A stretch of DNA of 64,000 bases from Elusimicrobiota bacterium. GTDB taxonomy: Bacteria > Elusimicrobiota > Elusimicrobia > UBA1565 > UBA9628. Under the pieces are notes generated by a model. That model was not told the DNA's origin. It worked only from the letters and a program-made list of their open reading frames with translations, and searched no databases. Location of the stretch: contig JACRDN010000019.1 of NCBI GenBank assembly GCA_016218575.1, positions 332,302-396,301 on the forward strand, read 5' to 3'. Positions 1 to 64,000 of the stretch are shown piece after piece (within the stretch, counting starts at the first letter, position 1; each line of letters starts with the position of its first letter). A program made the position numbers and the translations under genes.

Positions 1-2524
1 CGGCCGGGACATTCGCAAGATTACCACGGAGAGCCTCAAGCGGAATATCGCCTTCGTTCCCCAGGAGCCCGAGCTTTTCGAGGGCAGCCTGTACGACAAT
101 CTCGTCTATGGAAGCGAGGGCGTTTCCCGTGAAAAGCTCGAGGAGGTGATTGACTCCGTGGGGGCGCGCTTCATCCATGAGGTCGGGCTCGACTCCGAGG
201 TCAAGGCCGGCGGCAAGACCTTCTCCGGAGGCCAGCAGGCCCTCATCACCATCATCCGGGCCTTGCTGAGGGACCCCCGGGTCCTCATCATAGACGAGCC
301 TACGGCGAACCTCGATACCATCTCTGAAAACGAGGTGTTCCGGACCATAGAGACGCTGCGCCAGAAGCGCAAGGATTTGGCCATCATCGTGATCGCGCAT
401 CGTCTCTCCACGATCCGCAACGCCGACAACATCATCGTGCTGGGAAAGGGCCGGGTCATGGAAAGCGGCACGCATGACGAGCTGTTGGCGCGAGGCGGCG
501 AATACTCGATGCTCTGGGAGAAGGGCGGCTACGGAAAATCTTCCAAGGAATCCGTTCAGGAAGAAGAGAAGGAAGCCCCGCTCGCCGCGGCCGACTCTGC
601 GCCCGATGAGAAGAAGGAAGAGGCGCAGGTCGAGGAACACCGGCCGGGATTCATCGAGCGCGTCCGGGATGGTTTTCACCGGCTTCAGAGCCAGTGGCTG
701 GAATACAAGCGCGGCGACCCCGTCCTCCAGCCCATTCTCGCCAAGCACCGCCGCGAAATGAGGATCGCGAGCTGGGCCATGGCCGCGAGCGGCGTGTTGG
801 CTCTGGTCAAAACTTTTCTCCTAAGGGACTTCATAGACGCCGCGCTGCGTTCGGGAGGCCTGACGGCTTCCCCCGAAAGCCTGGCGTTGGGTCTGTTGAT
901 AACGGCCCTTTCCGTCGTCAACATCATCCTGACTCGCCAGACCGAGATACTGTTGGGAGGGGTTTCCTGGATACGCGCCGGCGCTCTTCGGGCCGCCGTT
1001 TACTCCGAGGTGGTCCAGAAGCTCCAAGCCGTGGTGCTCCGCAACAATATGGCTTTTCACATGAAGCACGCTTCCGGCGAGCTCGTGACCCAGGTCGCCG
1101 AGGCCTCTGGAAGCCTGGTGGACAAGAATTTGCACATGAGGGTGCCTTTGGCGCAAAACGTCATCGTGGGCGCTATAGGCGCGGCGGCCATGTTCTGGCT
1201 TTATCCCCTGTTCAGCCTCGTGACCTTCTTTGGAATTGTGGCTATCGGCGTGGCCGAGGGAAGCTTTGAGCAGAAATTCGAGAAGATATACGCCGCTTTC
1301 AACAAATTGCGGGCGGGTTTGGGCCGTTTTACTACAGAGACTTTTACGAACATACAGACTATCAGGATTTTCGGCACGGAGAAAGCCGAGTCCCGGAAAT
1401 TCGAGGCCCGGGCCATCGCTGTGGAGGAGGCGGCGGCCAAGGACGCAAGCCCCATGGCCACCACGGGCGTCCTGGAGGGCGCGGTCACCAATTTGTTCGT
1501 TGAGACCTTCCCTTATATCTTGGGGGTTTGGGCCATGGTCTGGGGACTGGTGCACGGGGTTTCCGCGGGCTCTCTTTATCAAATGGTGCTTTTAGCCGGG
1601 GCCACCAAGGCGGCCGTGGGTTGGCTTTCAAAGACCTACCAGGAATTCGGCAGCAGCAAGGGCGAGACGGAGGATCTCGTCCAGTGGCTAGGCTCCGCGT
1701 CGGACGCCGAGCGCCAGGAAGGCCAGGAGGATTTGCCCCCCCGGCTTCGGGGCGAGATTCGATTCGAGAACGTGAGCTTCGAGTATCCCCCCCGCAAAGG
1801 AGAGAAGGCCGGCGGCGGAGTCGAGAACATCTCCTTCGGGGTTCCCGCGGGCTCCAAGGTCGCTATCGTGGGGCGAAAGGGTGCCGGCAAGAGCACGATC
1901 ATTGATCTCCTCTTGGGATTCCATAGGCCGAGCGGCGGGACGATCCGGCTAGATGCCCACGACATCGCGAAGGCCACTCCCGAGAGCTTGAGGCGGGACA
2001 TCGCCCTTATACCTCAGGACGCGGAGCTCTTCACCCTGACCATCGGTGAGAACATCGCCTATCCCGCGGACGGGCCCATAGACCAGGCTCGTCTCGATTT
2101 CGCCGTGCGCGCCGCGCGCGTGGACGAGTTTGTTTACGACAAGACGCGCTTTCCGAGCGGCCTTGACACCCCCGTAGTGGCCGGAGGCCGGACCTTGTCC
2201 AAGGGGCAGAGGCAGAGGGTTTTCCTCGCGCGCGCCATTTACAGCAACGCCCGCATCCTCCTTATAGACGAGGCCACGTCGGGCTTGGACAAGAAGAACG
2301 AGGAATTGGTCAAGGCCGCCATTGACGGCTTGCGAAACCTCGACGGGACCCAGCCCACCCGCATTATCGTGGCCCACAACTTGCCCACCGTGGAGGACGC
2401 CGAAAAGATCGTGGTCATAGACTACAACAAGGCCACGGGGAAAGGCTTCGTGTCCAACGTGGGCCCCCACCAGGACTTGATGCGGAGAGACGCCCTCTAC
2501 CGCAGGCTCTACAGCGCGTTCTAA
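1..2524 (+). CDS. Fused full-length ABC exporter, 5'-partial (NBD1 C-terminus, linker, 6-TM domain, NBD2)
   Basis: The reading frame is open from position 2, upstream of the listed start at 146. It translates GRDIRKITTESLKRNIAFVPQEPELFEGSLYDNL, then the ABC signature LSGGQQ, Walker B LIIDEPT and H-loop IAHRLST, so the gene enters from beyond the window. A charged Glu/Lys linker follows, then about six TM helices, then a second NBD with Walker A GRKGAGKST, a degenerate signature LSKGQRQRV, Walker B LLIDEATSGLD and an H-loop VAHNL. Confidence 0.85.
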   Translation, partial: GRDIRKITTESLKRNIAFVPQEPELFEGSLYDNLVYGSEGVSREKLEEVIDSVGARFIHEVGLDSEVKAGGKTFSGGQQALITIIRALLRDPRVLIIDEPTANLDTISENEVFRTIETLRQKRKDLAIIVIAHRLSTIRNADNIIVLGKGRVMESGTHDELLARGGEYSMLWEKGGYGKSSKESVQEEEKEAPLAAADSAPDEKKEEAQVEEHRPGFIERVRDGFHRLQSQWLEYKRGDPVLQPILAKHRREMRIASWAMAASGVLALVKTFLLRDFIDAALRSGGLTASPESLALGLLITALSVVNIILTRQTEILLGGVSWIRAGALRAAVYSEVVQKLQAVVLRNNMAFHMKHASGELVTQVAEASGSLVDKNLHMRVPLAQNVIVGAIGAAAMFWLYPLFSLVTFFGIVAIGVAEGSFEQKFEKIYAAFNKLRAGLGRFTTETFTNIQTIRIFGTEKAESRKFEARAIAVEEAAAKDASPMATTGVLEGAVTNLFVETFPYILGVWAMVWGLVHGVSAGSLYQMVLLAGATKAAVGWLSKTYQEFGSSKGETEDLVQWLGSASDAERQEGQEDLPPRLRGEIRFENVSFEYPPRKGEKAGGGVENISFGVPAGSKVAIVGRKGAGKSTIIDLLLGFHRPSGGTIRLDAHDIAKATPESLRRDIALIPQDAELFTLTIGENIAYPADGPIDQARLDFAVRAARVDEFVYDKTRFPSGLDTPVVAGGRTLSKGQRQRVFLARAIYSNARILLIDEATSGLDKKNEELVKAAIDGLRNLDGTQPTRIIVAHNLPTVEDAEKIVVIDYNKATGKGFVSNVGPHQDLMRRDALYRRLYSAF

Positions 2525-4548
2525 GCCGACGCCTTGTCGAGCTTCGCCCTGAGGAGAAGGGCGAATATCCCGAGGGGGATGAGGCCTGCCGCCAGGACCA
2601 TGAAGGGCGCGTAGCCAGAGAGCCCCGAGAAGGCCGCCACGGGGTGGAGCCCGAAGGGGAGTTTCCCCGTGAAGAGGAACTTGAGCCCCAGAAGCCCCAC
2701 TGTGCTGACGGCGAGAGAGGCGGCACCCATGAACCCCATGGCTTTGACGAGGTGCTCCTCCGAGGTCCGGAGCTGGAAAAAGGTGTGGATCTTGAGGGTC
2801 GCCACCACCTGCGCTATCCCGAAAGGAACGAGGACGAGTGCCGCCGCGGTGAGGCCCTTGGCCCAAGACAAGAATCCCGGAAGATTTACAAGCTCCCCCA
2901 AGGTCGGAAGGGGCACGGCCATGACGGCCAAGGCCGCCAAGGCGGCGGTCGCCCAGAGCATCCATTGGAGCATGGATTTTCTCATGTGCTCCTCCACGAC
3001 TTCGGGAGAAGCTCTAGCTCTCCCCAGTTCGCGCTCCATTTTTCTCTGCTGGGCCAGCATTATGAGGCCCCCGATGAGCCCCCCCAGGCTGTAGAGCCCG
3101 GTCATGAGCCCGTACACCCCGGCGGCGAGCTCCGGTTGGGCGGGGGTCGCCACGAGCATACCGTAGGCCGGGGCGAGCACGGTATAAAGGAAGGGGTTCA
3201 GCATCATGAACGTCGTGTAGGCGAGGAATGCCAGCCTCAGGACCGGATCGTTCCAGACCAGCCGCGCGCCCTCCGCGATTTTTTTGAAGAATTGACGAAG
3301 GAGGGCGGCAAAGCCGCCCTGGGAAAGATGTTTTTCCTTTCCTTTCGGGATTTCTACGGCAGCTCGCCCAGCGCTTGCCTCTTCCGATGGCAACCGCAAG
3401 GTGAATGCCATGATTGCGATGGACAGCCCGAAGGTCACGGGGAAGGCGGCTAGGGCCGGGATGAACCCGGCCTGGGCCACCAAGGCCCCGGTGGCGATGG
3501 GGCCGAGGGTTCCCATGGTCTCGAGCAAAGTCTGCTTCCAGGCCTCGAAGGTCTCGAGCTTGTCCGGGTTGCGCTTGAGCATGGCCGCGGGGATGCTGTT
3601 CTCGGCGGTGAGGGAAATCCCCCCCAAGAGCCCGTTTAGGGCGTAGAAGGCGGCCAAGAGCGGTACGCTCATGTGTCCCGTGGCGAGCAAAGCCGAAAGA
3701 GTGGAGCTCGAGACGAGCTTGATGGCAAGCGCCCCGAGATAGGTCCCCTTGAGCCCGAATTTCTCGACAACAAGGGGTCCGAGTATCCTCCCGGCGATGC
3801 TCGTAAGAGACGAGACGATGGCGATGTCGGCCACCACCGAGAAATCCCCGAAGGTCTTCTGCAGGAGGGCGGGCATGGCCGAGCCCAGGGCCTCGATCCC
3901 GATCTGGGCCGTGACCAAGGAGGCGATGAAGAAAACCGCGGCGCTTCCGAGGCTTAGAAGCCCCGCGCCTGACTTGGTCTTGGGCGCAGGGTCGGCGGCC
4001 GCCGCGGCCGGGGCTTTTACCTCCCTTTTCTCGGCCCCCCGGCTTTCCTCGGAGAAAGCGGCCAAGGTCCGGCTGCGCGCGCCCATGGAATCGGAGGCAG
4101 GGCCGGCACCATGCGCTTCCACGGAGGCGGCGCTTTCATAGGAAGGTGCTTCCGCCTCCGCAACGCGGGGCGCGAAGGCGCGCTGGAGCTGACGGAACTG
4201 CCGGCCCACGGAGCGCGCCCGGCCCAGGCGGCCCATGGCCTCTATGGCCTCGAACGGGGCCATGATCGCCGCTTCCTGGGCGGCGGTAAGCCGCGGGGCG
4301 CGAAAGGCCGCGGTCAGCGCCGTGGTTTGGCCAGCGCCCGCGCGCATGTCGCGCGGCATGGCTGGAGCGGGCATACCGTGGGCTGAAACGGACGGCGTCG
4401 GCGCGGATTTCCCAGGCTCCCCGCCAAACAAGCCCCTCCAAGACGCGGCCGAGGCCTGAAGGCCGAGGGAAGAGAGAAGCACGGATTGGACGAGAAGGAC
4501 GGCTAAAATTCGAGTGCCCCGATTCCGCGCGCCTTTAATAATCTTCAT
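2521..4548 (-). CDS. MFS-family transporter; start uncertain, with a possible Ala/Pro-rich N-terminal extension
   Basis: The C-terminal roughly 470 aa form twelve hydrophobic helices with MFS-like loops, ending LLLRAKLDKASA. The ORF is open up to 5007, but that would overlap the divergent gene at 4652. An ATG at 4548 (MKIIKGARNRGTRILAVLLVQSVLLSSLGLQASAA) sits in an AT-richer patch. An alternative start is the ATG at 4086 (MGARSRTL), which leaves a typical short tail before TM1. Confidence 0.6.
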   Translation of the reverse strand: MKIIKGARNRGTRILAVLLVQSVLLSSLGLQASAASWRGLFGGEPGKSAPTPSVSAHGMPAPAMPRDMRAGAGQTTALTAAFRAPRLTAAQEAAIMAPFEAIEAMGRLGRARSVGRQFRQLQRAFAPRVAEAEAPSYESAASVEAHGAGPASDSMGARSRTLAAFSEESRGAEKREVKAPAAAAADPAPKTKSGAGLLSLGSAAVFFIASLVTAQIGIEALGSAMPALLQKTFGDFSVVADIAIVSSLTSIAGRILGPLVVEKFGLKGTYLGALAIKLVSSSTLSALLATGHMSVPLLAAFYALNGLLGGISLTAENSIPAAMLKRNPDKLETFEAWKQTLLETMGTLGPIATGALVAQAGFIPALAAFPVTFGLSIAIMAFTLRLPSEEASAGRAAVEIPKGKEKHLSQGGFAALLRQFFKKIAEGARLVWNDPVLRLAFLAYTTFMMLNPFLYTVLAPAYGMLVATPAQPELAAGVYGLMTGLYSLGGLIGGLIMLAQQRKMERELGRARASPEVVEEHMRKSMLQWMLWATAALAALAVMAVPLPTLGELVNLPGFLSWAKGLTAAALVLVPFGIAQVVATLKIHTFFQLRTSEEHLVKAMGFMGAASLAVSTVGLLGLKFLFTGKLPFGLHPVAAFSGLSGYAPFMVLAAGLIPLGIFALLLRAKLDKASA

Positions 4549-4651
4549 GATCCGAATTATGGCATAGGCTAAAACCCCCCGCCGGGTCCTTGGGCCTACT
4601 TTTGCGCCGGCAAAGGGCCTAGGTCCGGTTGGGGCGAAAGGCCCAAAAAGG

Positions 4652-7252
4652 ATGGGACTTAGGACCCTGTCTTGGGCCTGGAACTTCCTGTATCCTAAGG
4701 GCATGAAAATTTTGTTGAGCCTCGTCGCCTTGATCCAAGCCAATATTTTATGGGCGGAAGGGATCCGATTTTTAGAGCCTTTAGCTCGATCGGCCGGAAC
4801 CGATGTCGAAGCCGTTAAAAAGAATCTGGACCAAGCCCCCCCAGTCCCGGGCTCTCCGGCGGAGCTCTTCGTCCTCAAGGACGTCGGAGACGGCAAATAC
4901 CAGCTTGAGATCAAGGAGAGCCAACTGGAAAAGGATTTCCTGCTTTCCGCCACGTTGGAAAAGGGCACGGCTGAAGAATGGTTTTTCACAGGCGTGCCTC
5001 TCAACACCTATCTGTGGTATTTCCGTCAGATCCCGGGCTCGAAGGTCCAATTTATCCGCCGCAACACCGCCTACAGGGCCTCGGCCGGCACCCCGGAGGA
5101 GAAAGCCGTCCAAAATTCCTTTTCCGACTCCATCATAGCCACGTTGCCTATTCTCGCAAAGGACAGCGCCAGGAAAACTCTGACTTTATCCGCCAATGAG
5201 CTTTTCCTCGCGGACCTGGAGGACCTCGCCGGCGCTCTGGAAGCGCAGTATGGGAAGGTTATGCTCTCCAACAAGGACTCATTTATCCAAAAACTTCTCG
5301 CTTTCCCCAAGAACCTGGAAGCCTCGGTCCAGCTTAATTTCAAGGGGGCAGGGGGAGGCTCGAAGACCTTGCCGGATGCTCGCACCATCACGATTTTACT
5401 CCATTACAGCCTGGCGGTCCTGCCCGAGCCAAGCGCCTACCAAATCAGGCGCTCGGACTCCCGGGTCGGCTATTTCACCACCAGCTACCAGAATTTCAGC
5501 GACCCCGACCTCAAGAACAGCGTCACGCCCCAGACCAATCTCATCCATCGCTGGAATCTGCGCAAAAAGGACCCTCCGGCCCCGGTTTCGGAAACGGCCA
5601 ACCCCATAGTCTTTTGGCTGGAGGAGGCCATACCTCAGGAGTTTCGACCCGCGATCAAGGCCGGGATTTTGGCCTGGAACGAGGCTTTCGAGAGCCTGGG
5701 CTTTCGCAATGCCGTCATCGTCAAAGAAGTGGACAAGGACATGAGCCCGGAGGAGCGCCGGACTTTTAATCCGGCCAATGCCGCCTACAACATGGTGCGC
5801 TGGTATATGGGGGGCTTCAGCGGCGCCGTGGGTCCCAGCCGGGCCCAGCCCCTCACCGGAGAGATATTGAGCGGCTCCATTTTGGTCAGCGACATCGTGA
5901 CCCGTTTTTTGTCCGATGAACTGGATCTCGTGGCCCTGGCCGATGGAGCCGGGACGAGAAAAAATCCCCACGAGGGATACATGGTTCAATCCGTGCTCAG
6001 CGCCGCGGCTGGGCTGGCCATGCTCGAGGCCAAAGGCCCCGTGTCCGAAGCCGAGAGAAAGCGCTTCAAATATCAGTTCCTGTCCCACATCATGGCCCAT
6101 GAGATGGGACATGTCCTGGGCCTGCGCCACAATTTCAAAGGAAGCCAGCTTCTTCCCCAAGCCAGGCTGGGCCAAGACGGCGAGCTGACCTCCTCGGTCA
6201 TGGATTACCTGCCGGTCAATATCGCGGCTCTAGGCAAGACTGAAGGGACCTATTACCAGACAAAGATCGGGCCTTATGACCGCTGGGCCATTGAATACGG
6301 CTACTCCGAACTTTCGGGAGACGCCGCCGGCCAAGAGAGGCAGCTTAAAGCCATAGCGGCCAAATCCGGTTATGACTCGCGCCTGGCCTATGGGACCGAC
6401 GAGGACACCCACGGCATGGACCCGGACACCCAGCGCTTTGACCTTGGCAAAGACACGCTCGCCTTCGCGCATTCGCGTGCCCAACTGGCCCGCGGGCTCT
6501 GGCGATCCCTCGCCTCCCTTAAACCCTCTCAGGAGCGCGATTATCCCCAGTTGAGGCGGCTCTTCATGATGGGCTACGCGGAGTACTTTGGGGCGGCCAA
6601 CGCCGTTCCTCCCCTCATAGGGGGTGTCAGGGCCAGCCGCGTCAAAGCGGGAGAAGGGGGCGCTCCCTTTAAGCCGGTCACGGCCCAAGAGCAAAGGGCG
6701 GCCCTCAAATTCCTGGATGAAGAAGTTTTCAAGGCCGAGTCTTTTTCCGTTCCCCCGGAGCTTCTGCTGCGCCTGGGGGTTGAGCAGACGGGAGGTGGGG
6801 GCTCATTACCAGTGAATTTGGACGGCATGGTCTTGGGGCTGCAGCAAAACGTGCTTAACAAACTCTACAGCCGGGCAAGTCTTGAGCGCCTGGCCCAGCG
6901 GGAGCTTCTGGCCGGAGCCGGCGATCGCCTCTCCCTCCGGGATGTTTTTGAGTTCCTCCGGCGGTCCATTTGGAGAGAGATCGAGGGGCCCAAAGCGGCG
7001 GCCATCCCGCTTTTCCGCCGCAATCTCCAGCGCCGGCATCTGGACACCCTCATGGCCGTGATGGACAACCAGTCCCTCCCGGGAGACGCCCGCACCTCCG
7101 CGCGAAGCGATCTAAGCCGTTTGCAGTCGGCGGCTGAGAAAGCCCTCAAGGATCCCAAACTGGGCTCCACCGAGCGTGCCCACCTGGAAGACATACTCGG
7201 CCGCATAAAAAGGCAGATCTCGAAGCACGAGCGGGCGATCAAAGCGGCATAA
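4652..7252 (+). CDS. Secreted zinc metalloprotease, HExxH class (DUF4953/DUF5117-like)
   Basis: It has an HEMGHVLGLRHNF zincin motif and a downstream SSVMDYLP...YDRWAIEYGY segment typical of this uncharacterised secreted metalloprotease family. A signal-peptide-like MKILLSLVALIQANILWA begins at the internal ATG at 4703. The protein is 866 aa. Confidence 0.65.
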   Translation: MGLRTLSWAWNFLYPKGMKILLSLVALIQANILWAEGIRFLEPLARSAGTDVEAVKKNLDQAPPVPGSPAELFVLKDVGDGKYQLEIKESQLEKDFLLSATLEKGTAEEWFFTGVPLNTYLWYFRQIPGSKVQFIRRNTAYRASAGTPEEKAVQNSFSDSIIATLPILAKDSARKTLTLSANELFLADLEDLAGALEAQYGKVMLSNKDSFIQKLLAFPKNLEASVQLNFKGAGGGSKTLPDARTITILLHYSLAVLPEPSAYQIRRSDSRVGYFTTSYQNFSDPDLKNSVTPQTNLIHRWNLRKKDPPAPVSETANPIVFWLEEAIPQEFRPAIKAGILAWNEAFESLGFRNAVIVKEVDKDMSPEERRTFNPANAAYNMVRWYMGGFSGAVGPSRAQPLTGEILSGSILVSDIVTRFLSDELDLVALADGAGTRKNPHEGYMVQSVLSAAAGLAMLEAKGPVSEAERKRFKYQFLSHIMAHEMGHVLGLRHNFKGSQLLPQARLGQDGELTSSVMDYLPVNIAALGKTEGTYYQTKIGPYDRWAIEYGYSELSGDAAGQERQLKAIAAKSGYDSRLAYGTDEDTHGMDPDTQRFDLGKDTLAFAHSRAQLARGLWRSLASLKPSQERDYPQLRRLFMMGYAEYFGAANAVPPLIGGVRASRVKAGEGGAPFKPVTAQEQRAALKFLDEEVFKAESFSVPPELLLRLGVEQTGGGGSLPVNLDGMVLGLQQNVLNKLYSRASLERLAQRELLAGAGDRLSLRDVFEFLRRSIWREIEGPKAAAIPLFRRNLQRRHLDTLMAVMDNQSLPGDARTSARSDLSRLQSAAEKALKDPKLGSTERAHLEDILGRIKRQISKHERAIKAA

Positions 7253-7308
7253 GACGGGGTCAAGCGAGATCTTGACCCGCGTTTGTTTACCCTCTATACT
7301 GAGAACGC

Positions 7309-8037
7309 ATGCTCGAGCTTCGTCCGGCCAAGATCAGCGACCGCTTCATCGCCTACATCCTGGACGCGGCTCCGTTTGCCTGCGGATATATCCTCCACCG
7401 AGTCCCGCTTCTCTGGCTGGGACTGTATTTCTTCTACCAATTCCTAGGCAACTTGCTGGGGGCTACCATCGGCAAGCGCCTGATGGGGCTCCAGGTGCTG
7501 AGGCGCGACGGCCAGCCCTTGGGGGTTTTTAGAGCCCTTCTGCGCGCCTTGGGCTACGGGCTGAGCACCCCCTTCTTCAATTTTGGGTTTGTCGTGGCTT
7601 TCTTCCAGCCGGAATCCCGCACTTTGCACGATATGATTTCCGGCAGCCTTGTAGTGGAGGCCCGGGCCAAGAATCAAGGCGAGGCCGGGCTCCTTTTCCT
7701 GGCGGCAGCACTCCTCATCACGGCTCTTTTCGGCGGGACGATTTACTTATACAAGACCAACCCGACCCTTTCCGACATCCTCGCGGTGGAGAAGGCCCGG
7801 GATGGCCTCAAGATCCTGGCCCGGATCGAGGAGGAGTACAAGCGCAGTCATGGGGCCTATACTTCATCTTTGAGCGATCTCGCCCAGGCCAGCGGGGACG
7901 TGGAGGAGTTCAAGGCCGCCATGTCGAAGATTTTCGACCCCAACCTGTTCCAGATACAGGCCGGGAATCGGGGCTACCGGCTCTCCGCCGCGGCCAAGGA
8001 TCGCCGAAAGACCCGCGTCACTCTCGCGGGGCCTTAA
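7309..8037 (+). CDS. RDD-family membrane protein
   Basis: The N-terminus has the spacing pattern of the RDD domain: R...YILD, two to three TM helices, and LRRDGQP...RTLHDMISGSLVV. Confidence 0.6.
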   Translation: MLELRPAKISDRFIAYILDAAPFACGYILHRVPLLWLGLYFFYQFLGNLLGATIGKRLMGLQVLRRDGQPLGVFRALLRALGYGLSTPFFNFGFVVAFFQPESRTLHDMISGSLVVEARAKNQGEAGLLFLAAALLITALFGGTIYLYKTNPTLSDILAVEKARDGLKILARIEEEYKRSHGAYTSSLSDLAQASGDVEEFKAAMSKIFDPNLFQIQAGNRGYRLSAAAKDRRKTRVTLAGP

Positions 8038-9620
8038 AACTCAGCCAAGACCCAGCTTCCGAAAACATCGAGGCGCTTGATGTTTTTGGCGCCGACAAGG
8101 CTTATCACATGGGGCGCCTCGAAGCTCCGGAAAACCACGAAGGTCCGGTGTCCGGGAGCGGGAAGGGCGCGCAAGTCGTTGTCGTCGCCGAAGCGCCCGG
8201 TGTTTTCGGGGTAGCGCTTGGCGTAGTGGAGCTCGCCTGTCCAATTGACGAGCTTATCCACGGGCCTTCTCGCGTAGAAGGGCAGGCCGTGGAGGTATAC
8301 CCCGTAGGAGTAGACCTTGTCCTCCGGCCGGGCGCGCTCCGCGACGCTTGCCGCTAAGGAGCGCGCGCTCAGGGTCTCCGCGTTGCGGAGCAACGCGAAC
8401 AGAGAGAGTCCTCCCGCCAAGAATCCCGCCAAGGCCAAGGCGAGCGCCGGCTCCGATGTCGTGGCGGACCGGAGCAATCCTATTCCCAGCGAGGCTAAAA
8501 GCAATCCCGCCAGCGCCGCGTTGAGTCCGGCTAGGCCCGGAACGCAGGCCTTGATGAAAAGTATTGCCAGGGCCGCGGCCAGGAATAGCCCTCCCAGGGC
8601 CAGGGAAAGGCGTCTTGCCCAAACTGGCAGAGGTTTTTCAAGGGCCCAGGCCGCCAGAAGAGAGAGCTGCGGGAAAACTGGAAGAATGTAGGTGGCGAGC
8701 TTCGACTTGGATGCCGAGAAGAACGCGAAGATCAGCGTGCTCCAAATCGCCAGGGCTAAGGGCGCTCGCTCCCGGCTTTTCCAGACCCGGGTCCAGCCGG
8801 CCAAGACGGGCCCAATCCAGGGCAAAAGCCCCGCCGGCAGCACCAGGAAAAAGAAATAGAAAGGGCTGTTACGGTTGTATTTCTCCGTTAGAAATCTCTG
8901 GACATGCTGTTCCAAGAAGAAAACTTTAAGAAATCCCGGATGCCGGTGCTCCATGTAAAGAAACCACGGGGCCGCGATTCCTGTGAAAAGTGCTGCGCCC
9001 CGTGGAGAAATAAGGCGTTTGCCGTGCTGCCGTAGTTCGGGGAAAAGGATGAGCAGCGCCATCGCCCATGCCGTAGGAAATATTAAGGCGACTAGACCTT
9101 TGCTTAAAAACGCCAAGGCCGCGAAAACCCAAGCCAAGGGTGCTGCCCAAGACGCGTCTGCGGGTCTGAGCAGGCACCTTAGTATCATGGCCGAGCACCA
9201 CAAGAGGAAAACCGTCAAGGGCAGGTCGGGGGTGATGTAGTGGGAGAGGAAAAAATACAAGCCGGAGCTTCCCAGGACCAGCGCGGCCATGATTCCGGTC
9301 TGAGGGGAGAAGGCCCAGGAACCTAGCCAGACCAGGCCTAGCATCCCGGCGAGCGAGAGCAGGGCCAGGGGCAGGCGCGCGCTCGCCTCCGAGACGCCGA
9401 AAACCTTGTAGGAGGCGGCCCCCAGCCAATACCAAAGCGGGGGCTTTTCCACGTAGTCGAGGTAGTTGAGCCTGGGGGTGGCCCAGTCCCCGGACTCGGC
9501 CATCTCGCGTGGGATCTCGGCGTAGCGCGCGTCGTCTACCTCGACAAGAGGGTGGCTTAAGCTCCAAAAAGGGGAGCTCAAGGCGAGCACCAGCAAGACC
9601 CAGAGGGAGCGCGGGATCAA
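8034..9620 (-). CDS. GT-C glycosyltransferase, ArnT/PMT-like (GT39/GT83 family)
   Basis: The N-terminal motif DDARYAEIPREM...GDWATPRLNYLDYVEKPPL is the hallmark of ArnT/PMT-type lipid-linked sugar transferases, and the rest is polytopic. Its start overlaps the upstream stop by 4 bp. Confidence 0.75.
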   Translation of the reverse strand: MIPRSLWVLLVLALSSPFWSLSHPLVEVDDARYAEIPREMAESGDWATPRLNYLDYVEKPPLWYWLGAASYKVFGVSEASARLPLALLSLAGMLGLVWLGSWAFSPQTGIMAALVLGSSGLYFFLSHYITPDLPLTVFLLWCSAMILRCLLRPADASWAAPLAWVFAALAFLSKGLVALIFPTAWAMALLILFPELRQHGKRLISPRGAALFTGIAAPWFLYMEHRHPGFLKVFFLEQHVQRFLTEKYNRNSPFYFFFLVLPAGLLPWIGPVLAGWTRVWKSRERAPLALAIWSTLIFAFFSASKSKLATYILPVFPQLSLLAAWALEKPLPVWARRLSLALGGLFLAAALAILFIKACVPGLAGLNAALAGLLLASLGIGLLRSATTSEPALALALAGFLAGGLSLFALLRNAETLSARSLAASVAERARPEDKVYSYGVYLHGLPFYARRPVDKLVNWTGELHYAKRYPENTGRFGDDNDLRALPAPGHRTFVVFRSFEAPHVISLVGAKNIKRLDVFGSWVLAEF

Positions 9621-10648
9621 ATCTTGAGCACGACCTTGCCGAAGTGCTTTTTCTCGGCCAGGTATTCATGGGCCCGCCGAGCCTCTTCCAATGGGAAGAC
9701 GCGGTCAATCACGGGGATGAGCTTCTTCTCCCCCACCAGGCGCGCCACCTCCCGCATCTCGCGCGAATTGCCCATGGTGGAGCCGAGGATCTGGAGCTGG
9801 CGGCCGAAAATATAGCGCAGATCCAAAGTGACGCCGTGTCCGCTCGTGGCCCCGCAGGTGACGAGCCGACCTCCGTTCTTGAGGCTCTTGAGCGCGGCCT
9901 CGAAAACGGCCGGGCCCACGTGCTCGAAGGCGATGTCGGCCCTTCGCCCCTCGGTGAGCCTGATGGTTTCCTTTAGGATGTCTCCCGGCGGCGAGTGGAT
10001 AACGGCCCACGCTCCCAAGGCCTTGGCGCGCGCGAGCTTCTCCTGGGAGGTCGAGACGGCGATTGCCTTAGCGCCGGCGAGCCTCGCTATCTGCACCGCG
10101 GCCACCCCCACTCCGCTTCCCGCTCCGAGCACCAGGACGTATTGGCCGGGGCCGCAGCCGCCCACGGTCATGAGCATGCGCCAGGCCGTGAGAAAGGTGA
10201 GGGGATAGGCCGCGCCTTCTTCAAAGCTGAGGCTCTCGGGCAGGGGCAAAAGGGCCTGCTCGGGGACGCTCAGCAGCTCCGCGTAGCCCCCCGGCCCCGC
10301 TTGCGCGCCGATGATCCCGTACTGGGAGCATAAATTCTCTTCTCCGGCCAGGCAGCGGGGGCATTTAAGGCAGGAGCGCCCAGGGTTTACCGAAACCCTT
10401 TGTCCCACGCGGGCCTCGCGGATTGCCGGCCCCAAGGCGACGATTTCCCCCGAGACGTCGCAGCCGAGAATATGCGGCGGCTTGATTTTGTAAGCCGGGA
10501 TGCCGTCGCGCACCCAAAGGTCCAAATGGTTCAAGGCGCAGGCCCGGACTCTGAGCAGGACTTCTCCCGCGCCCGGCTCGGGGTCGGGAACCTCGGCCGC
10601 CTTTAGGACCTCGGGCCCCCCGAAGCTCTCCAGTACCATGGCTCGCAT
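9617..10648 (-). CDS. Zn-dependent alcohol dehydrogenase / quinone oxidoreductase (MDR superfamily)
   Basis: It has GCDVSGEIVALG, CxxCxxC (CLKCPRCLAGEENLC), a Rossmann motif LVLGAGSGVG and a typical MDR C-terminus. Confidence 0.8.
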   Translation of the reverse strand: MRAMVLESFGGPEVLKAAEVPDPEPGAGEVLLRVRACALNHLDLWVRDGIPAYKIKPPHILGCDVSGEIVALGPAIREARVGQRVSVNPGRSCLKCPRCLAGEENLCSQYGIIGAQAGPGGYAELLSVPEQALLPLPESLSFEEGAAYPLTFLTAWRMLMTVGGCGPGQYVLVLGAGSGVGVAAVQIARLAGAKAIAVSTSQEKLARAKALGAWAVIHSPPGDILKETIRLTEGRRADIAFEHVGPAVFEAALKSLKNGGRLVTCGATSGHGVTLDLRYIFGRQLQILGSTMGNSREMREVARLVGEKKLIPVIDRVFPLEEARRAHEYLAEKKHFGKVVLKI

Positions 10649-10705
10649 GGGGGCAGTATATAAAATTCAGGCAATTCGGTGACTGTCACCAAATTACGAC
10701 GACTA

Positions 10706-11641
10706 CTACTCGCCGAATTTTTCCTTGAGGAGACGCAGGAACTTGTCGCGCTCGGATTCGCCGCCGCTGGGAAGGAAGGAGCCTAATTGCCGGGCCATGA
10801 CGGCCATCTGGGCGCGCAGTTGGGCCGCGGCCGAGGCTTCCTGGATATACTTCCGAAGTTCTTGGGAGCGCTGCTCCAAGGCCTTGAGGAGCTCCGCCCT
10901 CTCGGCTTGCAGGGAAGCGATGACTCGCTCTTGGGAAGAGGAGTGCTCGGCCGGGGACTGGGAGAGCTCTCTGGCTTCGGCCTTGAATTCCTTCAGGACT
11001 GCGGTTTGTTCGGCCATGCGGCTTTCGAGTCGAGAGAGAGTTTGGCCGAGGCCGGCCTTAAATTCTTCAAATTTCCGCGCGAGACTCGCCAGTTCCGATC
11101 CCAGATCCAGCTTGTCCTGGAGGGATCCCCGTTCCTTGGCCAAGGCCATGGCCCCGGCGATCTCGGCCTTGAGCGCGGCCTGCTCCTGCGCCAGAGTGGC
11201 CTGGGCGGCGCTCGCGGCCTGGGATTGGGCCTCCCTCTGGCTCAAGGATTCTTTTATTAAGGAGAGCCAGCTTTGGTGCATCTCGTCCAGGCGACGCTCC
11301 AAAGCGTCCACGCGCCCCCGGGCGTGGGCCTTGGTCTCCTCGCTTTCCCTCTCCAGTTTCTCGCGCCTGAGCTGGTCGGTGAGGGACTTGAGATGGGTTT
11401 CGACCTCTTGGCGTATGGCGTCCTGCTGTTTGAGAAGGTTTTGGGCCGACTGGGCGCGCTCGCGCTCCACCGCCAGCTCCCCCTCCAGGGCCTCCAAGCG
11501 CCTTTCCAGGAAGGACATCATCGGGGTCAAGGGCACGTAGGGAGGCTGGGGCGAGATGAGTTCGGCCGGAGGCGGGAGGGGAGGTTGCGATCGAGGTGGT
11601 GCCGGGATCTGGGGCTCGTCGCTGGGGTTGGACATGGTCAT
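10706..11641 (-). CDS. Proline-rich N-terminus plus long coiled-coil protein (hypothetical)
   Basis: The N-terminus is PQIPAPPRSQPPLPPPAELISPQPPYVPL, followed by about 250 aa of heptad-like, E/R/A/L/Q-rich sequence. Its start overlaps the upstream barrel gene by 4 bp. The antisense ORFs in this region have nonsense composition. Confidence 0.6.
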   Translation of the reverse strand: MTMSNPSDEPQIPAPPRSQPPLPPPAELISPQPPYVPLTPMMSFLERRLEALEGELAVERERAQSAQNLLKQQDAIRQEVETHLKSLTDQLRREKLERESEETKAHARGRVDALERRLDEMHQSWLSLIKESLSQREAQSQAASAAQATLAQEQAALKAEIAGAMALAKERGSLQDKLDLGSELASLARKFEEFKAGLGQTLSRLESRMAEQTAVLKEFKAEARELSQSPAEHSSSQERVIASLQAERAELLKALEQRSQELRKYIQEASAAAQLRAQMAVMARQLGSFLPSGGESERDKFLRLLKEKFGE

Positions 11642-12618
11642 CTCTCGCGGTTGCGCCGGGAGGTCTTCGCCGGCAGATTGAAGCTGATCGAAAATCTGTG
11701 AATCTGGTCTCCCAGGATTCCGAAGGGAGAGAAGGCATAATCGAAGCTCCAGTCCCCCACCGAGACGCCCATGCCCGCGCTGAACGTGGTGGCAAACCCC
11801 AGGCTCTGCATGGTGAGGGTGTTGAGCCCTCCCCGCACGGCGGCCTTGATGTTGCGGTCCACCTCTAGCTTGTATTCCATGCCCAAGGCCGCGTGCGGGG
11901 TATTATTGGCCGGCATGATCCCTTCGAGGGAAAGAGTGAGCGCGTTGTTGGGATGGACGGCCGTTCCCAGGCGCGCCCGGAAGGGCAGGGTGTCTCGTAC
12001 CTGGTCGAATTTCTGGCCCTGGCCCAGGTTCTGGGCCACGAAGGCCACGTCGTAGATGTAGCGGCCGCTGTAGAAGCGGCTCAATATCCCTATGTCCCCG
12101 CCGAAGCCGTCTCCGTGCAGGAGGTAGTCCGAGTGGATCCAGCGCCCGGCCACTCCCATGGAAATGTCCATCTCGCTGTCGGAGAGGTCGTAGATGGCCT
12201 GCCCCCAGCCGCCCTCGATCACGTAGTCGCGGGGATGGAATGTTCCCACGGTCCTGCCTGCTAGATCCGTGTGGTCTATCTCGCCGATGTCTCGGTGGCG
12301 CAGGCCCGCGGCGAGCACCCCGTTGTCGGAGACCCTCTTGGCCACGGCCGCGGATTGGTAGGTGATGTCCTGCACGTAGCGCGAGTACATGAAGGTGGCC
12401 GAGATCCTGGGGATTTTGGCCAGGCCCGCCGGGTTCCAATACAGGGAGTAGGCGTCGTCTGTCACGGCCGAGTAGGCGCCGCCCATGGCGATGCCGCGCG
12501 CGCCCTGGTCGAAGAGGAGGAACTCAGAGCCGGTGGTTCCCACCGCGGCCTTGCTGAAATCCGAGGCGCGCGCCACCGGCGGTAAAGCCATCAGCAGGGC
12601 GAGGGCGGCAGTTCTCAC
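11638..12618 (-). CDS. Outer-membrane beta-barrel, FadL/PorV-like (UPF0164-type)
   Basis: It has a signal peptide, then GARGIAMGGAYSAVTDDAYSLYWNPAGLA, alternating beta-strand periodicity, and a C-terminal RFSISFNL ending in an aromatic/Leu beta-signal. It sits 4 bp-overlapped directly downstream of the CTD-bearing giant gene. Confidence 0.65.
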   Translation of the reverse strand: MRTAALALLMALPPVARASDFSKAAVGTTGSEFLLFDQGARGIAMGGAYSAVTDDAYSLYWNPAGLAKIPRISATFMYSRYVQDITYQSAAVAKRVSDNGVLAAGLRHRDIGEIDHTDLAGRTVGTFHPRDYVIEGGWGQAIYDLSDSEMDISMGVAGRWIHSDYLLHGDGFGGDIGILSRFYSGRYIYDVAFVAQNLGQGQKFDQVRDTLPFRARLGTAVHPNNALTLSLEGIMPANNTPHAALGMEYKLEVDRNIKAAVRGGLNTLTMQSLGFATTFSAGMGVSVGDWSFDYAFSPFGILGDQIHRFSISFNLPAKTSRRNRER

Positions 12619-15600
12619 CGGAGCACCACCACTTTATGGACCTTTTTTTGCCCGTTGAACTCCAAAGTCGCCAAGTACACCCCGCTCGCCGCCGGCCGGC
12701 CGTAGAGATTCACTCCGCCCCAGATCATGAGTCCAGAGCCGTTGGCTTGGCCCTCAAAGACCAATTCCCCCCTCAAAGTGAACACCCGCACCCTGGCCCC
12801 GGCCGGCATCTGCGAGAAGGTGACGTAGCCATGGCCTCGGTTCGGCATGAAGGGGTTCGGGAAAACCCGAGCCTGCTCCACCGAGGTGGAGGGGCTCACC
12901 CGCACCACCTGGAATTGGGAGAAATGGTTGAGCTGGACCGTCATGCGGTGGTTGACGCTGTCCACCACGGTCTGCAGGGGCACGCAGGCTCCGGAGTCAT
13001 CCACCCGCATGAACGTGGCTTCGCCGGCTGGGATGGGCACCGCCGCGAGCTCCGCATCGGCGAAGGAGAAGGTCAGGAAAACCGGGCCGACCGGCTGCAT
13101 CGTGGGCCGTGGGGTGATGGAAAGCCCGATATTGGCCCCGCCGGCTCCGCAGGGAGAGGGCGGGACCGTGAAAGAGGAGACGGTCACGAAGACGTCCGAG
13201 GCAAAGGACTTGGCCGGCACCGTGAGCTTGACGTAGCGGGAGTTGCCGAGGGTTCCTTCGATTATGTTGTTCTGCGTCGTGAGGACCGTGCCACCCAGGG
13301 ACCCGGCCGGGACTCCCCCGTTGAAGGGTGCCGTGGTGACGGTGTTGGAGAAGGCGCTTGCCAGGCCGCTTAAGTTCTGGGCCGCCACGCGTATGGAGAT
13401 CGTCGTGCCGGTCAGGAGGCTCGAGAGGACCAAGGCGGTCTGGTTCGACTGCTTGGAGAAGGCGAGCGGCGTCGAGACGTGCGTCACGAAGTTATCCGTG
13501 GAATAGGTCACCTGGTAGGTGGCCGAGGAGGAGTTGTTGTTGGAGTTCCAGGAAACCGAGATGGAGGATGGCGTGGTCCCCAGGACCGTCAGGCTGGTCG
13601 GGGGATTGGCCAAGGTCGAGGTGGTGCCTAGGACGAGATAGCTGGAGGCCACGCTATCGCCATTAAGCGACCGGACCTTCACGTCGAAGGGCATGGCGGG
13701 AGAGGCCAGGTCGGCGACGCTGGCGGAGAATCCCGTCGTGGTGATGGTGCTCACCACGGCGTCTCCCGAGGAGACGATCATCTCGAAGGTGGTGCCGGCT
13801 GGGTTCTCGTTGGTGTTCCATATGCCCGTAAACGAGCCCGTGGTGACGTTCAGTATGGGCGGGCTTACGGCCAAGGGGATGGCCGACAAGGTGAAGGTGG
13901 TGGCAGAGGCCGATAAGGGCCCCTCCCCGGCCTGGGTCACCGCGCTAACGTACACGGAGCGGACCGAGTTCGTGGAGAGCCCTGTGTCTTGGAAGACGTT
14001 GGTGTTGGGGGTGGCGATCACCGCACCCGTCGTCGAATTATAGACCTTGTAGAAATTGACTCCCCCCGGATCCACCCAGCTCCACTGTATGCTCGTGGTG
14101 GTGAGCCCCGTTCCGGCCAACCCCGCCACGGGGGTCCTGGTTTGTGTGGCGACGACCACGCTGAAGTTGGAGGCGGTGCCGGCGCCGTTGAAGGATCTCA
14201 GGCGCAGATAATAGGTCGTGTTCGACTGCAGTGGAGCAAGAATTACGTTGTCCGTGGTGAGCCCCGAGAGGCTAGGCACCGGGGTCGAGAAGGAGAGCGC
14301 GAAGTTGTCCGTCGAGAGCGACACCTCGTAGATGGTCCCCTGGCTGTTGCCGTTGACGTTCCATGAGAGAAGAAGGCTTGTGGATGTTACCGAGGTCACG
14401 GCCACGCTCACGGGGACGGTCGAAAGCGTGAAGAAGGTGGCCGATGTGGTCAACGGGCCGTCGCCCGTGAGGGTGTAGGCCCCCACCAGGAGCTGGGCCG
14501 TGGCGTTGGGGGCTAGGCCCCGCTGGGTGTAGGTCGGGGTGGCCGCGCCCACGGTCGAGATGAAGACCCCGGTGGTGGCGGAGAAGACCTCGTAGCCGTC
14601 CATCGTGGTCTGGCCTTGGATGTCGGTCCAACTCCAAGTGATGGTCGTGGAGGTGATGGAAACCGTGTTGGCGGTCACGCTGGTCGGGCCCACCGTGGGC
14701 TTGGGGGGGCCGGCTTGGACGAGCACGCTGTCGGAGAATTGGGAGTTGGAGGCGGAGCGCAGGTGGTACCATCCGTAAGGAAGGAAGGTCCCGCCGGGGG
14801 AGGGCAGGGGGCTCTGCGCCGCCGAGGGCATGAGCACCGTCATGGAGGAATCTGTCTTGGTCCAGAGGTTTGGATCGGGGGTCTTGCTGTAGACCCTCGT
14901 GGACAGGTCGAGGGCGAAGCCCCCGGAGCCTTGGGAGCTCGTGCCTCCGGAACCGTCCACCGCCTGCAAAACCGCGCGAGGATGGAAATGGGAGGAGTTC
15001 CCGCTGGCGGGCCCCCCGCTCGAGGCCTCCGTGATTCCCTGGAAATTCCGCCCGCTCAAAGTGACGAAGTCCCCTCGGTTGAAGGGAGAAAGGTCCACCG
15101 CGGTGATGGTGGACTGCCTGGCGCTGGGAGGGGCCCCGAGGCTCGCGGCGTCCGGCGAGCCCGTGAAGTAGAGTCGCTCGGCGCTCGACAAGAAGGCGGC
15201 CCCGCTATAGCCTCCGATGGCGTAAAGATTCCCGTCCTTGGCCAGGCTCGTCGTGTGGTAGCCCCTGGAGGCGGACATGTTCCCGCTCACCTGCCAGGAC
15301 GAGGTCGCCACGTCGAAGGTCTCGCAGCTGTTCAAGGTGTTGCCCAAGGCCTGCGCGCCGCCCGCGATGATGACGTTGCCGTTGGGCAGCAAGGTCGCCG
15401 TGTGGCTGAAGCGCGGCGTGTTCAAGGGCCTCCCCGGGACCAAGGCCCCGGTGTCGGTCCATGTGTTGGCCACGGGATCATATATTAAGGAATAGGCGGT
15501 TTCCCCGAAGCCGTCGTTGCCCCCGGTCAAGAGGACCCGGCCGTCCATGAGCAAGGTGGCTGAGTGGGAATGCGAGCGCTTGGCGCTGCCAGCGCAGGGA

Positions 15601-18299
15601 TCTGCCGCGTTATTGAGGCAGGTGGCCATGGTCCAGGCGCCGGTGACGGGGTTGTAGATCTCATTGCGCGCGAGCACCCCGCTCGCGTTGACCCCTCCGC
15701 TCACCAGGATGCGTCCGTCCTGCAGGAGGGTGGACGTGTGCAGGGCCCGGGCCAGGTTCATGCTGCTGATGGGCCGCCAGGCCCCGGCCGTGGAGTAGTA
15801 GATCTCGGCCTCGTTATGGTAGGTCCCCCCGTTGTAGCCGCCGGTCGCCAGGACGTTCCCATCGGCCATGAGGACCGCCGCATGGTTGTCCCGGGCCGTG
15901 TTCATGGACTGGGTGGGAACCCAGATCCCGGTGGCGGGGTAGTAGATCTCGGCTCCCGCGGTGGCCCCGGTGCTCGTCGCGTTGGTGGTGAAGCCCCCAG
16001 AGACCAGGACCCGGCCGTTGGGGAGCAAGGTGGCCGTGTGAAGATCGCGGACCTCCAGCATCGGCCCGGTTGCGGAGAAGCGCGCGGTCACCGGATCGAA
16101 AAGCTCGGCCGAGCGCAAGACGTTGGGGCCGTTGGACCCGCCCGCCACCAAAATATTTCCATTGGGGAGCATGGTGGTGGTGTGGTTTCCCCTAGAGTTG
16201 GTCATGCCGGCGCTGTTGGCCGTCCAGGCTCCGAGCCTGGGGATGACGCGCGCCGATCCCCGGGGCGAGGAGGAGGTGCAGTCGGTCTGGGAGGTTTGGG
16301 AGTCGGTGCAGCTCAGTCCCCCCAGGAGGGAGATGTCTCCGCTGGGGGTGAGAGTGGCGCTATGCCCGTGCTTCTGGCTGCCGAACCCCTGCACCGTGAA
16401 GCTCCAGGCGTTGCTTTGGGGGTTGAATTTGGTCAGATCGCTGAACATCATGCTGCGTATGACCACCGTGGCGACGTCCACCGTGAAATTGGTTTGGCTT
16501 AGGTTCACGCGGCTGGCCACGAACTTGAGCGTGCCGGAAAGCCCCGTGACCACCCGGCCGGCCACGTTGAAGGGAGTGACCTGGTTCGTGGTCGTGCTCA
16601 CGTCCACCGTACCCCTCAAATTGATGAAGGATGCGTTGAAGGAGAACTCGGCTCCCCCCGCCCCGTCGTCCACCACCGTGGGAGCCCCCGGGATCTGGGT
16701 GAAGCCGTCGGTGAAGGAGAGGGTCGCGATGTTGGTGATGGAGAGGCTGCCCGCGGTGAGGCGCAGGCTGCCGCTGCTGATGGCGGCTCCCAGGAAAATC
16801 TTCGAAATCGGGACGGTCAAGGTCCCGGTCAGTATGCTCGCGGTGAGTATCGTCCCGGGCGAGTTGTCCACGGTCATGGGGGAAGCGGTGAACCCCACCG
16901 TGCTGTTGGCGATCAAGGTGAAATTGTCGGGGCTTACGGTGACGTCTGGGGTGAAATACTGGCCCTGCATCGGAGACAGCGAGACGGTGCGGCTGATCTG
17001 ACCGCAGGTCCCGGCTACAGGATCGCAGAAGACCCTGGTTCCGGCGAGACTCGCGCGCAGGCCCACCGCCGGGTCCGCGGTGCCGGCCCGGAGAATGGCC
17101 TGGCCCGTGACTCCCGAGTAGGTAAAGTTGACGATGGGCGAGGACATAAGGACCTCTCCCTGTTCTATGATCCCGGTGACCGGGACGGAGAGCGGGAAGT
17201 TGAGGTTGACGGCAAGATACCCGCCTGTCACGTTCATGGTGGACAGCACGTTGCCGAAGGAGCCGGTGACCGAGGAGCCGTCCACCAAGGTCGCCGAGGC
17301 GTTGACGAAGGTGGTGGTGATGTTCCCGAGGCCTCCGAACATGGCCAACTGTCCGTCGTTTTGAAGCGTCATGCTGTGGCCGAGGCTGCGCACCAGCATG
17401 GACGGGGCGGGCACCATGGAATCGGACACGGGGTCGTAGAGCTCCGTGGTTTGGAGGATTCCCTTGTTGGCCAGGGAGTCCCTGCCGTTGAAGCCCCCGG
17501 TGATGAGGACCTTGCCGTTGCCCATGAGGTTGGCGGTGTGATAGGCCCTTTGCTGGATGAGGTTCTTTCCGGCCTTGAAAGTCCCGGAAGTGGGATTGTA
17601 TATCTCGGTCGTGACGAGGTAGGGGTAGGTGGCGTTGTTGGGATCCCAGCCGCCGGCGAGGAAAACCCTGCCGTCGGGAAGCAAGGTCGAGGTGTGGAGG
17701 GACCGGGCCGAGGCCAGGGAGCCCGTGGCGGAGAAGGAGCCGAAGGCTCCCCCGCAGGTAAACGAGGGGTTGGTGGGCGCGTTGTAGAGCTCGCAGGAGC
17801 TGTTCATGGCGCCAGAGCCTCTTTGTCCGCCGCAGACCAGGACCTTGCCGGTCTTGAGCAAGGTCGCGGTGTGGTTGAACCTTCCGTTGACCTCGGTCAT
17901 GGCCATGGAGGCGGACCAGCAGTTCTGGGACGGGTCGAAGACCACGGCGTCGGTGCGTACCCCCCCGGAGTTCACGCCGCCGACGATCAGGACCTGGCCC
18001 GTGGGAAGCATGGTCGCGGTGTGGGAGGCCCGGGCGACCGCCATGGCGGTCGCGTCCAAAAAGTCGTTTTGGCGCTCCAGGGAGATCTGGACGCCGGTCA
18101 AGGCCGTGGTGAGGTCGCCCGGGGCCGTCATTCCGCCCACGACGAGGATGTTGCCGTCGGGCAATAAAGTCGAGGTGTGGGCGAATCTAGAGGTAAACGC
18201 GACGGCGCCGGCCCTGGAGGCGCTCAATCCCAATGAAAAGCCCAAGCCGAGGGCCGTCCATAAAAATGCCGAGCGCCAAGTCGTCGGGCGAAGATGCAT
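12615..18299 (-). CDS. Giant secreted/surface protein (1894 aa): two Kelch beta-propellers, Fn3-like repeats and a T9SS-type C-terminal sorting domain
   Basis: It has a signal peptide (MHLRPTTWRSAFLWTALGLGFSLGLSASRAGA). There are at least 12 Kelch blades with the recurring HTxTLLPxGxVLVxGG pattern, in two clusters. At least five Fn3-like repeats follow (TSLLLSWNVNG...YEV, IQWSWVDPGGVNFYKVY, ISVSWNSNNN...YQVTY). The C-terminus VFPNPF...GVYLATLEFNGQKKVHKVVVLR matches the Por-secretion-tail / CTD type-A pattern. Confidence 0.85.
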   Translation of the reverse strand: MHLRPTTWRSAFLWTALGLGFSLGLSASRAGAVAFTSRFAHTSTLLPDGNILVVGGMTAPGDLTTALTGVQISLERQNDFLDATAMAVARASHTATMLPTGQVLIVGGVNSGGVRTDAVVFDPSQNCWSASMAMTEVNGRFNHTATLLKTGKVLVCGGQRGSGAMNSSCELYNAPTNPSFTCGGAFGSFSATGSLASARSLHTSTLLPDGRVFLAGGWDPNNATYPYLVTTEIYNPTSGTFKAGKNLIQQRAYHTANLMGNGKVLITGGFNGRDSLANKGILQTTELYDPVSDSMVPAPSMLVRSLGHSMTLQNDGQLAMFGGLGNITTTFVNASATLVDGSSVTGSFGNVLSTMNVTGGYLAVNLNFPLSVPVTGIIEQGEVLMSSPIVNFTYSGVTGQAILRAGTADPAVGLRASLAGTRVFCDPVAGTCGQISRTVSLSPMQGQYFTPDVTVSPDNFTLIANSTVGFTASPMTVDNSPGTILTASILTGTLTVPISKIFLGAAISSGSLRLTAGSLSITNIATLSFTDGFTQIPGAPTVVDDGAGGAEFSFNASFINLRGTVDVSTTTNQVTPFNVAGRVVTGLSGTLKFVASRVNLSQTNFTVDVATVVIRSMMFSDLTKFNPQSNAWSFTVQGFGSQKHGHSATLTPSGDISLLGGLSCTDSQTSQTDCTSSSPRGSARVIPRLGAWTANSAGMTNSRGNHTTTMLPNGNILVAGGSNGPNVLRSAELFDPVTARFSATGPMLEVRDLHTATLLPNGRVLVSGGFTTNATSTGATAGAEIYYPATGIWVPTQSMNTARDNHAAVLMADGNVLATGGYNGGTYHNEAEIYYSTAGAWRPISSMNLARALHTSTLLQDGRILVSGGVNASGVLARNEIYNPVTGAWTMATCLNNAADPCAGSAKRSHSHSATLLMDGRVLLTGGNDGFGETAYSLIYDPVANTWTDTGALVPGRPLNTPRFSHTATLLPNGNVIIAGGAQALGNTLNSCETFDVATSSWQVSGNMSASRGYHTTSLAKDGNLYAIGGYSGAAFLSSAERLYFTGSPDAASLGAPPSARQSTITAVDLSPFNRGDFVTLSGRNFQGITEASSGGPASGNSSHFHPRAVLQAVDGSGGTSSQGSGGFALDLSTRVYSKTPDPNLWTKTDSSMTVLMPSAAQSPLPSPGGTFLPYGWYHLRSASNSQFSDSVLVQAGPPKPTVGPTSVTANTVSITSTTITWSWTDIQGQTTMDGYEVFSATTGVFISTVGAATPTYTQRGLAPNATAQLLVGAYTLTGDGPLTTSATFFTLSTVPVSVAVTSVTSTSLLLSWNVNGNSQGTIYEVSLSTDNFALSFSTPVPSLSGLTTDNVILAPLQSNTTYYLRLRSFNGAGTASNFSVVVATQTRTPVAGLAGTGLTTTSIQWSWVDPGGVNFYKVYNSTTGAVIATPNTNVFQDTGLSTNSVRSVYVSAVTQAGEGPLSASATTFTLSAIPLAVSPPILNVTTGSFTGIWNTNENPAGTTFEMIVSSGDAVVSTITTTGFSASVADLASPAMPFDVKVRSLNGDSVASSYLVLGTTSTLANPPTSLTVLGTTPSSISVSWNSNNNSSSATYQVTYSTDNFVTHVSTPLAFSKQSNQTALVLSSLLTGTTISIRVAAQNLSGLASAFSNTVTTAPFNGGVPAGSLGGTVLTTQNNIIEGTLGNSRYVKLTVPAKSFASDVFVTVSSFTVPPSPCGAGGANIGLSITPRPTMQPVGPVFLTFSFADAELAAVPIPAGEATFMRVDDSGACVPLQTVVDSVNHRMTVQLNHFSQFQVVRVSPSTSVEQARVFPNPFMPNRGHGYVTFSQMPAGARVRVFTLRGELVFEGQANGSGLMIWGGVNLYGRPAASGVYLATLEFNGQKKVHKVVVLR

Positions 18300-18366
18300 A
18301 GTCGGGCTTGAGGCGCAGGGTAACAGAGGGTTGTTACAAAATCAATAACTGGCGGAAGGGTTAATT

Positions 18367-19038
18367 TTACTGCGCGACGGTCACGGCCGAGGCGTTGCGC
18401 TCGGTGCGGGCGTTTTCGGGATCGAGGGTCTTGATGCCGTCCACGAGATAGAGGTAGCGGTAGGTGGCGGGAGTCAAATAGAGGGTCAGGGTCCACATCC
18501 CGTCGCTTTCCTGGGTCATGGCCTTGCGGCCGCCGCGAATGAAGCCTCCCCAGAGCTCCACGTTCTTGGCTCCGGGAGCCTTGATCTGGAATTTGACGGC
18601 CTTGGCCTTGACCTTGGCCGATGGCTGGGGCGCAGCCAGTGCTGCTGCTGGGATGGGAGCGACTGCCCCGGCTGGAGTGGTCGCTTTGGCCGCCTCCTGG
18701 AGCTTGGGCGCCTCGCGGGGCTTGGGCGCTTCCTGCACGAAAGCGGGATTGTTGGCGGGCTTGGCCGGGGCTGCCTGCGTGGGCTCCGCGGGCTTTGCCG
18801 CGGGCGGGGCGGGCTCTTCAGCGAGCTTGGGCGCCGGCGGGGCCGGCTTGGCCCTATGGACCTGTACTGGAGGCGGCGGGAGTTGGGGAGGAGACTGCCA
18901 ATGCTGGTAGAGCTTGGCCGCCAGGGCTCCGCCGAATATGATGACAAGAAAAGCGTCCAGGACCAAAAGCACGGCCCACAGCTTTTGATTGCGGGACGAA
19001 TCTCCTTCGCTTTCGCCTGCGCCGAGGCCCGATGTCAT
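18367..19038 (-). CDS. Membrane-anchored Pro/Ala-rich protein with a C-terminal CBM48/AMPK-beta-like (E-set) domain
   Basis: It has a single TM (LWAVLLVLDAFLVIIFGGALAA), a (P/A/K)-rich linker, and a C-terminal KFQIKAPGAKNVELWGGF...DGMWTLTLYL...YRYLYLVDG that resembles a glycogen-binding/isoamylase N-terminal beta-sandwich. Confidence 0.55.
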   Translation of the reverse strand: MTSGLGAGESEGDSSRNQKLWAVLLVLDAFLVIIFGGALAAKLYQHWQSPPQLPPPPVQVHRAKPAPPAPKLAEEPAPPAAKPAEPTQAAPAKPANNPAFVQEAPKPREAPKLQEAAKATTPAGAVAPIPAAALAAPQPSAKVKAKAVKFQIKAPGAKNVELWGGFIRGGRKAMTQESDGMWTLTLYLTPATYRYLYLVDGIKTLDPENARTERNASAVTVAQ

Positions 19039-19050
19039 CTGGCAATGATT

Positions 19051-19578
19051 CTAGCGCAATCCTCCAACCCTGTCAACCAAGCCTTGGGCGCGCAAAACCA
19101 GCTCCGCGGCCTCCCTGACCGCGGCCTCTCCCCCTCGGCTGCGGGTGACCCAGTGGGCCTTGGCCTTGACCTCGGGCCTGGCGTTGGGCACGGCCACGGC
19201 CAGGCCCGCGCGCTCCAAGACCGGGATGTCGGGCCAATCATCCCCCATGTAGAGGACTTCCTCGGCCTTGACCCCGGCCTCCTTCAGGATTTGATCAAAA
19301 ACATTCAGCTTGTCGAGGCGGCCTTGATGGATGTAGGAGACCTTGACGAGCTTCAGGCGTTCCTCCATGCCCCGGGAATTTCGCCCGCTGATGACCCCGG
19401 TCTTGATCCCGCATTGGGCGAGCCAGCCGAGAGCGATGCTGTCCTGGGCGTTGACCCCCTTGAGCTCCACCAGATTCCCGGAGGTGTCCACGAAGTGGTA
19501 GATGAGGCCGTCGGTGAGCACTCCGTCGATGTCGAGCAGGAAGACCTTGACGCGCCGGGCCCGCTCCTTGATCGTCAA
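19051..19578 (-). CDS. kdsC: 3-deoxy-D-manno-octulosonate-8-phosphate phosphatase (HAD family)
   Basis: FLLDIDGVLTDG (DxDGVLTDG motif), GVISGR, MGDDWPDIPV. Size (175 aa) and motifs fit KdsC. Confidence 0.85.
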   Translation of the reverse strand: MTIKERARRVKVFLLDIDGVLTDGLIYHFVDTSGNLVELKGVNAQDSIALGWLAQCGIKTGVISGRNSRGMEERLKLVKVSYIHQGRLDKLNVFDQILKEAGVKAEEVLYMGDDWPDIPVLERAGLAVAVPNARPEVKAKAHWVTRSRGGEAAVREAAELVLRAQGLVDRVGGLR

Positions 19579-22370
19579 GTCGGCCTCGTTTTAATTTTCA
19601 AGGCGTTGGCGACGCTGGAGAGGTCCCCCGCCGCGATGGACTCGAGCGCCAGGAGCAGGACGCGGCGACCGGCTTTCTTCAGGGCTTCGAAGTCGCCCCG
19701 AGCCTGGGCGCTGATCAAGGTCCCGAAGTGATAGGGACGGCCGGGAATTTCCAGGGCCGCTGGCCTAGCTTCGCAAATCATGATAAACACGCCCTTGGAG
19801 GGTCCCCCTTTATGGAGTTGGCCCGTGGAATGCAGATAACGGGGGCCATGCTCGAGGCAGACCGGGGCCGAGGTGAGAGCGCTGATTTGAGCGCGCAGCC
19901 CCTCCAGACTCCGGCGTTGGGATTCGGGATCGAGGAAGGAGAGAAGAGCCGCGTAATCCCCGGAGTTCAGGCGGCCCAAGTGCTTGGCGAGGACCTCGGA
20001 TAGGGGAGGGGACGAATCCGTCCACGCCTCGGCCAGGGGCGCGTCCGCCCACGCCGAAACCCCGCCCCAGCGCCAAGTCGGGCTCTCCTTGGGCAGAGCC
20101 CCCTTTTTCAGGGAGCTTAAAAGTTTCCGGGTCTGGTCCTTTGCGGACTGCACATCGGGTTGGTCGAAAGGATTGACCCCCATCAAATGCCCCGCCGCGG
20201 CCGTGGCGATTTCCCAAAGGAGGAACTGCGCGCCCAAATCGTAGACGTCGGCCATTTTGAGGGTGAGGACCGGTCTTCCCGCTTTCTCCAGGGCGAGCAT
20301 TTTCCCTTGAAGGGGTAGGTCCCCGGCCGCCGCGTCGAGGCTCACGTGGACGAAGAGGCGGTCGCCGCCGTAGGAGTCGTTCTTAGCCGGGGCTTCGCCC
20401 ACCACCGGCACGATTCCCTGGCCCTCCTTGCCGGTGGACTCCGCGATCAGTTGCTCCAGCCACAGGCCGAAAGGCTCGAGGCCGGGGGGCAGGCACAAAG
20501 TGAGCTTGTCCTGCCCCTTGGCGGCGTGGGCCGCCAAAGCCGCTCCCAGCCTTAGGGCGAGATTTTCCTCGGTGGCCTTGGCGGGAGAGAGCTTCTTGGC
20601 CAAATCTCGGGCCCGGCCGAGGAGCCTTTCAATGTCGATGCCCATGAGGGCCGCCGGCACCAGCCCGAAATAAGAAAGGGCGGAGAATCTTCCCCCCACA
20701 TCCGGGGGATTGAGGCAGGTCTTGCGAAAGCGCAGCTTGACGGCGAGATTCTCAAGGGAGGTGCCCGGGTCCGTGATCGCCATGAATTGGCGGCCGGCCC
20801 TGTCTCCGGAAAGCTTGGAGACCCGGTCGTAGAAATAGTCGAGCAGACAGCCGGGCTCGATGGTGGAGCCGGACTTGCTCGAGATCACGAAGAGCGCGCG
20901 CTTGAGGTTGAGCCGCGACTCAAGCCCCGCCACGGCCTTGGGGTGCGTGGAGTCCAGTATCTCCAGCTTCGGAAATCCTTTTCCCCGGGGAAAAGCGGTC
21001 CTGAAAACTTCGCAGACCAGGCTCGACCCCCCCATTCCCAGGACCACCGCGGTCTCGAATCCCTCCTTGACGATCTCGGCGGCGCAATTGCGGATGGGAC
21101 CTAGGGCCCCCGACATGCTGTCTGGCAAGGTGAGCCAGCCCAAGGAGTTCCGAATTGCCTTCTGATGGGCCTTGTCCGTTTTCCAAAGCGTGGGATCCTT
21201 TTGCCAGAGGCGGCTTGAGAACTGGGCCTTGGCCAGGCTGTCGAGGCCAGCACCCTCCGCCTGGACCTCTGCCTTAAGGAGCTCCCGCTTGGCCGAGATC
21301 TGGCCCATCAAGGTTTCGAAGGATTTCGAGAAGGCCTTGAGGCCCTCCTCCTCGAGATCTCGGCAGATCTGGGCCATATCCACCCCGAGCTTGCCGAGCC
21401 CCTCCCATTGCTCCCGGGCCTCGAGCGGGTCTTCCTCGAGACTGGGGCGGCAGGCGCCATGGTCGTAGAACGCCTCCAAGGTGGCCGGGGGCATGGTGTT
21501 GACGGTGTCCGCCCCGATGAGCTCCTCGACGTAGAGGACGTCCCGGTAATTGGGATTCTTGGTTCCCGTGGAGGCCCAGAGGAGGCGCTGGACCTGGGCG
21601 CCGGCTCGCTTCAAGACGGCGAAGCGTTCGGATGCGATTTGGCGCTTGTAGATCTGGTAGGCGAGTTTGGCGTTGGCGATGGCGGCCTTGCCCGAGAGAG
21701 CCCGTGCCTCGGGGGTCCCCAGTGCTGCAAGCCGCTTGTCCGCGGCGGTGTCGATGCGGCTGACGAAAAAACTCGCCACAGAGGCGACTTTGGATAGGTC
21801 TTTCTTCTGCGCAAGCCTCTTCTCGAGCCCGCGCAGATAGGCCGCGAGGGTCTTGGCGTAGCGCTCCTGGGAGAAAAGCAAGGTGATGTTCACCGGCACC
21901 CCGTCGGCGATGGCTTTCTCTACGGCGAGAAGCCCTTCCTCGGTGCCTGGGATCTTGATCATGACGTTGGGGCGGCCCACCAGGCGGTGCAGGCGCAGGG
22001 CTTCCTTGTGGCTGGCCTCGGCCTGCCGCGCCAAATGGGGAGCAAGCTCGATGCTGACGTAGCCGTCTTGTCCCTCGCTCTCCTCGTAGACCGGCTTGAA
22101 CAGGTCGGCGGCCGCGCGGATGTCCTCCACGGCCATGGTCTCGAACATCTCCTGGGGCGAGCGCGTCCCGCGGGTCATTTCCTGGATGGCAGGGTCGTAG
22201 TCGTTGGAGGAGCCGATGGCCTTCTCGAAAATCGTCGGATTGGAGGTGACGCCCTTGAGGCCCCAAAGCTCCGCCTTGCGCGCGAGTTCTCCAGAAACAA
22301 GCAGCCCCCGGCTGATATTGTCGTACCAGACGCTCACCCCGAAGCGCCCCAATTCCCGTAAAGGATTCAT
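19575..22370 (-). CDS. Bifunctional transaldolase / glucose-6-phosphate isomerase
   Basis: The N-terminal roughly 370 aa are transaldolase (SVWYDNISR...VTSNPTIFEKAI). The C-terminal half is PGI (...GGRFSALS..., sugar-isomerase fold). The 931-aa length fits known tal-pgi fusions. Its stop overlaps the kdsC start by 4 bp. Confidence 0.85.
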   Translation of the reverse strand: MNPLRELGRFGVSVWYDNISRGLLVSGELARKAELWGLKGVTSNPTIFEKAIGSSNDYDPAIQEMTRGTRSPQEMFETMAVEDIRAAADLFKPVYEESEGQDGYVSIELAPHLARQAEASHKEALRLHRLVGRPNVMIKIPGTEEGLLAVEKAIADGVPVNITLLFSQERYAKTLAAYLRGLEKRLAQKKDLSKVASVASFFVSRIDTAADKRLAALGTPEARALSGKAAIANAKLAYQIYKRQIASERFAVLKRAGAQVQRLLWASTGTKNPNYRDVLYVEELIGADTVNTMPPATLEAFYDHGACRPSLEEDPLEAREQWEGLGKLGVDMAQICRDLEEEGLKAFSKSFETLMGQISAKRELLKAEVQAEGAGLDSLAKAQFSSRLWQKDPTLWKTDKAHQKAIRNSLGWLTLPDSMSGALGPIRNCAAEIVKEGFETAVVLGMGGSSLVCEVFRTAFPRGKGFPKLEILDSTHPKAVAGLESRLNLKRALFVISSKSGSTIEPGCLLDYFYDRVSKLSGDRAGRQFMAITDPGTSLENLAVKLRFRKTCLNPPDVGGRFSALSYFGLVPAALMGIDIERLLGRARDLAKKLSPAKATEENLALRLGAALAAHAAKGQDKLTLCLPPGLEPFGLWLEQLIAESTGKEGQGIVPVVGEAPAKNDSYGGDRLFVHVSLDAAAGDLPLQGKMLALEKAGRPVLTLKMADVYDLGAQFLLWEIATAAAGHLMGVNPFDQPDVQSAKDQTRKLLSSLKKGALPKESPTWRWGGVSAWADAPLAEAWTDSSPPLSEVLAKHLGRLNSGDYAALLSFLDPESQRRSLEGLRAQISALTSAPVCLEHGPRYLHSTGQLHKGGPSKGVFIMICEARPAALEIPGRPYHFGTLISAQARGDFEALKKAGRRVLLLALESIAAGDLSSVANALKIKTRPT

Positions 22371-22381
22371 ATCTGTGTGTT

Positions 22382-22468
22382 GGTGTCAGACTTTTAACTT
22401 TTGCAACTTATACAACTTATTAGGACTATAAAAGTTCAAAAAGTTGCAAAAGTTAAAAGTCTGACACC
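22382..22468. repeat. Perfect 28-bp inverted repeat (arms 22382-22409 and 22441-22468, 31-nt AT-rich spacer) between rpiB and tal-pgi
   Basis: The left arm is ggtgtcagacttttaacttttgcaactt and the right arm aagttgcaaaagttaaaagtctgacacc, an exact reverse complement. The element is about 30% GC in a 65%-GC genome. The right arm overlaps the last five codons and stop of rpiB. Confidence 0.8.
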
Positions 22469-22908
22469 AGTCGTTCTAAGGCGATGACTTTGTCGCGGCG
22501 GCGGACGTGGCGCTCCGCGTTGGAGAACCTGGCCTTGAGCCAGACCCTCACGATTTCAAGCGCAAGTTCCGGGCCGATCACCCGCGCGCCCAGGCAAAGG
22601 ATGTTGACATCGTCGTCCTCCACGCCCTGGCGCGCCGAGAAGGTGTCATGGCAGAGGCCGGCCCGCGCGCCGCGCACCTTGTTGGCCGCGACACAGGCGC
22701 CTACCCCGCTTCCGCAAATCATGATGCCGCGCTCGGCCTTGCCGGAGACCACGGCCAAGGCCACCGCCTTGGCGTAGTCGGGATAATCGGCGGGCTCGGG
22801 CCCGTCCACCCCGAGGTTCAAGATTGCGTGTCCCTCCTTGGGAAGGATTCCCTCGAGCCGCTTCTTGAGTTCGTAGCCGCCGTGGTCGGCGCCTAAAGCG
22901 ATCCGCAT
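22453..22908 (-). CDS. rpiB: Ribose-5-phosphate isomerase B
   Basis: MRIALGADHGGYELK...ICGSGVGACVAANK...ILCLGARVIG is the canonical RpiB/LacAB family sequence, about 150 aa. Confidence 0.9.
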   Translation of the reverse strand: MRIALGADHGGYELKKRLEGILPKEGHAILNLGVDGPEPADYPDYAKAVALAVVSGKAERGIMICGSGVGACVAANKVRGARAGLCHDTFSARQGVEDDDVNILCLGARVIGPELALEIVRVWLKARFSNAERHVRRRDKVIALERLVSDF

Positions 22909-23636
22909 GCCCGATATTTTATCTTTTTCAAGGCTGAGAGGAAATCCCGGCGCAGGCCTGCGTCCCGGAAAAGGCCTCCGTGGAGCGCGATGGGAACGGG
23001 AGCGCTAAGGCGCAGCCTTGACGCCAAGGCGCGCGCGAGCGCGGCGAGTTCTTCGGCGGCCCTGCGCCGCAGGGCCCGCGCCTCAGGATTTTTTGCGGCC
23101 AAGGCCAGCACGCGCCGGGCGAGCCCCGCCGTCTGGCGCCTGCCGCGGCGGGCCCGCGCCGCGGCAGCTTTGGCAAGGAGAGCCTTGAGCTTGGGGCTCT
23201 CCAGCGCTTGGCTTGCGATCCAAAAGCCCGAGCCCTCGTCTCCGAGTATGGGGCCGAACCCTCCGGCTCTGGCCGAACGGCCCTCGGCGTTCCTGCCGAA
23301 CGCCACCGAGCCGGTTCCCGCGACGACCACGATCCCGGGCTTTTCCCCGAAAGCCTGCTCGAAGGCCAGTTCGAAATCCGGAATAACTCGTGTGGTCCTT
23401 GCCAGCGAATGAAGTCCCGCCGCGAGCTGCCTGCGGGCCGAGGCCTTGCCAAGACCGGTTCCGCCCACGGTGATGGAATCGAGTTTTCCCCATTTTCCCA
23501 CATGCTTGACCTGCCTCAATGCGGCGGGGAGTTCGTTCCACGGCACGGCGGGAAGCCGCATGCGCCGAGGTCTGCTCCCTGGAGAGTGAACCGCGATCCT
23601 GAGCCAAGTCCCGCCCAGGTCTATGACGAGGCGCAT
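22893..23636 (-). CDS. BadF/BadG/BcrA/BcrD-type ATPase / N-acetylglucosamine kinase-like
   Basis: MRLVIDLGGTWLRIAV (phosphate-1), VVVAGTGSVAFG (phosphate-2) and GDEGSGFWIA are ASKHA-fold sugar-kinase motifs. Confidence 0.65.
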   Translation of the reverse strand: MRLVIDLGGTWLRIAVHSPGSRPRRMRLPAVPWNELPAALRQVKHVGKWGKLDSITVGGTGLGKASARRQLAAGLHSLARTTRVIPDFELAFEQAFGEKPGIVVVAGTGSVAFGRNAEGRSARAGGFGPILGDEGSGFWIASQALESPKLKALLAKAAAARARRGRRQTAGLARRVLALAAKNPEARALRRRAAEELAALARALASRLRLSAPVPIALHGGLFRDAGLRRDFLSALKKIKYRACGSL

Positions 23637-24307
23637 CAGGGAGCCAGGGCCGGCCCCTTCTCTTTCTCGCCGAAAAGCCGGCGCAGGTTCTTTTCCAAGG
23701 CCTGGACCCAGGACAGGGCGCTTTCCCGCGCGGGCAGGGGCTGGCTTGGGTCCATGATCTTGCGGATCATGGCTTGAACCAGGTCGCGACGTGCGGCCAC
23801 GCTCTGGTTCAAGCGAATGCGGACCAAGGCCTCCCTCCCGGCCTGGGCCTCGGCGACGGAAACCTCGACCCGCCCAAGCACTAAGATGTCCCCGGGCTCC
23901 ACGGAGAGGGATTCATGGCGGTCAAGCTCCCTAGGAAACGGAAGCTGGTATTCCTGGCCTTGGGCCGAGATGCTCATGAGCGTTCGCCGGCCTCCGAAGA
24001 GCGAGCGCTCGGGGGCGAGGCGGTAAATCCCAGGCTCCACCTGGTAAAGATAGGACTGCCCCGGCTCCAAGGCGAGCCGGTAGATTTCGGAGCCGCTTTC
24101 CAGATTGAGGATGAATTTGCCGGAAGAGGCCTCCCCGGAGAGCTCCGTTGATATCTTGAGCCCGACCAGGAAGCCCCCGACGTTGCGGCTGGGCGGCTCG
24201 TGGAGCTCGGGGATGGTCCCGCGGCAGGCGGCGGCCAGACAGCAGAGGCTAATAATCCATTTGCCCGAGCTCAACGCCCTTGAAATACGCCTTGATGATT
24301 TCCTCAT
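23636..24307 (-). CDS. Hypothetical lipoprotein
   Basis: It has a lipoprotein-type signal peptide MRKSSRRISRALSSGKWIISLCCLAAAC and no recognisable catalytic motifs. It overlaps the upstream SpoIID gene by 59 nt. Confidence 0.5.
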   Translation of the reverse strand: MRKSSRRISRALSSGKWIISLCCLAAACRGTIPELHEPPSRNVGGFLVGLKISTELSGEASSGKFILNLESGSEIYRLALEPGQSYLYQVEPGIYRLAPERSLFGGRRTLMSISAQGQEYQLPFPRELDRHESLSVEPGDILVLGRVEVSVAEAQAGREALVRIRLNQSVAARRDLVQAMIRKIMDPSQPLPARESALSWVQALEKNLRRLFGEKEKGPALAP

Positions 24308-26282
24308 AGCTTTGTCCCGCCTCGGCCCGTCCCATGGCCCCGGATTGGCACAGCCCTACCGCGTGTCCCCAGCCCCCGCCGTGGAAAACCAAGGTCTCGG
24401 GCCTGGCGGCTCCCTTTTTGTACTCTGCGTCCACGATGAAGAGCGTGCTTCTCAAGGAGCCGATGCCGAGGAGATTGCGTATCTGCATCTCGGAATCTAT
24501 CTTGACCTTGCGCTGGGAGCCTTGGATCAGGATGGCGTTGACGTTTCCCGATGCGGAGCGGCGCAGGACCCGCAGGGAGAGAAGCTTGCCGGTCTTGTAG
24601 CGCCGGGCTATCTTCTCCTCAAGATCCTTGAAGGGGATGATCCGGGTCCAGCGGAAATGGGACGGGTGTGCGTAATTGGAGGGCTTGCAGAAGGCGGCGG
24701 GCCAGCCCAAAAGCCATCGTCTAAGCTCCCACGGAGAATCCACGGTTGCAGGCAGCCCCTGGCCGTCCGGGATGGAGGACCAGTACGAAACGTCTCCCCA
24801 GCCCGTGAGGTCGCTTCCGTTCTGGGTGTGCCCCCCGCAGTTGGAGGAATAAATGACATGGGCGACCTTGCCGTTGAAAACCGCGATGCGCCCGCGGGTG
24901 GCCTCCACGACCTCGCGGGAGCGCTGGCTCTCGGCGCGCACCCCGGCGTAGACCTGGCAATGCTGGTCGTCGCAGAGGTCGTAGCCCTCCCGGCGGTGGC
25001 GCCGGGAGATTTTTTGGATGAAAAGGGCGTGGCTTCTGGCGATCACGGCCTGGGCCTTCAGGGCCTCGAGCGGCGATCCGATGGGCATTTCGGCCGCCAC
25101 CACCCCGTGGGTGTAGTTCTCGAGATCGAGGGCGTTGACGATTCTAAGCCTCCCCTTGAACGGAGATATCTCGACGACACCGCGCAGGAGCTTGCCATCC
25201 ACCGCAATCAGGCCCTTGGGGCTCTGGGGCCTGACCACGACGGCTTGGCGCCTTTGGAGCATGGAGCGTCCCGAGGAATCATGGAGCGCTAGGAGCGCGC
25301 CTTTCTTGCCGCGCCTGATCCGCGCCTGCCAGGCCTCCCCGGTCTCGCCCTTCAGAAGTTTTTTGCCCGACGAGGCGTCCACGACCAAGAAGCTCGTCGT
25401 GGCCTCGAATTTAAGGAACTGCCGAGGCCTGGGCTTGCCCAACGCGGTGCTGCCGATGTTGATTCTGAGCTTGGGAACGCTCGCGCCCCCCGAGTCCGAG
25501 TCCACGATGTAGGGCTCGGGGCGGTGCAGGCCGGAGGGAGTGAGAATATCGGCGGGGCGGCGCGTCAAGCGCGGGCGGACTTTTTTGAGCCAGGCCGTAA
25601 AGCGCCGACTCAGGGGCTCGGCGTCCAGAATCTTCGAGAGTTGGCGCCAGGCTTGGTTGTAGTCCTTTTGCTTGAAATAGGCCCGGGCCAGGGGATCGCG
25701 GCCCTCAACGAAATAGGAGTCCGCCAGCACCGCGCGGCGGTAGGCCTCGGAGGCCTTGGCGGTGTTCCCCATCTTCTCGGAGGCCTGACCCTGGTAATAG
25801 GAGACGAGGTTGAGAAGGGGTGCGGCGGCCTGGGCCTTGTCGAGAGCCTCCAGGGCTTTCTTCGGGAGCCCCAAGTCGAGCTCGGCTCGCGCTAGTCCCA
25901 GCCACGCGTAAGCCGCCTCGGGGTCGCGCCGCGCGGCCTCGTAAAGCGCGGCGGAGGCCCCCTCGAAGTCCCCGGCCCGCCAGCGGGCCCAGCCCATGGC
26001 GGTGAGGACTTCGGGCTCCTCGGCGGATATCCTCGCGGCCCGGCGGAACCACTCCGCGGCTTTCTTGGGGTTGCCCAGCTCTTCTAGGACCACGCCCCCG
26101 TTGAGCCAGGCCTTCACTGTGGTCGAGCTTTCCTCGAGCGCCTTGCCGTAGCGGTCCAGGGCCTTGGGCTGCTGGCCTTGAAAATAGAAAGCGTTGCCTT
26201 GGGCGACGAGTTCGTCGGCGGAGGCGTCGGCGCGAGGGCTCAGGGTAAACAGCAGCGCCGCCCCGAGCAGGAAATTTCGCAT
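24249..26282 (-). CDS. TPR-repeat plus SpoIID/LytB-domain protein
   Basis: It has a signal peptide and N-terminal TPR-like repeats. The C-terminal domain has GYDLCDDQHCQVY and HGGGWGHAVGLCQSGA, the SpoIID/LytB (amidase-enhancer) hallmarks. Confidence 0.8.
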   Translation of the reverse strand: MRNFLLGAALLFTLSPRADASADELVAQGNAFYFQGQQPKALDRYGKALEESSTTVKAWLNGGVVLEELGNPKKAAEWFRRAARISAEEPEVLTAMGWARWRAGDFEGASAALYEAARRDPEAAYAWLGLARAELDLGLPKKALEALDKAQAAAPLLNLVSYYQGQASEKMGNTAKASEAYRRAVLADSYFVEGRDPLARAYFKQKDYNQAWRQLSKILDAEPLSRRFTAWLKKVRPRLTRRPADILTPSGLHRPEPYIVDSDSGGASVPKLRINIGSTALGKPRPRQFLKFEATTSFLVVDASSGKKLLKGETGEAWQARIRRGKKGALLALHDSSGRSMLQRRQAVVVRPQSPKGLIAVDGKLLRGVVEISPFKGRLRIVNALDLENYTHGVVAAEMPIGSPLEALKAQAVIARSHALFIQKISRRHRREGYDLCDDQHCQVYAGVRAESQRSREVVEATRGRIAVFNGKVAHVIYSSNCGGHTQNGSDLTGWGDVSYWSSIPDGQGLPATVDSPWELRRWLLGWPAAFCKPSNYAHPSHFRWTRIIPFKDLEEKIARRYKTGKLLSLRVLRRSASGNVNAILIQGSQRKVKIDSEMQIRNLLGIGSLRSTLFIVDAEYKKGAARPETLVFHGGGWGHAVGLCQSGAMGRAEAGQSYEEIIKAYFKGVELGQMDY

Positions 26283-26331
26283 TGACGGCAGCTAGTCTAG
26301 CAAAAACGCCGTAGCGCTTGGGCCTATGCGC

Positions 26332-27096
26332 TCATAAACGCCCGAGCTCCTTCTTGAGCTGATTGGGGAGCTGTTGGATGATAGCCCAATGGCTCTTAGG
26401 CAGGAAAGCCTTGAGTTCGTTGTAGAGGAACTTCTTGTCGACCGCCTCAAGCCTTTCTAAGACCTGCTTGCGCCGCGCCGCGATCGACTTCCTTTCCCCC
26501 ATCGGCTTGCGCAGGATGAAGTAGAGGTCGTAGAAGTCCCGTGGCTTGGCGCGCGAGAGAAGTGCGTCGACCTTCTCGTCAACGAGCAATTTCTCCGGCA
26601 GGCCGTAGACGTTGTAGTTCGGCACGAGGCCCGACGTAACCACGGAGAGCTCTCCCTTAAGGGGCTTCTGGCGCGTGGAGGCCTGCAGGAGGATCTCGAT
26701 CTCCCACGGTCCCATGGGGCCGCGCACGATGCCGAAGTAGCCGCCGCTCGTGGGCTTGGACTCGACGAGCGCCAGGCCTGAGATCTCCTGGGCGACGCGC
26801 TCGGCCGTCCGCTCGATCACGGCTTGCGTCTTGTGAAACGGCATGGCCGCGGTGAAGTCGAGGTCCTCGGAGAAGCGCGGGCTCTGGTAGACGATTCGCA
26901 GGGAGGTCCCGCCCTTGAACATAAGGCCGTCCGAGGCTGGGTCCGCGTACAGATGGGAGAGGAATACGTTCTGCGCGTACTCGCGCGCGACATTTTCATC
27001 GGTCGTGTGGAATTTTACCGCGAGCTGCTTGATCTCATCTGCCGATAGCATGGCCCACCCAGGAGAGGAAGGTCTTAGGCTTGAATAGGCGCGCAT
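26332..27096 (-). CDS. AbiEii/AbiGii-family nucleotidyltransferase toxin (DUF1814, type IV TA)
   Basis: LMFKGGTSL...RFSEDLDF is the NTase signature of AbiEii. A possible shorter start lies at 27051 (MLSADEIK). It is paired with the upstream AbiEi. Confidence 0.75.
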   Translation of the reverse strand: MRAYSSLRPSSPGWAMLSADEIKQLAVKFHTTDENVAREYAQNVFLSHLYADPASDGLMFKGGTSLRIVYQSPRFSEDLDFTAAMPFHKTQAVIERTAERVAQEISGLALVESKPTSGGYFGIVRGPMGPWEIEILLQASTRQKPLKGELSVVTSGLVPNYNVYGLPEKLLVDEKVDALLSRAKPRDFYDLYFILRKPMGERKSIAARRKQVLERLEAVDKKFLYNELKAFLPKSHWAIIQQLPNQLKKELGRL

Positions 27097-27625
27097 GCTG
27101 GAGAAGCTTCTTGCGGTCCACCTTTTTCCAGGCGATGCGCTCGTTGAGAGCCCGTTTCTTAAGGAACACTAGGAACAGGTAGTCGCACAGCGCTTTCTCG
27201 GGCTCGGCCATCAGCACCAGCTCGTCGCCGACTTTGCAGGGACGGTAGCCGGTGAAAGCCTCCTTCTTGATGGAATGGTACACGTAGCCGAAGTCGTCGG
27301 TCTCGATCTCCTTGGTGCGGCGCGTGGTGGCGGAGGTCACGGCATAGACCGTCTCGGGGATCAGGTGGTAATGCGCCAAGGCGCTCTCGTAGGAGATGTA
27401 GGACGGGCGATAGAGGGCGTTGGCGATCGCCATAGCCCCCGGCTTGCTCCAGGGCAGGCAATAGAGTCCGTTTCTGAGGCGGACGACGGCGCCCTGCCTG
27501 CTGCAGCGCTCGAGCGTCTTATAAGCGGTGGGCAAAGATAGCCCGAGCGTCCGCCGGAAGTCGGCGGTCGTGAAGAGACGGAGGCCCTTTTGGGCCAGCT
27601 TTTTCTGAATATTGAGTGCAGTCAT
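27035..27625 (-). CDS. AbiEi-family antitoxin / transcriptional regulator
   Basis: It has a wHTH-like N-terminus (FTTADFRRTLGLSLPTAYKTLERCSRQGAVVRLRNGLY) and a C-terminal PSYISYESALAHYHLIPE region typical of AbiEi_4 antitoxins. It overlaps the AbiEii gene. Confidence 0.7.
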   Translation of the reverse strand: MTALNIQKKLAQKGLRLFTTADFRRTLGLSLPTAYKTLERCSRQGAVVRLRNGLYCLPWSKPGAMAIANALYRPSYISYESALAHYHLIPETVYAVTSATTRRTKEIETDDFGYVYHSIKKEAFTGYRPCKVGDELVLMAEPEKALCDYLFLVFLKKRALNERIAWKKVDRKKLLQHARLFKPKTFLSWVGHAIGR

Positions 27626-27843
27626 GATTCGTACAATTGTGTACAGAAACCTGCTACGCTCATTTTAACAGGTCCGGGCTCCCGTTTCAAGGCGCAGAAG
27701 AACCCTGTAGGAGCCTTTAATCGAAAAACCTATTTGAGTATTCGGACCTCGGAGCCGTTTTTAGGCTCTTTTTTGGGCCCTTTGGGAGGTATTGCGTGAC
27801 GCTGAAGTTCGCCGATTTGTCGACGAGAATCGGGTGTGAAATC

Positions 27844-27917
27844 TGGAGCGGGCGATGGGAATCGAACCCACGTCCGAAGCTTGGGAAGCTTCTATTCTAC
27901 CATTGAACTACGCCCGC
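27844..27917 (-). tRNA. tRNA-Gly(CCC)
   Basis: The minus-strand sequence GCGGGCG-TA-GTTC-AATGGTA-GAAT-A-GAAGC-TTCCCAA-GCTTC-GGAC-GTGGG-TTCGATT-CCCAT-CGCCCGC-T-CCA folds into a cloverleaf. The acceptor stem is a perfect 7 bp. The anticodon loop TTCCCAA gives anticodon CCC. The T-loop is TTCGATT and CCA is encoded. Confidence 0.85.
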
Positions 27918-28877
27918 TAAGGACTGCAGAGCCCTCATTTTAGCGGGATTGAGGCCTTGCGTCAAGGCCGGTTCTTTGGAGAAGGGCAGGGTCAAAGCGA
28001 ACTCCTCGCTCCACTGGTACTCCGGCTTCTTGAAATCATGGCGCACCTTCAGTTTCACCAGGTACGAGTTCTGTTCGTTTAATTCCTGGTAGAGCGGTAT
28101 CAATAAGACGTTGCGCGGCAGATTGGCGAGATCCCTCTTGCCTTTGACCATGCCGAAAGCCATGGAGCTGCCGGCGGGAATCCTCTGGGCCTCGTACTGG
28201 ATGTCGGAGATCATTTTCTTGTCCAAGACCTCCGGCTTGATGGAGACGGACATGATTCCTTTTCCGCTTTCCTTGTCGTTGTAGGCCCGGAAAACCATGT
28301 TGTCTTGGATGAAGCGGAGCAGTTCTTCATCGGGTTTCGGAGCCGGCGGGGTCGGGTCGGGCCTGCCTTCTCCCTTGGCCAGTTGGAACACGTAGGAATC
28401 GGGCATTTCCCGGTTTTGGAAGCGGTGAACCGGGGGTTCCTGATAGCTGTAATGGGAGGACTTTACCTCCGCGGCGTAGGCATCGTAGCGGGAGAAGGGA
28501 TTTCCCGCGCCATGGTGGTAGGTGAGCTTGATCTCCTCGCTCTGTCCTTCCCGCAAGGCGGCATCGGCCGGGAATTGGAGCGCGACCTTCACCGGCTTCT
28601 CGTAGTCCCGGTACTCGTAGTCCCGGCAAACTCTCGTGGGATAACAGTATTGATGGCAGTGCCAATGGCATCCGCCGTGGGGGGCCGGAAGGCAGGAGCA
28701 ATGCTCGCGGCATTCGGTCTCCCAATGGCATCTCGTTTCGATTCGATAGACCCATAGCTTTAAATCGAACTCAACGCGGTCCTGGCCGGTGCGGCGCGCG
28801 GCGCTAAACTCATCGGCCCGGGCGTTCCCTGTCAATAGAGCGCAGAACAGTCCGGCGCAGGCAATTAGGTTTTTCAT
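27897..28877 (-). CDS. Cys/His-rich secreted hypothetical protein
   Basis: The start is set at the ATG at 28877, preceded by aggataaaa (SD), giving a signal peptide MKNLIACAGLFCALLTGNARA. A cluster CHWETECREHCSCLPAPHGGCHWHCHQYCYP suggests metal or disulfide binding. The 3' end overlaps the tRNA 5' end by 21 nt. Confidence 0.55.
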   Translation of the reverse strand: MKNLIACAGLFCALLTGNARADEFSAARRTGQDRVEFDLKLWVYRIETRCHWETECREHCSCLPAPHGGCHWHCHQYCYPTRVCRDYEYRDYEKPVKVALQFPADAALREGQSEEIKLTYHHGAGNPFSRYDAYAAEVKSSHYSYQEPPVHRFQNREMPDSYVFQLAKGEGRPDPTPPAPKPDEELLRFIQDNMVFRAYNDKESGKGIMSVSIKPEVLDKKMISDIQYEAQRIPAGSSMAFGMVKGKRDLANLPRNVLLIPLYQELNEQNSYLVKLKVRHDFKKPEYQWSEEFALTLPFSKEPALTQGLNPAKMRALQSLAGVVQW

Positions 28878-29059
28878 TTTTATCCTCGCGAGATAACCAA
28901 TCTGATGATATTCAAGCCCCGCTGTCAATGGAAAATGCTCGCTAGTCCTACGTTTGAAATAGGCCCTTCGACCCATGACAGTGTTGACGCGGCCGCCCTA
29001 AAACTGGTATTTGTATTTCACCGCGAATTATTCGATAAATCGCCGCATTGGGGGACGCT

Positions 29060-29671
29060 ATGGACACTCTGCAATTCGTGACGCGCTGGCTGCATGTCAT
29101 CGCCGGGATCACCTGGATCGGCCATCTTTATTTCTTCAACTTCGTCAACGTCCCCCTCCAGGCGGCCTTGGACGACGCGGGGAAAAAAGCCGTGAACCCC
29201 AAGCTCATGCCCCGCGCTTTGTGGTGGTTCCGTTGGGGCGCCATGCTCACCTTCCTGACCGGACTCCTGCTCTTTTCCCTCATCTATATGTATTTGCCGG
29301 GCGCGGGCTTCGGGCCAAACGCGCTGTTTCATGACGAGATGGGGCTGACCGACCGCGCCTCTTGGATCATGCTCGGCATGCTTTTTGGAAGCGTCATGTG
29401 GTTCAATGTCTGGTTCATCATCTGGCCCATCCAGAAAAAAATCCTCTCCGGCAAGGCGACCCCCGAGGAGTTGCCGGTGATCCGCCGCCGGGCCTACCTT
29501 GCTTCCCGCGCCAACACCTATCTCTCCGGGCCCATGCTCCTGGGGATGCTCGCCGCCAACCACATGACGGCTGGCTACACGGTGGGAGGGCTCCTGATCT
29601 GGTCCGCTTTGGCTCTCGCCGTCGTCTGGGTTGCGATCTTCCACGCCGACCGCGTGGGAACCTCGGTTTAA
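29060..29671 (+). CDS. Polytopic membrane protein (HemJ/CopD-like, uncertain family)
   Basis: There are 4-5 TM helices. The N-terminal motif RWLHVIAGITWIGHLYFFNFV (a conserved His in TM1) resembles HemJ/CopD-type heme/copper-handling membrane proteins. The ATG at 29060 is preferred over the TTG at 29048. Confidence 0.5.
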   Translation: MDTLQFVTRWLHVIAGITWIGHLYFFNFVNVPLQAALDDAGKKAVNPKLMPRALWWFRWGAMLTFLTGLLLFSLIYMYLPGAGFGPNALFHDEMGLTDRASWIMLGMLFGSVMWFNVWFIIWPIQKKILSGKATPEELPVIRRRAYLASRANTYLSGPMLLGMLAANHMTAGYTVGGLLIWSALALAVVWVAIFHADRVGTSV

Positions 29672-29693
29672 CACAAGTTTAGAACAGAAAAAT

Positions 29694-29722
29694 CCCTGCA
29701 TTTTAATATGCAGGGGTTTTCT
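29694..29722 (+). terminator. Rho-independent terminator
   Basis: ccctgcat-tttaat-atgcaggg is an 8-bp GC-rich stem with a 6-nt loop, followed by gttttct. It is preceded by aaaaat, so it could work in either direction. It lies 22 nt after the stop of the 29060-29671 gene. Confidence 0.6.
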
Positions 29723-29835
29723 ATTCTAGCGTCTGATGATCAAGGAGTTTTAGCGAGCTCCAAGTCGCCAACCGCGCTGATGTTTGTATTGGTTGCGGTC
29801 AACTATACGGTTCATCCGAGAAACGGGAGAAGAAT

Positions 29836-30372
29836 TTGATCAGTTATCTATCAACAGTCCCTTGCGTCAATGTCATCGTGTTGGCAACCTTATTTTGTGG
29901 TGCCTGCCAGCATGAATCCCCAAGTCAACGCTTTAAGTCCATGAAACTATATTCTGAAGTTAAGATCGGACCGGCTGTTGATAGTCGAACAAGAGAAGGC
30001 AAAAGGATTGCACTGATTATTCATCCCCGGCAGTTGAAGTCCAAGGACGAAGGGAATGAGCAGTGCAAGTTGTTCGCAATGCCGCACGATGTAGTGTTGG
30101 TGGAAGATGTCCATGAACTTGTGAGAATAGAAGTCAAGTATTTGGGGGAGATGATCAGCCTGGTCAATCTGCCGGATGAGAAAGGATTTCGAGCAGTGTA
30201 TGCGTATGACAGCGACTCCGGCTCAGAATCCACGACCCTGGAATATGCCGGCCAATTGGCCGCCGATAAAGTGTCCGGACATGCTTCAATGAACGTGGAT
30301 GAGCTTGGCAAGCGCTGCGCTATAACTTTTTCATTCAATGAACGCTTGCCATCTGTGAAGAACGAAAAGTGA
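29836..30372 (+). CDS. AT-rich ORFan, putative lipoprotein (likely horizontally acquired)
   Basis: The ORF is about 45% GC against a 65% background. It has a TTG start with a gggagaag SD 5 nt upstream and a signal peptide ISYLSTVPCVNVIVLATLFCGAC. I recognise no homology to any family. Confidence 0.45.
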   Translation: MISYLSTVPCVNVIVLATLFCGACQHESPSQRFKSMKLYSEVKIGPAVDSRTREGKRIALIIHPRQLKSKDEGNEQCKLFAMPHDVVLVEDVHELVRIEVKYLGEMISLVNLPDEKGFRAVYAYDSDSGSESTTLEYAGQLAADKVSGHASMNVDELGKRCAITFSFNERLPSVKNEK

Positions 30373-30420
30373 ATGTCCCGGAGCGCGGGGGATGAAAAGC
30401 AGGCCTTCTGCCTGGCGTTT

Positions 30421-30948
30421 TTAATTGATCAGGTTCAGGAACTCCTCGCGGGTGCGGGGGTCCTTTTGGAAGCAGCCGAGCATGGAGCTCGTGACCGTCG
30501 GGGAAAGCAGGCTCTCGGCCCCGCGCATCTCCATGCAGAGGTGGCGGGCCTGGATCACGACGCCCACGCCCAAGGGCTTGAGCTTTTGGCTTAGGATCGC
30601 GGCGATTTGATTGGTCATGCGCTCCTGGACCTGGAGTCGGCGGGCGAAGATGTCCACGATCTTCGGAAGCTTCGAAAGGCCGATGATTTTCTTGTCCGGG
30701 ATGTAAGCCACGTGGGCTTTGCCGAAGAAGGGCAGGAGGTGGTGCTCGCAGAGGCTGAAGAAGGTGATGTCTTTGACCAGGACCATCTCGTTGTAGGCCT
30801 CGGTAAACAGCGCGTCGTTGATGATCTTATCGACGTCGGCGCGGTAGCCGGCGGTGAGCTCCCGCAGGGCCTTGGCCACGCGTTGGGGGGTTTTTACGAG
30901 CCCCTCGCGCTCCGGGTCCTCCCCGAGCTCGGCCAGGATGCGGAGCAT
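30421..30948 (-). CDS. folE: GTP cyclohydrolase I
   Basis: [13 protein letters not shown]...[22 protein letters not shown]...QERMT is canonical FolE. The start is trimmed to [12 protein letters not shown] (ATG at 30948); the longer ORF would overlap pepA. Confidence 0.85.
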
Positions 30949-30971
30949 TCCCTCCGCGATCGGGTCCGGCT

Positions 30972-32417
30972 TCACAGGGCCGCGAGGTATTCGATTAAGG
31001 TGCGCACCATAGAGCCGGTCCCGCCCGCCGGGCAGTAGGCCGAAGGGGCGTCGGTCCACGCGGTGCCCGCGATGTCCAAATGGACCCAGGCGGCGCCGTC
31101 CACGAACTCCTGGAGGAAGAGCCCGCCGATGATGCTTCCGGCCTCCCCCCGCGCCTTGCCGATGTTCTGGAGGTCGGCGATCGAGCTCTTGATCTGGTCC
31201 TTGTAGTCCTTGACCAAGGGCAGCTCACAGACGGCCTCCTGGGTCTTGGCCGAGGCGGCCAAAAGCTGGCGCAGAAGTGCTGGATTGTTGGTCATGGCTC
31301 CCGTCACCTTGGAGCCCAAGGCCGTGACCACCGCTCCGGTGAGGGTCGCCAGGTCAATCAAGGCGTCGAGCTTCTGGCGGCTGGCGTAGGCCAAAGCGTC
31401 GGCCAGGATAAGGCGCCCCTCCGCGTCGGTGTTCAAGACCTCGATGGTTTTCCCGTTCATGGCCTTGATCACGTCCCCGGGCTTCATGGCGTCGGGTCCG
31501 GGCATGTTGTAGGTGAAGGCGCAGAAGCCGTGCACCTCGGCGCGGGCCTTGAGGCGCGGCAGAACCTTGAAGACGGCGAGGACCGAGGCGGCCCCGGCCA
31601 TGTCCATCTTCATGGTCTCCATGTGCTGCGGGGGCTTGAGGCTCAGGCCCCCCGAGTCGAAGGTGATGCCCTTGCCCACCAACCCCAGGCGCTTGCGCGC
31701 CGGGCCTTGGGGCTTGTAAACCAGATGGACGAAGGCCGGCTCATGGGCGCTGCCCCGGGCCACCCCGAGGAAGGAGCCCATGCCGAGCTCCTGGGCCTTG
31801 GCCCGAGAGATGACGCTGACCTTGATCCCGGAGCCGTCCAGGGACTTGGCGATTTCCGCCATGGCCTGCGGGGTCTTGTCCGAGGGCCCGCGGTTGACGA
31901 GATCCCTGGCCAGGCACACCGCCTCGGCGTGGAGCGCGGCCTTGGAGAGAGCCTTCTCGAAGCCGTTCTTTTCCGCGGCTTGCGCGGCGATGAAAACCGC
32001 CTCGGAGAGCTTCTCCTCCTCGCCCTTCTTGTATTCGAGGAAGCGGTAGGAGGCCAAAATCAGGCCCTCGGCCGCGGCTTGAGGATTGTCAGCGGGGAAC
32101 ACCGCGATGCGGGCAAAGCGCCCCTTGGCGTAGTGGAAGAGGCCCGCGGCGGCCCGGCGCAAAGCCTCGGCGTCGTAGTCCCCCTTTTTTCCAAGGCCGA
32201 CCAAGATGAGCTTTCCAAAGTTCGGCGAGGAGAACGAGGCGCAGTCGCCCAGTCCCCCTTTGAAGCCGTCGGCCTTGGCCTGGTCCAGAACGGCCTTGCG
32301 CTGGGCCGGGAGAACGGGCTTGGCTCCGGCGATGGGGCCCTCCTCAAAACAAAAAAGTGCCGTCGGGAGTTCGCTGCCTTTGAGAGAAGACTGGAGTGCT
32401 GTCGTCAATTTGATCAT
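30972..32417 (-). CDS. pepA: Leucyl aminopeptidase (M17)
   Basis: [17 protein letters not shown] is the M17 signature, with [11 protein letters not shown] and a metal-binding MKMDMAGAA. Confidence 0.85.
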
Positions 32418-33115
32418 GGTTTAGTTCCTGGTGTGGATTCAAGAAAAAAATTTTCATGCAGGAGGGAAGCGGCCGCGGCCCCGGCCAGGGGGCCGATCCA
32501 ATAGACGAACCAATTCTCCCAGCGCCCGGTCGCCACCGCCGGCCCGAAGGCCCGGGCCGGGTTCAAGGCCGCGCCCGTGAGGGGCCCGATCGCGAGGGTT
32601 CCGAGAGAGACGGCCAGGCCGGCGGCCAGGGGGGCCGTGCCGGAAAATCCCCGGCAGTCCACGCTGGTGGCGTAAATGACGGAGACGAGAAAGAAAGTCA
32701 TCACCGCCTCGAGCAAGGTCCCCCCCTTGAACCCGATTCCCACAAGCCCCATGCTTCCCAAGAAAGGGGATGTGTTGGCCACATGCGGGTAGGCCTGCAG
32801 GGAGGAGGCGAGCAAAAGGCCGGCTAGGGAGGCGCCCAGAAGCTGGCAGATGACATAGAACACCCCCTTGACCGCGTCCATTCTCCGGTTGATGAGCATG
32901 GCCGCGGTCACGGCCGGGTTGAAATGGGCTCCGGAGATGGGGGCGTAGGCGTAGGACATGGCCGTGATCGCCAATCCGTGGGCCAAGGCGATTCCGGTAA
33001 GCCCCACTTTCCCTCCGGTGGCCGCGTCCATGCACACCGAGCCCGCCCCGACGAATACCAAGGCGAAGGTGCCGATAATCTCGGCCAAATACGACTTCAG
33101 GCTCCCTGTCACCAT
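32414..33115 (-). CDS. aqpZ: Aquaporin (MIP family)
   Basis: Two NPA boxes (HFNPAVT and ALNPARAFGPA), six TM helices, 233 aa. Confidence 0.85.
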   Translation of the reverse strand: MVTGSLKSYLAEIIGTFALVFVGAGSVCMDAATGGKVGLTGIALAHGLAITAMSYAYAPISGAHFNPAVTAAMLINRRMDAVKGVFYVICQLLGASLAGLLLASSLQAYPHVANTSPFLGSMGLVGIGFKGGTLLEAVMTFFLVSVIYATSVDCRGFSGTAPLAAGLAVSLGTLAIGPLTGAALNPARAFGPAVATGRWENWFVYWIGPLAGAAAASLLHENFFLESTPGTKP

Positions 33116-33125
33116 GGGAATGCTA

Positions 33126-35015
33126 TCAAATGGACAGGGCCTTGGCCAGAAGTAGAAGGCGGCGGGATGTTTCTTTTCGTGCTTCCGTCCGTTCTGGAGG
33201 AAGGTGCAGCCCGGCCGTGGTTTTCCGTTCCTTGAGCTGGGCCTGGTAGCTCTCGATCAAGGGCTTGAGGCGCTTGAGCCAGACCTGCCCCCGGCCCCGG
33301 TCGGGCCGTGTCGGGGACTCGCTCATCCTGATCGCCGCCGCCAGGGCGGACCGCCAGGCCCGCATCTCTTTGCCGTTGAGCCACTCGTGGTCGCTTTCAA
33401 GGAAGACAATCATTTCCTGGGCATGCCGTGCCAGCGCTTGCAGCAGGGGGCGATCTTGCGCCCTGGACCAGAGGCGCGCGGCGAGAGAATCGCGCAGTCT
33501 GCGGATGGCCGCCTCTTCCTCGGCGACAAGGTAGTTGTCGAGGATGATGGCGGCTATATCCTCCGTTTGACTGGCGAGCTCCCCCGCGGTTTCGGGAGAG
33601 AGGCGGGTATTCCGGATGCTTTTTCGCAAGGCGACGAATTCCGCGTAGCGCGTGTTGGACTCGTACATGCGAGCGGCAAGTCTGGAAAGAAACTCCTCCA
33701 AATCCTCCCATAGGGAGCTCCGATCGTCTTTGCGCGCCGCGAGCCTGGCGGTCAATCCCTCTCGGGCGCGCTCGGCTTGGGGAGTCAAGGCCAGGTAGGC
33801 CAGGCCCAGATCCCGAAACAGGGCGTCCTTCTCGCCCTTTTCATCGCGCAGAAAAGGGCTCGCGTAGAACACCAGGTTTTCCGCGGCCTCGGCGTACTCC
33901 ACGATCTGGGAAGGGATCATTCCCCGTCCCTGGTTTGCCTCGACGATATCCGCGGCTTGCCTTCTGGCTGCGCCATGGAGTTCTTGAAGGGCGCGGCTTA
34001 GGGCCGCGGCTCTCTCGGGGCTCGCTTCGAATTCTTCCGGAGAGGCGAAGGTGATCTGGAGCCGGCTGGCGACGTAGCCCAAGGTATTCGCCCCGGGGTT
34101 TTTTAAGAAATTCACCTCAAGCAGAGCTTGGGCGAGAGCATGCGCGGGATACTCCGGGCCTATGAGCGCAAGGGCCTCCGCCACGGCTTTCCTCCATTCC
34201 TGGCGGCGCGGCAGCCGCCGGGGCTTCCAAGATCGCTCCGGCTTGCTTGCGTCCCGGGGCTTTAGAAGGCCGGCCAGGCCGATGGATTTCGGGAAGGGCT
34301 CGCGCCGGGATCTGGGGCTTTCCGGCTCGATGGGGGCGCTGGCCTCCGGCGCGGGCGCCATAGAGCCCAAGGCCGCGGCGGTCCGGCTCATCTCGGCCGA
34401 CAATGCAGAGCCTTTTTTGAGCGATCTCTCGATCTTCTGGGCGAAAGACAGGGCGGATTCGATTCCTTTTCCGTACGGAGCGAGAAGCGCCAAAGTCTCG
34501 ACGGCCTCCTCGAGCTCCTCCAAGTCCCGCGCCGAGGACGGCACCGGTCTCTCGAAGCGCTTGCGGATGTTGTCCATCACTTCCAAGGTCTTTGCTTCCA
34601 CGTCCTCCTCCGCCCTTTTTCTGGCCCCGGAAATGGCTTCGAGCATGGATCGGGCCACGATCATTTTTACGTCCACGATTTCCGTTCCCGCGAGGCGATC
34701 GGCGCATTCGAGCATGAACTCCTCTTTGAGGTAAGGCTCCAGCGGCTTGAGGGCCATGTCCGCCCTTGTCGCGTCGGGCCACCGCACCTTCAGTTGAGCC
34801 ACGAAGTCCAGGGCGGGAGTGCCCCGTATCGGGTCAAGCAGCCGCTGCGCCTCGGCCGAGTCCAGAAAGGTCTTTAAGGTGGAGATGGTTCTGGACAGAT
34901 AGAGCCGGGGAAAATCAAATTTCAGGGGACCGGCCAGGCGCTCTCCCCCCAAGTTTGCGAAGGCGGCGGCGGAACTGGTCAGCGCCAGGACGGCGGCCAG
35001 GAAGAGCCTTCTCAT
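33126..35015 (-). CDS. Large alpha-helical secreted hypothetical protein
   Basis: It has a signal peptide MRRLFLAAVLALTSSAAAFA, is 629 aa and Ala/Leu/Arg/Glu-rich, and has no catalytic motif I recognise. Confidence 0.5.
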   Translation of the reverse strand: MRRLFLAAVLALTSSAAAFANLGGERLAGPLKFDFPRLYLSRTISTLKTFLDSAEAQRLLDPIRGTPALDFVAQLKVRWPDATRADMALKPLEPYLKEEFMLECADRLAGTEIVDVKMIVARSMLEAISGARKRAEEDVEAKTLEVMDNIRKRFERPVPSSARDLEELEEAVETLALLAPYGKGIESALSFAQKIERSLKKGSALSAEMSRTAAALGSMAPAPEASAPIEPESPRSRREPFPKSIGLAGLLKPRDASKPERSWKPRRLPRRQEWRKAVAEALALIGPEYPAHALAQALLEVNFLKNPGANTLGYVASRLQITFASPEEFEASPERAAALSRALQELHGAARRQAADIVEANQGRGMIPSQIVEYAEAAENLVFYASPFLRDEKGEKDALFRDLGLAYLALTPQAERAREGLTARLAARKDDRSSLWEDLEEFLSRLAARMYESNTRYAEFVALRKSIRNTRLSPETAGELASQTEDIAAIILDNYLVAEEEAAIRRLRDSLAARLWSRAQDRPLLQALARHAQEMIVFLESDHEWLNGKEMRAWRSALAAAIRMSESPTRPDRGRGQVWLKRLKPLIESYQAQLKERKTTAGLHLPPERTEARKETSRRLLLLAKALSI

Positions 35016-35167
35016 GGCGTTTATTCTACGATGTTTCTCTGGAGCAGTTCATAGGCCTTTCGGGGAAGAGCCCGCCCGGAAAATGGCCTAAGCCGCGCTG
35101 GGTCCGGGCGCTCCCGGCTGACTTGTCCACAAAAACTCCCCGCGAAGTTTTGTGGATAACCGGGGTT

Positions 35168-36628
35168 TTAGATTCTCTTTAGAAACGCCAGGGCCTCTTG
35201 CCGGGTCTTAATCCGGCCCTCGGCCTGGGCCTCGCGCACCTTCTCGAGAAGTTCCCCTACTTTGGGCCCGGCCGGGATGCGCAGGGCCTTCATGACGTCA
35301 TGGCCATTGATGAGGCGGGCGGGGACGGCCCGCTTTTTCTCGTCTAGGAGGCGGCGCATGAGATAGGCGATCACCTGGAGGTGATGCACCGTCTTTTCGG
35401 CTTCGGGATTCGGCTCGGCCCGCGCCTGCCTTAAGACGCAGAGAAGGCGCTTCTCCGGCAGATAGCTCGCGTGGTCGGCCCAGCAGACGAGAAGGAGGCT
35501 CAGGGCGTTCTCGCCTAGGTCCCGGCAGAACCGGTAGACGGCCTTGTCCGTGACCATGCCGCCGGCGGCCAAATGGCCGGGGCGCAGGTGATGGAGGATG
35601 GCCGCCGCGGCGATCTCGATGTGCTCGCGGGAAAACCGCAGCTTGGAGAGGATCACCGAGGCTTTCTTGGCCCCCAAAGCGTCGTGCCCGAAAAATCGCA
35701 GGCGTCCCCCCTGCCTGCGGGCGGTCTCCGGCTTTGCGACGTCGTGGAGGAGTGCCGCCAAGACGAGCAGGGGTTTGAGGCAGGACGCGCGCGCGGCCAA
35801 GGCCCGCTCGATGGCCTCCGCCTCGGCCGGGAATACGCGCTTGAGGTTGTTGAGGAGGAAATCCTCCCGGGCCGCGACGGCCAGGGAATGCTTGAGCACC
35901 CCTCCCGGCCCGTAGTAGACCGCAGCGCAGCGCCGGGCGGGACCCAACTCCGGGAAAACGGCTGTGAGAAGACCGGCCTCGTCCATGAGGCAAAGCCAGC
36001 GCGAAGAGCCCGGCGCGGACAAAAGGGCCATGAGCTCGGCTTGGATTCTTTCCCCGGCGGGTTCGCGGGCGAGATCCTTCAGGCGCCGGATCATGCCCAA
36101 AGTTTTGGGCTCTATGGAGAGCCCGAGCTGGGCGGCCAAGCGGAAGGCCCTCAAGAGGCGCAGGGGATCATCCCGGAAGAGCTGCTCGTTATCGGCCCTC
36201 AGAATTTTCTGGGAGACATCCTTGAGCCCTGCGCGAACATCGATGAGGCCGCCCGCGGCGATCGAGGCCGGCATGTCCGGCGTCAAGGGCAAGGCCAAGG
36301 CGTTGATGGTGAAGTCTCTCCGGGCGAGATCCTCTTCGAGGGTCTCGCCCTGCAGCAGCGCCACGTCCACTTGGCGTATCTCTCGGCACGAGGGGCCCAG
36401 AGCGATCCGGTAGACGGCGTTTTCCGGGTCTAGGACCACCATGGTCCCGCGCGCGGTTTTGGCCAATTTCTTGGCCAGGGGCAGGGGCTCTGGCGAGACC
36501 AGATCCAAGTCGTGGGTCTTGCGCTTTAGGAGCCAATCGCGCGGGGCTCCCCCCACCAGGTGGACGGGCCCGGGGCTTAAGCGCGCGGCCTGGCGCAGCA
36601 GCTTTAAGGCCTCAGGAGGCAGGCGCAC
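35168..36628 (-). CDS. cca: CCA-adding enzyme / poly(A) polymerase-family tRNA nucleotidyltransferase with HD domain
   Basis: It has an N-terminal pol-beta NTase head (VHLVGGAPRDWLL...DLDLV), a mid RADNEQLFRDDPLRLLRAFR, and a C-terminal HD motif LLHDVAKP. Confidence 0.8.
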   Translation of the reverse strand: MRLPPEALKLLRQAARLSPGPVHLVGGAPRDWLLKRKTHDLDLVSPEPLPLAKKLAKTARGTMVVLDPENAVYRIALGPSCREIRQVDVALLQGETLEEDLARRDFTINALALPLTPDMPASIAAGGLIDVRAGLKDVSQKILRADNEQLFRDDPLRLLRAFRLAAQLGLSIEPKTLGMIRRLKDLAREPAGERIQAELMALLSAPGSSRWLCLMDEAGLLTAVFPELGPARRCAAVYYGPGGVLKHSLAVAAREDFLLNNLKRVFPAEAEAIERALAARASCLKPLLVLAALLHDVAKPETARRQGGRLRFFGHDALGAKKASVILSKLRFSREHIEIAAAAILHHLRPGHLAAGGMVTDKAVYRFCRDLGENALSLLLVCWADHASYLPEKRLLCVLRQARAEPNPEAEKTVHHLQVIAYLMRRLLDEKKRAVPARLINGHDVMKALRIPAGPKVGELLEKVREAQAEGRIKTRQEALAFLKRI

Positions 36629-38189
36629 TTCGCTTCTCGATCTCGCGGGCGCGCAGGTCGCGCTTGAGGACTTTCTGCAGGGCGTTCTTGGGCAGCGCGT
36701 CCATGACTTCCACGTCGCGCGGGCGCTTGTACGGATCGAACTTGGCGCGGCAGTATTGCATGAGGGCGGCCTTGTCCGCCCTGGCGTCCGGGCGGAGCAC
36801 GAGGAAGGCCTTTATGGTTTCGTCGCCGTGCTCGTCGGGCACTCCGACCACGGCGGCCTCGGCCACGTCCGGATGATCGAGAAGAACCGCCTCGACCTGG
36901 GCCGAGAATACCTTGAGCCCCTTGACGATGATCATGTCCTTCTTGCGGTCCCGGATGTAGAGATAGCCGTCCGCGTCCAGGGCCCCGATGTCGCCGCTCT
37001 TGAACCACCCGTCCCGGGTGAAGGCCTGGCGCGTGGCCTCGGGGAGGCCATAGTAGCCCTTCATCACGTTGTCGCCCCTGATGCAGATCTCTCCCTCTTC
37101 TCCGATTGGAAGCTCCCGCTCATGATCATCGACGATTTTGATCCGGGTGCCGGGGATGGCGCGCCCCACGCTGCAGGGCCGGGGGGCGTCCGGGGGATTG
37201 ACCGTGGCCACCGGAGAGGTTTCGGTGAGGCCGTAGCCCTCCAGGATGGGAACGCGCAGGGCCGACTCGAAGGCCTTCTGTACCGGGAGACTCAACGGCG
37301 CGGCCCCGGAAATGGCCATCCGGACCTTGCGGAAAAACCACCAGCGCAGGACGAAGCCCTTCCAGCCCTGGGCCTCCTTGGCAAGCAAAGAGTAGACCTG
37401 GGGAACCGCCGAGAAAATGGTGACCCCGTGCCGGGCCATGAGGCCGAGCCAAGGCTTGGCCGGCGCGATATTGGGCGAGACCACGAGCTTTATGCCCAAG
37501 CGCAGGCAGACGAGCACGTTGCCGGTCCAGGCGAAGGTGTGGAACATGGGCAGGATGCAGAGCGCCACGTCCGAGGCCTTGAGCTTGAGCTGGGACAGGG
37601 TGTTCTCGCAATTGCTGACGAGATTCTTGTGCGTGAGCATGACCCCCTTGGGCACGCCGGTCGTGCCCGAGGTGTAGAGAATTCCCATGGTTTCCTGTTC
37701 GTCTGCGAGGGGAGCGTTTTTGGGAGCCTCCGGGCCTTTGAGCAGTTCGGAGAAGGGCCTCTCCGCGCCTCGGGCTTGGCCCTCGGCTATGTCGGTGACC
37801 CAAATCGTCTTGAGGCAGGGAGCCGAGGCCGAGGCGGCGCGCAGCCCTTTTAAGAACTCCCTCTGGGTCACGACGCCCGCCGTCCGGCAGTCGTTGAGCA
37901 TGTAGGACAGCTCTCCGGGTTTCTGGACCATGAAGTTAATGGGCACCGCCGCGGCCCCGAGGCGCGCCAGGGCGAAGTAGGCCACGATGAAATCCGGGCT
38001 GTTTCGGAGGATGAGGGCCACGCATTGGCCGCGCCCGACGCCGGCGGCCTCGAAACCCGCCGCGGCGCGCAGGACCTCTGCCTTGAGCTCGGTGAAGGAC
38101 AGGCTCCGGGTCTCGGTGGCGATGGCGGGTTTGGCGCCGTCCTCTAGGGCCGCGCGGTCCAGGAGATCGTTGAGGGTTTTAATTTCCAT
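36612..38189 (-). CDS. Long-chain-fatty-acid--CoA ligase (AMP-binding superfamily)
   Basis: ILYTSGTTGVPKGVMLTHKNL (AMP-binding box), GYGLTETSP, and C-terminal GEICIRG...GWFKSGDIG...RDRKKDMII. The start is set at MEIKTLNDLL (ATG at 38189). Confidence 0.85.
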   Translation of the reverse strand: MEIKTLNDLLDRAALEDGAKPAIATETRSLSFTELKAEVLRAAAGFEAAGVGRGQCVALILRNSPDFIVAYFALARLGAAAVPINFMVQKPGELSYMLNDCRTAGVVTQREFLKGLRAASASAPCLKTIWVTDIAEGQARGAERPFSELLKGPEAPKNAPLADEQETMGILYTSGTTGVPKGVMLTHKNLVSNCENTLSQLKLKASDVALCILPMFHTFAWTGNVLVCLRLGIKLVVSPNIAPAKPWLGLMARHGVTIFSAVPQVYSLLAKEAQGWKGFVLRWWFFRKVRMAISGAAPLSLPVQKAFESALRVPILEGYGLTETSPVATVNPPDAPRPCSVGRAIPGTRIKIVDDHERELPIGEEGEICIRGDNVMKGYYGLPEATRQAFTRDGWFKSGDIGALDADGYLYIRDRKKDMIIVKGLKVFSAQVEAVLLDHPDVAEAAVVGVPDEHGDETIKAFLVLRPDARADKAALMQYCRAKFDPYKRPRDVEVMDALPKNALQKVLKRDLRAREIEKRSAPAS

Positions 38190-38196
38190 GGGCGCG

Positions 38197-39090
38197 CTAT
38201 TTCTGCCGTGGATCCAGGATGTCCCGGACCGCGTCGCCCAGGAGGTTCCAGCCAAGAACGAAGAGGAAAATGGCAAATCCCGGGATGAAAACCGTGTGCC
38301 AAAACTCGAAGGGGTTGCCGGAGGTCCCCAGGATCCAGTTGCGCGAAAGCGAGATGAGCTGTCCCCAATCCGCGTAGCCGACCGGCGCGCCCAGCCCCAG
38401 GAAGCTCAGGGCCGCGGCCGTGATCACGATGCGGCCCATGGAAAGCGAGGCCACGACCAGGGCCGGGTAGATCGAGTTCGGGATGATGTGCCTAAACAGG
38501 ATGCGCAGGTCGGAGGCTCCCAGGGCCTTGGCGGCCAGCACGAATTCCCTCTCTTTTACCGAGAGCACGTCGCCGCGCAGCAGCCGGGCGTAGGACGGCC
38601 AGGAGACGGCGGTGACCGCCAGCATCACGTTGTGGAGGCTGGGTCCGCGGACCGAGACGATGACGACGGCCAGGACCAAGTCCGGGAAAGCCAGGATGAC
38701 GTCGGTAAATCGCATGAGGAGTTCGTCCACCCAGCCGCCGTAGAAGCCGGCCAGGCCCCCGAAGAGAATGCCCACGATGAGGGAGACTCCGACAACGCTC
38801 AAGGCCACGCGGAAGGCCGTGCGCGTGCCCCAGATCATGCCGTAGTAGAGGTCGTACTGCTGCTCCGTGGTGCCGAAGCGGTGCCGGGGGCTCGGGCGCA
38901 CGGGGTCGGGGCTGTAGCCGTCCTGGGGGATGATATAGGGGTCGCGAGAGTTCGCAGGAGGCGGGGCCAGGACCGGGGCCGCGAGGGCCACGGCCATAAA
39001 GAAGCCGATGAGCCCGAAGCCCAGAAGGGACATGGGCCTCTTCCTTAGGAGCCTATAAAAGGACTGCAAGCGCGTTCTATTCTCCATCAT
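38197..39090 (-). CDS. oppC: Peptide/nickel ABC transporter permease (OppC/DppC type)
   Basis: It has an EAA-type permease motif region (...AAKALGASDLRILFRHIIPNS...) and six TM helices. The start is set at MMENRTRL (ATG at 39090). Confidence 0.8.
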   Translation of the reverse strand: MMENRTRLQSFYRLLRKRPMSLLGFGLIGFFMAVALAAPVLAPPPANSRDPYIIPQDGYSPDPVRPSPRHRFGTTEQQYDLYYGMIWGTRTAFRVALSVVGVSLIVGILFGGLAGFYGGWVDELLMRFTDVILAFPDLVLAVVIVSVRGPSLHNVMLAVTAVSWPSYARLLRGDVLSVKEREFVLAAKALGASDLRILFRHIIPNSIYPALVVASLSMGRIVITAAALSFLGLGAPVGYADWGQLISLSRNWILGTSGNPFEFWHTVFIPGFAIFLFVLGWNLLGDAVRDILDPRQK

Positions 39091-40112
39091 CCTACCCGGA
39101 TGCGGGGATCCACCACCGCGTAGAGGATGTCGGAGACGAGATTTGCCAGGACGAACAGCGTGGCCGCGAGCAAAGTCGAGCCGAGAACCCCGGCGATGTC
39201 GAGCTGTTGGGCCGCCACCACGCCCCAGCGCCCGATCCCGGGGTAATCGAAGACCGTTTCCGTGATCACGACCCCGCCCAGGAGGTTGATGAAGAGGAGG
39301 CTCGATAGGGTCACGACCGGGATCAAGGTGTTTCGCAGGGCATGCTTCTTGACGATCACGTTGCCAGGCAGGCCCTTGGCCTTGGCCGTGCGGATGTAGT
39401 CCTTGCCGAGCTCTTCGAGCATGGAGGAGCGGGTGATGCGCAGGAGAAGGGCCACGCTGATGTAGGTCAAGGTGCAGGCTGGCAGTACCAGATGTTTGAG
39501 GACATCTCCCAGGGCTTTCCATTGCCCATTGAGAATGCAATCAAGCGTGAGCAGGCCCGTGTAGTGCCCGAAGGCCTCCGAATGGGTGAGAAGATCAACG
39601 TCCAGGGAGTAGCGTCCCGGCGGGAACCATTGCAGTTTTCCGTAGAAGATCATGAGAAGCAAAAGCCCCAGCACGAAGCTCGGCAAAGAATAACCCGTGA
39701 TGGCCACGAAGCGCGTGACGTGGTCGAGCCACTTGTCCTTGTACACGGCCGAAAGGGTGCCGAAATAAACTCCCAGGATGAGGATGGGAAAGAACGCCGC
39801 CACGGTCAGCTCCAAGGTGGCCGGGAAGAAGGCCTTGACCGCCTCGGCCACCGGCATTTTCGCGGTCTCGCTGTAGCCGAGGTCCCCCTTTATGACCTGC
39901 TTGAGCCAGATGCCGTACTGCACGGGCAGGGGCTTTCTGAGCCCATACTTCTCGATGACGGACTCGAGGGCCGAGAGCTGGCGGGGATCTTTGATGTAGA
40001 GCGAGGCCCGCATCTCCGGAGAGAGAAACTGCAGGGCCGCGAAAAGAAGCGCCGTCACCCCGAGCATCACGAAGGGCAGGAAGAGCAGGCGCTTCAGAAT
40101 GAACTTGGCCAT
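39087..40112 (-). CDS. oppB: Peptide/nickel ABC transporter permease (OppB/DppB type)
   Basis: IKGDLGYSETAKMPV, then a permease core with TAKAKGLPGNVIVKKHALRN (EAA loop). The start is at MAKFILKRLL (ATG at 40112). Confidence 0.8.
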   Translation of the reverse strand: MAKFILKRLLFLPFVMLGVTALLFAALQFLSPEMRASLYIKDPRQLSALESVIEKYGLRKPLPVQYGIWLKQVIKGDLGYSETAKMPVAEAVKAFFPATLELTVAAFFPILILGVYFGTLSAVYKDKWLDHVTRFVAITGYSLPSFVLGLLLLMIFYGKLQWFPPGRYSLDVDLLTHSEAFGHYTGLLTLDCILNGQWKALGDVLKHLVLPACTLTYISVALLLRITRSSMLEELGKDYIRTAKAKGLPGNVIVKKHALRNTLIPVVTLSSLLFINLLGGVVITETVFDYPGIGRWGVVAAQQLDIAGVLGSTLLAATLFVLANLVSDILYAVVDPRIRVG

Positions 40113-40122
40113 TATTCGAGGA

Positions 40123-41874
40123 TCATTGCTTGGAGATGGGGTAGTAGTATCCCCCATACGGCGAATCCGGGAACACCGGATTGTGGTACCAGCCCTTGAC
40201 CCAGTTTCGCTGGGTGCGGTAGCGGTACTGCTCTACGAAGACCATGTGCGGGACGAACTCGTACTCCAACTGCTGGAGCTTGGCGTAAAGCTGCTTGCGC
40301 TTGGCCAAGTTCGTCTCGCGGTTGGCCGCCTCGATGATCTTGTCGAACTCGGGATTGGAGAATTTTTGGCGGCCTGGAAAGTCCCCGTGGGTATGCAGGA
40401 GCGGGAAGGCGAAGTTGTGCGGGTCCGGGTAATCCGCGTTCCAGCCCATCACGAAGATGGGGAGCTTCGAGGAAGTGATGGCGTCGAGGAAGGTCGGCCA
40501 TTCCACCGCGCGCACGTCCACCGTGAACTTGGGGTTGACGGACTCTATCATCCTCTTCATGATTTGGCAGAGATTCTGACGCGCGGAGTTGCCCGAGTTG
40601 AACACCAATGTGAACCGGAAGCCCTCGGACCAGACTTTCCCCCCCCAGGCCTTCTGGAAATGCTCCTTGGCCTTGCCCAAGTCCAGGCTGTAGATGGCCT
40701 GTTTGGGGTTATAGCCGGGCAGGCTCTTGGGGATAGCACCCCGGGCGCGCACGCCCTTGCCCCCGAACACGTCCTTGATGTAGCCGTCGTAGTCGAAGGC
40801 GTAGGCAAATCCCTTGCGCACGTCGATGTCGGAGAAGAAGTCGGCGGGGATCCCCTGCCCATCGAGCTTGCCCGAGCCCAGGTAGGGGTTGCCGGCGGCG
40901 CTCACCTGGAAGGTGAAGAAGGCGATGGGGTTGATCTCCATGGTGGCTTGGCCGTCCAGGATCTGGACGCCCGGCAGGTTCTGGAACTGGCTGTATACCG
41001 AGCGGTCCGCGTAGACCGAGTCCACGTCCCCGGCCTGGAGCATGAGCTTGCGGGTGCCCACCTCGTTGATGCCCTTGATGATCACGCGCTTGAGCTTGGC
41101 CGGGCCCTTCCAGTAGCCGTCGTTGCGGGCGAGGATCACTTCCTTGGTTTTGCGGTCCCAGCGCTCGAGCTTGAAGGGGCCGGTGCCGTTGGAGCTCTCG
41201 AAGAAGGCGCTCGATTCCTTCTTGAGGTTGTTGAGCGCGGGGAGGCTCGCCTCGGCGCCGTCCCAATCCCCGCGCTTGACGGCCCAGGCCTTGGAGAGGA
41301 CGGGCCCCCAGGAGGCCAGGATGGACAGGAGCGGGGCGTAGGGCTGCGGCAAAGTCAGGACCAGAACGTCGCCCTCCACGCGCACGGCCTTCTCGGCGGC
41401 CTTGAATATATCGGGCTTGAGGGCGCCTTTCTCGTCGCGGGTGGTGGGAGTGCCGAGGATGGGCTCCAGAAGCAAGGAGGACGGCCCGGCCGCGCGGTCC
41501 AGGAGCAGGAAGCGGATGATGGAGTAGCGCACGTCCTCGGGCGTCATGGGGGTCCCGTCGTGGAATTTCACCCCCTTGCGGATGGGGATGCGGTATACCT
41601 TCCCGTCCGCCGAGATCCCGCCGTTTTCCCGGGTCGGAATCTTGGCCGCGGTGAGCGGGACCAGCTTCTCGGTCGAGGACTTGTCGAAGAAGAACAGGGG
41701 CTCGTAGATGTTGAGCATGATGCTGTGGCTGGCCGTGTCATAGGCCCAGGCCGGGTCCAAGGTGTCGGCGTCCGAGATGGTGGCGTAGGTGAAGGTGTCC
41801 GGGTGGGTGGTCGCGGAGCCCGTGCCGGCTCCGAGGCTGAGGATGGCCGTTATCGCGAGGAGTCGTTTTTTCAT
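40123..41874 (-). CDS. ABC transporter substrate-binding protein, family 5 (oligopeptide/nickel)
   Basis: It has a signal peptide and FTYATISDADTLDPAWAYDTASH...IYEPLF; architecture and length are typical of OppA/DppA-like SBPs. Confidence 0.8.
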   Translation of the reverse strand: MKKRLLAITAILSLGAGTGSATTHPDTFTYATISDADTLDPAWAYDTASHSIMLNIYEPLFFFDKSSTEKLVPLTAAKIPTRENGGISADGKVYRIPIRKGVKFHDGTPMTPEDVRYSIIRFLLLDRAAGPSSLLLEPILGTPTTRDEKGALKPDIFKAAEKAVRVEGDVLVLTLPQPYAPLLSILASWGPVLSKAWAVKRGDWDGAEASLPALNNLKKESSAFFESSNGTGPFKLERWDRKTKEVILARNDGYWKGPAKLKRVIIKGINEVGTRKLMLQAGDVDSVYADRSVYSQFQNLPGVQILDGQATMEINPIAFFTFQVSAAGNPYLGSGKLDGQGIPADFFSDIDVRKGFAYAFDYDGYIKDVFGGKGVRARGAIPKSLPGYNPKQAIYSLDLGKAKEHFQKAWGGKVWSEGFRFTLVFNSGNSARQNLCQIMKRMIESVNPKFTVDVRAVEWPTFLDAITSSKLPIFVMGWNADYPDPHNFAFPLLHTHGDFPGRQKFSNPEFDKIIEAANRETNLAKRKQLYAKLQQLEYEFVPHMVFVEQYRYRTQRNWVKGWYHNPVFPDSPYGGYYYPISKQ

Positions 41875-41883
41875 GGTTTTTGT

Positions 41884-43650
41884 TTATCCTTTAGATATTG
41901 GATACAGGTATCCGTAGAGAATGATTGGGTTATAATACCAGCCCTTCACCCACTGTCGGACGGCTTGAAAATTCACGGTGTCTATGGTGAAGATTTGCGG
42001 AAGCTCGGCGTTGGCGATGGCCGCGAGCTCGTAATAAAGGGCCTTGCGTTCGGCCAAGCCGCTCTCGGACTTGGCCTTCTCTATCAAGGCGTCGGCCCTC
42101 GGGTTCGCGTAGCCCTGGACCTTGGCGTAATAGCCCTGGCTGTGCAAAAAGGGATGGACCGCGTTATGGGGATCGGGGTAGTCCATGCCCCAGCGCACGT
42201 TGGCCATGGGGAACTTCCCCGCGGCGTAGGCGCTAAGATAAGTCGACCACTGCACCCCCCGGATGTCCATCTTGAACTTGGGGTTCAAGGACTCGACGTT
42301 TTTCTTCAATATCTGGCAGGCGAGCTGGCGGTCGGCCCGCCCTTCCATGTAGACCACGGTGAATTGGAAGCCCTTCTCCCATATCTCTCCGCCGCGGGCT
42401 TTCTTGAAATGTTCGGCGGCCTTTTCCAAATCATGCCTCGGGACTCCCTGCTGGGAATTATAGCCGATAACCCCGCGCGGGATGGGCCCGCGCGCCCGGT
42501 AGCCCTTGCCGCGGTAGCCGTCCCGGATGTAGGCGTCGTAGTCGAAGGCGTGGGCAAATCCCTTGCGCACGTCGATGTCGGAGAAGAAGTCGTCGGGGAT
42601 TCCCCGCCCGTCGAGCTTGCCGCTCCCGATATAGGGGTTGGCCTGGGGATTAATCTTGAAGGAGAAAATGAAGGCGTTATGGACTTCCAAGAAGGGCAAA
42701 TCATCCAGGATGCGCACTCCCTTAAGACCCGCTACTTGAGGGAGGAATTGCCTTTCCATCATGGCCGCGTCGGCGTCCCCGGCCTGGAGCATGAGCTTGC
42801 GCGTGCCCGGCTCGCTCACCGTGCGGAATACCAGGCGCTTGAGGGCGGCGGGCTTTCTCCAATAATTCTCATGGCGCGAGAGGACCACGAGCTTGTTTTC
42901 CTTGTCCCAGCGTTCGAGCTTGAAGGGGCCCGTGCCGTTGGCCCTGTCGTAGAGGGCCGCCTCCTGCTTTCCTTGGTCGTGGTACTTGATCCAGGACTCG
43001 GCGTTTGCGTCCCAGCCGCCGTGCCCGACGGTCCAGGCCTTGGAGACGATCGCCCCATAGCCGGCCAGGATGGAGAGAAGGGGGGCGTAGGGCTCCTTAA
43101 GGCGAACCACCAGGGCCCCGCCCTCGATACGGAGGGCCCGGTCGGCCTCGGCGAAGGCCTCGGGGTCCGGCCTGCCATCGGGGCCGGCCAGATTCTGGCG
43201 TCCGAGGATGGGCTCTAGAAGGAGGAAGGATGGGCCGCTTGAGCGGTCCATGAGGAGAAAGCGCATCAGGGAATACTTGACGTCCTCGGGGGTGAGGAGG
43301 CTCCCGTCGTGGAAGTGGACGTTTTTTCGGATGGGGAAGGTGTATGAGAGGCCGTCCTTCGACAAAAGGCTGTTTTTTAGGTCAGGCACCGCGCTCGCGA
43401 TCCGGGGCTCGAAGTCCTGGGTGGAGGAGCCCTTGTAGAAGATGAGATTTTCGTAAAGCTGGTACTCGATCTCGTGGCTGATCCCGTCGAACTCCCAGGC
43501 CGGGTCGAGGCTGTCCACGTCCCCGATCATCGCGTAGGTGAAGGTGTTGTAGTCCCCTGCCGCCCAGGCGGCAGGGGACAGGAGAACTGTCGTTATCGCG
43601 ACCGTGTATTTCCAGCTCAAGCCTTGCGCCCCTTTTCTTGCGCGAGCCAT
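41884..43650 (-). CDS. Second family-5 substrate-binding protein (tandem paralogue)
   Basis: It is a paralogue of the adjacent SBP (FTYAMIGDVDSLDPAWEFDGISH...LYENLI, a shared ...DVRKGFAHAFDYD... block). The start is at MARARKG (ATG at 43650). Confidence 0.8.
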   Translation of the reverse strand: MARARKGAQGLSWKYTVAITTVLLSPAAWAAGDYNTFTYAMIGDVDSLDPAWEFDGISHEIEYQLYENLIFYKGSSTQDFEPRIASAVPDLKNSLLSKDGLSYTFPIRKNVHFHDGSLLTPEDVKYSLMRFLLMDRSSGPSFLLLEPILGRQNLAGPDGRPDPEAFAEADRALRIEGGALVVRLKEPYAPLLSILAGYGAIVSKAWTVGHGGWDANAESWIKYHDQGKQEAALYDRANGTGPFKLERWDKENKLVVLSRHENYWRKPAALKRLVFRTVSEPGTRKLMLQAGDADAAMMERQFLPQVAGLKGVRILDDLPFLEVHNAFIFSFKINPQANPYIGSGKLDGRGIPDDFFSDIDVRKGFAHAFDYDAYIRDGYRGKGYRARGPIPRGVIGYNSQQGVPRHDLEKAAEHFKKARGGEIWEKGFQFTVVYMEGRADRQLACQILKKNVESLNPKFKMDIRGVQWSTYLSAYAAGKFPMANVRWGMDYPDPHNAVHPFLHSQGYYAKVQGYANPRADALIEKAKSESGLAERKALYYELAAIANAELPQIFTIDTVNFQAVRQWVKGWYYNPIILYGYLYPISKG

Positions 43651-45824
43651 TTCTCGCAACCCACCAGGACGAGGCAGAGCAAGAGAACCCCGAAAGCCGC
43701 CAAGGAGGTCGCGTCGCTTTGGGTCCAAGCCCCCAGCCTTTGGCTCAAATCAAGCCTCTTGACCAAGGACGGGCTCAGGGAGAACAAGGCGATCACGATG
43801 CCGGCGATGGCGCCCCCCGCGATATAGCCCGAGGAAAGAAGGACCCCGGGGCTCATTTCGGACTCCGCCGCGCTTTTCTTGGTCCAGCGGTCCACCAGCC
43901 AGCGCACGACTCCTCCCGCGAAAATGGGCGTGGATGCGGCAAGGGGCAGGTAGACCCCGACGGCGAAGGGAAGAGAGGGCACCGCGCAGAGCTCCAGGAC
44001 CAAGGCGATGGCCACTCCCAGGAGCACCAGGCCCCAGGGCAGTTTGCCCGTGAGTATGCCGTCTATGATGAGAGACATCAGCCGGGCCTTGGGAGCGTTG
44101 TACTTTTGAACCGTGCTCCCGTCCATTCGGGTTTTTTCCACGCCGTTGATCCCGGGATCGACCAGATAGCGGACAGAGCCGGAATCGTCCACCAGGTACT
44201 TGCCGGCGGGAAGGCCGGCCACGTCCCCCTCTCCCACGTGCCAGGCCCAATAGGTCTTGGAGTCCATGGCCGCGTCCGGGCCGCGCAGGGCCTCCCTTTT
44301 GGAGAGCTCCTGCATGGGCGCGTGGATCTCCGGGTAGTTGCGCGGGGCGTACACCGTGCTCGCGTCGTTTAAGACCATCAAGGTCATGCCGATGACCAAG
44401 GCCGAGGACAGGGCCCCGACCAGGAGTCCCACCTGCTGATGCCGCGGCGTGGCCCCCACCAGGTAGCCGGTTTTCAAGTCCTGCGAGGTCGTTCCCCCGT
44501 TGGAGGCCGCGATGCAGACGATGGCCGCGATGGAGAGGGCGGTGAGCCGGGCTCCCTTGCCCACCCAGCCCCCGGAGGGATCGAAATGTCCCATCAGGAC
44601 GAAGATGAGGCAGGTGAGAAGCAAGGTCGCCACGGTCATGCCCGAGATGGGGTTGGAGGAGGAGCCGATCTCCCCGGTGAGCCGCGAGGAGACGGTCACG
44701 AAGAGAAAACCGAACAGCACGATGAGGACCGCTCCCAGGAGCCCCTTGATCCCGAAGCCGAGGCCGAGCATCGGTGCTCCCGCGATGGCCAGGACCAGCC
44801 CGAGGCTTCCCCCGATCACCACGCGGCTGGAGAGATCGTCCTCCGTCCGGACCTTGCGCTGGGAGGCGGCGGATTTCCCGGTCCCCGAGGCGATGTCGGA
44901 AAGGCCGGATTTGAGCGAGGTCCAGATGGTGGGCAGGGCCTGCAGGAGGCTCACGATGCCGCCCGCGGCCACGGCTCCGGCTCCGATGTAGAGGACGTAG
45001 GCCTTCCAGATTTCCCCCGGCTCCATGTCCCGTATGAGCTTGGTGGCCGGGAAAAGCGGGGTTGGGGCCATGTCGCCGAAGAGCTTGATGGCCGGGGTGA
45101 GGACCCAGGAGGCGAGGATGCCTCCGGCCACCATCACGCAGGAGATGCGGGTCCCGATGATGTAGCCGACCCCCAGGAGCTCCGGAGCCACCTCCCCGCT
45201 CACGGCCGCGCCCTTGAAGAACGAGATGGCTCGGCTCGGGACGTCGTTCCACAGCCGCAAGGCGCTCATAAGGATCTTGTAAAGAGTGGCCAGGCCGAAT
45301 CCCGTGAACACGGTCTTAGCGCTGGCTCCCCCCTGCTCGCCCACGATGAGGACGTCCGCGCAAGCGGTGCCCTCGGGATAAGGAAGCTTGCCGTGCTGCT
45401 TGACTATGAAGGCCCGGCGCAGGGGGATCATCATGAGCACCCCCAGGAGGCCCCCCAGAGAGGAGACCACCATGACCCGGGCCAGGTCCATCTCGTAGCC
45501 GAGGACCATGAGTGCTGGCATGGTGACTCCCACGCCGAAGGCGATGGATTCCCCCGCCGAGCCGGTGGTCTGGACCATGTTGTTCTCGAGGATGGTGGCC
45601 CGGCGCGCGCCGGGCAGGCGGCTTGCGAGCCTGAATATGGTGATGGAAAGCACCGCGATGGGAATGGAGGCCGAGACCGTCATGCCGACTTTCAGCACCA
45701 GATAGAGAGAGGAGGCGCCGAAGACGATCCCTAGCACCGCTCCCAGCAGCACGGCCGACCACGTGAATTCGGGGATGCTGGAGTGGTCCGGAATGTAAGG
45801 CTTGTGTTGTGGTTCTGCGTTCAT
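43617..45824 (-). CDS. OPT-family oligopeptide transporter
   Basis: 735 aa with about 16 TM helices, N-terminal [43 protein letters not shown] and conserved OPT blocks (GYIIGTRIS, ...[14 protein letters not shown]...). Confidence 0.8.
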
Positions 45825-46981
45825 AGGGCGATCAAGGCCGCCTGGCTGGGCTTTTCCTTGAAAGGCAGGACCGGGCAGGCGGCCCAGTGCCCGGCCTTAG
45901 GCTCTCCCAGGGGCGGAACCTCCGTTTTGCAGGATGCAACGGCGTAGCGGCAGCGCGGATGAAAGTGGCAGCCGGAGGGAGGCTTCAAGGGGCTGGGGAC
46001 GTCTCCGGCGAGGAGAATTCTTTTGCGCTTCTTCTCGATGTTGGGGTCGGGGATGGGCACCGCCGATAGGAGGGCCTCGGTGTAGGGATGCTGGGGATCG
46101 TTGAAAAGCGCCTCCGACTCGGCCAGCTCCACGATCCGCCCCAGGTACATGACCGCGATGCGGTTGCAGAGGTGCCGCACCACCGAGAAGTCGTGCGAGA
46201 TGAAGACGTAAGTGAGTTTGAGCTCCCTTTGCAGATCCTTGAGGAGGTTCAGTATCTGCGCCTGGATGGATACGTCCAGGGCAGAGACCGGCTCGTCGGC
46301 CACGATGAGCTTGGGGTTCAAGGCCAGCGCCCGAGCGATCCCGACGCGCTGCCTCTGCCCGCCGGAAAACTCATGGGGGTGGCGGCGCAAATGGCTCTTG
46401 GCCAGGCCGCAGACGTCCAAGAGGTATTCCAGGCGCTTCTGGCGCTCGGCCGGGTTCTTGTGGACGCCATGGATGATGAAGGGCTCCGAGATGATCTGCT
46501 CCACGGTCATGCGCGGGTTGAGGCTGGAGAAGGGATCCTGGAATATCACCTGCATCTGACGGCGGAGCTTGCGCATCTCCCCGCCGGAGAGCTCGCTCAT
46601 CTTGCGGCCCTCGAACAGAACTTCACCTTCCGTGGGCTTCTCCAGGGCCAGAATGAGCCGGCCCAAGGTGGTCTTTCCGCAGCCGGACTCCCCGACGATG
46701 GCGAAGCTTTCCTGTGATCTTACCGAGAAGCTCACTCCGTCCACGGCCTTGACCTCGGATTTCCGGCCCATGAGGCCCTTGCGCACGGAAAAATATTTCT
46801 TGAGGCCGCTGACCTCGAGAAGCGGTTGGTCCGTGGGGCTCAAGAGACCGCCTCCCGGTGCCCGCCGTAGCGGTGGCGTGACTCCTGGGACTCGCCTTCC
46901 TGCTTCCAGCAGTTGGACATGCGGCCGCCGGCCAGGTGGAATTGGGGCGGATCCTGGGTCTTGCAGCGCTCCTCGGCGCAA
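45821..46981 (-). CDS. oppF: Peptide ABC transporter ATPase (OppF/DppF type); true start probably near 46850
   Basis: Walker [10 protein letters not shown], signature [15 protein letters not shown], Walker [13 protein letters not shown], and an OppF-type C-terminal extension ([13 protein letters not shown]). The N-terminal 45 aa of the listed ORF are low complexity and overlap oppD. Confidence 0.8.
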
Positions 46982-47859
46982 GGACAGCGGGTCACGAAGG
47001 GGCAGCCCGGGAACTCCCGGGTGAGTTCGGGGGGCTGGCCGGGCACCGCCTCGAGCCTTTCCTTGCGCTGGTAAATGGAGGGGACGGAATTGAGCAGGCC
47101 CTGGGTGTAGGGATGCTTGGGGCTCTTGAAAATCTCGGAGACAACTGCGTGCTCGACCTGGCGGCCGGCATACATCACCGAGACCTCGTCGGCCATCTCC
47201 GCCACCACCCCGATGTTGTGGGTGATGAGGATGATCGCCATCTTGTATTCCTTCTGGAGGTTGCGCATGAGCTCGAGGATCTGGGCCTGGATCGTGACGT
47301 CGAGGGCCGTGGTCGGCTCGTCGGCGATGAGGACGTCCGGCTCGCAGGAAAGCGCGATAGCGATCATGGCCCTCTGGCGCATCCCCCCGGAGAACTGGTG
47401 GGGATAGTCCTTGACCCGCTCCTCGGCGTGGGGAATCCCGACTTTTTCGAGAAGCGACACGGCCTTGGCCCAGGCCTTTTCGCGGCTCGCCTTCTGGTGA
47501 AGCATCACGGCCTCGGCGATCTGGTCTCCCACGGTGAGGACGGGGTTGAGCGAAGTCATGGGCTCCTGGAAAATCATGGCGATGCGGTTGCCGCGGATCT
47601 CGCGCATGGGAGTGGGCCCAAGGCGCAGGAGGTCCTGGCCCGCGAAAAGGATTTTTCCGGCCACGATCTTGGCGGGCGGCATGGGCAACAGCCTCAGGAT
47701 GGACAGGGCGTGCACGCTTTTCCCCGAGCCGGACTCCCCCACCACGGCCAAGGTCTTGCCGGGGTACAGGTCGTAGCTGATCCCGTCCACGGCGCGCACC
47801 ACGTTGGAGTCGGTGTGGAAGTACGTTCTGAGGCCCTGGACTGAAAGGATGGGATCCAC
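46840..47859 (-). CDS. oppD: Peptide ABC transporter ATPase (OppD/DppD type)
   Basis: [14 protein letters not shown], Walker [10 protein letters not shown], signature [15 protein letters not shown], Walker [12 protein letters not shown], and a C-terminal Cys cluster ([14 protein letters not shown]). Confidence 0.85.
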
Positions 47860-47882
47860 TTAGGGGAGAGGCAAAGTCAACC

Positions 47883-48116
47883 CTAGATCGCGGTCGTGAT
47901 CAGGCTTTCCGTGGAGAGAACGCCGGGAATGGCCCGGATGTCACGGACCACCACGTTGGAAAGGGTCGCCAAGTCGTCCGTCTCGATGTCGAGGATCAGG
48001 TCCCAGCGGCCGAACACGGCGGTGACGTGAGCCACTCCAGTGGTTTCCTTGATCTTGGCCAAGGCCTGCTTTTCCTTGCCCGCCATGAGCCGAACCAGCA
48101 CCAGTCCAGTTACCAT
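47883..48116 (-). CDS. Stand-alone Lrp/AsnC C-terminal (RAM) domain mini-protein
   Basis: 77 aa: [52 protein letters not shown] matches the AsnC-type ligand-binding fold without an HTH domain. Confidence 0.6.
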
Positions 48117-48309
48117 GCCTATTTCTCCTGTATAAACGACGCCTAAACCCCCGGAAACCCCCGCGATGTTGCGTGGGCTTCCTTATATAGCAAAATAGCC
48201 GCGTTTATTATACCAAATCGCCGTGGATTTTCTCTTTTTGATATTATGTCTGCTTCATGGTTTTAAGGGATCAAGCATCCTGTCGCCTCCGAACGCGGAG
48301 GCTCCTGTC

Positions 48310-49860
48310 ATGAAGAAGGCGCTGCCGCTTTTCCTGGGCCTGGCGGCCCTTTACGCGGTCCTGTTCGGCCTGCGGTTCTGGTGGTCCCAGTGGGCGCGCT
48401 CTGTGGAGCTCTCCACCGGAAAGCCGTCCTATCTCCACTACGAGTTCGTGGACATACGTCTGCGCGCGCGCGATCCCAAGCTGGTCGAGCGCTGGCGGAG
48501 GTCTCCTCCGAAAGCGTCCGTGCTCTTCCGGGGCAAAGAGGTGTCCACCGTTGCCCATCTGCGCGATCTAGAGCTGAAATACGATTCCGACTCGGGGGCT
48601 TGGATCGGGCTCTGGCCCTGCCCTTGGAACGCGGAGCCCGGGCGCTACGACCTTAGGCTCGCGGGATTCGAGAGTGAGCTGGCGGGCCGGCTCCGGACGA
48701 AATCCTTCGAGATCCGCCGGCGGCGGCCCAAGGCCCTGCCCCCGGGCTTCGTGGCCCTCACTTTGGAAAGCGTCATGCCTCTGCAAAGCATGAAAGTCAC
48801 GGCTCCCTCCGGGGAGAAAAAGGATTGGCGGGGACTTCTCGACTGGGTCGAGTACGTGGGGGCGGACGCCTTCTGGGTCCTGGGCGGCCAGACCCCGGGC
48901 CAAAAGCCGGGCGAGGTCTGGATGAACCAAAACCTGGCCATGATCCCAATGCTCGCGCGGGAATGCCGCCGCCGCGGCATCAAGTTCGGCGTGTACGCGA
49001 TGTGCTATCTCACCATGTCCTCCTCCAATAAAATCCCCGGCTACGAATACGCCCTGGAGATCGAGGACGGCAAGCCCGTGGAGACCCGCGCTGTGTCCCT
49101 GCGCGAGAAAAAGCGCGTCCGAGACGTGATCGAGATCCTCAAGAAATTCCGCGGCATCCCCGAGGTGGACTACCTCGGGATAGACTACGTCCGCAACGCT
49201 TTGGGCGGCTATGAGCTGGCCGAGGAGTTCTATGCCGAGATGCCGGGCCTGCGTCCGCCCCCGGACTGGGGCAAGCTCTCGCGCCAGGAGCGCATGGTTT
49301 ATTTCGCGCGCAAGAAGGTCATGCGCAGGGACCATGACTTCATCGACGCTTGGCAGTGGTGGCGGGCGCACCTCGTGGGCCAGATCGTGAGCCAGATCAA
49401 AGGGGAGCTCGGCGAGGAGAAGCCCCTGTGGGCCTTCACCCTCACCTGGGACAAGGGCTGGCATCACGGCCAGGATCCGGTAATGATGAACGATGCCGGG
49501 GTGGACGCCGACGCCCTCATGCTTTATGAGGCCACCGGCCCGCAATTCCATGACCTCATCCAAGACTGGAACGGCTACGTCAAGAGGAGGGACGCCCAGC
49601 TCGTGGTGGGAGACGTGATCGACTGGCCCCTCCATCAGCGCCACCCCGAGGGCCCCAAGGAGTTCTACCGCCGCTCCATCCTGGCCATAGACAAGATATA
49701 CTCCGACGGCCCGGCCGCCGGGGTTTTCTTCCATGACTTGAGCCGGGCCCTCTGGGGTCGGGTCGGGCCCTGGGGCACGAAGGCCTGGATGGACGAGGCC
49801 AGGAACGCGGCCCGGTATTTCCGGAGCCTCCCGCAGAATCGGGCCCCCGGGGACCGATGA
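48310..49860 (+). CDS. Secreted hypothetical protein, DUF4015-like putative glycoside-hydrolase TIM barrel
   Basis: A GGAGG SD lies 8 nt upstream of the ATG at 48310, and the signal peptide is MKKALPLFLGLAALYAVLFG. The blocks ADAFWVLGG, GIKFGVYAMCY and DYLGIDYVRN resemble the GHL/DUF4015 family. Confidence 0.5.
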   Translation: MKKALPLFLGLAALYAVLFGLRFWWSQWARSVELSTGKPSYLHYEFVDIRLRARDPKLVERWRRSPPKASVLFRGKEVSTVAHLRDLELKYDSDSGAWIGLWPCPWNAEPGRYDLRLAGFESELAGRLRTKSFEIRRRRPKALPPGFVALTLESVMPLQSMKVTAPSGEKKDWRGLLDWVEYVGADAFWVLGGQTPGQKPGEVWMNQNLAMIPMLARECRRRGIKFGVYAMCYLTMSSSNKIPGYEYALEIEDGKPVETRAVSLREKKRVRDVIEILKKFRGIPEVDYLGIDYVRNALGGYELAEEFYAEMPGLRPPPDWGKLSRQERMVYFARKKVMRRDHDFIDAWQWWRAHLVGQIVSQIKGELGEEKPLWAFTLTWDKGWHHGQDPVMMNDAGVDADALMLYEATGPQFHDLIQDWNGYVKRRDAQLVVGDVIDWPLHQRHPEGPKEFYRRSILAIDKIYSDGPAAGVFFHDLSRALWGRVGPWGTKAWMDEARNAARYFRSLPQNRAPGDR

Positions 49861-50318
49861 ACCTGCTGTTTCTTCTCTCGGCCGCCGTGGCCCATGCGCA
49901 GACCCCCGCCGCCCGGCCCGAGAAGCCGGAACGGGCGGCGCTGCACTCCGTCGGTCCGGACCAGCAGGCGCCGCCCTTGGCCCTGGCCCTCGACATGGCC
50001 TTCGGCCCCGCCGTCTGGGCCGAGGTCAAGATATCCACCACGGGTCCCGTGGCCGAGCTCTCTGGCCTTGTCAAAGAGGGTTATTACAAGCTCGAGATCA
50101 TACAGCTCGTCCTCATGAGCGTCCAGGCCCGCAGGCCCCTCAAGGAAGCCGTCAAGAAGAGGAGCGATGGCGCCAAGCTATCCGATATCGCCGCGGGCTA
50201 CAAGCTCGATTACGACAAGCTCTACGATTCCGCGCTCGCGGTCGAGGCCTTGGTGGACAAGGAGTACCTGCCGCGGTTCCCGGAGCCCAAGCCGCGCATA
50301 AGCGGGCGAGAACGCTGA
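49857..50318 (+). CDS. Small secreted hypothetical protein
   Basis: It has a signal peptide MNLLFLLSAAVAHAQ and overlaps the upstream stop by 4 bp (ATGA). It is 153 aa. Confidence 0.5.
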   Translation: MNLLFLLSAAVAHAQTPAARPEKPERAALHSVGPDQQAPPLALALDMAFGPAVWAEVKISTTGPVAELSGLVKEGYYKLEIIQLVLMSVQARRPLKEAVKKRSDGAKLSDIAAGYKLDYDKLYDSALAVEALVDKEYLPRFPEPKPRISGRER

Positions 50319-50328
50319 GAGGAGAGTT

Positions 50329-50865
50329 ATGCTTGATGGAAATTGGCGGCGAAGTCATCCACAAAAATTTCCCGGGAAGTTTTTGGGGATAAGTCTGGCA
50401 GCGGGACTGATTGCTCTCTGGTCGGGCCTCGCCCTCCCTACTGCCCTCCCTGCCGCCAAGCCCGCGATAGTCGCGCTGCGCAAGACGGCCTTGTCCCTTC
50501 CCGGCGGGAAGAAAGTCGAGGTCGAGGTGGCCGATTCCCCCTCCACGCGGGAGCGGGGGCTCATGTACCGGCGCAACCCCAAGGATTGCTGGATGCTTTT
50601 CGTTTTTTCCCAGCCCATGGCCCTGCAGTTCTGGATGAAGAACACCTTCGTCAGCCTGGACATAGTCTACATAGGCTCGGACAAGAGGATCACGCGCGTC
50701 CACGAGAAAGTCATGCCCTCCGTGGAGAAGACCATGGATGAGGATGTGGCGCGGGTCGGGGGCTTCGGCCAATACGTGCTCGAACTCCCCGCCGGGACGG
50801 CGCGACGGCTCAAGCTGAAGGAAGGGCAGGCCCTGGGATTCTCGGTCGGGATCCCGGAGAGATAG
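50329..50865 (+). CDS. DUF192-family protein (COG1430)
   Basis: GLMYRRNPKDCWMLFVF...LQFWMKNTFVSLDIVYIGSDKRI matches the DUF192 signature. Confidence 0.65.
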   Translation: MLDGNWRRSHPQKFPGKFLGISLAAGLIALWSGLALPTALPAAKPAIVALRKTALSLPGGKKVEVEVADSPSTRERGLMYRRNPKDCWMLFVFSQPMALQFWMKNTFVSLDIVYIGSDKRITRVHEKVMPSVEKTMDEDVARVGGFGQYVLELPAGTARRLKLKEGQALGFSVGIPER

Positions 50866-50871
50866 GCTCCG

Positions 50872-52581
50872 CTACGGCTTGCGCTCGCGGCGGATTTCTT
50901 CCACGCGCTTTTCTAAGAAGGCCCTGTCTTGCCACAAACCATAGCCCCAAAAGGCCAGGCCCAACGCCAGTCCCGAAGCGGCCAGGGACAGGGCGCCGGA
51001 GGAAAATAAGGCGGTTGCCAGCGATAAAAAGAAGTAAAGCGGCCATTTCCCGGCGTTTTTCCGGACAGACTTCAGGGCGTCCTCAATCCGATATGGCCGA
51101 TCCTCCTCTTTCCAAGAGACTCTTGTCCAGGAATTTTTGATTTCTTGAAGAATCCACAGCGCCACCGGCAAAAAATAGAGGGGGTTCCATGAATTGCCGA
51201 TCATTTGATAAGTGTTGTGCCAATAGTAGATGACAGCCGTGTGCATCATAAGCATAACCACGATCCAGTTGAGAGTCGCGGCATCCGAGGCGCTATTTCG
51301 GAGAGAAGGGATGTTTCGCCTCTGTGCGCGGTCCGGGTCCGCCGCTGCCCGGAGGCCGGCAAGAGCCTCGGCGGCTGCTTGCTTATCCTGCCGGAAGAGA
51401 GCTTCCCTATTGGCTTCCAGATTGCCCAGGGCCTGCTCCACGATTTTGAACGGCGATTGCAAAGTTATCAGAACATATGTCCGCAAAGCTCTCCGGGCGT
51501 AGGCGGGCTCATCCAAGTGATGGACGGGCCCCTGCTCATGGAGTTCCCGCGGCGCTGTGATGTCCACCAAAAGAAGGGACAGAGCGTCTTCTCTGCTTCG
51601 CGGCTCCGACAGGTGCTCCGAGACGGCGTCCAGGGCGTCGAATACGCGCAGGCTCCGCTCCATCTCTGGGAATTGGCGCGCGGCCAAGATGAGATTCTCG
51701 GCCAACTCGTACTGGAGGCGCTTGTCGGCGCTGGTCCTGATGTCCTCAATGATGCTCGCGAGAACGCCCTCGAACTCCTCGCCAGAGCGGGCATCGAGGA
51801 GGGATCCCATCTTTTGCTCCGCCTGGAGCTGGCTTTTAATCGCCCGGCCCACGGACCCGAGGACGGGAGCGGCGGAGTGGCGGCCAGTTTGCGGCGCAGC
51901 GGCCGCCGACGCCTCGACGGCCGCGATCCTCCCCCGCCGGGCCGCGCCCATTCTTGCCAGGATGTCCTTGGCGGTTTGCCGTGATCGGACATTGCTCAAC
52001 ATATTCAGGGCGAAGGCCGTGTCCCAGGAGGGCAGATAGGACTCGCTGACGGCCGCCAAGCGCGCCAAAGCGTCCGATTTCGCCGCCAAGTCGTGGAGCA
52101 GCTGCTGGAGGCGGGAGCGGTCGAGTGGTTTGCCGGCGCGCTCCTTATCGGACCAGGCATTGATTTCCCGCCGCAGGGCCTGGCATTCCGAGAATATCTT
52201 CAGCCTGTGGTTGTCGGCTAGGACCGCCGCCAGATCCACGGCCTCGTCCATGGCGGCAAAGACCTGTTCGGGCTTGTCCCAAGCGCTGGGGTCGTAAAGC
52301 CAGGGTGAATGCCTGGCCAGCACCGTGGCCAGAATCACGAGTTGATCGGATTCCTGTCTTGCCCAAGCGAGCCTCTCCAAGACTGGGTTGATGGAGCGGC
52401 GGAAAATCTCGGGGCGGGCGTAAAAGCGGTTGAGCAAGGTGACTGTCTCGGCCGGGACGGCCCCGAGTATCGGCGGCGCCGCGCCCGCGTGGATTAGCCT
52501 TGCGAACTCGGGCCCTGGGCGGGCGAAGCCCGAGGCGGGAAGGCAGAATCCTAGGATTAATAAGGCGAGAATACGGCTCAT
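50872..52581 (-). CDS. Hypothetical exported/membrane protein
   Basis: It has a signal peptide MSRILALLILGFCLPASGFA and a long helical Ala/Leu-rich body. The C-terminus has 3-4 TM helices (WIVVMLMMHTAVIYYW..., WPLYFFLSLATALFSSGALSLAASGLALGLAFWGYGLW). Confidence 0.5.
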   Translation of the reverse strand: MSRILALLILGFCLPASGFARPGPEFARLIHAGAAPPILGAVPAETVTLLNRFYARPEIFRRSINPVLERLAWARQESDQLVILATVLARHSPWLYDPSAWDKPEQVFAAMDEAVDLAAVLADNHRLKIFSECQALRREINAWSDKERAGKPLDRSRLQQLLHDLAAKSDALARLAAVSESYLPSWDTAFALNMLSNVRSRQTAKDILARMGAARRGRIAAVEASAAAAPQTGRHSAAPVLGSVGRAIKSQLQAEQKMGSLLDARSGEEFEGVLASIIEDIRTSADKRLQYELAENLILAARQFPEMERSLRVFDALDAVSEHLSEPRSREDALSLLLVDITAPRELHEQGPVHHLDEPAYARRALRTYVLITLQSPFKIVEQALGNLEANREALFRQDKQAAAEALAGLRAAADPDRAQRRNIPSLRNSASDAATLNWIVVMLMMHTAVIYYWHNTYQMIGNSWNPLYFLPVALWILQEIKNSWTRVSWKEEDRPYRIEDALKSVRKNAGKWPLYFFLSLATALFSSGALSLAASGLALGLAFWGYGLWQDRAFLEKRVEEIRRERKP

Positions 52582-52605
52582 TGGGGGCGCTGAGCGGTAC
52601 TCGGC

Positions 52606-53301
52606 TTACCGGTGCCAGGCACTGGGCGCGTATTCTTGCGGTTCCGCGTTGAAAAGAGAGTTTGCCGCGACCTTCCCATTTCGAGTGATTTTGATGGTGT
52701 GGGTGTAGGGATAGGAAAAGGTTCTCAGCTCCATCTGGCCGTCGCCGAATAGGATGACTTTTTGGTAGCCGCCCGGCGTTTGGGGCGTGGGCAGGTTGAG
52801 CTGGTAGACCTTGATCGCCGATGAGGCGGCCCTGTAGGCGTGGCTTCTGCGCGGCATGAGCCTAAAACCCCTGTCGAGGAGGGCTTGGCCGGGGTTTTCG
52901 GCCGTCAAGATGTCCTGGAGATTTTTGATGGGCCTGCGTTCAGGGCTGGCTTGGGGCAAGCGGCCCAGTAATTGAGGATGAACCGAAGTTCTCCTCGGAA
53001 CGCGCACCAGCTCCGAATGCTCCATCGGGCGGGGCGGGAGGCTTGCTCCATCCCAGATGGCGGAAGCATTCGCGTCCCGGACTTGACGCAGGAGGCTTTC
53101 GGCCTCTTCAGCCTGCGCCGGCCTGTCCAGGGGCGGGCGCGATAGAGCATGGGAAGTCGTCAATGGGATGGCGCTCCGGAGCAAGCTCCGGAGGTTCGCG
53201 GTTTGAACGGCCTGCGGCTTCTCCTTGTGGCCGACAGGCCCGAGGTCATCATGGATCCTCAGGCTTAGCAAGGCCAGCAATTCGGCTGGGAATGGCGGCA
53301 T
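52606..53301 (-). CDS. Hypothetical protein
   Basis: It is a 231-aa ORF co-directional with the upstream response regulator and has no recognisable motifs. The call is low confidence. Confidence 0.35.
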   Translation of the reverse strand: MPPFPAELLALLSLRIHDDLGPVGHKEKPQAVQTANLRSLLRSAIPLTTSHALSRPPLDRPAQAEEAESLLRQVRDANASAIWDGASLPPRPMEHSELVRVPRRTSVHPQLLGRLPQASPERRPIKNLQDILTAENPGQALLDRGFRLMPRRSHAYRAASSAIKVYQLNLPTPQTPGGYQKVILFGDGQMELRTFSYPYTHTIKITRNGKVAANSLFNAEPQEYAPSAWHR

Positions 53302-53414
53302 AAAGACCTCCGTAACGCGGCATGTATATTTTAGGAAATAGGGCCTGTTTTCAGAAGGGCCCTTCGGGCCATCCCGGGCTGCCCGAAAGGCCCAGATTTT
53401 AGGAGCCGAAAGGC

Positions 53415-54110
53415 CTACTTCGCGGGAGGGGCGTCGAGGCGGTAGCCGAAACCCCGGACCGCCACGATCATGGCGGAGGCGGGGCCGAGCTTGTCGCGCA
53501 GGTGGCTCAAGGTCACGTCCACGACCTTGGTGCTGAGCTCGAGGCCCTGCTCATAACCCCAGACGTGCTGCAGGAGAAAATCCCGGGTGAGCACCCGGTT
53601 GCTGCGGTAAATCAAGAACCAGAGGAGGTCGAATTCCTTGGCGCTGAGGTTGATCTCCTTGTTCTTGAGAAAAGCCTTGCGCGACTCCCGGTCGAGCTTG
53701 ACGTCCCCGGCGGCCTGCACCTGGGGCTCCTCCATCTTTCCCACCCGACGCAAGAGGGCCTCCACGCGGGCGATGAGCTCCTCGGTGTTGAAGGGCTTGG
53801 TCAGGTAGTCGTCGGCCCCTTCCTTGAGGCCCGAAACCCGTTCCTCCACGGCTTTCTTTCCGGTGAGAATGAGAAGAGGAAGGCTCGCGGTCTTCTGGTC
53901 CTCACGGAGCTCCCGGCAGAGCTCGAGGCCGTCGCCGTCTGGAAGATTGCGGTCGAGAATGATGAGTTCGGGGAGAGCCCGCCGCATGCTCTCTCTCGCC
54001 TTGTGCATGCTCTCGGCCGTCTGGACCTCGTAGCCGTCCTCCTTAAGAACCTCGGCGATCAGGTCCGAGGTGGCCGGCTGATCCTCGACGACCAGAATCT
54101 GGGCTTTCAT
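53415..54110 (-). CDS. Two-component response regulator, OmpR/PhoB family (no adjacent histidine kinase)
   Basis: The receiver domain has ILVVEDQ...LIILDRNLPDGDGL...ILTGK...DDYLTKPF. The winged-helix DNA-binding domain has LSAKEFDLLWFL...VLTRDFLL...VDVTLSHLRDKL...VRGFGYRL. Confidence 0.85.
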   Translation of the reverse strand: MKAQILVVEDQPATSDLIAEVLKEDGYEVQTAESMHKARESMRRALPELIILDRNLPDGDGLELCRELREDQKTASLPLLILTGKKAVEERVSGLKEGADDYLTKPFNTEELIARVEALLRRVGKMEEPQVQAAGDVKLDRESRKAFLKNKEINLSAKEFDLLWFLIYRSNRVLTRDFLLQHVWGYEQGLELSTKVVDVTLSHLRDKLGPASAMIVAVRGFGYRLDAPPAK

Positions 54111-54161
54111 GAAATCAATAACAGTATACTATTTGTAATTCGGTAACTGTCACCGAATTGC

Positions 54162-55769
54162 CTACAAAGGAATATTGCCGCGGTTGACTGGTTCTCCGGG
54201 GACGCGCTTGTCGCGCAGGAAGCGCAGGGCCCGGATCACCTTGTAGCGGATTTGGCTGGGCTCGATTACCTCGTCTATGGAGCCCGATGAGGCCGTCTGA
54301 TAGGGAGAGGCGAATTTCGCGGCGTAATCCGCGGTGAGCTGGGCCTTGAGCGCCGCCTTCTGCTCCTCGGTCTTGGCGTTGGCGAGTTCCCGCGAAAACA
54401 ATATCTCTATGGCCCCGGCCGGCCCCATCACCGCGATCTCGGCGCAGGGAAGCGCGAAATTGAAGTCCCCCCGCATGTGCTTGGAGCTCATGGCGATGTA
54501 GGCCCCCCCGTAGGCCTTGCGCAGTATCACGGTGATCTTGGGCACCGTGGCCTCGCAGTAGGCGTGCAGGATCTTGGCCCCGTGGCGGATGATGCCCCCG
54601 TGCTCCTGCTGGACGCCAGGCCAGTAGCCGGGGACGTCCACCAAGGTCACGATCGGGATGTTGAAGGCGTTCAAGAGGCGGATGAAGCGCGCGGCCTTGT
54701 CCGATGCGTCTATATTGATGGCCCCGGCCAGGTGCGCCGGGTTATTGGCCACGATCCCGGCCACTTCCCCGCCCAGGCGTATGAAGCCGACCACCATGTT
54801 CTTGGCATAGTTCGAGTGGACTTCGAAGAACTTGTGCTCGTCGGCGATCTGCCAAATCACGTGGTGGACGCGGTAGGGCTTCCTCGGATCGAGCTCGCTC
54901 ATTTTTTCGAGGAGAGGTGTCGTGCGGCGCAAGGGGTCGGGGTTTGCGATCCGAGGCGCGCGATCCCAGCGGCTCTGGGGCAGGTAGGACAGGAGCTCCC
55001 GCACCTGGCGGAAGCAGTCCGGCTCGGATTTAGCCACGAAGTGGCAGACGCCGGATTTGGCCGAGTGGGCCTCGGAGCCTCCCAAGGCGTCGAAGCTCAC
55101 CTCCTCGCCTGTGGCGGACTTGACCACGTCCGGGCCGGTGACGAACATGTGGCTGATCCCTTCCACCATGAAAATAAAGTCCGTGAGAGCGGGGGAGTAC
55201 ACGGCACCTCCGGCGCAGGGGCCGAGGATCACGGAAATTTGCGGGATGACGCCTGAGCACTGGGTGTTGCGGTAGAAGATTTCAGCATATCCATCCAGCG
55301 AGTCCACGCCTTCTTGGATTCTGGCTCCGCCCGAATCCAAGAGACCTATCACGGGCACCCGATTGGTCAAGGCCAGGTCCATGATCTTGCAGATCTTCAT
55401 GGCGTGGGCCAGCCCCAAGGAGCCCCCCAGGACCGTGAAGTCCTGGGCGTAGACGCAGACCTCGCGGCCGTTGACAGTGCCAAAGCCCGTGATCACGCCG
55501 TCGGCCGGGATGTCCTTGTCCTTGAGCCCGAACTCGGTGGCCCGGGTATTGACCAGGAGATCCGTCTCCTGGAAACTGCCCTCGTCCAAGAGGTAGTGGA
55601 TGCGCTCCCGGGCCGTGAATTTCCCCCGGGCCTTTTGGGCTTGGACCCTGTCAGGGCCGCCGCTCGCCAATGCCTTCTCCACGATTTTCCTTAGGCGGGA
55701 AACATTGGTGGAAGCCTCGCCGAGCGAGGGCTTGTCTTGGGCCGGCTTTGGCTTTTGGGTGCTATCCAT
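54162..55769 (-). CDS. Acyl-CoA carboxylase carboxyltransferase subunit (PccB/AccD5-like)
   Basis: 535 aa, with ARERIHYLLDEGSF...GVITGFGTVNGR...QDFTVLGGSLG and a C-terminal ...GPAGAIEILF... typical of propionyl-CoA carboxylase beta chains. Confidence 0.85.
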   Translation of the reverse strand: MDSTQKPKPAQDKPSLGEASTNVSRLRKIVEKALASGGPDRVQAQKARGKFTARERIHYLLDEGSFQETDLLVNTRATEFGLKDKDIPADGVITGFGTVNGREVCVYAQDFTVLGGSLGLAHAMKICKIMDLALTNRVPVIGLLDSGGARIQEGVDSLDGYAEIFYRNTQCSGVIPQISVILGPCAGGAVYSPALTDFIFMVEGISHMFVTGPDVVKSATGEEVSFDALGGSEAHSAKSGVCHFVAKSEPDCFRQVRELLSYLPQSRWDRAPRIANPDPLRRTTPLLEKMSELDPRKPYRVHHVIWQIADEHKFFEVHSNYAKNMVVGFIRLGGEVAGIVANNPAHLAGAINIDASDKAARFIRLLNAFNIPIVTLVDVPGYWPGVQQEHGGIIRHGAKILHAYCEATVPKITVILRKAYGGAYIAMSSKHMRGDFNFALPCAEIAVMGPAGAIEILFSRELANAKTEEQKAALKAQLTADYAAKFASPYQTASSGSIDEVIEPSQIRYKVIRALRFLRDKRVPGEPVNRGNIPL

Positions 55770-55907
55770 AGGGAGGTATTATAGCGACTTTCGCGCGGCG
55801 AGGGCAAAATGGAAAACGAACTCCTTACCATAAATTTGCCGACTTTTAGTTGAAAGCATCATCTTTGCATCATAGATAATCCGCTGCTGAAAGCCGATTG
55901 CATCTGC

Positions 55908-55936
55908 TTGACAGCACAGGTCAATTCCGATAGTAT
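55908..55936 (+). promoter_or_regulatory. Sigma70-like promoter: TTGACA, 17 nt, TAGTAT
   Basis: The -35 is cTTGACAg (55908-55913) and the -10 is TAGTAT (55931-55936), separated by 17 nt. The ATG of the downstream gene is at 55948, in an AT-richer intergenic stretch. Confidence 0.5.
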
Positions 55937-55947
55937 CTGGAAACGTC

Positions 55948-56577
55948 ATGAACGGCCTGTGGGCGGACTCCTGGTTCTACGTCTCGGCGGCTGGTTTTTT
56001 GGTGAGTTCGGTGTTTTTCATGTTCCTGTTGCGCCAATACCGTATAGCGGTCGAGAGCGAGGAAGCTCACGAGCCCGCGCCCCAGCCGGAGATCAAGCCC
56101 ATCGCGGCCGCTCTCAAACCCGTCCCTGAGGCGGTGGCGCCCCTGAGCTTGGAAAGGCCGGTTCCCAAGGTTGCCGCCGAGCCGTCTGTTCCCGCCCCGG
56201 CGCCCGCGCCTAACTTGAAGCCTCAATTGGAGAAACTTGAAAAAGAAATTTCCACGTTGAAAGCCCTGGTCATGAAGCAGGCCGAGGCGAGCCAGGACAT
56301 TCTCAAGCGTTTGAACGACATGGGAGCGAGGCTGCCCTCCCCGGCTCCGGTCTCGGTCCAGGCGCCGACGGCCTCAGATGCGGCCGGTCCTGCCCGGTCC
56401 TTGGGAGATAAGTTGCCGGGCATGGGCGCGCCAGCACCCGCGGCGGCTCCCGCCGCCGTTGAGCTGAAAGCGGAGGCTCCGGCTCAGGAGCCGAGCAAGC
56501 TTCCTTCCGTCCAACCAGAGGCATCCCCGGCTGATGAGGAAAAACCTGGCCGGAAGGGTCCTGTCTGGCCAATCTAG
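55948..56577 (+). CDS. N-terminally membrane-anchored Pro/Ala-rich protein with a short coiled coil
   Basis: It has one TM (WFYVSAAGFLVSSVFFMFLL), then PAPQPEIKPIAA..., then a coiled-coil segment LKPQLEKLEKEISTLKALVMKQAEASQDILKRLNDM, then PAPAAAPAAVELKAEAP. The composition is analogous to 10706-11641 and 18367-19038. Confidence 0.55.
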   Translation: MNGLWADSWFYVSAAGFLVSSVFFMFLLRQYRIAVESEEAHEPAPQPEIKPIAAALKPVPEAVAPLSLERPVPKVAAEPSVPAPAPAPNLKPQLEKLEKEISTLKALVMKQAEASQDILKRLNDMGARLPSPAPVSVQAPTASDAAGPARSLGDKLPGMGAPAPAAAPAAVELKAEAPAQEPSKLPSVQPEASPADEEKPGRKGPVWPI

Positions 56578-56633
56578 CCCTCCACATCTTCATCCTCGCT
56601 TGCAGCGTTCAGTCGGCCCGGGCCGGCTCTTTC

Positions 56634-57530
56634 TTGCCGGCGGTTCCTTTTTCCAAGCAATCCGCCGGAACCACGGCCGCCGCTTTCCTTAAGATTCCCA
56701 CCATGGCCAGGTCCCTGGCCATGGGAGGCACCCAGGCGGCATGGGCCCAAGGCGCTGAAGCCATTTTCTCCAATCCCGCGGGCTTGGCTTGCCTGGAGGG
56801 ACGCCGCGGCCCCGCGGAGCTGTCGCTTGCCTACGGGCGCCTCCTCGAGAGCGTTTACTCCGGGGCCGCCAGCTACGCCCGGCCCCTCGGCGCCGAGTCC
56901 GCCGTCGGGTTCGGCGTCCTCTATTTTACCCAGGCCCCGCAGACCGCCTACAGCACGACTGGGGATTCCACCGGAGAGTTCACGCCCTACGATCTGGCGG
57001 CCGCGCTGGGCTATGGGCGCAGGTCCGGCAGGATCCGGATGGGGGCGAGCCTCAAGCTCATCCGTTCCTCCCTGGCCGATGTTTCCGGGGCCACCGCCGC
57101 GGCGGACGTTTCGGTTCAGGTTCTCCATGCCGCGCGGGTAGGAGACACTCCGGTGGACATCGGGGCGGGTCTATCCAATCTGGGACCGGGTCTGCGCTTG
57201 GGCGAGAACACCGCGCCCTTGCCCCTGCACCTGCGCGCCGGCATGCTCTGGCACGCCTCAGAAGCCGCGGGCGCGGCCCTGGACCTCAACTTGCCGGTGG
57301 ACCACGATCCCTACGTCAGCCTGGGGTTTGAGCGCGAATTTAAGCGCGATTCCCTGCGGGCGGCCCTGCGCCTAGGCTACAACCAGGCCTATGCCCGGGA
57401 CGTGGAGGGGCTGGCCGGGGTCACCGCCGGGGCGGGCGTGGACACCGGGGGATTCAGGCTCGACTACGCATGGGTTCCCTTCGGAGAGCTCGGCATGACG
57501 AACCGATTTTCCCTCCTTGTTCGGTTCTGA
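56634..57530 (+). CDS. Outer-membrane beta-barrel, FadL/PorV-like (UPF0164-type), paralogue of 11638-12618
   Basis: TTAAAFLKIPTMARSLAMGGTQAAWAQGAEAIFSNPAGLA aligns with the N-terminal block of the 11638-12618 protein, and the C-terminus GFRLDYAWVPFGELGMTNRFSLLVRF ends in Phe. The listed start is a TTG; a signal-peptide-like LANLALHIFILACSVQSARA is encoded in-frame just upstream, so the true start is probably earlier (after 56538). Confidence 0.6.
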   Translation: MPAVPFSKQSAGTTAAAFLKIPTMARSLAMGGTQAAWAQGAEAIFSNPAGLACLEGRRGPAELSLAYGRLLESVYSGAASYARPLGAESAVGFGVLYFTQAPQTAYSTTGDSTGEFTPYDLAAALGYGRRSGRIRMGASLKLIRSSLADVSGATAAADVSVQVLHAARVGDTPVDIGAGLSNLGPGLRLGENTAPLPLHLRAGMLWHASEAAGAALDLNLPVDHDPYVSLGFEREFKRDSLRAALRLGYNQAYARDVEGLAGVTAGAGVDTGGFRLDYAWVPFGELGMTNRFSLLVRF

Positions 57531-59029
57531 TGGGGCTAGCGGGGATCGTTCTTGCCCTGTTCGGGTTGTGCCTGGCTCTGTTCCATCCGGTCCTGGGCTT
57601 CGGCTTCGTCAATTTCGACGATGGGCTCTATGTCGCCCAGAATCCTTTCACCGCGTCCGGGCTCACGTTTTCCGGGCTACGTTGGGCGTTCACCCGCTTC
57701 CACGGCGGCAATTGGTACCCCCTGACTCTTCTCTCCCACATGTGGGACGTCCAGATCTACGGGCTCAATCCCGCCGGGCATCACTTGAGCAATATCCTCC
57801 TCCATGCCGCCAATGTCCTCATCCTCTTCGCGGTCTTGCGCCGCTTGAGCGGCGATTGCTGGCGAGCCGCCTTGGCGGCCGCGATCTTTGCCGTCCATCC
57901 CCTGCAGGTCGAGACCGTGGCCTGGGTTTCCCAAAGAAAGACTTTGCTCAGCTTCTTCTTCTGCCTGAATGGAGTGTGGGCATACTCCCGGTGGGCGCAA
58001 ACCCGGACCAAGGGGTTTTTCGCGGCCCTGCTCGCGGTCTTCGCCGCGGCCCTCATGTCCAAGGCCACTGCCGTGACCTTGCCCGTATTCCTTCTGATCT
58101 TGGATTTTTGGCCCTTGCGCCGTCCCGAACCGTTGAGTCGCCTCATTCTGGAAAAAACCTGGCTCTGGCTTATGTCCTTGGCGGCCGGGTTTGCGGCCTT
58201 GGCGGGAGCCGCGGGCGTTTCATGGCAAGCTTTGCCCCCGGCGGCCCGTCTCGGCCACGCGGCGCTCTCGTACGCGGCGTATTTTCGGGAATTTTTCTGG
58301 CCCGCGGGGCTCTGCGTCTACTACCCGTATCCCGCCTCTCTGGACCTGAGCCGTGCCTTGGCCGCGGCCCTGGCGGGCCTGGCTCTCGGTTCCGGAGCCT
58401 GGCGGAGCCGCGAGCGCCGGCCCTGGCTCTGGGCCGGCTGGCTGTGGTTTCTTGCGGCCTTGCTGCCGATGATCGGTCTTTCCCAGGTGGGAGGCCAAGC
58501 CAGGGCCGACCATTACATGTACCCGGCCTTGCCCGGCTTGGCCGCGGCTCTGGCCTTTTCGCTGCCCCTCTCGAGGCTCGCCCTGATCCCGGCCGCGGCC
58601 ATGGTGATCGGGTGTTCGGCCGCTTCCTCGGCGCAGCTCCGGCATTGGAGAGACAGCGTCTCTTTGTTCGAGCGGGCGCTCTCGGTGGACGAAGGTGATT
58701 TCCTGGCGCACAACAACTTGGGATTTGCCCTGCTGCAAGGCGGCAAGACCAGGCAAGCTCGAATTCATTTCGAGCGCGCCCTCGAGCTCTTGCCGACCTA
58801 CGCGGACGCCCGCACCAACCTGGGCATCTGCCTGGCTCTAGAGGGCGACGCGGCCCGGGCTCGCCGTGAGTTCGAGGCCGTCCTGCGCGCCGAGCCGCGT
58901 TCCCCGGGGGCCCGCCTCAACCTCGAGATGCTGGGAAAGCTCGAGAAGCTAGGCAAGTCACAAGGCCTCGACCGCCACCGCCACCCCGAGGCCCCCTCCG
59001 ACGCAGATCGAGGCTACGCCTCTCCGTAA
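57530..59029 (+). CDS. TMTC-like GT-C glycosyltransferase (DUF1736) with C-terminal TPR repeats
   Basis: The polytopic N-terminal half has HHLSNILLHAANVLILFAVL and HPLQVETVAWVSQRK, characteristic of the TMTC/DUF1736 family. The C-terminus has TPR repeats (HNNLGFALLQGGKTRQARIHFERALELLPTYADARTNLGICLALEGD). The ATG at 57530 overlaps the upstream TGA (TGATG). Confidence 0.7.
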   Translation: MGLAGIVLALFGLCLALFHPVLGFGFVNFDDGLYVAQNPFTASGLTFSGLRWAFTRFHGGNWYPLTLLSHMWDVQIYGLNPAGHHLSNILLHAANVLILFAVLRRLSGDCWRAALAAAIFAVHPLQVETVAWVSQRKTLLSFFFCLNGVWAYSRWAQTRTKGFFAALLAVFAAALMSKATAVTLPVFLLILDFWPLRRPEPLSRLILEKTWLWLMSLAAGFAALAGAAGVSWQALPPAARLGHAALSYAAYFREFFWPAGLCVYYPYPASLDLSRALAAALAGLALGSGAWRSRERRPWLWAGWLWFLAALLPMIGLSQVGGQARADHYMYPALPGLAAALAFSLPLSRLALIPAAAMVIGCSAASSAQLRHWRDSVSLFERALSVDEGDFLAHNNLGFALLQGGKTRQARIHFERALELLPTYADARTNLGICLALEGDAARARREFEAVLRAEPRSPGARLNLEMLGKLEKLGKSQGLDRHRHPEAPSDADRGYASP

Positions 59030-60088
59030 GCGGCGGCGCTTGAGTTCCTTGAGCAACGTCAGTACGAGCCGCAGGCCCGTCCCGGCGAAAGGATGCCCCA
59101 GGGCCAAGGCCCCGCCGTTCACGTTGACTTTTTCCTCTGGAATTCCCAGCTCGCGGATGTCTATGAGGGTTTGGGCCGCGAAGGTCTCGTTGATCTCGTA
59201 GAGGTCTATTTTCTCGGGCGAGAGCTTGAGCTCGCTCAAGAGGCGGCGCACGGCGGGCACCGAGGCCTCTGCCATTCTCTCTGGAGGCACCCCTGTCACC
59301 TCTCCTCCCAGATAGCGGCCCAGGGGAGGCTCTTGGAAGCCCTCGGCCTCTTTCTCTCCGGCCAGAAGCAGGGCCGAGCCGCCGTCCACGATGGCGTGGG
59401 TGTTGGCGCGCGTGATCGAACCGTTCTCGAAGAGGGGTTCGGCCCGGGCGAAAAAGTCCGGCCGCGGGTCGGCCAGGACGGAGTCGTCCTCTCGCACGCC
59501 TTCGATAGGGACGATTTCCTCCTTGAAGATCCCCCGCCCCTGGGCCGCGCGAGCGCGGGCATGGCTGATGAGAGCCCAGCGGTCCTGCTCTGCCCGCGAG
59601 ATGCCGAGCTCTTGGGCCAAGGCATGGGCGGTCTCTGCGATGTGCCTGCCGCAGGAAATGTCCTTGAAGGACGGCACGAAAATGTCGCGCCGCAGAAGGC
59701 TTGGGCAGTCCGCTCCCGCTGCCGCGACCACGCCCGCGCGCCCCAGCTCGATCTCCGATGCCGCCGTGATGAGGGCTTGCAGTCCGGTGCCGCAGGCCAG
59801 CCCCACCGAGAGGCAGGGCGTTTGAGGCGGAATGTGGGCTCGGTGCGCGAGATAGCGCGCCCCGTAGCAGGCGTGCGGCCCCGCCTGGTACATGTTGCCG
59901 AAGACGACTTTATCGACCTTTTCGGAAATCACCCGGGCATGGGCCAAGGCGGCCTCTAGGGCCTCGGCTCCCAGGTCGAAGGGGTTGAAGCGGCTCAAGG
60001 CCCCGCCCTTTTGCCCGGCCCCGCCCAGGCCGTGGGACCAGGCGGCCAAGGGAGTGCGCGCTCCGGAAAGGATGAAAATCCGGCTCAT
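58958..60088 (-). CDS. Thiolase-family acetyl-CoA C-acyltransferase
   Basis: IFILSGARTPLAA, an active-site-region LSVGLACGTGLQAL, a C-terminal NVNGGALALGHPFAGTGLRL, and ICVGGGLGVAVAVE. Confidence 0.75.
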   Translation of the reverse strand: MSRIFILSGARTPLAAWSHGLGGAGQKGGALSRFNPFDLGAEALEAALAHARVISEKVDKVVFGNMYQAGPHACYGARYLAHRAHIPPQTPCLSVGLACGTGLQALITAASEIELGRAGVVAAAGADCPSLLRRDIFVPSFKDISCGRHIAETAHALAQELGISRAEQDRWALISHARARAAQGRGIFKEEIVPIEGVREDDSVLADPRPDFFARAEPLFENGSITRANTHAIVDGGSALLLAGEKEAEGFQEPPLGRYLGGEVTGVPPERMAEASVPAVRRLLSELKLSPEKIDLYEINETFAAQTLIDIRELGIPEEKVNVNGGALALGHPFAGTGLRLVLTLLKELKRRRLRRGVASICVGGGLGVAVAVEAL

Positions 60089-60888
60089 GAGGCCTCCGCG
60101 GCGCGCGCGGTGCGGCGCAGAAGGCGCAGCATCTCCTCGTGAACCAGGCCGTTGGTGGCCAAGGTTTGCCGGCCGAAGTTATCGGGCTGGCGCCACTCTT
60201 GGCCTGAGAAATCCGTGACGCGGCCCCCGGCTTCGCGCACGAGCAAAAGCCCGGCGCACACGTCCCAGGGGCTCAAGTTGAATTCCCAGAACCCGTCGGC
60301 TCGACCGGCCGCGATCCATGCCATGTCCAGCGCCGCCGAGCCGCTGCGGCGCACGTCGTGACAGCGCACCATGAAGGAGCGGTAGAACTCGATGTAGAAT
60401 TTGGAATGCTTGGCCCGGTCGTAGGGAAATCCGGTGACGAGCAAGGACTCCTTGAGCGATTTGGCGGCGGAGACGCGCAGAGGTTTGCCGTTGAGCGCGG
60501 CCCCGACCCCGCGCTCTGCCGTGAAGCATTCCCGCCGGAAAGGATCGTAGACTCCGCCCAGGACGGGCTCTCCGAGCCGGAGCAGCCCGATGGAGACGCA
60601 GGCCGCGGGATAGCCGTGCGCGTAATTTGTGGTTCCGTCCAGAGGATCGATGATCCAAAGGAAATCGGAGCCGCTCGAGCGTCGTTTTTTCTCCTCTGCG
60701 ATGAAGTCATGGCGGGGGACGCGCCTTCGCAGAACCGAAAGGATGGCGCGCTGGCTCTCCAGGTCCGCCTGGGTCACCAGGTTGGCCCGGCCCTTGTAGC
60801 GCACGGAGACCTTGCCGAAGCGGCGGCGCAGGACCTCTCCGGATTTTTCCAGGGCTTCTAGAAGGATCTTGCGAAGGCTGGGATTCAT
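60085..60888 (-). CDS. suhB: Inositol monophosphatase family protein
   Basis: WIIDPLDGTTNYAHG (the IMPase DPxDGT motif) and AALDMAWIAAGRADGFWE. The start is at MNPSLRK (ATG at 60888), an ATGA overlap with the hemD stop. Confidence 0.8.
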   Translation of the reverse strand: MNPSLRKILLEALEKSGEVLRRRFGKVSVRYKGRANLVTQADLESQRAILSVLRRRVPRHDFIAEEKKRRSSGSDFLWIIDPLDGTTNYAHGYPAACVSIGLLRLGEPVLGGVYDPFRRECFTAERGVGAALNGKPLRVSAAKSLKESLLVTGFPYDRAKHSKFYIEFYRSFMVRCHDVRRSGSAALDMAWIAAGRADGFWEFNLSPWDVCAGLLLVREAGGRVTDFSGQEWRQPDNFGRQTLATNGLVHEEMLRLLRRTARAAEAS

Positions 60889-61664
60889 GGTCTCTTCTCC
60901 AGGTAAAAATCCCGTAAGGCCCTCACCAGGGCGCGGGCGGAGGCTTGCGAGGATTCGACGCCCGCGCGGATTCCTCGGACCGCGAGGGCCGCGGAGGTGG
61001 CGGGGCCGATTGACACGGCGACCGCGGCCTTGAAAATCCGCCGGCAAGCCCCGGGCCCCAAGCGCGAGGCGAATTGCTCCACCGCCGAGGGCGAGGCGAA
61101 GATCACCGCGTCGACGGCCCGCCGCGAGAGCTCATTTTCCAAGCGTTCGAGGCCTTGAGCATCGGGCAAGGTCCGGTAAGCCTCGACCAGAGAGACCTCG
61201 GCTCCCCGCCTCCGAAGCTCTCTCGGGAGGATTTCCCGCCCTCTTTGGGCCCTGGGCAGGAGAATCCTCAAGCCCTTGACTTCTCCCATGGACGCCAGGA
61301 GGCCTCCGGCGTGTTGGGCCGAGGCAACCTTGGCTTTTCGCCAGCCATGCCGCGCCAGGCGCGACGCGGTGGCGGGGCCGACGGCCCACAAGAATCTCGG
61401 CTGCGGCGGGTTTTTGATTTTGAGCGCTCGGCAGCGCGCGAAAAACCGGTCCACGGCGTTGGCGCTCGTGAAAACCGCGGCGTCGTAGCCAACGAGATCG
61501 CGCAAGGCGCGATCCAGCCCGGAGTAGGACGATGGAGGGGCTATACGGATGAGGGATGTCAAGACCACTCTGGCGCCTTCAAGGCGCAGTTCCCGCTCCA
61601 GCGCGCGGGCCTGAAGTCTCGGCCTTGTCACGATGACGGTTTTCCCTTTCAAAGACCCCTTCAT
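60885..61664 (-). CDS. hemD: Uroporphyrinogen-III synthase
   Basis: GKTVIVTRP...DAAVFTSANAV...LWAVGPATA...DAVIFASPSAV is a two-lobed HemD-like pattern. Confidence 0.7.
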   Translation of the reverse strand: MKGSLKGKTVIVTRPRLQARALERELRLEGARVVLTSLIRIAPPSSYSGLDRALRDLVGYDAAVFTSANAVDRFFARCRALKIKNPPQPRFLWAVGPATASRLARHGWRKAKVASAQHAGGLLASMGEVKGLRILLPRAQRGREILPRELRRRGAEVSLVEAYRTLPDAQGLERLENELSRRAVDAVIFASPSAVEQFASRLGPGACRRIFKAAVAVSIGPATSAALAVRGIRAGVESSQASARALVRALRDFYLEKRP

Positions 61665-61734
61665 GGGCTCATTTTACTAAAAGGCCTCCGCGTTTGACAG
61701 CCGCCGAGGGCTTATGCGAAAATGACTGGCGACC

Positions 61735-62268
61735 ATGTCGATTTGGTTCGGAAAAAAATCCAGCGCCGCGCCCTCTTCCACGCCCCCTAAGCCCGGGCGC
61801 GGCAAGGCGCCGAGCATTTCACAGCTTTTGAGCGAGGAGACGGTGCTGTTTGCCCAACCCGAGCAGGACAAGAATTCCCTGCTGGAATCCATGGTGAATC
61901 TTCTCTGCGACAAGAAGGGCTTGCCGGACCGCCAGGCCCTGCTGCACAAGGTCATGGAGCGCGAGCAGGGAATCAGCACGACGTTGGACACGGGCTTGAG
62001 CCTCCCCCACGCCCGCGTGGACGGGCTCAAACAGATCGCGGCCGCCATCGCGATCTCGCCTAGGGGAATTGCCGATCCCAAGCAGGCGGATCTGCTCATT
62101 CGGGTGATGTTCCTGTTCTTCTCCCCCAACCATCAGGAGGCTTTCCCCATTCATTTGCAGCTCTTGCGCGGGGTTTCCTCCCTTTTCCAGACCGCTTTCA
62201 TCGCGGAGCTCTCGCGGGCCTCCTCTTCGTCCCAGGTCCTCGAGCTCATTCGCCGCCAGGAAGGATAA
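61735..62268 (+). CDS. PTS EIIA (fructose/nitrogen-regulatory PtsN-type) domain protein
   Basis: It has a PTS_EIIA_2 fold pattern, and GISTTLDTGLSLPHARV contains the phospho-acceptor His motif. Confidence 0.65.
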   Translation: MSIWFGKKSSAAPSSTPPKPGRGKAPSISQLLSEETVLFAQPEQDKNSLLESMVNLLCDKKGLPDRQALLHKVMEREQGISTTLDTGLSLPHARVDGLKQIAAAIAISPRGIADPKQADLLIRVMFLFFSPNHQEAFPIHLQLLRGVSSLFQTAFIAELSRASSSSQVLELIRRQEG

Positions 62269-62287
62269 GGGCTCGCCGCGTCGCCCC

Positions 62288-62800
62288 ATGCCCATCCTAA
62301 GGATTTGCAAGCATGGGGAAACCGTCCTGAAAAAGACCTGCCAGCCGGTGGATTACGAGGCTCTCAAGCCGGAGCTTCCCGCCATCCTCAAGCAAATGTG
62401 GGCCACGATGTACGCGGCCAACGGAGTCGGCCTGGCCGCCCCCCAGGTGGGCTTGGATCTGAGGCTTTCCATCATCGATGTCAGGCCCGGAGGCAAGCAC
62501 CAGCGCTTGGTGCTCATCAATCCGGAGATACTCTCGAGCCGAGGCCAAATTCTAGAGGAGGAGGGCTGCCTCTCCGTGCCCGGGGTGTACGCCAAGCTTC
62601 AGCGCGCCTCGGCGGTGCGAGTGCGGGCTCTCGACGCCCGGGGACTCCCCTGCGAAATGGCTGGCGAGGGTCTGTTGGCCAGGGCCTTTCAGCACGAGAT
62701 AGACCACTTGGACGGCAAGCTCTTCATCGACAGGCTCGACTTCGTCCATAAGCTCAAGGTCATGTCGATTATCAAAGATCTCAAGAAGAACTGGAGCTGA
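62288..62800 (+). CDS. def: Peptide deformylase
   Basis: GVGLAAPQVG, EGCLSVPG and QHEIDHLDG are the three canonical PDF motifs. Confidence 0.9.
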   Translation: MPILRICKHGETVLKKTCQPVDYEALKPELPAILKQMWATMYAANGVGLAAPQVGLDLRLSIIDVRPGGKHQRLVLINPEILSSRGQILEEEGCLSVPGVYAKLQRASAVRVRALDARGLPCEMAGEGLLARAFQHEIDHLDGKLFIDRLDFVHKLKVMSIIKDLKKNWS

Positions 62801-62825
62801 TCTTCTTCGCGGCCTCACCGATTTT

Positions 62826-63776
62826 ATGAAGGTTTTGTTCTATGGCACCCCGCAGACGGCGGTGCCCTACCTCGAGCTCCTGGCCCGCAGGGAAACGGTC
62901 TTGGCCGCGGTCACCCAGCCCGATAAGCCGGCTGGGCGTTCCTTGAAGACGGCGCCGACGCCGGTCAAGGCCAAGGCCCTTGAGCTGGGCCTGCCAGTTC
63001 TTGCCCCCGCCAGCTCCTCCGAGCTGTGGGACCTCGCCAAGGAGCTCAAGCCGGACCTCGGCGTGGCCGTGGCTTACGGCAGGATGCTCAAGCCCCAGGT
63101 CCTGGCCCTGCCGCGGCTCGGCACCTTGAACGTGCATTTTTCCCTGCTTCCCAGGCACCGCGGCGCGGCTCCGGTGCAGTGGTCCTTGGTCCGCGGGGAG
63201 TCGCGGACGGGCGTGACCTTGTTTTGGCTCGACGAGGGCCTCGACACCGGCCCGATTTTTCTCAAGCGCGAGCTGGAGATCGGCCCGGACGAGGACGCGG
63301 CTTCGCTCATGGAGCGTTTGAAAGCCCTGGGGCTCGATGCTCTCGAGGAGGGATTGGCCGAGCTCGCGGCGGGCAGGATCCGCCGCGAGCCACAGTCAGG
63401 TCCCGCGAGCCTGGCTCCCCTCATTGACAGGGAGGACGCCCGCATCGTCTGGGGCCTGGAGGCCAGGGAAATCCACAATCTCGTGCGGGGAATGCGCCTT
63501 TGGCCTCGGGCCTACCTGGATCTGGAGCGTCCCTCCGGCGGTCTCAGGATTTTGGTCCTGAAGACGGTCCTTTCCCAGGAGCGCGGCTCCCGGGCTCCCG
63601 GCACCATTCTTCGCGTTGAACCCGGGAAGGGTTTTTTGATACAATGCAATGGTAGCAGCTGCCTGTGGTTTCTCACAGTTCAGCCTGAGGGAAAAAAGCC
63701 GATAAGCGCCGCGGATTTTCTTAACGGCCTCCGCTTGGGGGCGGGTGATTTTTTGCCTATTAAGGCGGGAGCTTGA
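62826..63776 (+). CDS. fmt: Methionyl-tRNA formyltransferase
   Basis: MKVLFYGTP...LNVHFSLLPRHRGAAPVQWSL (formyltransferase core, SLLP motif) plus a C-terminal Fmt-specific domain. It lies immediately downstream of def. Confidence 0.9.
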   Translation: MKVLFYGTPQTAVPYLELLARRETVLAAVTQPDKPAGRSLKTAPTPVKAKALELGLPVLAPASSSELWDLAKELKPDLGVAVAYGRMLKPQVLALPRLGTLNVHFSLLPRHRGAAPVQWSLVRGESRTGVTLFWLDEGLDTGPIFLKRELEIGPDEDAASLMERLKALGLDALEEGLAELAAGRIRREPQSGPASLAPLIDREDARIVWGLEAREIHNLVRGMRLWPRAYLDLERPSGGLRILVLKTVLSQERGSRAPGTILRVEPGKGFLIQCNGSSCLWFLTVQPEGKKPISAADFLNGLRLGAGDFLPIKAGA

Positions 63777-63777
63777 A

Positions 63778-64000
63778 TGATTCGGGCCTGGGAGGCATGC
63801 GTCGCTTTTTTCGTGGCCGCGGCGGCGGCTTATTATTTATTCCAATGGGGGCTGGCAGGAGTGATCCATAGCCGCAAGATTCAGACGGTGCCCGATCTGA
63901 AGGGGAAGTCCCTGGCCGCGGCCTTGGACATGGTTTCCCCCCTCAACATGGGCTTGCGTAAGGACGCGGTCGAGTTCGACAGCCGCGTTCCCATCTCCTC
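63778..64000 (+). CDS. 3'-truncated ORF; membrane anchor then a PASTA-like segment (uncertain)
   Basis: ATG at 63778: MIRAWEACVAFFVAAAAAYYLFQWG...VPDLKGKSLAAALDMV. It runs off the window. Confidence 0.3.

Follow-up and report, generated by a model that had tools for sequence, protein, structure and literature searches.

A candidate PorZ/PorQ-like cargo-barrel anchoring cassette, apparently distinct from its dehydrogenase and GT-C neighbours, in an Elusimicrobia genome

In the attachment complex of the P. gingivalis type IX secretion system (T9SS), the C-terminal domain (CTD) of PorZ is retained and binds PorQ, and the PorQ-PorZ complex forms without PorU or PorV (PMC10947112, PMC10202324). 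Some of the cassettes built around type B CTDs also carry a PorE-like periplasmic tethering partner (PMC9143113), and the PorV shuttle of Flavobacterium johnsoniae (SprA complexes 6H3I and 8GL6) binds type A CTDs. T9SS genes are absent outside the FCB phyla, and species without T9SS are also without CTD proteins (review, PMC11285876); in the literature searched, we found nothing linking Elusimicrobia to T9SS or PorV. Here we analyse an Elusimicrobia metagenome-assembled genome (MAG) in which a giant cargo protein with a PorZ-like CTD is encoded next to a PorV/PorQ-family barrel. The window, i.e. the whole stretch of DNA that was analysed, covers 64 kb of a 551-kb contig and contains no T9SS core gene; conservation was surveyed on species-representative loci of 49 related species.

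The cargo, its C-terminal domain and the barrel

A domain search identified many Kelch repeats and Fn3 domains in the cargo, laid out as listed in Table 1, and the CTD displays the motifs PNP, VRIFT..GELV, W.G.N..G..VASGVYL and K..V.R. The T9SS-type CTD assigned by the sequence-only reading was confirmed with the TIGR04183 model on the last 99 residues alone (28.9 bits, above the cut-off of 23), the full-length protein scoring 20.4 bits, below that cut-off. Among 43 cassette CTDs, TIGR04183 matched 39, the PorZ C-terminus all 43 and the type B model TIGR04131 a single one. The best PDB match of the CTD profile is PorZ (5m11_A residues 667-758, E 4.6e-15), as compared with 1e-5 for the NucA CTD, 1e-4 for PorU and 0.7 for RgpB, and the segment W.G.N..G..VASGVY aligns without gaps to PorZ and with gaps to the NucA CTD. 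On these profile and alignment comparisons, the nearest relative of the cargo CTD is the PorZ CTD; outside the CTD, the cargo has no PorZ match (47 bits vs a cut-off of 260).

The barrel, which carries a signal peptide, had been described as being of PorV/FadL type. The PorV/PorQ family model NF033709 clears its cut-off of 90 with 157 bits, and the Toluene_X (FadL) model reaches a sub-threshold 16.8 bits. UPF0164 is likewise sub-threshold, PorP/SprF is absent from the barrel's listed model matches, and the two equivalog models, PorQ (97 bits) and PorV (76 bits, cut-off 250), both remain below their cut-offs. The barrel profile retrieves F. johnsoniae PorV (6h3i_F, E 7e-13), and the AlphaFold2 (AF2) model, of moderate confidence (pLDDT 63), has PorV (8gl6_F/6h3i_F, TM 0.62) as its top match, followed by FadL and TodX. 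A second PorV/PorQ-family barrel, at 56634-57530 of the window, had escaped the sequence-only reading.

The pairing of cargo and barrel put forward in that reading holds across relatives, the two genes being adjacent in all 47 assessable loci of the 49 related species, and a start codon is available at the position of the 4-bp overlap in most orthologous loci and several distant cassettes. The adjacency is far beyond chance, because 62 of the 67 barrels found in 1.03 Mb of Elusimicrobia-type loci adjoin a CTD-ending open reading frame (ORF). Seen from the CTD side, in loci that were sampled around barrels, 61/64 CTD-ending ORFs are barrel-paired in Elusimicrobia-type loci and 13/22 in loci of other phyla. 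Distant barrels (27-38% identity) from Elusimicrobia, Lindowbacteria, Aerophobetes, Zixibacteria, KSB1, Marinimicrobia and Ignavibacteria nearly always adjoin a CTD-ending ORF, and the cargo domains differ between them. The identity matrices of CTDs and barrels are correlated (Mantel r 0.91; r 0.82 for 19 distant cassettes; neither value reached in 999 permutations), a co-divergence that is also expected from the shared descent of linked genes. Cargo and barrel look like a two-gene surface-anchoring cassette.

Gene layout and predicted transcription units

Table 1. Genes, signals and protein parts of the locus (nucleotide positions in the window; protein parts in residues).
Feature	Position	Strand	Remarks
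Predicted sigma-70-type promoter TTGACA-17-TAGAAT	19048..19076	minus	11/12 consensus match; proposed start of unit 1
CBM48-fold membrane protein gene	18367-19038	minus	223 aa; directly upstream of the giant
CBM48-fold protein parts	about residues 17-44 (TM helix)		then Pro/Ala-rich spacer of ~100 residues and C-terminal beta-sandwich
Cargo (giant)	12615-18299	minus	1894 aa
Cargo Sec signal peptide	residues about 1-32
Cargo Kelch propeller 1	residues about 35-325
Cargo region without family	residues 331-660
Cargo Kelch propeller 2	residues about 700-1065
Cargo Fn3 domains	residues about 1205-1700		four to five domains
Cargo second region without family	residues 1701-1810
Cargo CTD, T9SS type A, PorZ-like	12618..12872	minus	residues 1810-1894
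Barrel	11638-12618	minus	326 aa
Coiled-coil protein	10706-11641	minus	311 aa
Predicted hairpin, 12-bp stem, then short U-run	10671..10697	minus	terminator-like end of unit 1
-10 box TATACT	10655..10660	minus	6 nt before dehydrogenase ATG; proposed promoter of unit 2
Dehydrogenase	9617-10648	minus	343 aa
GT-C	8034-9620	minus	528 aa

The sequence-only reading started the locus at the giant and joined five genes into one operon. Its observations are accurate as regards the common minus strand, the three 4-bp overlaps (GTGA at giant/barrel, with the barrel starting on GTG; ATGA at barrel/coiled-coil; TTGA at dehydrogenase/GT-C, with GT-C starting on TTG) and the sole gap of 57 bp (10649-10705) between the coiled-coil and dehydrogenase genes, as well as its domain assignments (Kelch/Fn3 repeats with a T9SS CTD, PorV/PorQ-family barrel, Pro-rich coiled coil, MDR dehydrogenase, ArnT-like GT-C). 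It had missed the conserved gene lying upstream of the giant and, within the 57-bp gap, the hairpin and the -10 box.

The upstream gene, which encodes a bitopic membrane protein, is most likely the overlooked first gene of unit 1. Its product scores 25.1 bits with Pfam AMPK1_CBM, just below the cut-off, its profile matches the CBM48 domain 6rzn (E 2e-8), and its beta-sandwich (residues 145-223), modelled by AF2 with a pLDDT above 90, retrieves with Foldseek the CBM48 domains of SEX4, a feruloyl esterase and AMPK-beta (rmsd 1.4-2.4 Å). By a scripted criterion the gene directly precedes the giant in 32/34 loci; it also occurs ahead of the shortened giant of locus L053, and is kept even in loci that lack Tal/KdsC. 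Its ATG stands 9 nt past the -10 box of the predicted promoter, whose TAGAAT supplies in its TAG the stop codon of kdsC. In 26/31 related loci this gene is preceded by a TTGAC(A/G)-17-TAGAAT motif, its start codon following after 6-15 nt. For the other genes, the counts of loci with the motif ahead of the start are 4/39 (giant), 0/49 (barrel), 1/42 (coiled-coil gene) and 0/33 (KdsC). Transcription most likely begins at this conserved promoter, one gene ahead of the operon start that had been placed at the giant.

At the other end of unit 1, the barrel is followed by the coiled-coil gene in 37/43 loci. Its product has a Pro-rich N-terminus and a coiled coil, and is shortened here (311 aa vs about 527 aa in relatives), the conserved C-terminal end of its relatives (KDEMISMLSATFQNMLKK), ~200 residues, being missing from the copy in the window. 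It has no predicted signal peptide or TM segment, and for a protein encoded with an envelope complex the lack of a signal peptide counts against the reading favoured below. The hairpin behind the coiled-coil gene has a folding energy of -18.2 kcal/mol (z -3.0; 1/200 shuffles fold equally well), and several relatives have strong hairpins at the same junction (e.g. -57, -51 and -38 kcal/mol in L005, L027 and L029). Just beyond, 20/26 relatives have a TAGAAT-type box 6-10 nt ahead of the dehydrogenase start. A -10 box also precedes GT-C in nine loci, and eight of these have no dehydrogenase; ahead of the giant, barrel and coiled-coil genes the box is all but missing. We propose that the dehydrogenase/GT-C mRNA is leaderless or near-leaderless. 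In four loci (L036, L040, L048 and L049), 2.8-3.8 kb of unrelated genes separate the coiled-coil gene from GT-C. The hairpin and conserved -10 box, together with these inserts, argue against the single five-gene operon, and the region probably comprises two adjacent transcription units, whose boundaries we infer from the conserved motifs and the predicted hairpin, the U-run behind which is short. The invariant core of unit 1 is cargo plus barrel.

The first gene of unit 2 encodes a cytoplasmic zinc-type MDR dehydrogenase/reductase (ADH_N and ADH_zinc_N domains; nearest solved structure 2eih, E 2e-102). The second encodes the polytopic GT-C, with multiple hydrophobic TM-type segments, for which the proposed ArnT-like identity is borne out by PMT_2 (52 bits vs a cut-off of 26) and by ArnT of C. 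metallidurans (5ezm, E 4e-48, residues 7-466). Both appear to be separately transcribed neighbours, outside the cassette.

Proposed model and alternative readings

We propose, with a probability of about 0.6, that a PorZ/PorQ-like cargo and barrel anchoring cassette lies inside a four-gene unit, the dehydrogenase and GT-C forming a separate unit 2. Unit 1 would run from the conserved promoter to the hairpin and produce (i) a protein whose CBM48-fold head is joined to an inner-membrane anchor by a Pro-rich spacer in the periplasm; (ii) the Sec-exported cargo with its two Kelch propellers, Fn3 array and PorZ-type CTD; (iii) the PorV/PorQ-family barrel; and (iv) the signal-less Pro-rich coiled-coil protein. 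The barrel would be the cognate receptor of one CTD, binding it folded and uncleaved, and would keep the giant protein anchored at the outer membrane, as PorQ does for PorZ and, in Bacteroidota, SprF/PorP-like barrels do for type B CTD proteins. By this analogy, the CTD would bind the barrel and be retained, and the cargo would be exposed at the surface. More speculatively, the CBM48-fold protein may tie the complex to periplasmic glycan or to the inner membrane, in a loosely PorE-like manner. Unit 2 has its own -10 box, and its most likely role is the modification of a lipid or glycan in the envelope, independent of the cassette. Such a cassette would sit in a phylum without reported type IX secretion.

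That setting makes it possible, if on balance unlikely, that the genome has neither SprA/Sov nor PorKLMN and that the cassette, perhaps with the CBM48-fold and coiled-coil proteins, places its cargo on the outer membrane autonomously, through another translocon or mechanism. An Elusimicrobia source outside the FCB group, the reviewed restriction of T9SS genes to FCB phyla, the lack of a link between Elusimicrobia and T9SS or PorV in the literature searched, and the lack of a core gene in the 64-kb window are all consistent with this, as is the contrast between Elusimicrobia loci, where 61/64 CTD ORFs are barrel-paired, and FCB loci, where 9/22 are unpaired. However, the loci were sampled around barrels, the window is 64 kb of a 551-kb contig, so that core genes may lie elsewhere, and the CTD retains motifs tied to translocon recognition in Bacteroidota; to our knowledge, moreover, neither PorV-type nor 14-strand FadL-type barrels are protein translocons. 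A giant that stays periplasmic, attached to the barrel from the inner side in a structural or envelope-organising role with the CBM48-fold and coiled-coil proteins, seems rather improbable, large Kelch/Fn3 arrays of this kind being typical of surface or adhesin proteins, and PorZ and SprB being reported at the cell surface when barrel-bound, even though no translocon was identified in the 64-kb window, a membrane protein that spans the periplasm is encoded in the same unit, and the SprB-SprF contact is in principle possible on either membrane face (PMC9143113).

A single five-gene operon for export of the giant, its transfer to the barrel and its glycosylation or glycan anchoring by GT-C was the proposal of the sequence-only reading. 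Taken with the dehydrogenase as the source of a sugar or lipid intermediate, it is in our view improbable. It agrees with the common strand and the three 4-bp overlaps, with the KdsC and MsbA-like exporter genes near the locus, and with the literature linking P. gingivalis T9SS cargo to A-LPS and PorV/LptO to LPS remodelling. GT-C is also found no more than 8 kb from the barrel in 19/24 related loci, and a loose functional link is therefore possible, but this conservation is no better than that of the unrelated flanking genes (KdsC 27/32, Tal/PGI 25/30, RDD 17/22). The dehydrogenase, a generic cytoplasmic enzyme, is found in only 11/24 loci, the paralogous cassettes contain neither gene, and ArnT-type enzymes are known to act on lipid A, not proteins. 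Along with the hairpin, -10 box and inserts described above, these data speak against the operon and its built-in glycan attachment. The dehydrogenase, two genes downstream of the barrel, might instead oxidise a hydrophobic substrate taken up by a FadL/TodX-type channel, the adjacency of the giant being incidental. Apart from this gene order, the sub-threshold Toluene_X score and the FadL and TodX fold matches point that way, but we consider it most improbable, the barrel passing the PorV/PorQ family cut-off with PorV as its top sequence and fold match, the dehydrogenase having its own promoter motif and being absent from 13/24 loci, and the CTD adjacency, with overlapping stop and start codons, extending across phyla.

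Comparison with described systems

Concerning unit 2, GT-C resembles ArnT (GT83, the lipid A 4-amino-4-deoxy-L-arabinose transferase) in its match to 5ezm and in passing the PMT_2 cut-off, but scores 154 bits against the ArnT equivalog cut-off of 567 and lacks neighbouring arn biosynthesis genes; collinearity is its only tie to the cassette. As regards the barrel, PorV of F. johnsoniae is its best profile and fold match. However, a PorV handles many different cargos whose genes do not each come with a porV copy, whereas the cassette barrel pairs with one CTD gene, and its 76 bits fall short of the PorV equivalog cut-off.

With SprB-SprF (F. johnsoniae) and PG1035-PorP-PorE, the cassette shares the combination of one cargo with one adjacent, dedicated FadL-family barrel that anchors an uncleaved CTD, and the CBM48-fold membrane protein could play a PorE-analogous role. 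Unlike these type B systems, its cargo CTD is of type A and PorZ-like (TIGR04131 in 1/43 CTDs), its barrel is of the PorV/PorQ family with no PorP/SprF match listed, and no PorE-like OmpA-domain lipoprotein occurs at the Elusimicrobia cassette.

Compared with PorZ-PorQ, the cassette differs in that its propellers are of Kelch type, its cargo is 2.5 times longer with an Fn3 array and without PorZ match outside the CTD, its barrel is below the PorQ equivalog cut-off, its two genes adjoin, the stop codon of one overlapping the start codon of the next, its host belongs to Elusimicrobia, it has many paralogous copies with differing cargo, and no PorU was found in the 64-kb window. What both have in common is a beta-propeller protein with a type A-like CTD and a PorV-family 14-strand barrel; the best PDB match of the cargo CTD is the PorZ CTD, and the barrel scores higher with PorQ than with PorV.

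The CTD-bearing cargo and its PorV/PorQ-family barrel

The five minus-strand ORFs that the sequence-only reading had grouped into one operon (giant Kelch/Fn3 cargo, outer-membrane barrel, coiled-coil protein, dehydrogenase and GT-C glycosyltransferase) lie exactly where it had placed them. Stop and start codons overlap as GTGA from giant to barrel, as ATGA from barrel to coiled-coil gene and as TTGA from dehydrogenase to GT-C, and the sole gap among the five ORFs has 57 bp.

Features of the cargo-barrel region and of the remainder of the window
Feature	Position (strand)	Size	Remarks
Predicted promoter TTGACA-17-TAGAAT	19076-19048 (-)		Consensus scan; 9 nt before ATG of CBM48-like gene
CBM48-like gene	18367-19038 (-)	223 aa	HY921_09790, annotated 'hypothetical'
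Giant cargo gene	12615-18299 (-)	1,894 aa	Signal peptide; Kelch-propeller regions about 35-325 and 700-1065; four to five Fn3 about 1205-1700; CTD (C-terminal sorting domain) 1810-1894; no family at 331-660 and 1701-1810
Barrel gene	11638-12618 (-)		PorV/PorQ family
Coiled-coil gene	10706-11641 (-)	311 aa	
Gap with hairpin	10649-10705	57 bp	Hairpin with 12-bp stem, dG -18.2 kcal/mol, z -3.0
-10 box TATACT	10655-10660 (-)		After hairpin, 6 nt before dehydrogenase ATG
Dehydrogenase gene	9617-10648 (-)		
GT-C gene	8034-9620 (-)		
KdsC gene	19051-19578		Stop codon 19051-19053
MsbA-like ABC exporter gene	146-2524 (+)		Continues past window start
MFS ORF	2521-5007		
DUF5117/DUF4953 Met-zincin gene	4652-7252 (+)		Between RDD and MFS genes
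Low-GC stretch	26332-28976		GC down to 0.55-0.60
AbiEii toxin / AbiEi antitoxin	26332-27096, 27035-27625		
tRNA-Gly(CCC)	27844-27917		
Five ORFs without Pfam match	within 33126-35015 (-), 48223-50318 (+), 50872-53301 (-)	629, 545, 153, 569, 231 aa	Coding-like codon bias
Opp/Dpp-type ABC peptide-uptake operon	38197-47859 (-)		Two SBP_bac_5 binding proteins
OPT-family oligopeptide transporter gene	43617-45824		
Familyless ORF	55948-56577 (+)	209 aa	
Second PorV/PorQ-family barrel gene	56634-57530 (+)		
TPR-repeat gene	57470-59029 (+)	519 aa	C-terminal TPR repeats, PilW/Tgl-like

The T9SS-type (type IX secretion) CTD claimed for the cargo was recovered: the TIGR04183 model gave 28.9 bits on the last 99 residues alone (cut-off 23) and only 20.4 bits on the full-length protein, and the CTD runs to the final residue, 1894. 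Among 43 CTDs from cassettes (a CTD-ending cargo gene plus its adjoining barrel gene), 39 matched TIGR04183 (E <= 0.01) and all matched the C-terminus of the PorZ model. A lone CTD sequence compared with PDB sequences gave chance-level matches only, and the profile of the 43 CTDs was needed; it aligned almost without gaps to residues 667-758 of the crystallised PorZ CTD (5m11, E 4.6e-15), an indirect hint of the Ig-like 3+4 beta-sandwich fold, with E values of 1e-5 for the CTD of NucA, 1e-4 for PorU and 0.7 for RgpB. The CTD alignment displays the motifs PNP, VRIFT..GELV, W.G.N..G..VASGVYL and a terminal K..V.R, and its W...VASGVY segment is gapless against PorZ and gapped against the NucA CTD. 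The giant is not a full PorZ with two PorZ-type propellers, since the PorZ model NF052228 gave 47 bits against a cut-off of 260, the aligned part being the CTD only (model positions 664-756); nor is the CTD of type B, as TIGR04131 was matched by a single one of the 43. Run with the C-terminal 200 residues of the giant, a word-indexed homologue search returned just one match, and was therefore unusable for an unbiased sampling of CTD proteins.

The proposal of a PorV/FadL-type barrel downstream of the cargo also stood. The PorV/PorQ family model NF033709 scored 157.2 bits over residues 28-315 (cut-off 90) and Pfam PorV (PF19572) 43.9 bits (cut-off 27), while the equivalog models stayed below their cut-offs (PorQ NF033711, 97.3 bits versus 220; PorV NF033710, 75.6 versus 250). 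Judged by these scores, the barrel is a member of the PorV/PorQ family and an orthologue of neither PorQ nor PorV. Its profile retrieved PorV of F. johnsoniae from the PDB (E 7e-13), and its AF2 model, of moderate confidence (pLDDT 63, pTM 0.64), a level at which the strand count is unreliable, matched in Foldseek PDB first PorV in T9SS cryo-EM complexes (8gl6_F/6h3i_F; E 3e-11, TM 0.62), then FadL/TodX. No PorP/SprF-family match is listed for the barrel, which carries a Sec-type signal peptide, as the N-terminus of the cargo appears to do. It has the same sequence as MBI5631158.1 ('PorV/PorQ family protein [Elusimicrobia bacterium]', from a 551-kb MAG contig), and its approximately 600 homologues of 57-71% identity are nearly all from Elusimicrobia. 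A reading in which a FadL-type uptake barrel operates together with the dehydrogenase is rejected in view of these family scores and of synteny.

Cargo and barrel are obligatory neighbours within a proposed larger unit

Scanning one genome per GTDB species yielded 80 loci, which were compared with the window proteins using tblastn and HMMs built for this analysis; neighbours were counted over 49 orthologous species-representative loci, the denominators being the loci long enough to assess. A CTD-ending giant gene stands directly upstream of the barrel gene in 47/47 loci, and the position of the 4-bp overlap offers a start codon in most of the 49. Cargo-barrel adjacency with overlapping stop/start codons is obligatory, and the two partners co-diverge. 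The identity matrices of CTDs and barrels were correlated in Mantel tests (r 0.91 for 65 cassettes and 0.82 for 19 distant ones, neither value being reached in 999 permutations), which fits co-diverging units, a pattern that linkage alone would also yield.

The pairing extends to barrels only 27-38% identical, found as paralogues in Elusimicrobia and as further members in Lindowbacteria, Aerophobetes, Zixibacteria, KSB1, Marinimicrobia and Ignavibacteria. A CTD-ending ORF almost always adjoins them directly, mostly on the upstream side and in many cases with the same overlap; the CTDs pass TIGR04183 (25-37 bits) and the cargo is varied (BamB/PQQ-type propeller, NHL repeats and others). These distant cassettes are not ordinary porU-porV pairs, as six large CTD proteins showed no sortase match beyond the CTD. 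Over 1.03 Mb of Elusimicrobia-type loci, 62/67 barrels had a CTD partner and 61/64 CTD ORFs were paired; over 0.22 Mb from other phyla (mostly FCB), 13 CTD ORFs were paired and nine unpaired. Some loci depart from the usual arrangement. Tandem forms occur in L085 (3-1801, 4901-10909), with two CTD-barrel pairs about 3 kb apart; in L066 from Zixibacteria (3-3210), where a pair of barrels comes after a single CTD ORF; and in L063 (3-11971), where a CTD protein of 2,902 aa and a CTD fragment of 142 aa lie about 1 kb ahead of the barrel. The order is reversed in L070 (9818-14011) and L071 (9845-14300), with the barrel first and the CTD protein (939 and 1,050 aa, respectively) immediately after.

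Around this pair, the CBM48-like gene lies upstream of the giant in 32/34 loci (L053 also has one, ahead of a shortened giant) and the coiled-coil gene downstream of the barrel in 37/43. The GT-C gene occurs within 8 kb of the barrel in 19/24 loci, and RDD, KdsC and Tal/PGI occur near it in 17/22, 27/32 and 25/30, respectively; the GT-C is therefore kept as often as unrelated housekeeping flanks, and the dehydrogenase (11/24) less often. The synteny expected by the sequence-only reading thus holds for the CTD cargo and barrel, and for the GT-C is no better than that of these flanks. In three loci (L038, L039, L041), the three genes downstream of the barrel are all absent and the upstream genes present. 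In four others (L036, L040, L048, L049), 2.8-3.8 kb of unrelated genes separate the coiled-coil gene from the GT-C. Considered as candidates for further glycosylation genes, the inserted genes turned out to be heterogeneous: judged from the sequences, one is C-N hydrolase-like and one response-regulator/histidine-kinase-like, others have no recognisable match, and none resembles the module.

The placement of promoter motifs and hairpins, a form of phylogenetic footprinting, leads us to infer two transcription units, [CBM48-like, giant, barrel, coiled-coil] and [dehydrogenase, GT-C]. Ahead of the first, TTGAC(A/G)-17-TAGAAT recurs at the same site in 26/31 related loci, with the start codon 6-15 nt past the -10 box; in the window, the TAG of this box is the kdsC stop codon. 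At the head of the second, the dehydrogenase start has a TAGAAT-type box 6-10 nt ahead of it in 20/26 relatives' loci, and such a box precedes the GT-C in nine loci, eight of them without the dehydrogenase. Very strong hairpins follow the coiled-coil gene in several relatives. The same motif precedes the giant in just 4/39 loci, and was seen ahead of the barrel in 0/49, of the coiled-coil gene in 1/42 and of KdsC in 0/33. The stretch from the CBM48-like gene to the giant shows no significant structure (z +0.25), and we propose no promoter of its own for the giant gene. The hairpin and conserved -10 box in the 57-bp gap, together with the counts for the dehydrogenase and GT-C, argue against the single five-gene operon originally suggested. 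In the window and loci L002-L055, the promoters of this lineage appear to be of the form TTGAC(A/G)-17-TAGAAT, or TAGAAT alone, and with so short a distance from the -10 box to the start codon, the mRNAs of several genes would be leaderless or nearly so. These motifs, with starts 6-15 nt downstream, amount to a clear description of promoter use in an uncultured lineage, and one that can be put to the test.

The CBM48-like gene, which the sequence-only reading had missed, encodes a protein in which a single TM helix is followed by about 100 disordered, Pro/Ala-rich residues and, at the C-terminus, by a beta-sandwich, the model of which (pLDDT >90) superposes at 1.4-2.4 A on the CBM48 of SEX4, feruloyl esterases and AMPK-beta. 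HMM searches found this gene directly upstream of the giant even without Tal/PGI and KdsC (L036, L043, L048, L049), as well as in L040, whose short upstream flank allows no call on Tal/PGI and KdsC; it is thus linked to the cassette more tightly than the dehydrogenase or GT-C. The coiled-coil protein, on which family models gave no match, has a Pro-rich N-terminus followed by a coiled coil, and is probably cytoplasmic because it has no signal peptide; it also has no TM segment. Its counterparts in relatives comprise about 527 aa and are conserved both at the N-terminus (Pro-rich, then TPMMDFFQRRLEALEREL) and at the C-terminal end, KDEMISMLSATFQNMLKK. Roughly the last 200 residues, including this end, are missing from the window copy, so the gene may be impaired in this genome. 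In some relatives, namely L036 (12553-13086), L040 (8707-9330) and L043 (13767-14264), the next gene after the coiled-coil gene is a conserved small ORF (165-207 aa, 45-70% identity between copies), which is absent from the window.

Other genes of the window

The dehydrogenase is a generic MDR zinc-type enzyme. The GT-C passed the PMT_2 model, has multiple hydrophobic TM-type segments and is ArnT-like, as had been suspected, ArnT being its closest match (5ezm, E 4e-48), though it falls far under the ArnT equivalog cut-off (154 bits versus 567). Together with KdsC and the MsbA-like exporter, it gives the neighbourhood an LPS flavour. The public gene call for this exporter (Logan contig) has 1,623 aa and two ABC_membrane/ABC_tran halves, i.e., a fused double transporter.

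The remainder of the window consists of housekeeping genes. The Met-zincin gene was found in none of the related loci, where MFS directly follows RDD, and has the look of an insertion peculiar to this genome. It is overlapped by the long MFS ORF, for which the public gene call has 612 aa. The AbiEii/AbiEi pair adjoins tRNA-Gly(CCC), the end of which is overlapped by a 359-aa ORF without Pfam match, and the whole low-GC stretch may be a small island inserted at the tRNA. The OPT gene is embedded between binding-protein and ATPase genes of the Opp/Dpp operon. The second PorV/PorQ-family barrel (NF033709, 148 bits; PorQ, 92; PorV, 60) is among the few unpaired barrels of the Elusimicrobia loci; no CTD-ending ORF lies beside it, its neighbours being the 209-aa familyless ORF before and the TPR-repeat gene after.

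Proposed working of the cassette and relation to type IX secretion

By analogy with PorZ, which keeps its CTD and binds the PorQ barrel through it (PMC10947112, PMC10202324), the barrel would bind the folded CTD of its own cargo, which would be kept uncleaved on the outer membrane. The overlapping stop/start codons would favour the joint production of cargo and barrel. More speculatively, the CBM48-fold membrane protein might tether the complex to periplasmic glycan or to the inner membrane. The PorQ-PorZ sub-complex assembles without PorU or PorV, and 'cognate PorV-like barrels' have been proposed as protectors of such CTDs (PMC10947112, PMC10202324).

According to a review, no T9SS genes occur outside FCB phyla, and species that lack a T9SS have no CTD proteins (PMC11285876). 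The cited literature assigns both the CTD signal and PorV-family barrels to a machine found only in Bacteroidota and the related FCB phyla; in the library searched, no paper linked Elusimicrobia with T9SS, PorV or CTDs. None of the T9SS core proteins (SprA/Sov, PorK/GldK, PorL/GldL, PorM/GldM, PorN/GldN, PorU) was found among the approximately 45 ORFs scanned in the 64-kb window. With a probability of roughly 0.3, Elusimicrobia would have neither T9SS translocon nor motor, and the CTD and PorV/PorQ-family barrel would form an autonomous, modular surface-display cassette, here embedded in a four-gene unit that reaches from the coiled-coil protein in the cytoplasm, through the CBM48-fold tether in the inner membrane/periplasm and the barrel in the outer membrane, to the giant at the surface. 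CTD-barrel recognition would then predate type IX secretion and be spread more widely than it, and the PorZ-PorQ and PorU-PorV pairs of Bacteroidota would descend from such cassettes. If T9SS is absent, CTD-barrel pairing works without a translocon, which bears on the evolution of the attachment complex and on the capture of PorZ by PorQ. If it is present, the known range of the system is extended, and "one cargo, one cognate barrel" holds for type A/PorZ-like CTDs, beyond type B.

The individual proteins are already named in databases. What is new is the phylum, the gene-adjacent cassette with overlapping stop/start codons for a type A/PorZ-like CTD, the existence of many such cassettes, and the four-gene unit that includes a CBM48-fold membrane protein. 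The pairing of a PorZ-type CTD with a PorQ/PorV-family barrel in a two-gene unit is conserved in dozens of species of Elusimicrobia, and is seen in other candidate phyla as well.

Among known systems, type B CTDs offer a parallel: each such cargo is anchored by its own adjacent PorP/SprF-like barrel, in some cases with a PorE-like tether from a gene close by (PMC9143113). The cassette would work like SprB-SprF and other type B CTD/PorP-like pairs, and is not itself a type B/PorP pair. Its proteins are members of the TIGR04183 and NF033709 families, but orthologues of none of PorZ, PorQ and PorV. In P. gingivalis, PorQ retains PorZ on the outer membrane, and the cassette barrel would act alike on its own cargo.

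Follow-up and report, generated by a model that had tools for sequence, protein, structure and literature searches.

How does a giant surface protein with a Bacteroidota-style sorting tail come to be held on the surface of a bacterium from another phylum? [quoted passage not shown] The stretch of DNA analysed here (the window, 64 kb) comes from Elusimicrobiota, a lineage outside both Bacteroidota and the FCB group. All named homologues of the protein likewise belong to Elusimicrobia/Elusimicrobiota. The original prediction had held that cargo with a C-terminal sorting domain (CTD) would be noteworthy in itself if the lineage were not Bacteroidota, and the lineage does lie outside that phylum. 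A literature search on T9SS, CTDs or PorV in Elusimicrobia returned nothing relevant. Among the ORFs of the window scanned with Pfam and NCBIfam models, no T9SS core gene was found besides a PorV-like one, and none of the other scanned ORFs ends in a CTD.

The giant gene and its reading frame

The gene (12615..18299, stop codon included) lies on the minus strand, as do all features located below by window position. Translation bears out the predicted 1,894-aa protein with an ATG start. Its domains run from a signal peptide through a first Kelch propeller, interrupted by a beta domain, a second propeller with a cap, five Fn3 domains and a beta domain with a terminal His-Phe-Ser (HFS) to a T9SS type-A-like CTD. 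The NCBI record of this protein (P0001) has 1,870 aa and starts at a TTG, codon 25 of the 1,894-aa ORF, so that the signal peptide is lost from the record. The N-termini of homologues support the upstream ATG as the likely start. The predicted Sec signal peptide covers residues 1-32 (MHLRPTTWRSAFLWTALGLGFSLGLSASRAGA, followed by V; 18204..18299). By inspection, the N-region of this leader is charged, its core is hydrophobic and the junction reads AGA/V; comparable leaders are found in homologues.

A gene so rich in repeats could be an assembly artefact or a chimeric ORF. This reading is almost certainly wrong, as three lines of evidence contradict it. At the DNA level, copies of the Kelch blades align over no more than 71 nt, with 61-77% identity, and there is no tandem array beyond a trivial 19-nt repeat; the blades are diverged copies and not an assembly collapse. 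An independent assembly (Logan, run SRR12113407) agrees at every base, 100%, with window positions 1-18037, and the gene called from it again encodes 1,894 aa. Finally, 120 homologues have the architecture in common, most of them aligning with 96% or more of the query and sharing 36-56% identity with it, and more than 100 collinear, full-length orthologues are available.

Kelch propellers, cap and Fn3 array

The original prediction proposed two Kelch propellers with at least 12 blades. Both propellers are present, each with seven blades; the repeats are real, but they number 14. The blades share the motif H[ST]xT[LM]L..G.[IV]L[IV].GG and match Pfam Kelch_4 (2.9e-61) and Kelch_1 (1.2e-47). They start at residues 41, 93, 143, 202, 254 and 308 in a first group and at residues 646, 706, 754, 806, 854, 912, 966 and 1015 in a second. 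A PDB sequence search with the whole giant returned generic Kelch matches only. Blades 1-6 of propeller 1 (residues 33-324; 17328..18203) are followed by a beta-rich inserted domain (residues 325-630; 16410..17327) and then by blade 7 (residues 631-690; 16230..16409), which we infer closes the propeller. Roughly 300 aa in length, the inserted domain shows long strands and contains a Cys425/Cys432 pair as well as a conserved motif, GLGNITTTY. It is modelled with a pLDDT of about 90, and the region is conserved in the giant family. It has no Pfam match and is not an Fn3 domain. Propeller 2 comprises blades 8-14 (residues 691-1042; 15174..16229) and is followed by a cap domain (residues 1043-1198; 14706..15173), a counterpart of galactose oxidase domain 3 for which the Pfam scan gave no match.

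Both propellers have the galactose-oxidase fold, and a seven-bladed Kelch propeller with a cap is the arrangement of AA5 enzymes. The giant could be pictured as a secreted copper-radical oxidase-type enzyme of the galactose/glyoxal oxidase family, displayed at the cell surface. The ligand positions speak against this, and we consider it very improbable. Neither the copper ligands of galactose oxidase (two Tyr and two His) nor the Cys of its Tyr-Cys cofactor are conserved in the giant family. The columns matching Tyr272 and Tyr495 hold Y/F (Y19/F18), N/F, L or S; the Cys228-equivalent position is Thr; and the column of the cap-hairpin His is F24/H21. The placement of the galactose oxidase residues on the blade motif is provisional. 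The GlxA equivalog model NF052501 has a cut-off of 800 bits, and the giant scores 90. Membership of the copper-radical oxidase family was rejected on the ligand columns, although the fold fits, and the likeness to galactose oxidase, GlxA and other AA5 copper-radical oxidases is one of fold only. Because these Tyr, Cys and His positions are not conserved, the giant is read as non-catalytic, and the earlier suggestion that it might be an enzyme scaffold is weakened.

Five Fn3 domains follow the cap (residues 1199-1655; 13335..14705). They were delimited by Pfam fn3 (1.6e-21, in four stretches) together with start motifs, which place the domain starts at about residues 1199, 1295, 1390, 1474 and 1566. 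Fn3 repeats had been predicted to flank the propellers; the array exists, but it lies solely on their C-terminal side.

The C-terminal sorting domain

The giant ends in a type-A-like CTD (residues 1812-1894; 12618..12866). TIGR04183, the T9SS type A model with a cut-off of 23 bits, gives 29.1 bits when the last 94 aa are scored by themselves and 20.4 bits, under the cut-off, on the whole protein. Two Pfam CTD models, Por_Secre_tail (PF18962; 14.5 bits) and CHU_C (17.5 bits), both fail at a threshold of 27. The T9SS-type tail of the original prediction thus stands for the isolated domain, which passes the TIGR04183 cut-off, whereas the whole protein and the Pfam models fall short. Scored in this way, as an isolated domain, the tail is classed as a predicted T9SS type A CTD.

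The best family match of the domain is the C-terminal domain of PorZ (53 bits on the isolated domain). The PorZ model NF052228 gives 47-53 bits on the giant, in the CTD only (profile positions 664-756), against a cut-off of 260, and the giant is not a full-length PorZ equivalog by this model. The CTD is kept in all 120 homologues, and at E<=0.01 TIGR04183 is matched by 25 of 25 diverse CTDs of the family, as is the C-terminus of PorZ. A search of a 5.8-billion-protein set with a CTD profile returned matches that were all fragments of at most 167 aa. The NCBI pipeline labels Elusimicrobiota fragments as 'T9SS type A sorting domain-containing protein'.

A putative autoproteolytic domain ahead of the CTD

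Between the Fn3 array and the CTD lies a beta domain resembling GAIN-B, MAIN and ZU5 (residues 1656-1805; 12885..13334), for which the Pfam scan of the giant gave no match. It ends in His1792-Phe1793-Ser1794 (12918..12926), a putative autoproteolysis site with cleavage predicted between F and S. A histidine, a hydrophobic residue and a Ser or Thr at the end of such a domain constitute the GAIN/MAIN/ZU5 autoproteolysis signature. The signature is kept in 115 of 120 giant orthologues, and three of the five exceptions have both His and Ser replaced (NDFG). Of 111 further representatives with a CTD, 107 have it as well, in every case some 90 aa before the C-terminal end. When giants and paralogues are aligned, the His does not vary and the Ser/Thr hardly does. 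The two residues are kept jointly and lost jointly, which speaks for a catalytic function over a merely structural one.

Similarity to known autoproteolytic domains is weak at the sequence level. The best match in a PDB profile search with the pre-CTD domain was ADGRB2, at a weak E=0.097. An hhalign comparison with the GAIN-B subdomain of ADGRB2 gave a probability of 82%, for a pair that was picked once the PDB match was known, and aligns the HFS of the giant on the HLS of the ADGRB2 GPS. The Pfam ZU5 model is reached by one of 21 members, a paralogous cargo (27.9 bits; cut-off 21). The pre-CTD domain is probably self-cleaving in the manner of GAIN, MAIN and ZU5, for all the weakness of the homology. 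In a representative search with its profile, the module of pre-CTD domain and CTD was found behind Kelch, FG-GAP, PKD, subtilase, NHL and LamG passengers.

A dedicated barrel and a recurring cassette

Directly downstream lies a gene for a PorV/PorQ-family outer-membrane barrel of 326 aa (11638..12618). Its GTG start and the giant gene's TGA stop run into each other in a 4-nt overlap (GTGA), and the two genes are translationally coupled. The barrel matches NF033709 over profile positions 1-326 of 326 (157.2 bits, cut-off 90) and Pfam PorV (43.9 bits, cut-off 27), and its best PDB match is Flavobacterium johnsoniae PorV (6h3i_F). It scores below the equivalog cut-offs of PorV (NF033710; 75.6 against 250), PorQ (NF033711; 97.3 against 220) and PorV2 (51.7 against 325), which identifies it as a distinct subfamily, with PorQ as the closest equivalog.

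The pairing of cargo and barrel is not peculiar to this contig. The barrel gene lies directly downstream of the giant gene in four of four loci retrieved by homologue, and is conserved there in all loci examined. A genome scan of 80 loci with relatives of the barrel, from Elusimicrobiota and several candidate phyla, found a CTD-ending ORF on the same strand within about 300 nt upstream in 70, and within 60 nt in 57 of those. Several single MAGs carry two such cassettes, and the complete genomes CP096137.1 and OY969767.1 carry the cassette as well. As judged from gene order and domain content, the giant is the large predicted cargo of a two-gene cassette, cargo plus own barrel, that recurs with other passengers. 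The original prediction had overlooked the coupled PorV/PorQ-family gene, the HFS domain before the CTD and this recurring cassette.

Two further genes adjoin the pair. Upstream, a 223-aa protein (18367..19038) has an N-terminal transmembrane helix, a Pro/Ala-rich linker and, at the C-terminus, a beta-sandwich resembling CBM48/AMPK1_CBM (Pfam AMPK1_CBM 25.1 bits, slightly below the cut-off of 26.8). Its gene occupies the same position in three other loci (L001, L003 and L004), and tblastn with the protein retrieved 38 loci, every one an orthologous giant locus. Downstream, a third gene (10706..11641), with an ATG overlapping the stop of the barrel gene, encodes 311 aa with a Pro-rich N-terminus, a long coiled coil and no signal peptide; the NCBIfam/profile scan gave weak SMC-type matches only. 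Orthologues of 494-547 aa are found at the same position in loci fetched by homologue, and the gene is restricted to giant-orthologue loci. Both genes were considered as general parts of the cassette and rejected; the paralogous cassettes lack them, so that neither is a general part of the mechanism.

A sigma-70-like promoter match (TTGACA-17-TAGAAT, 11/12; 19048..19076) stands upstream of the 223-aa gene, and a terminator-like hairpin (10671..10697) directly 3' of the third gene. These sites, both of them consensus matches only, bound a predicted four-gene unit.

Comparison with known systems

A close parallel is the PorZ-PorQ pair, which like PorU-PorV is part of the T9SS attachment complex of Porphyromonas gingivalis. 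In PorZ, a CTD stands behind two beta-propellers; secretion leaves this CTD in place, and PorQ, a barrel of the PorV family, anchors the protein at the surface (PMC5121618, PMC5562754). A CTD that is kept and bound by a barrel of this family therefore has a precedent in P. gingivalis (PMC5562754, PMC5121618). The giant resembles this pair in that its CTD is nearest that of PorZ and the closest equivalog of its adjacent barrel is PorQ. However, its propellers are of the Kelch type, it is 1,894 aa long, and an HFS domain stands ahead of its CTD. Its cargo and barrel genes adjoin and overlap, its phylum is Elusimicrobiota, and nothing points to a role in LPS delivery. On this comparison, the giant is not a PorZ, though its anchoring by a barrel may be PorZ-like.

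Another parallel is found in type B systems such as SprB-SprF, in which the barrel gene adjoins its cargo gene. Here the tail is type-A-like (TIGR04183), the barrel is of the PorV/PorQ rather than the PorP/SprF kind, and the phylum differs. Type B CTD cargo of Bacteroidota is described as anchored to the surface through an associated PorP-like outer-membrane protein (PMC9143113). Classical type-A cargo, which includes gingipains and Tannerella S-layer proteins, shares with the giant a Sec signal peptide and a beta-sandwich CTD, roughly 80 aa long and matching TIGR04183. The giant differs from such cargo in its dedicated adjacent barrel, its autoproteolysis-type domain before the CTD, and its lineage.

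A recent preprint established experimentally that MAIN proteins, which follow the order signal peptide, adhesin, MAIN domain and anchor, undergo HFS cleavage (bioRxiv 10.64898/2026.05.12.724683). In Bacillus subtilis YfkN, the HFS is cut between F and S and the fragments remain associated (bioRxiv 10.64898/2026.05.12.724683). The preprint mentions neither T9SS nor Elusimicrobia (bioRxiv 10.64898/2026.05.12.724683). The giant has this architecture: a signal peptide, adhesion or enzymatic domains, an H-X-S/T domain and a surface anchor. It is like MAIN (YfkN), GAIN (adhesion GPCRs) and ZU5 proteins in its domain order and in the beta domain with conserved H-X-S/T before the anchor. Unlike MAIN proteins, it would be anchored by a T9SS-type CTD and an outer-membrane barrel in a diderm rather than by a sortase signal or SLH domain; its sequence similarity to MAIN and GAIN is weak, and its self-cleavage is putative.

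Proposed mechanism and alternatives

The giant is proposed to be a non-catalytic surface adhesin or coat protein that is self-cleaved and releasable and whose CTD is bound by a PorV/Q-like barrel dedicated to it, a proposal to which we give roughly even chances. Once exported by Sec, the protein would take a type-IX-like route across the outer membrane. The CTD would not be cut off but would stay bound to the cognate barrel, by analogy with PorZ-PorQ and PorU-PorV in Porphyromonas. The pre-CTD domain would cut itself between F1793 and S1794 in the way of GAIN and MAIN domains, by an N-O acyl shift. The passenger of about 190 kDa would thereafter be held non-covalently, by the last beta strand still joined to the CTD, and could be shed under force or upon ligand binding. 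The HFS domain suggests such a non-covalent attachment, unlike the removal of the CTD by PorU followed by anionic LPS linkage.

That route is the essence of one alternative, in which the giant is T9SS type-A cargo of the ordinary kind: elsewhere in the genome lies a complete T9SS (SprA/Sov, PorKLMN, PorU), PorU cleaves off the CTD, the protein is joined to LPS, the PorV-like barrel is a general shuttle, and the HFS is structural only. A CTD that matches TIGR04183, the type A label on Elusimicrobiota fragments at NCBI, and an adjacent barrel from the PorV/PorQ family would all be expected of such cargo, and the same tail on many different passengers is what a general secretion signal would show. 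In Bacteroidota, however, PorV is single and shared, whereas here each barrel paralogue adjoins its own cargo, with two pairs in single MAGs. The barrel also falls far under the PorV (75.6/250) and PorQ (97.3/220) equivalog cut-offs, the joint conservation and joint loss of His and Ser/Thr do not fit a merely structural HFS, and the scanned ORFs of the 64-kb window include no T9SS core gene. Ordinary cargo is therefore rather unlikely.

The one-to-one pairing that tells against a shared shuttle could instead mean that no SprA-type translocon is needed, the PorV/Q-like barrel itself passing and anchoring its cognate CTD protein in a two-partner or autotransporter manner, perhaps helped, for the giant, by the Pro-rich membrane protein and the coiled-coil protein. 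Strict pairing with translational coupling and a predicted four-gene unit with promoter-like and terminator-like bounds would suit such a self-contained system, as would the TonB-like layout of the upstream protein (transmembrane helix, Pro-rich linker, beta-sandwich) and a lineage outside the phyla with reported T9SS. Yet, in view of the SprA-PorV structures, no FadL-like, PorV-type barrel is known to carry large proteins across a membrane, and both accessory genes are missing from the paralogous cassettes. This alternative is quite unlikely. A broader version of the proposal is simply unlikely: passenger, GAIN/MAIN-like domain, type-A-like CTD and own barrel would together form an autonomous display-and-release system of diderms that has no need of the Bacteroidota T9SS translocon and is widespread in Elusimicrobiota and neighbouring candidate phyla.

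Implications

T9SS and its CTD signal are regarded as a trait of Bacteroidota, or at most of the FCB group, and here CTD cargo and a PorV-family partner are syntenic in Elusimicrobiota. With a type IX tail, a probable self-cleaving domain and an outer-membrane partner gene of its own, the locus makes it seem that a Bacteroidota-style export-and-anchor scheme is present well outside its known phylum. The repetition of the one-cargo-one-barrel layout in several candidate phyla raises the question whether the PorV/Q-type barrel and CTD are an older, self-standing anchoring module. As a candidate, the giant would also extend the newly described MAIN release domains from monoderm proteins anchored by sortase or SLH domains to proteins anchored in the outer membrane of diderms. 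Elusimicrobiota are almost entirely uncultured, and the giant is a conserved, predicted major surface protein of these bacteria. Labelling or enrichment might target it, and it is a candidate attachment factor.

A surface protein read through its repeats

The open reading frame at 12615-18299 on the minus strand starts with ATG and encodes a genuine 1,894-aa protein, here called the giant. The original prediction of a candidate adhesin or scaffold with Kelch propellers, Fn3 arrays and a T9SS-type C-terminal sorting domain (CTD) is supported with corrections; its check of whether the repeats are diverged copies or an assembly collapse comes out for diverged copies. Blade copies are only 61-77% identical in DNA-level comparison, over no more than 71 nt, and a DNA repeat search found no tandem array in the gene except a trivial 19-nt repeat. 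Positions 1-18037 of the window reappear without gaps and at 100% identity in a Logan assembly of run SRR12113407, where the gene call is also 1,894 aa. Most of the at least 120 homologues, among the matches listed, show at least 96% query coverage and 36-56% identity with unchanged architecture. The diverged repeats, the identical Logan assembly and these homologues make an artefact very unlikely.

The NCBI record of the giant (P0001), on a 551-kb contig, is 100% identical and has 1,870 aa. Its signal peptide is missing because the start was placed at a TTG, codon 25 of the giant (affected stretch 18225-18299, minus strand); the upstream ATG is backed by the N-termini of homologues and the Logan gene call. 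The deposited name is only "fibronectin type III domain-containing protein". The protein is 12% Thr and 11% Ser.

A scan with the motif H[ST]xT[LM]L..G.[IV]L[IV].GG found 14 blades, six at residues 41-323 and eight at 646-1030; this count replaces "at least 12". Pfam matches are Kelch_4 (2.9e-61), Kelch_1 (1.2e-47) and fn3 (1.6e-21). The Fn3 repeats had been placed on both flanks of the propellers. Five are present, starting by their start motifs at about residues 1199, 1295, 1390, 1474 and 1566, C-terminal to both blade groups. The predicted structure has a mean pLDDT of 92.3 over residues 30-700 and 81.9 over residues 625-1260.

With galactose oxidase residues assigned to the blade motif on a presumed register, the alignment shows no conservation in the columns for the copper ligands and for the cofactor Cys that would pair with Tyr: their residues are Y/F, N/F, L, S and T. 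The cap-hairpin His column reads F24/H21. The GlxA equivalog model reaches 90 bits where 800 are required. Since the ligand columns are not conserved and GlxA falls below its cut-off, the likeness to galactose oxidase is one of fold, not of catalysis. The His opening the inner strand is kept in all 14 blades (38-45 of 46 sequences for most, 28 of 46 for blade 7), and a ring of about seven histidines is therefore expected round each propeller axis. In one galactose oxidase blade the equivalent position is the copper ligand His496; the rings could bind metal or play a structural part.

The sorting domain and its coupled barrel

The CTD, which opens with FPNPF, scores unevenly: TIGR04183 (T9SS type A sorting domain) gives 29.1 bits on the last 94 aa alone against a cut-off of 23, and 20.4 on the whole protein, while both Pfam CTD models stay below their cut-off of 27 (14.5 and 17.5 bits). 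The best CTD match is the PorZ C-terminal domain (53 bits). The tail is found in all 120 giant homologues retrieved, and 25 of 25 diverse tails match both TIGR04183 and the PorZ C-terminus at E<=0.01. Some Elusimicrobiota fragments are already labelled T9SS type A sorting domain proteins by the NCBI pipeline.

The adjoining gene, absent from the original prediction, lies at 11638-12618 on the minus strand, and its GTG start overlaps the stop codon of the giant (cgGTGAgaa). It encodes a full-length PorV/PorQ-family barrel of 326 aa with a short signal peptide. NF033709 scores 157 bits (cut-off 90) and Pfam PorV 43.9 (cut-off 27); the barrel is far under the PorV and PorQ equivalog cut-offs, with PorQ nearer than PorV, and among PDB entries it matches F. 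johnsoniae PorV best. Next comes a third gene, overlapping the PorV-like stop codon, whose 311-aa product combines a Pro-rich N-terminus with a coiled coil. The 223-aa protein encoded upstream of the giant has a transmembrane helix joined by a Pro/Ala-rich linker to a CBM48-like domain. The four genes are bracketed by a promoter-like site (19076-19048) and a terminator-like hairpin (10697-10671), both consensus matches only. Their order is conserved at three loci of giant homologues (L001, L003 and L004); the rearranged L002 has the same gene order, with an upstream 221-aa protein lacking a Pfam match.

The C-terminus of the barrel is a basic stretch of about 13 aa that hardly varies, NLPAKxSRRxRER (11638-11680, minus strand, and the L001-L004 orthologues), following the last beta strand with its aromatic end HRFSISF/W/Y. 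This is unusual, because the beta-signal of outer-membrane barrels is normally at the very C-terminus. A PMT_2/ArnT-like glycosyltransferase gene (8034-9620, minus strand) follows the cassette at a distance of two to six genes, both in the window and in four of four homologue loci fetched; judging by position only, the enzyme could glycosylate the Ser/Thr-rich giant.

Other features of the window

G+C is 60-66% over most of the window. A dip at 26332-30400 (0.55-0.60 against about 0.64) adjoins tRNA-Gly(CCC) at 27844-27917. The region, possibly a small integrated island, carries an AbiEii toxin gene (26332-27096) plus two ORFs (359 and 227 aa) that match nothing in Pfam. A 931-aa transaldolase and phosphoglucose isomerase fusion (19575-22370, minus strand), syntenic in related genomes, is encoded directly upstream of the surface-protein unit, within a sugar-phosphate cluster that also includes rpiB and a HAD hydrolase. 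The 866-aa secreted-type Met-zincin at 4652-7252 (plus strand; DUF5117 and DUF4953) has no CTD by the family HMM. A large peptide-uptake cluster at 38197-47859 (minus strand) comprises two SBP_bac_5 proteins, two Opp-type permeases, two ATPases and an OPT transporter. Pfam gave no match for 33126-35015 (minus, 629 aa), 48223-49860 (plus, 545 aa), 50872-52581 (minus, 569 aa) or 52606-53301 (minus, 231 aa).

Recurrence of the cassette

A PorV-like alignment was run against one genome per species, and CTD-ending ORFs near the barrels were sought with an HMM built from the CTDs of giants. About 50 barrel orthologues (46-64% identity) were found in Elusimicrobiota MAGs. Paralogues (28-38%) also occur in this phylum, in some cases alongside an orthologue, as in the MAGs STA_59, SKS1.bin53, BP5.bin24, SO_2017_LW4_15 and I2_bin-066. 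Relatives occur in Lindowbacteria, Zixibacteria, Gemmatimonadota, Aerophobetes, KSB1, Krumholzibacteria, Marinimicrobia and Ignavibacteria. At 70 of 80 loci a CTD-ending ORF on the same strand precedes the barrel gene at a distance of no more than about 300 nt, and of no more than 60 nt at 57 of the 70. Two further loci, L068 and L069, are inverted, the PorV-like gene being followed directly by the CTD cargo; L079, with a divergent CTD, is a seeming exception. The two accessory genes (223 and 311 aa) are found only with orthologues of the giant, and the minimal unit is therefore a CTD cargo with its own PorV/Q-like barrel.

L068 and L069 are Elusimicrobia, one a complete chromosome. The L068 cargo matches Fn3, Big_1, PKD and CHU_C/Por_Secre_tail and is followed by a 1,030-aa TPR protein; the HxS motif is absent from both cargos. 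Another Elusimicrobiota MAG (L065) has two CTD cargos of about 1,080 aa (3612-6836 and 11442-14726), both with HLS, the first just upstream and the second about 3.7 kb downstream of the PorV-like gene, which suggests local duplication.

A putative self-cleaving domain before the CTD

The segment of about 150 aa from the last Fn3 to the CTD ends in LNHFSQFQ, some 20 aa before FPNPF. Aligned across giants and paralogous cargos, it shows a His that never varies and a Ser/Thr that hardly ever does. The motif H-(F/L/I/M)-(S/T) recurs in 115 of the 120 giants; in three of the other five, His and Ser are replaced together, reading NDFG. This variant marks a sub-clade of shorter giants of about 1,700 aa (P0105, P0110, P0120; loci L042, L047, L052). 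Among 1.84 billion proteins, the domain profile matched 1,900 cluster representatives at E<=1e-3, and in most of the best 150 some 90 aa separate the end of the domain from the C-terminus. A CTD follows in 111 of 117 new representatives with the domain, 107 of the 111 having the motif. Passengers in nine representatives scanned include Kelch/Fn3, FG-GAP, PKD, subtilase, NHL propeller and LamG lectin domains.

GAIN, ZU5 and Nup98-type domains undergo autoproteolysis at an H-hydrophobic-S/T site. The best PDB profile match is the ADGRB2 GAIN domain (E=0.097, not significant alone), with HFS aligned on its HLS; hhalign gave this pair, picked after the PDB match was known, 82% probability. One paralogous cargo reaches Pfam ZU5 (27.9 bits, cut-off 21). 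These weak but consistent matches point to possible homology with GAIN/ZU5-type domains. Microbial GAIN-like "MAIN" domains cleave at HFS, the two fragments remaining associated, and separate the adhesion or enzymatic part of a protein from its surface anchor, for instance a sortase signal or SLH domain (Brogan & Rudner, May 2026, bioRxiv 10.64898/2026.05.12.724683). That preprint makes no mention of T9SS, CTDs or Elusimicrobia.

A proposed scheme of export, retention and cleavage

The giant would be exported by Sec and cross the outer membrane by a type-IX-like route. Its CTD would then stay in place, held by the cognate PorV/Q-like barrel. In this way PorQ holds PorZ, a protein of two propellers whose CTD stays intact, and PorV holds PorU (PMC5121618, PMC5562754). 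Self-cleavage would occur between F1793 and S1794, leaving the passenger non-covalently attached via the last beta strand and releasable, with propellers and Fn3 domains serving binding or coat formation, not catalysis. Of this scheme, the order of the domains, the coupling of the barrel gene, the repeated occurrence of the cassette and the conserved motif are established; as a whole, the mechanism seems to us evenly poised between right and wrong.

The lineage is not Bacteroidota: all named homologues of the giant and the barrel, among the matches listed, are Elusimicrobia/Elusimicrobiota MAGs, many from groundwater, and NCBI taxonomy lists Elusimicrobiota immediately beneath Pseudomonadati and not within the FCB group. 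According to the literature T9SS is Bacteroidetes-restricted (PMC4793230), and our literature search found no link between it and Elusimicrobia. Three readings are to be weighed: Elusimicrobiota may possess a full T9SS, the giant may be a canonical sortase-processed cargo, or the cassette may be translocon-independent. Apart from the PorV-like gene, Pfam and NCBIfam showed no T9SS component in the window ORFs that were scanned; two complete genomes, CP096137.1 and OY969767.1, carry the cassette.

A type-A-like CTD that is combined both with a putative self-cleaving domain of GAIN/MAIN type and with a dedicated PorV/PorQ-family barrel, coupled to it in translation, appears to be undescribed, as does the spread of this combination outside Bacteroidota. 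If the motif is catalytic, the NDFG sub-clade would represent natural non-cleaving variants.

Follow-up and report, generated by a model that had tools for sequence, protein, structure and literature searches.

The junction between rpiB and tal-pgi in this Elusimicrobia genome carries an 89-bp AT-rich foldback sequence, located at positions 22381-22469 of the window (the whole 64-kb stretch of DNA that was analysed). With a probability of about 0.55, this sequence is an orphan MITE-like element of foreign, mobile-element-like character, which was acquired recently and in this Elusimicrobia lineage only, and which is probably neutral; it entered rpiB within its last four codons, which are not conserved.

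Anatomy and gene setting of the foldback element

The element is bounded by two perfect arms of 29 nt, recognized as an exact 29-mer match between both strands. The left arm (TGGTGTCAGACTTTTAACTTTTGCAACTT, 22381-22409) constitutes the 3' arm in the mRNA, which is read from the minus strand, while the right arm (22441-22469), its exact reverse complement, constitutes the 5' arm and holds the end of rpiB, including its stop codon. The first-pass annotation had described exact 28-nt arms with a 31-nt spacer at 22371-22468; the exact complementarity and the 31-nt spacer (22410-22440) were retained here, with the arm length corrected to 29 nt. The span was likewise adjusted, its end having been placed 1 nt short and its start 10 nt too far to the left, as 22371-22380 represents the spacer ahead of the tal-pgi ATG. 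The boundaries used here were set by the outermost complementary bases and by the finding that excision restores the rpiB frame. Within the central 31 nt, nine more positions per side are partly paired with three mismatches in total, leaving a 13-nt loop (22419-22431), and the extended arms of 38 nt (22381-22418 and 22432-22469) are paired at 35 of 38 positions (92% complementarity).

The arms themselves possess an internal repeat structure. Three AAAAGTT-type repeats with 9-bp spacing (22430-22458) are mirrored in the opposite arm, and, on the mRNA strand, four copies of the motif RACTT on one side (element positions 9, 16, 25 and 34) face four copies of AAGTY on the other (positions 52, 61, 70 and 77), with a spacing of 7 to 9 bp within each arm. 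The termini read 5'-TG...CA-3', each arm beginning with TGGTG, and a stop codon is present in all six reading frames. The GC content of the element is 30.3% compared with 62.9% for the 64-kb window, in agreement with the value of about 30% reported earlier, although the background had then been put at 65%.

No other local inverted repeat in the window comes close to the element in length, and none of 100 dinucleotide-preserving shuffles produced a match to it. Its predicted folds are also exceptional, with energies of -52 kcal/mol as RNA (z = -9.7) and -33.8 kcal/mol as DNA (z = -11.75), and in neither case was any of 200 shuffles as stable. The view that such a palindrome is very unlikely to arise by chance was thereby upheld, and chance is excluded as an explanation of the inverted repeat. 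The predicted RNA fold leaves the region of the tal-pgi ATG unpaired. Among the inverted repeats of the window, the element is followed in prominence by a 34-bp palindrome (ATCCACAAAAATTTCCCGGGAAGTTTTTGGGGAT, 50357-50390) with overlapping 22-nt arms of 91% complementarity, situated just inside the 5' end of a DUF192 ORF (50329-50865, plus strand).

All genes around the element are encoded on the minus strand, in the order TPR-SpoIID protein (24249-26282; Pfam SpoIID), hypothetical protein (23636-24307), BadF/BcrAD-type ATPase (22893-23636; Pfam BcrAD_BadFG), RpiB (22453-22908; 151 aa; Pfam LacAB_rpiB, E = 4e-50, residues 3-141), Tal-Pgi (19575-22370; 931 aa), HAD-family (KdsC-like) hydrolase (19051-19578), glycogen-binding-module protein and a 1,894-aa Kelch/FN3 protein. 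Tal-Pgi is a fusion of transaldolase and glucose-6-phosphate isomerase (TAL_FSA, E = 6.5e-80; PGI, E = 1.5e-8), whose N-terminus MNPLRELGRFGVSVWYDN aligns with the starts of its counterparts in relatives. The SpoIID ... rpiB ... tal-pgi setting named in the first-pass annotation was thus confirmed by Pfam. The genes upstream of rpiB (22893-26282) are tightly packed or overlapping, and the hydrolase gene overlaps the tal-pgi stop by 4 nt. From the foot of the hairpin to the tal-pgi ATG there remains a gap of 10 nt on the rpiB side (22371-22380; ACACACAGAT on the mRNA strand), in which no Shine-Dalgarno-like motif was found. The RpiB protein of the window corresponds to MBI5631163.1, encoded on a 551-kb contig of an uncultured Elusimicrobia metagenome-assembled genome (MAG).

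Directly upstream of the SpoIID-rpiB-tal cluster, an AbiEi antitoxin/AbiEii toxin pair is encoded (26332-27625, minus strand). The corresponding upstream site in relatives is occupied by other genes, namely a response regulator in locus L005 and, further along, a PhdYeFM/ParE pair in locus L021, suggesting that this edge of the cluster gathers mobile toxin-antitoxin modules. The AbiE pair is adjoined by a run of AT-richer patches (27588-30380; GC 0.38-0.43 in 60-nt windows versus 0.63 for the window), in which the ORFs at 27897-28976, 29018-29701 and 29836-30372 returned no Pfam match, and this run is possibly a horizontally acquired island. Downstream of the cluster, the 1,894-aa Kelch/beta-propeller and FN3 protein (12615-18299, minus strand) appears to be secreted and is found in the same gene order in L005.

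The sequence was recovered in a second assembly. A Logan k-mer assembly of SRR12113407 displayed 0 mismatches to the window over 5,917 bp (21954-27870), with the element included, indicating that the element is not an assembler artefact. It is scarcely credible that a chimeric or adapter-derived insertion was introduced during sequencing or assembly; such an origin would draw on the fact that there is a single source sample, and that the Logan contig and the NCBI MAG, obtained with different assemblers, probably derive from the same read set. Both genes were nevertheless left intact, with a sensible stop and start, and inverted amplification chimeras reuse sequence from their own genome rather than novel sequence of 30% GC. 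To our knowledge, no library adapter or linker has a matching sequence.

The rpiB/tal-pgi junction in related genomes

To place the element in an evolutionary context, the rpiB junctions of seven related genomes or metagenome contigs, encoding RpiB proteins 75-82% identical to that of the window, were compared. Gene order is common to these relatives, and L005 and L006 also match the order of the upstream cluster. The AT-rich palindrome was absent from all seven junctions. In five of them (L005, L021, L022, L023 and L024), the rpiB stop and the next start overlap as ATGA, while L006 exhibits a 1-nt gap (TAA-C-ATG) and L002 a different, GC-rich insert. The first-pass annotation, which had called for this comparison of orthologous junctions, regarded a lack of conservation of the arms in close relatives as evidence against its proposals, and neither arm was found in any of the seven.

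Deletion of exactly 22381-22469 from the window sequence generates GCC TTA GAA CGA CAC ACA CAG ATA TGA, in which the TGA forms an ATGA overlap with the tal-pgi start codon and the RpiB tail becomes ...ALERHTQI, with no target bases lost. In the ancestor reconstructed in this manner, positions 22371-22380 form the end of rpiB, i.e. the codons for HTQI and the overlapping TGA. The absence of the element from relatives, combined with an excision that restores the ATGA overlap, identifies the element as a clean, lineage-specific insertion into the rpiB tail. The restored frame is in itself modest evidence, because tal-pgi starts with ATGA and a frame-correct TGA would occur by chance in one of three cases; in combination with the architecture of the relatives, it makes a strong case for insertion.

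The region affected is one in which RpiB proteins vary. Homologues are conserved up to ...VIALE[KR] and then diverge into tails of 2-10 aa, and residue 141 of 151 is the last one covered by the Pfam LacAB_rpiB domain. The five terminal codons of rpiB (LVSDF, 22470-22456) and the TAA stop (22455-22453, minus strand) are read from the element, with only base 22470, the first base of the Leu codon, being contributed by the flank; the stop lies inside the right arm, as had been observed previously. The perfect state of the arms suggests that they have had little time to decay. The 90%-identity cluster of this RpiB consists of a single member, implying that the database contains no closely related strain in which the site is empty.

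On the mRNA strand, the flanks read ...GAACGAC before the element and ACACACAG... after it, with C and A as the immediately flanking bases. No target-site duplication, in the form of a 3-11 bp repeat, was detected at the element flanks. The only candidate duplication is a 2-bp AC, a match expected by chance in 1 of 16 cases, which was rejected on the grounds that it predicts an ancestral in-frame rpiB-tal fusion and not the ATGA overlap observed in relatives. A 3-bp GAC duplication was also rejected, since it would render the element asymmetric and would similarly predict an in-frame rpiB-tal fusion.

The insert found in L002 (and identically in L003 and L004) is of particular relevance, as this locus represents the closest relative, with an RpiB protein that is 82% identical. 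Its rpiB/tal junction contains an unrelated insert of 56 bp, where an 11-bp direct repeat (AGGAGGCCCCC, at 763-773 and 819-829 within 763-829 of L002) encloses a GC-rich hairpin and the TTTT that comes after it (CCCCCGC-AACATA-GCGGGGG-TTTT). Removal of 56 bp restores ...EKSFLRRPP-TGA with a CTGA overlap. In the L002 Tal frame, no ATG, GTG or TTG is present upstream of the conserved FGVSPWYD motif. The start that the gene caller placed at 932 therefore yields a shortened protein, and translation may truly begin at a non-canonical codon. Two independent hairpin-bearing inserts in the last five rpiB codons could reflect selection for decoupling of the two genes, or equally just a site that tolerates insertions. 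It is a speculative proposition, and an improbable one, that the junction is a site of repeated hairpin acquisition and retention, where, if selected, the element would act as a recruited decoupler or processing site and would represent a duplication-free, stop-bearing foldback of an undescribed family.

The gene following rpiB, examined in L005, L021 and L022, also differs among these genomes. In some relatives it encodes Pgi only (about 540-550 aa), while in others, as in the window, it encodes the Tal-Pgi fusion (915-941 aa), implying that, within the clade, the transaldolase domain has been acquired or lost here.

Origin of the element and its possible effect on the operon mRNA

Further copies were sought at several scales, since the first-pass annotation had proposed that many copies would identify a MITE or REP family. 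No second copy was detected in the 64-kb window by exact arm matching or sensitive blastn, a scan that has the rest of the genome, including ~490 kb of the same contig, outside its range, nor was one detected by sensitive blastn across all fetched loci of relatives. The single occurrence in the readable 64 kb rules out a dense REP-like family. Scans of sequence collections, which required exact 18-20-mers, produced no match to the arm 20-mer and one chance match to the 18-mer in the GTDB representative genomes (596 Gb), six chance matches to the 18-mer without partner arm or extension in JGI metagenomes, and chance matches only in IMG/VR, where four patterns were used, including a two-arm gapped one. 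The host genome is absent from the GTDB collection, as the 20-mer did not match itself there. Comparison with plasmid and phage collections by blastn yielded nothing below an E value of about 0.07. A search of 5.8 billion proteins with peptides from the concatenated open frames of the element, aimed at proteins truncated or extended by other copies, gave no match. A parent insertion sequence would show one arm facing an inverted partner at a distance, and no such single-arm match was observed among the GTDB representatives and JGI metagenomes; the plasmid and phage collections, the window and the fetched relative loci yielded no donor sequence. The Logan contig, assembled at what we take to be k = 31, runs unbroken through the element, which argues weakly against other near-identical copies in the sample. 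The expectation of a multi-copy family was therefore not borne out in any of the collections searched.

These results bear on the possibility that the insert is a one-off piece of filler or captured foreign DNA, generated when repair or snap-back synthesis turned a short AT-rich fragment into a palindrome. Such an origin would account for the single copy in all collections searched and for the lack of a target-site duplication, and fold-back priming on a weak hairpin that already existed would leave behind just such a perfect outer palindrome around an imperfect centre. Yet the symmetric 9-bp sub-repeats and TG...CA termini look less like random filler than like the ends of a transposon, all target bases are kept on exact excision, and no donor was found, and we consider this origin unlikely.

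At the level of the operon, the insertion replaced the RpiB tail ALER-HTQI by ALER-LVSDF, with a new TAA stop supplied from within the arm, set the two cistrons 82 nt apart, thereby ending the direct ATGA stop/start coupling, and would place a 38-bp stem (29 bp perfect) into the polycistronic mRNA. The TAA lies 15-17 nt into the 5' arm, and ribosomes that terminate there should open this stem; tal-pgi translation would thus probably remain dependent on rpiB via melting of the hairpin and not via direct termination-reinitiation. By analogy with Correia and ERIC elements, the long perfect RNA duplex could plausibly be cleaved by RNase III or block exonucleases. The insertion was most likely tolerated rather than selected; it occupies one of the few sites in a packed cluster that spare every conserved domain.

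The first-pass annotation had offered an intra-operonic attenuator or RNase processing site, a protein-binding operator and a REP/MITE-like mobile element as possibilities, and had recommended folding of the RNA and inspection for a U-tract. The folding bore out a stable hairpin, while no U-tract was present after the stem on either strand, the mRNA continuing as ACACACAGAUAUG and the other strand as GTCGTTCT; the structure is consequently not an intrinsic terminator. A terminator scan called no terminator-like site at the element and, with the arms also absent in relatives, a classical attenuator or terminator is unsupported. Attenuation or processing may even so be a by-product of the insertion, given the 38-bp stem that the mRNA would carry. 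Rfam 15 returned only generic miRNA-precursor hairpin models (best score 37 bits, compared with gathering thresholds of 54-83), which were discarded as generic long-hairpin matches far below threshold.

A broader version of the regulatory explanation holds that the element, whatever its origin, is a selected intercistronic RNA element which, through processing, stability or attenuation, determines how much RpiB is made relative to Tal-Pgi (and the downstream HAD hydrolase). The very stable 38-bp stem separates two cistrons of one operon exactly at their junction, MITEs that are co-transcribed are known to influence the fate of mRNA, and selection for pairing could have kept the 29-bp arms perfect, but youth explains the arms equally well. 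Similarly, the other hairpin insert independently present in the last rpiB codons of L002 hints at recurrent evolution, although this coincidence may just mean that the tightly packed cluster accepts insertions nowhere but in the variable rpiB tail. The hairpin is represented by a single sequence, it is absent in all relatives examined, most of which keep the ATGA overlap, and neither a U-tract, a terminator call nor more than sub-threshold Rfam matches accompany it. Selection of this kind is accordingly judged improbable.

The same dyad symmetry might alternatively serve as a DNA operator or architectural site for a dimeric or multimeric protein, regulating tal-pgi from an internal promoter. 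The four short motifs per arm (RACTT/AAGTY, spaced by 7 to 9 bp) and AT-rich, A-tract-phased DNA that could bend would suit this role. Against it, no sigma-70-like promoter was predicted in 22000-23000, and hence none at the element, which lies within an operon and is absent from all seven relatives, including those with the same gene order; moreover, 89 bp is far longer than typical operators and no regulator gene is adjacent. An operator is thus very improbable. The mobile element is the best fit of the three original possibilities, supported by an insertion absent from seven of seven relatives and by its clean excision, even though neither a multi-copy family nor a duplication was found.

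Read as a MITE-like insertion, the junction provides a case that can be followed base by base, in which a palindromic sequence landing on an ATGA overlap rewrites the tail of one protein, donates its stop codon and exchanges coupling for a hairpin, while both genes survive. Should more copies exist in the genome, they would define a small Elusimicrobia foldback family without target duplication, in a phylum whose mobile elements are little described. If the hairpin alters Tal-Pgi output, this would be an example of mobile DNA having recently altered regulation in an uncultured lineage, and if it is maintained by selection rather than by permissiveness, enzyme ratios in the non-oxidative pentose-phosphate branch would be set by a newly recruited element. 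In terms of annotation, caution is warranted, as the C-terminus of RpiB in the source genome derives from the element.

Comparison with known palindromic and miniature elements

The features that are MITE-like when taken together include small size, long terminal inverted repeats (TIRs), TG...CA termini, sub-terminal 9-bp motif repeats, foreign composition and stops in all frames. With regard to size and TIRs, the element is consistent with a MITE (non-coding, under about 300 bp), being 89 bp long with TIRs of 29 nt (perfect) or 38 nt (92%), whereas the target-site duplication also expected of a MITE is lacking. Since neither a duplication nor another copy was found, the element is called orphan MITE-like and is not placed in any named family.

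Several families of sites and elements were considered and set aside. Integron attC sites are characterized by RYYYAAC and GTTRRRY cores at their outer edges and by extrahelical bases once the strand is folded; TTTTAAC and GTTAAAA in the element match these cores at six of seven positions each, but are located 11 nt inside the ends, and every base of the 29-bp stem is paired. Tn3-derived miniature elements (TIMEs) possess a ~38-bp TIR beginning with GGGG and generate a 5-bp target duplication; the 38-nt arm length fits, but the arm begins with TGGTG and the flanks show no 5-bp duplication (ACGAC versus ACACA). Sites resembling loxP or FRT were rejected on sequence or structure, judged by their generally known features.

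Intrinsic (Rho-independent) terminators and SPRITE-type repeats share with the element a stem-loop just after, or in this instance across, the stop codon. Intrinsic terminators, however, consist of a short GC-rich stem and a U-tract, in contrast to the 38-bp stem of 30% GC, without U-tract, observed here. Rickettsia palindromic elements (RPEs) are also palindromic mobile sequences within conserved protein genes that are not destroyed by them, but an RPE contains an open frame through which translation continues in frame, whereas the present element stops every frame and ends the protein. REP and BIME sequences, mobilized by RAYTs, are likewise palindromic, occur between operon genes and are known to modulate mRNA decay. 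REPs are 20-40 nt long, usually GC-rich, imperfect and present in more than 100 copies per genome (PMC2817692), none of which applies to the present element, and membership of the REP/BIME group was rejected for an element of 89 bp with a single occurrence in 64 kb.

ERIC and YPAL elements of enterobacteria and Yersinia offer a closer parallel, in that they are found at the 3' end of genes, with the upstream frame running into the element, and their hairpin alters mRNA stability. They differ in having short TIRs (7 bp of contiguous pairing), TA termini, a length of 127-168 bp and tens to hundreds of copies. Correia elements (NEMIS) of Neisseria are similar in size (about 100-155 bp, compared with 89 bp here), possess long stem-forming TIRs (~24-26 bp), are positioned beside or between genes with which they are co-transcribed, and, in their 155-bp form, also contain stops in all frames. 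They are flanked by a TA duplication and present in many copies per genome, neither of which was found here, and they belong to a different phylum. Membership of this family was rejected, as it demands a TA duplication and 5'-TA-3' termini (PMC2229807), whereas the element has TG...CA termini with C and A as flanking bases.

The expected mechanism at the mRNA level is nonetheless shared, with the stem acting as a substrate for RNase III, the duplex being a predicted one in the present case (PMC10969869, PMC2229807). Hairpins of co-transcribed Correia MITEs are cleaved by RNase III, and ERIC hairpins at the 3' ends of genes alter mRNA decay (PMC10969869, PMC2229807). The element at the rpiB/tal-pgi junction is a member of no described family and, in its likely action, resembles these co-transcribed MITEs.
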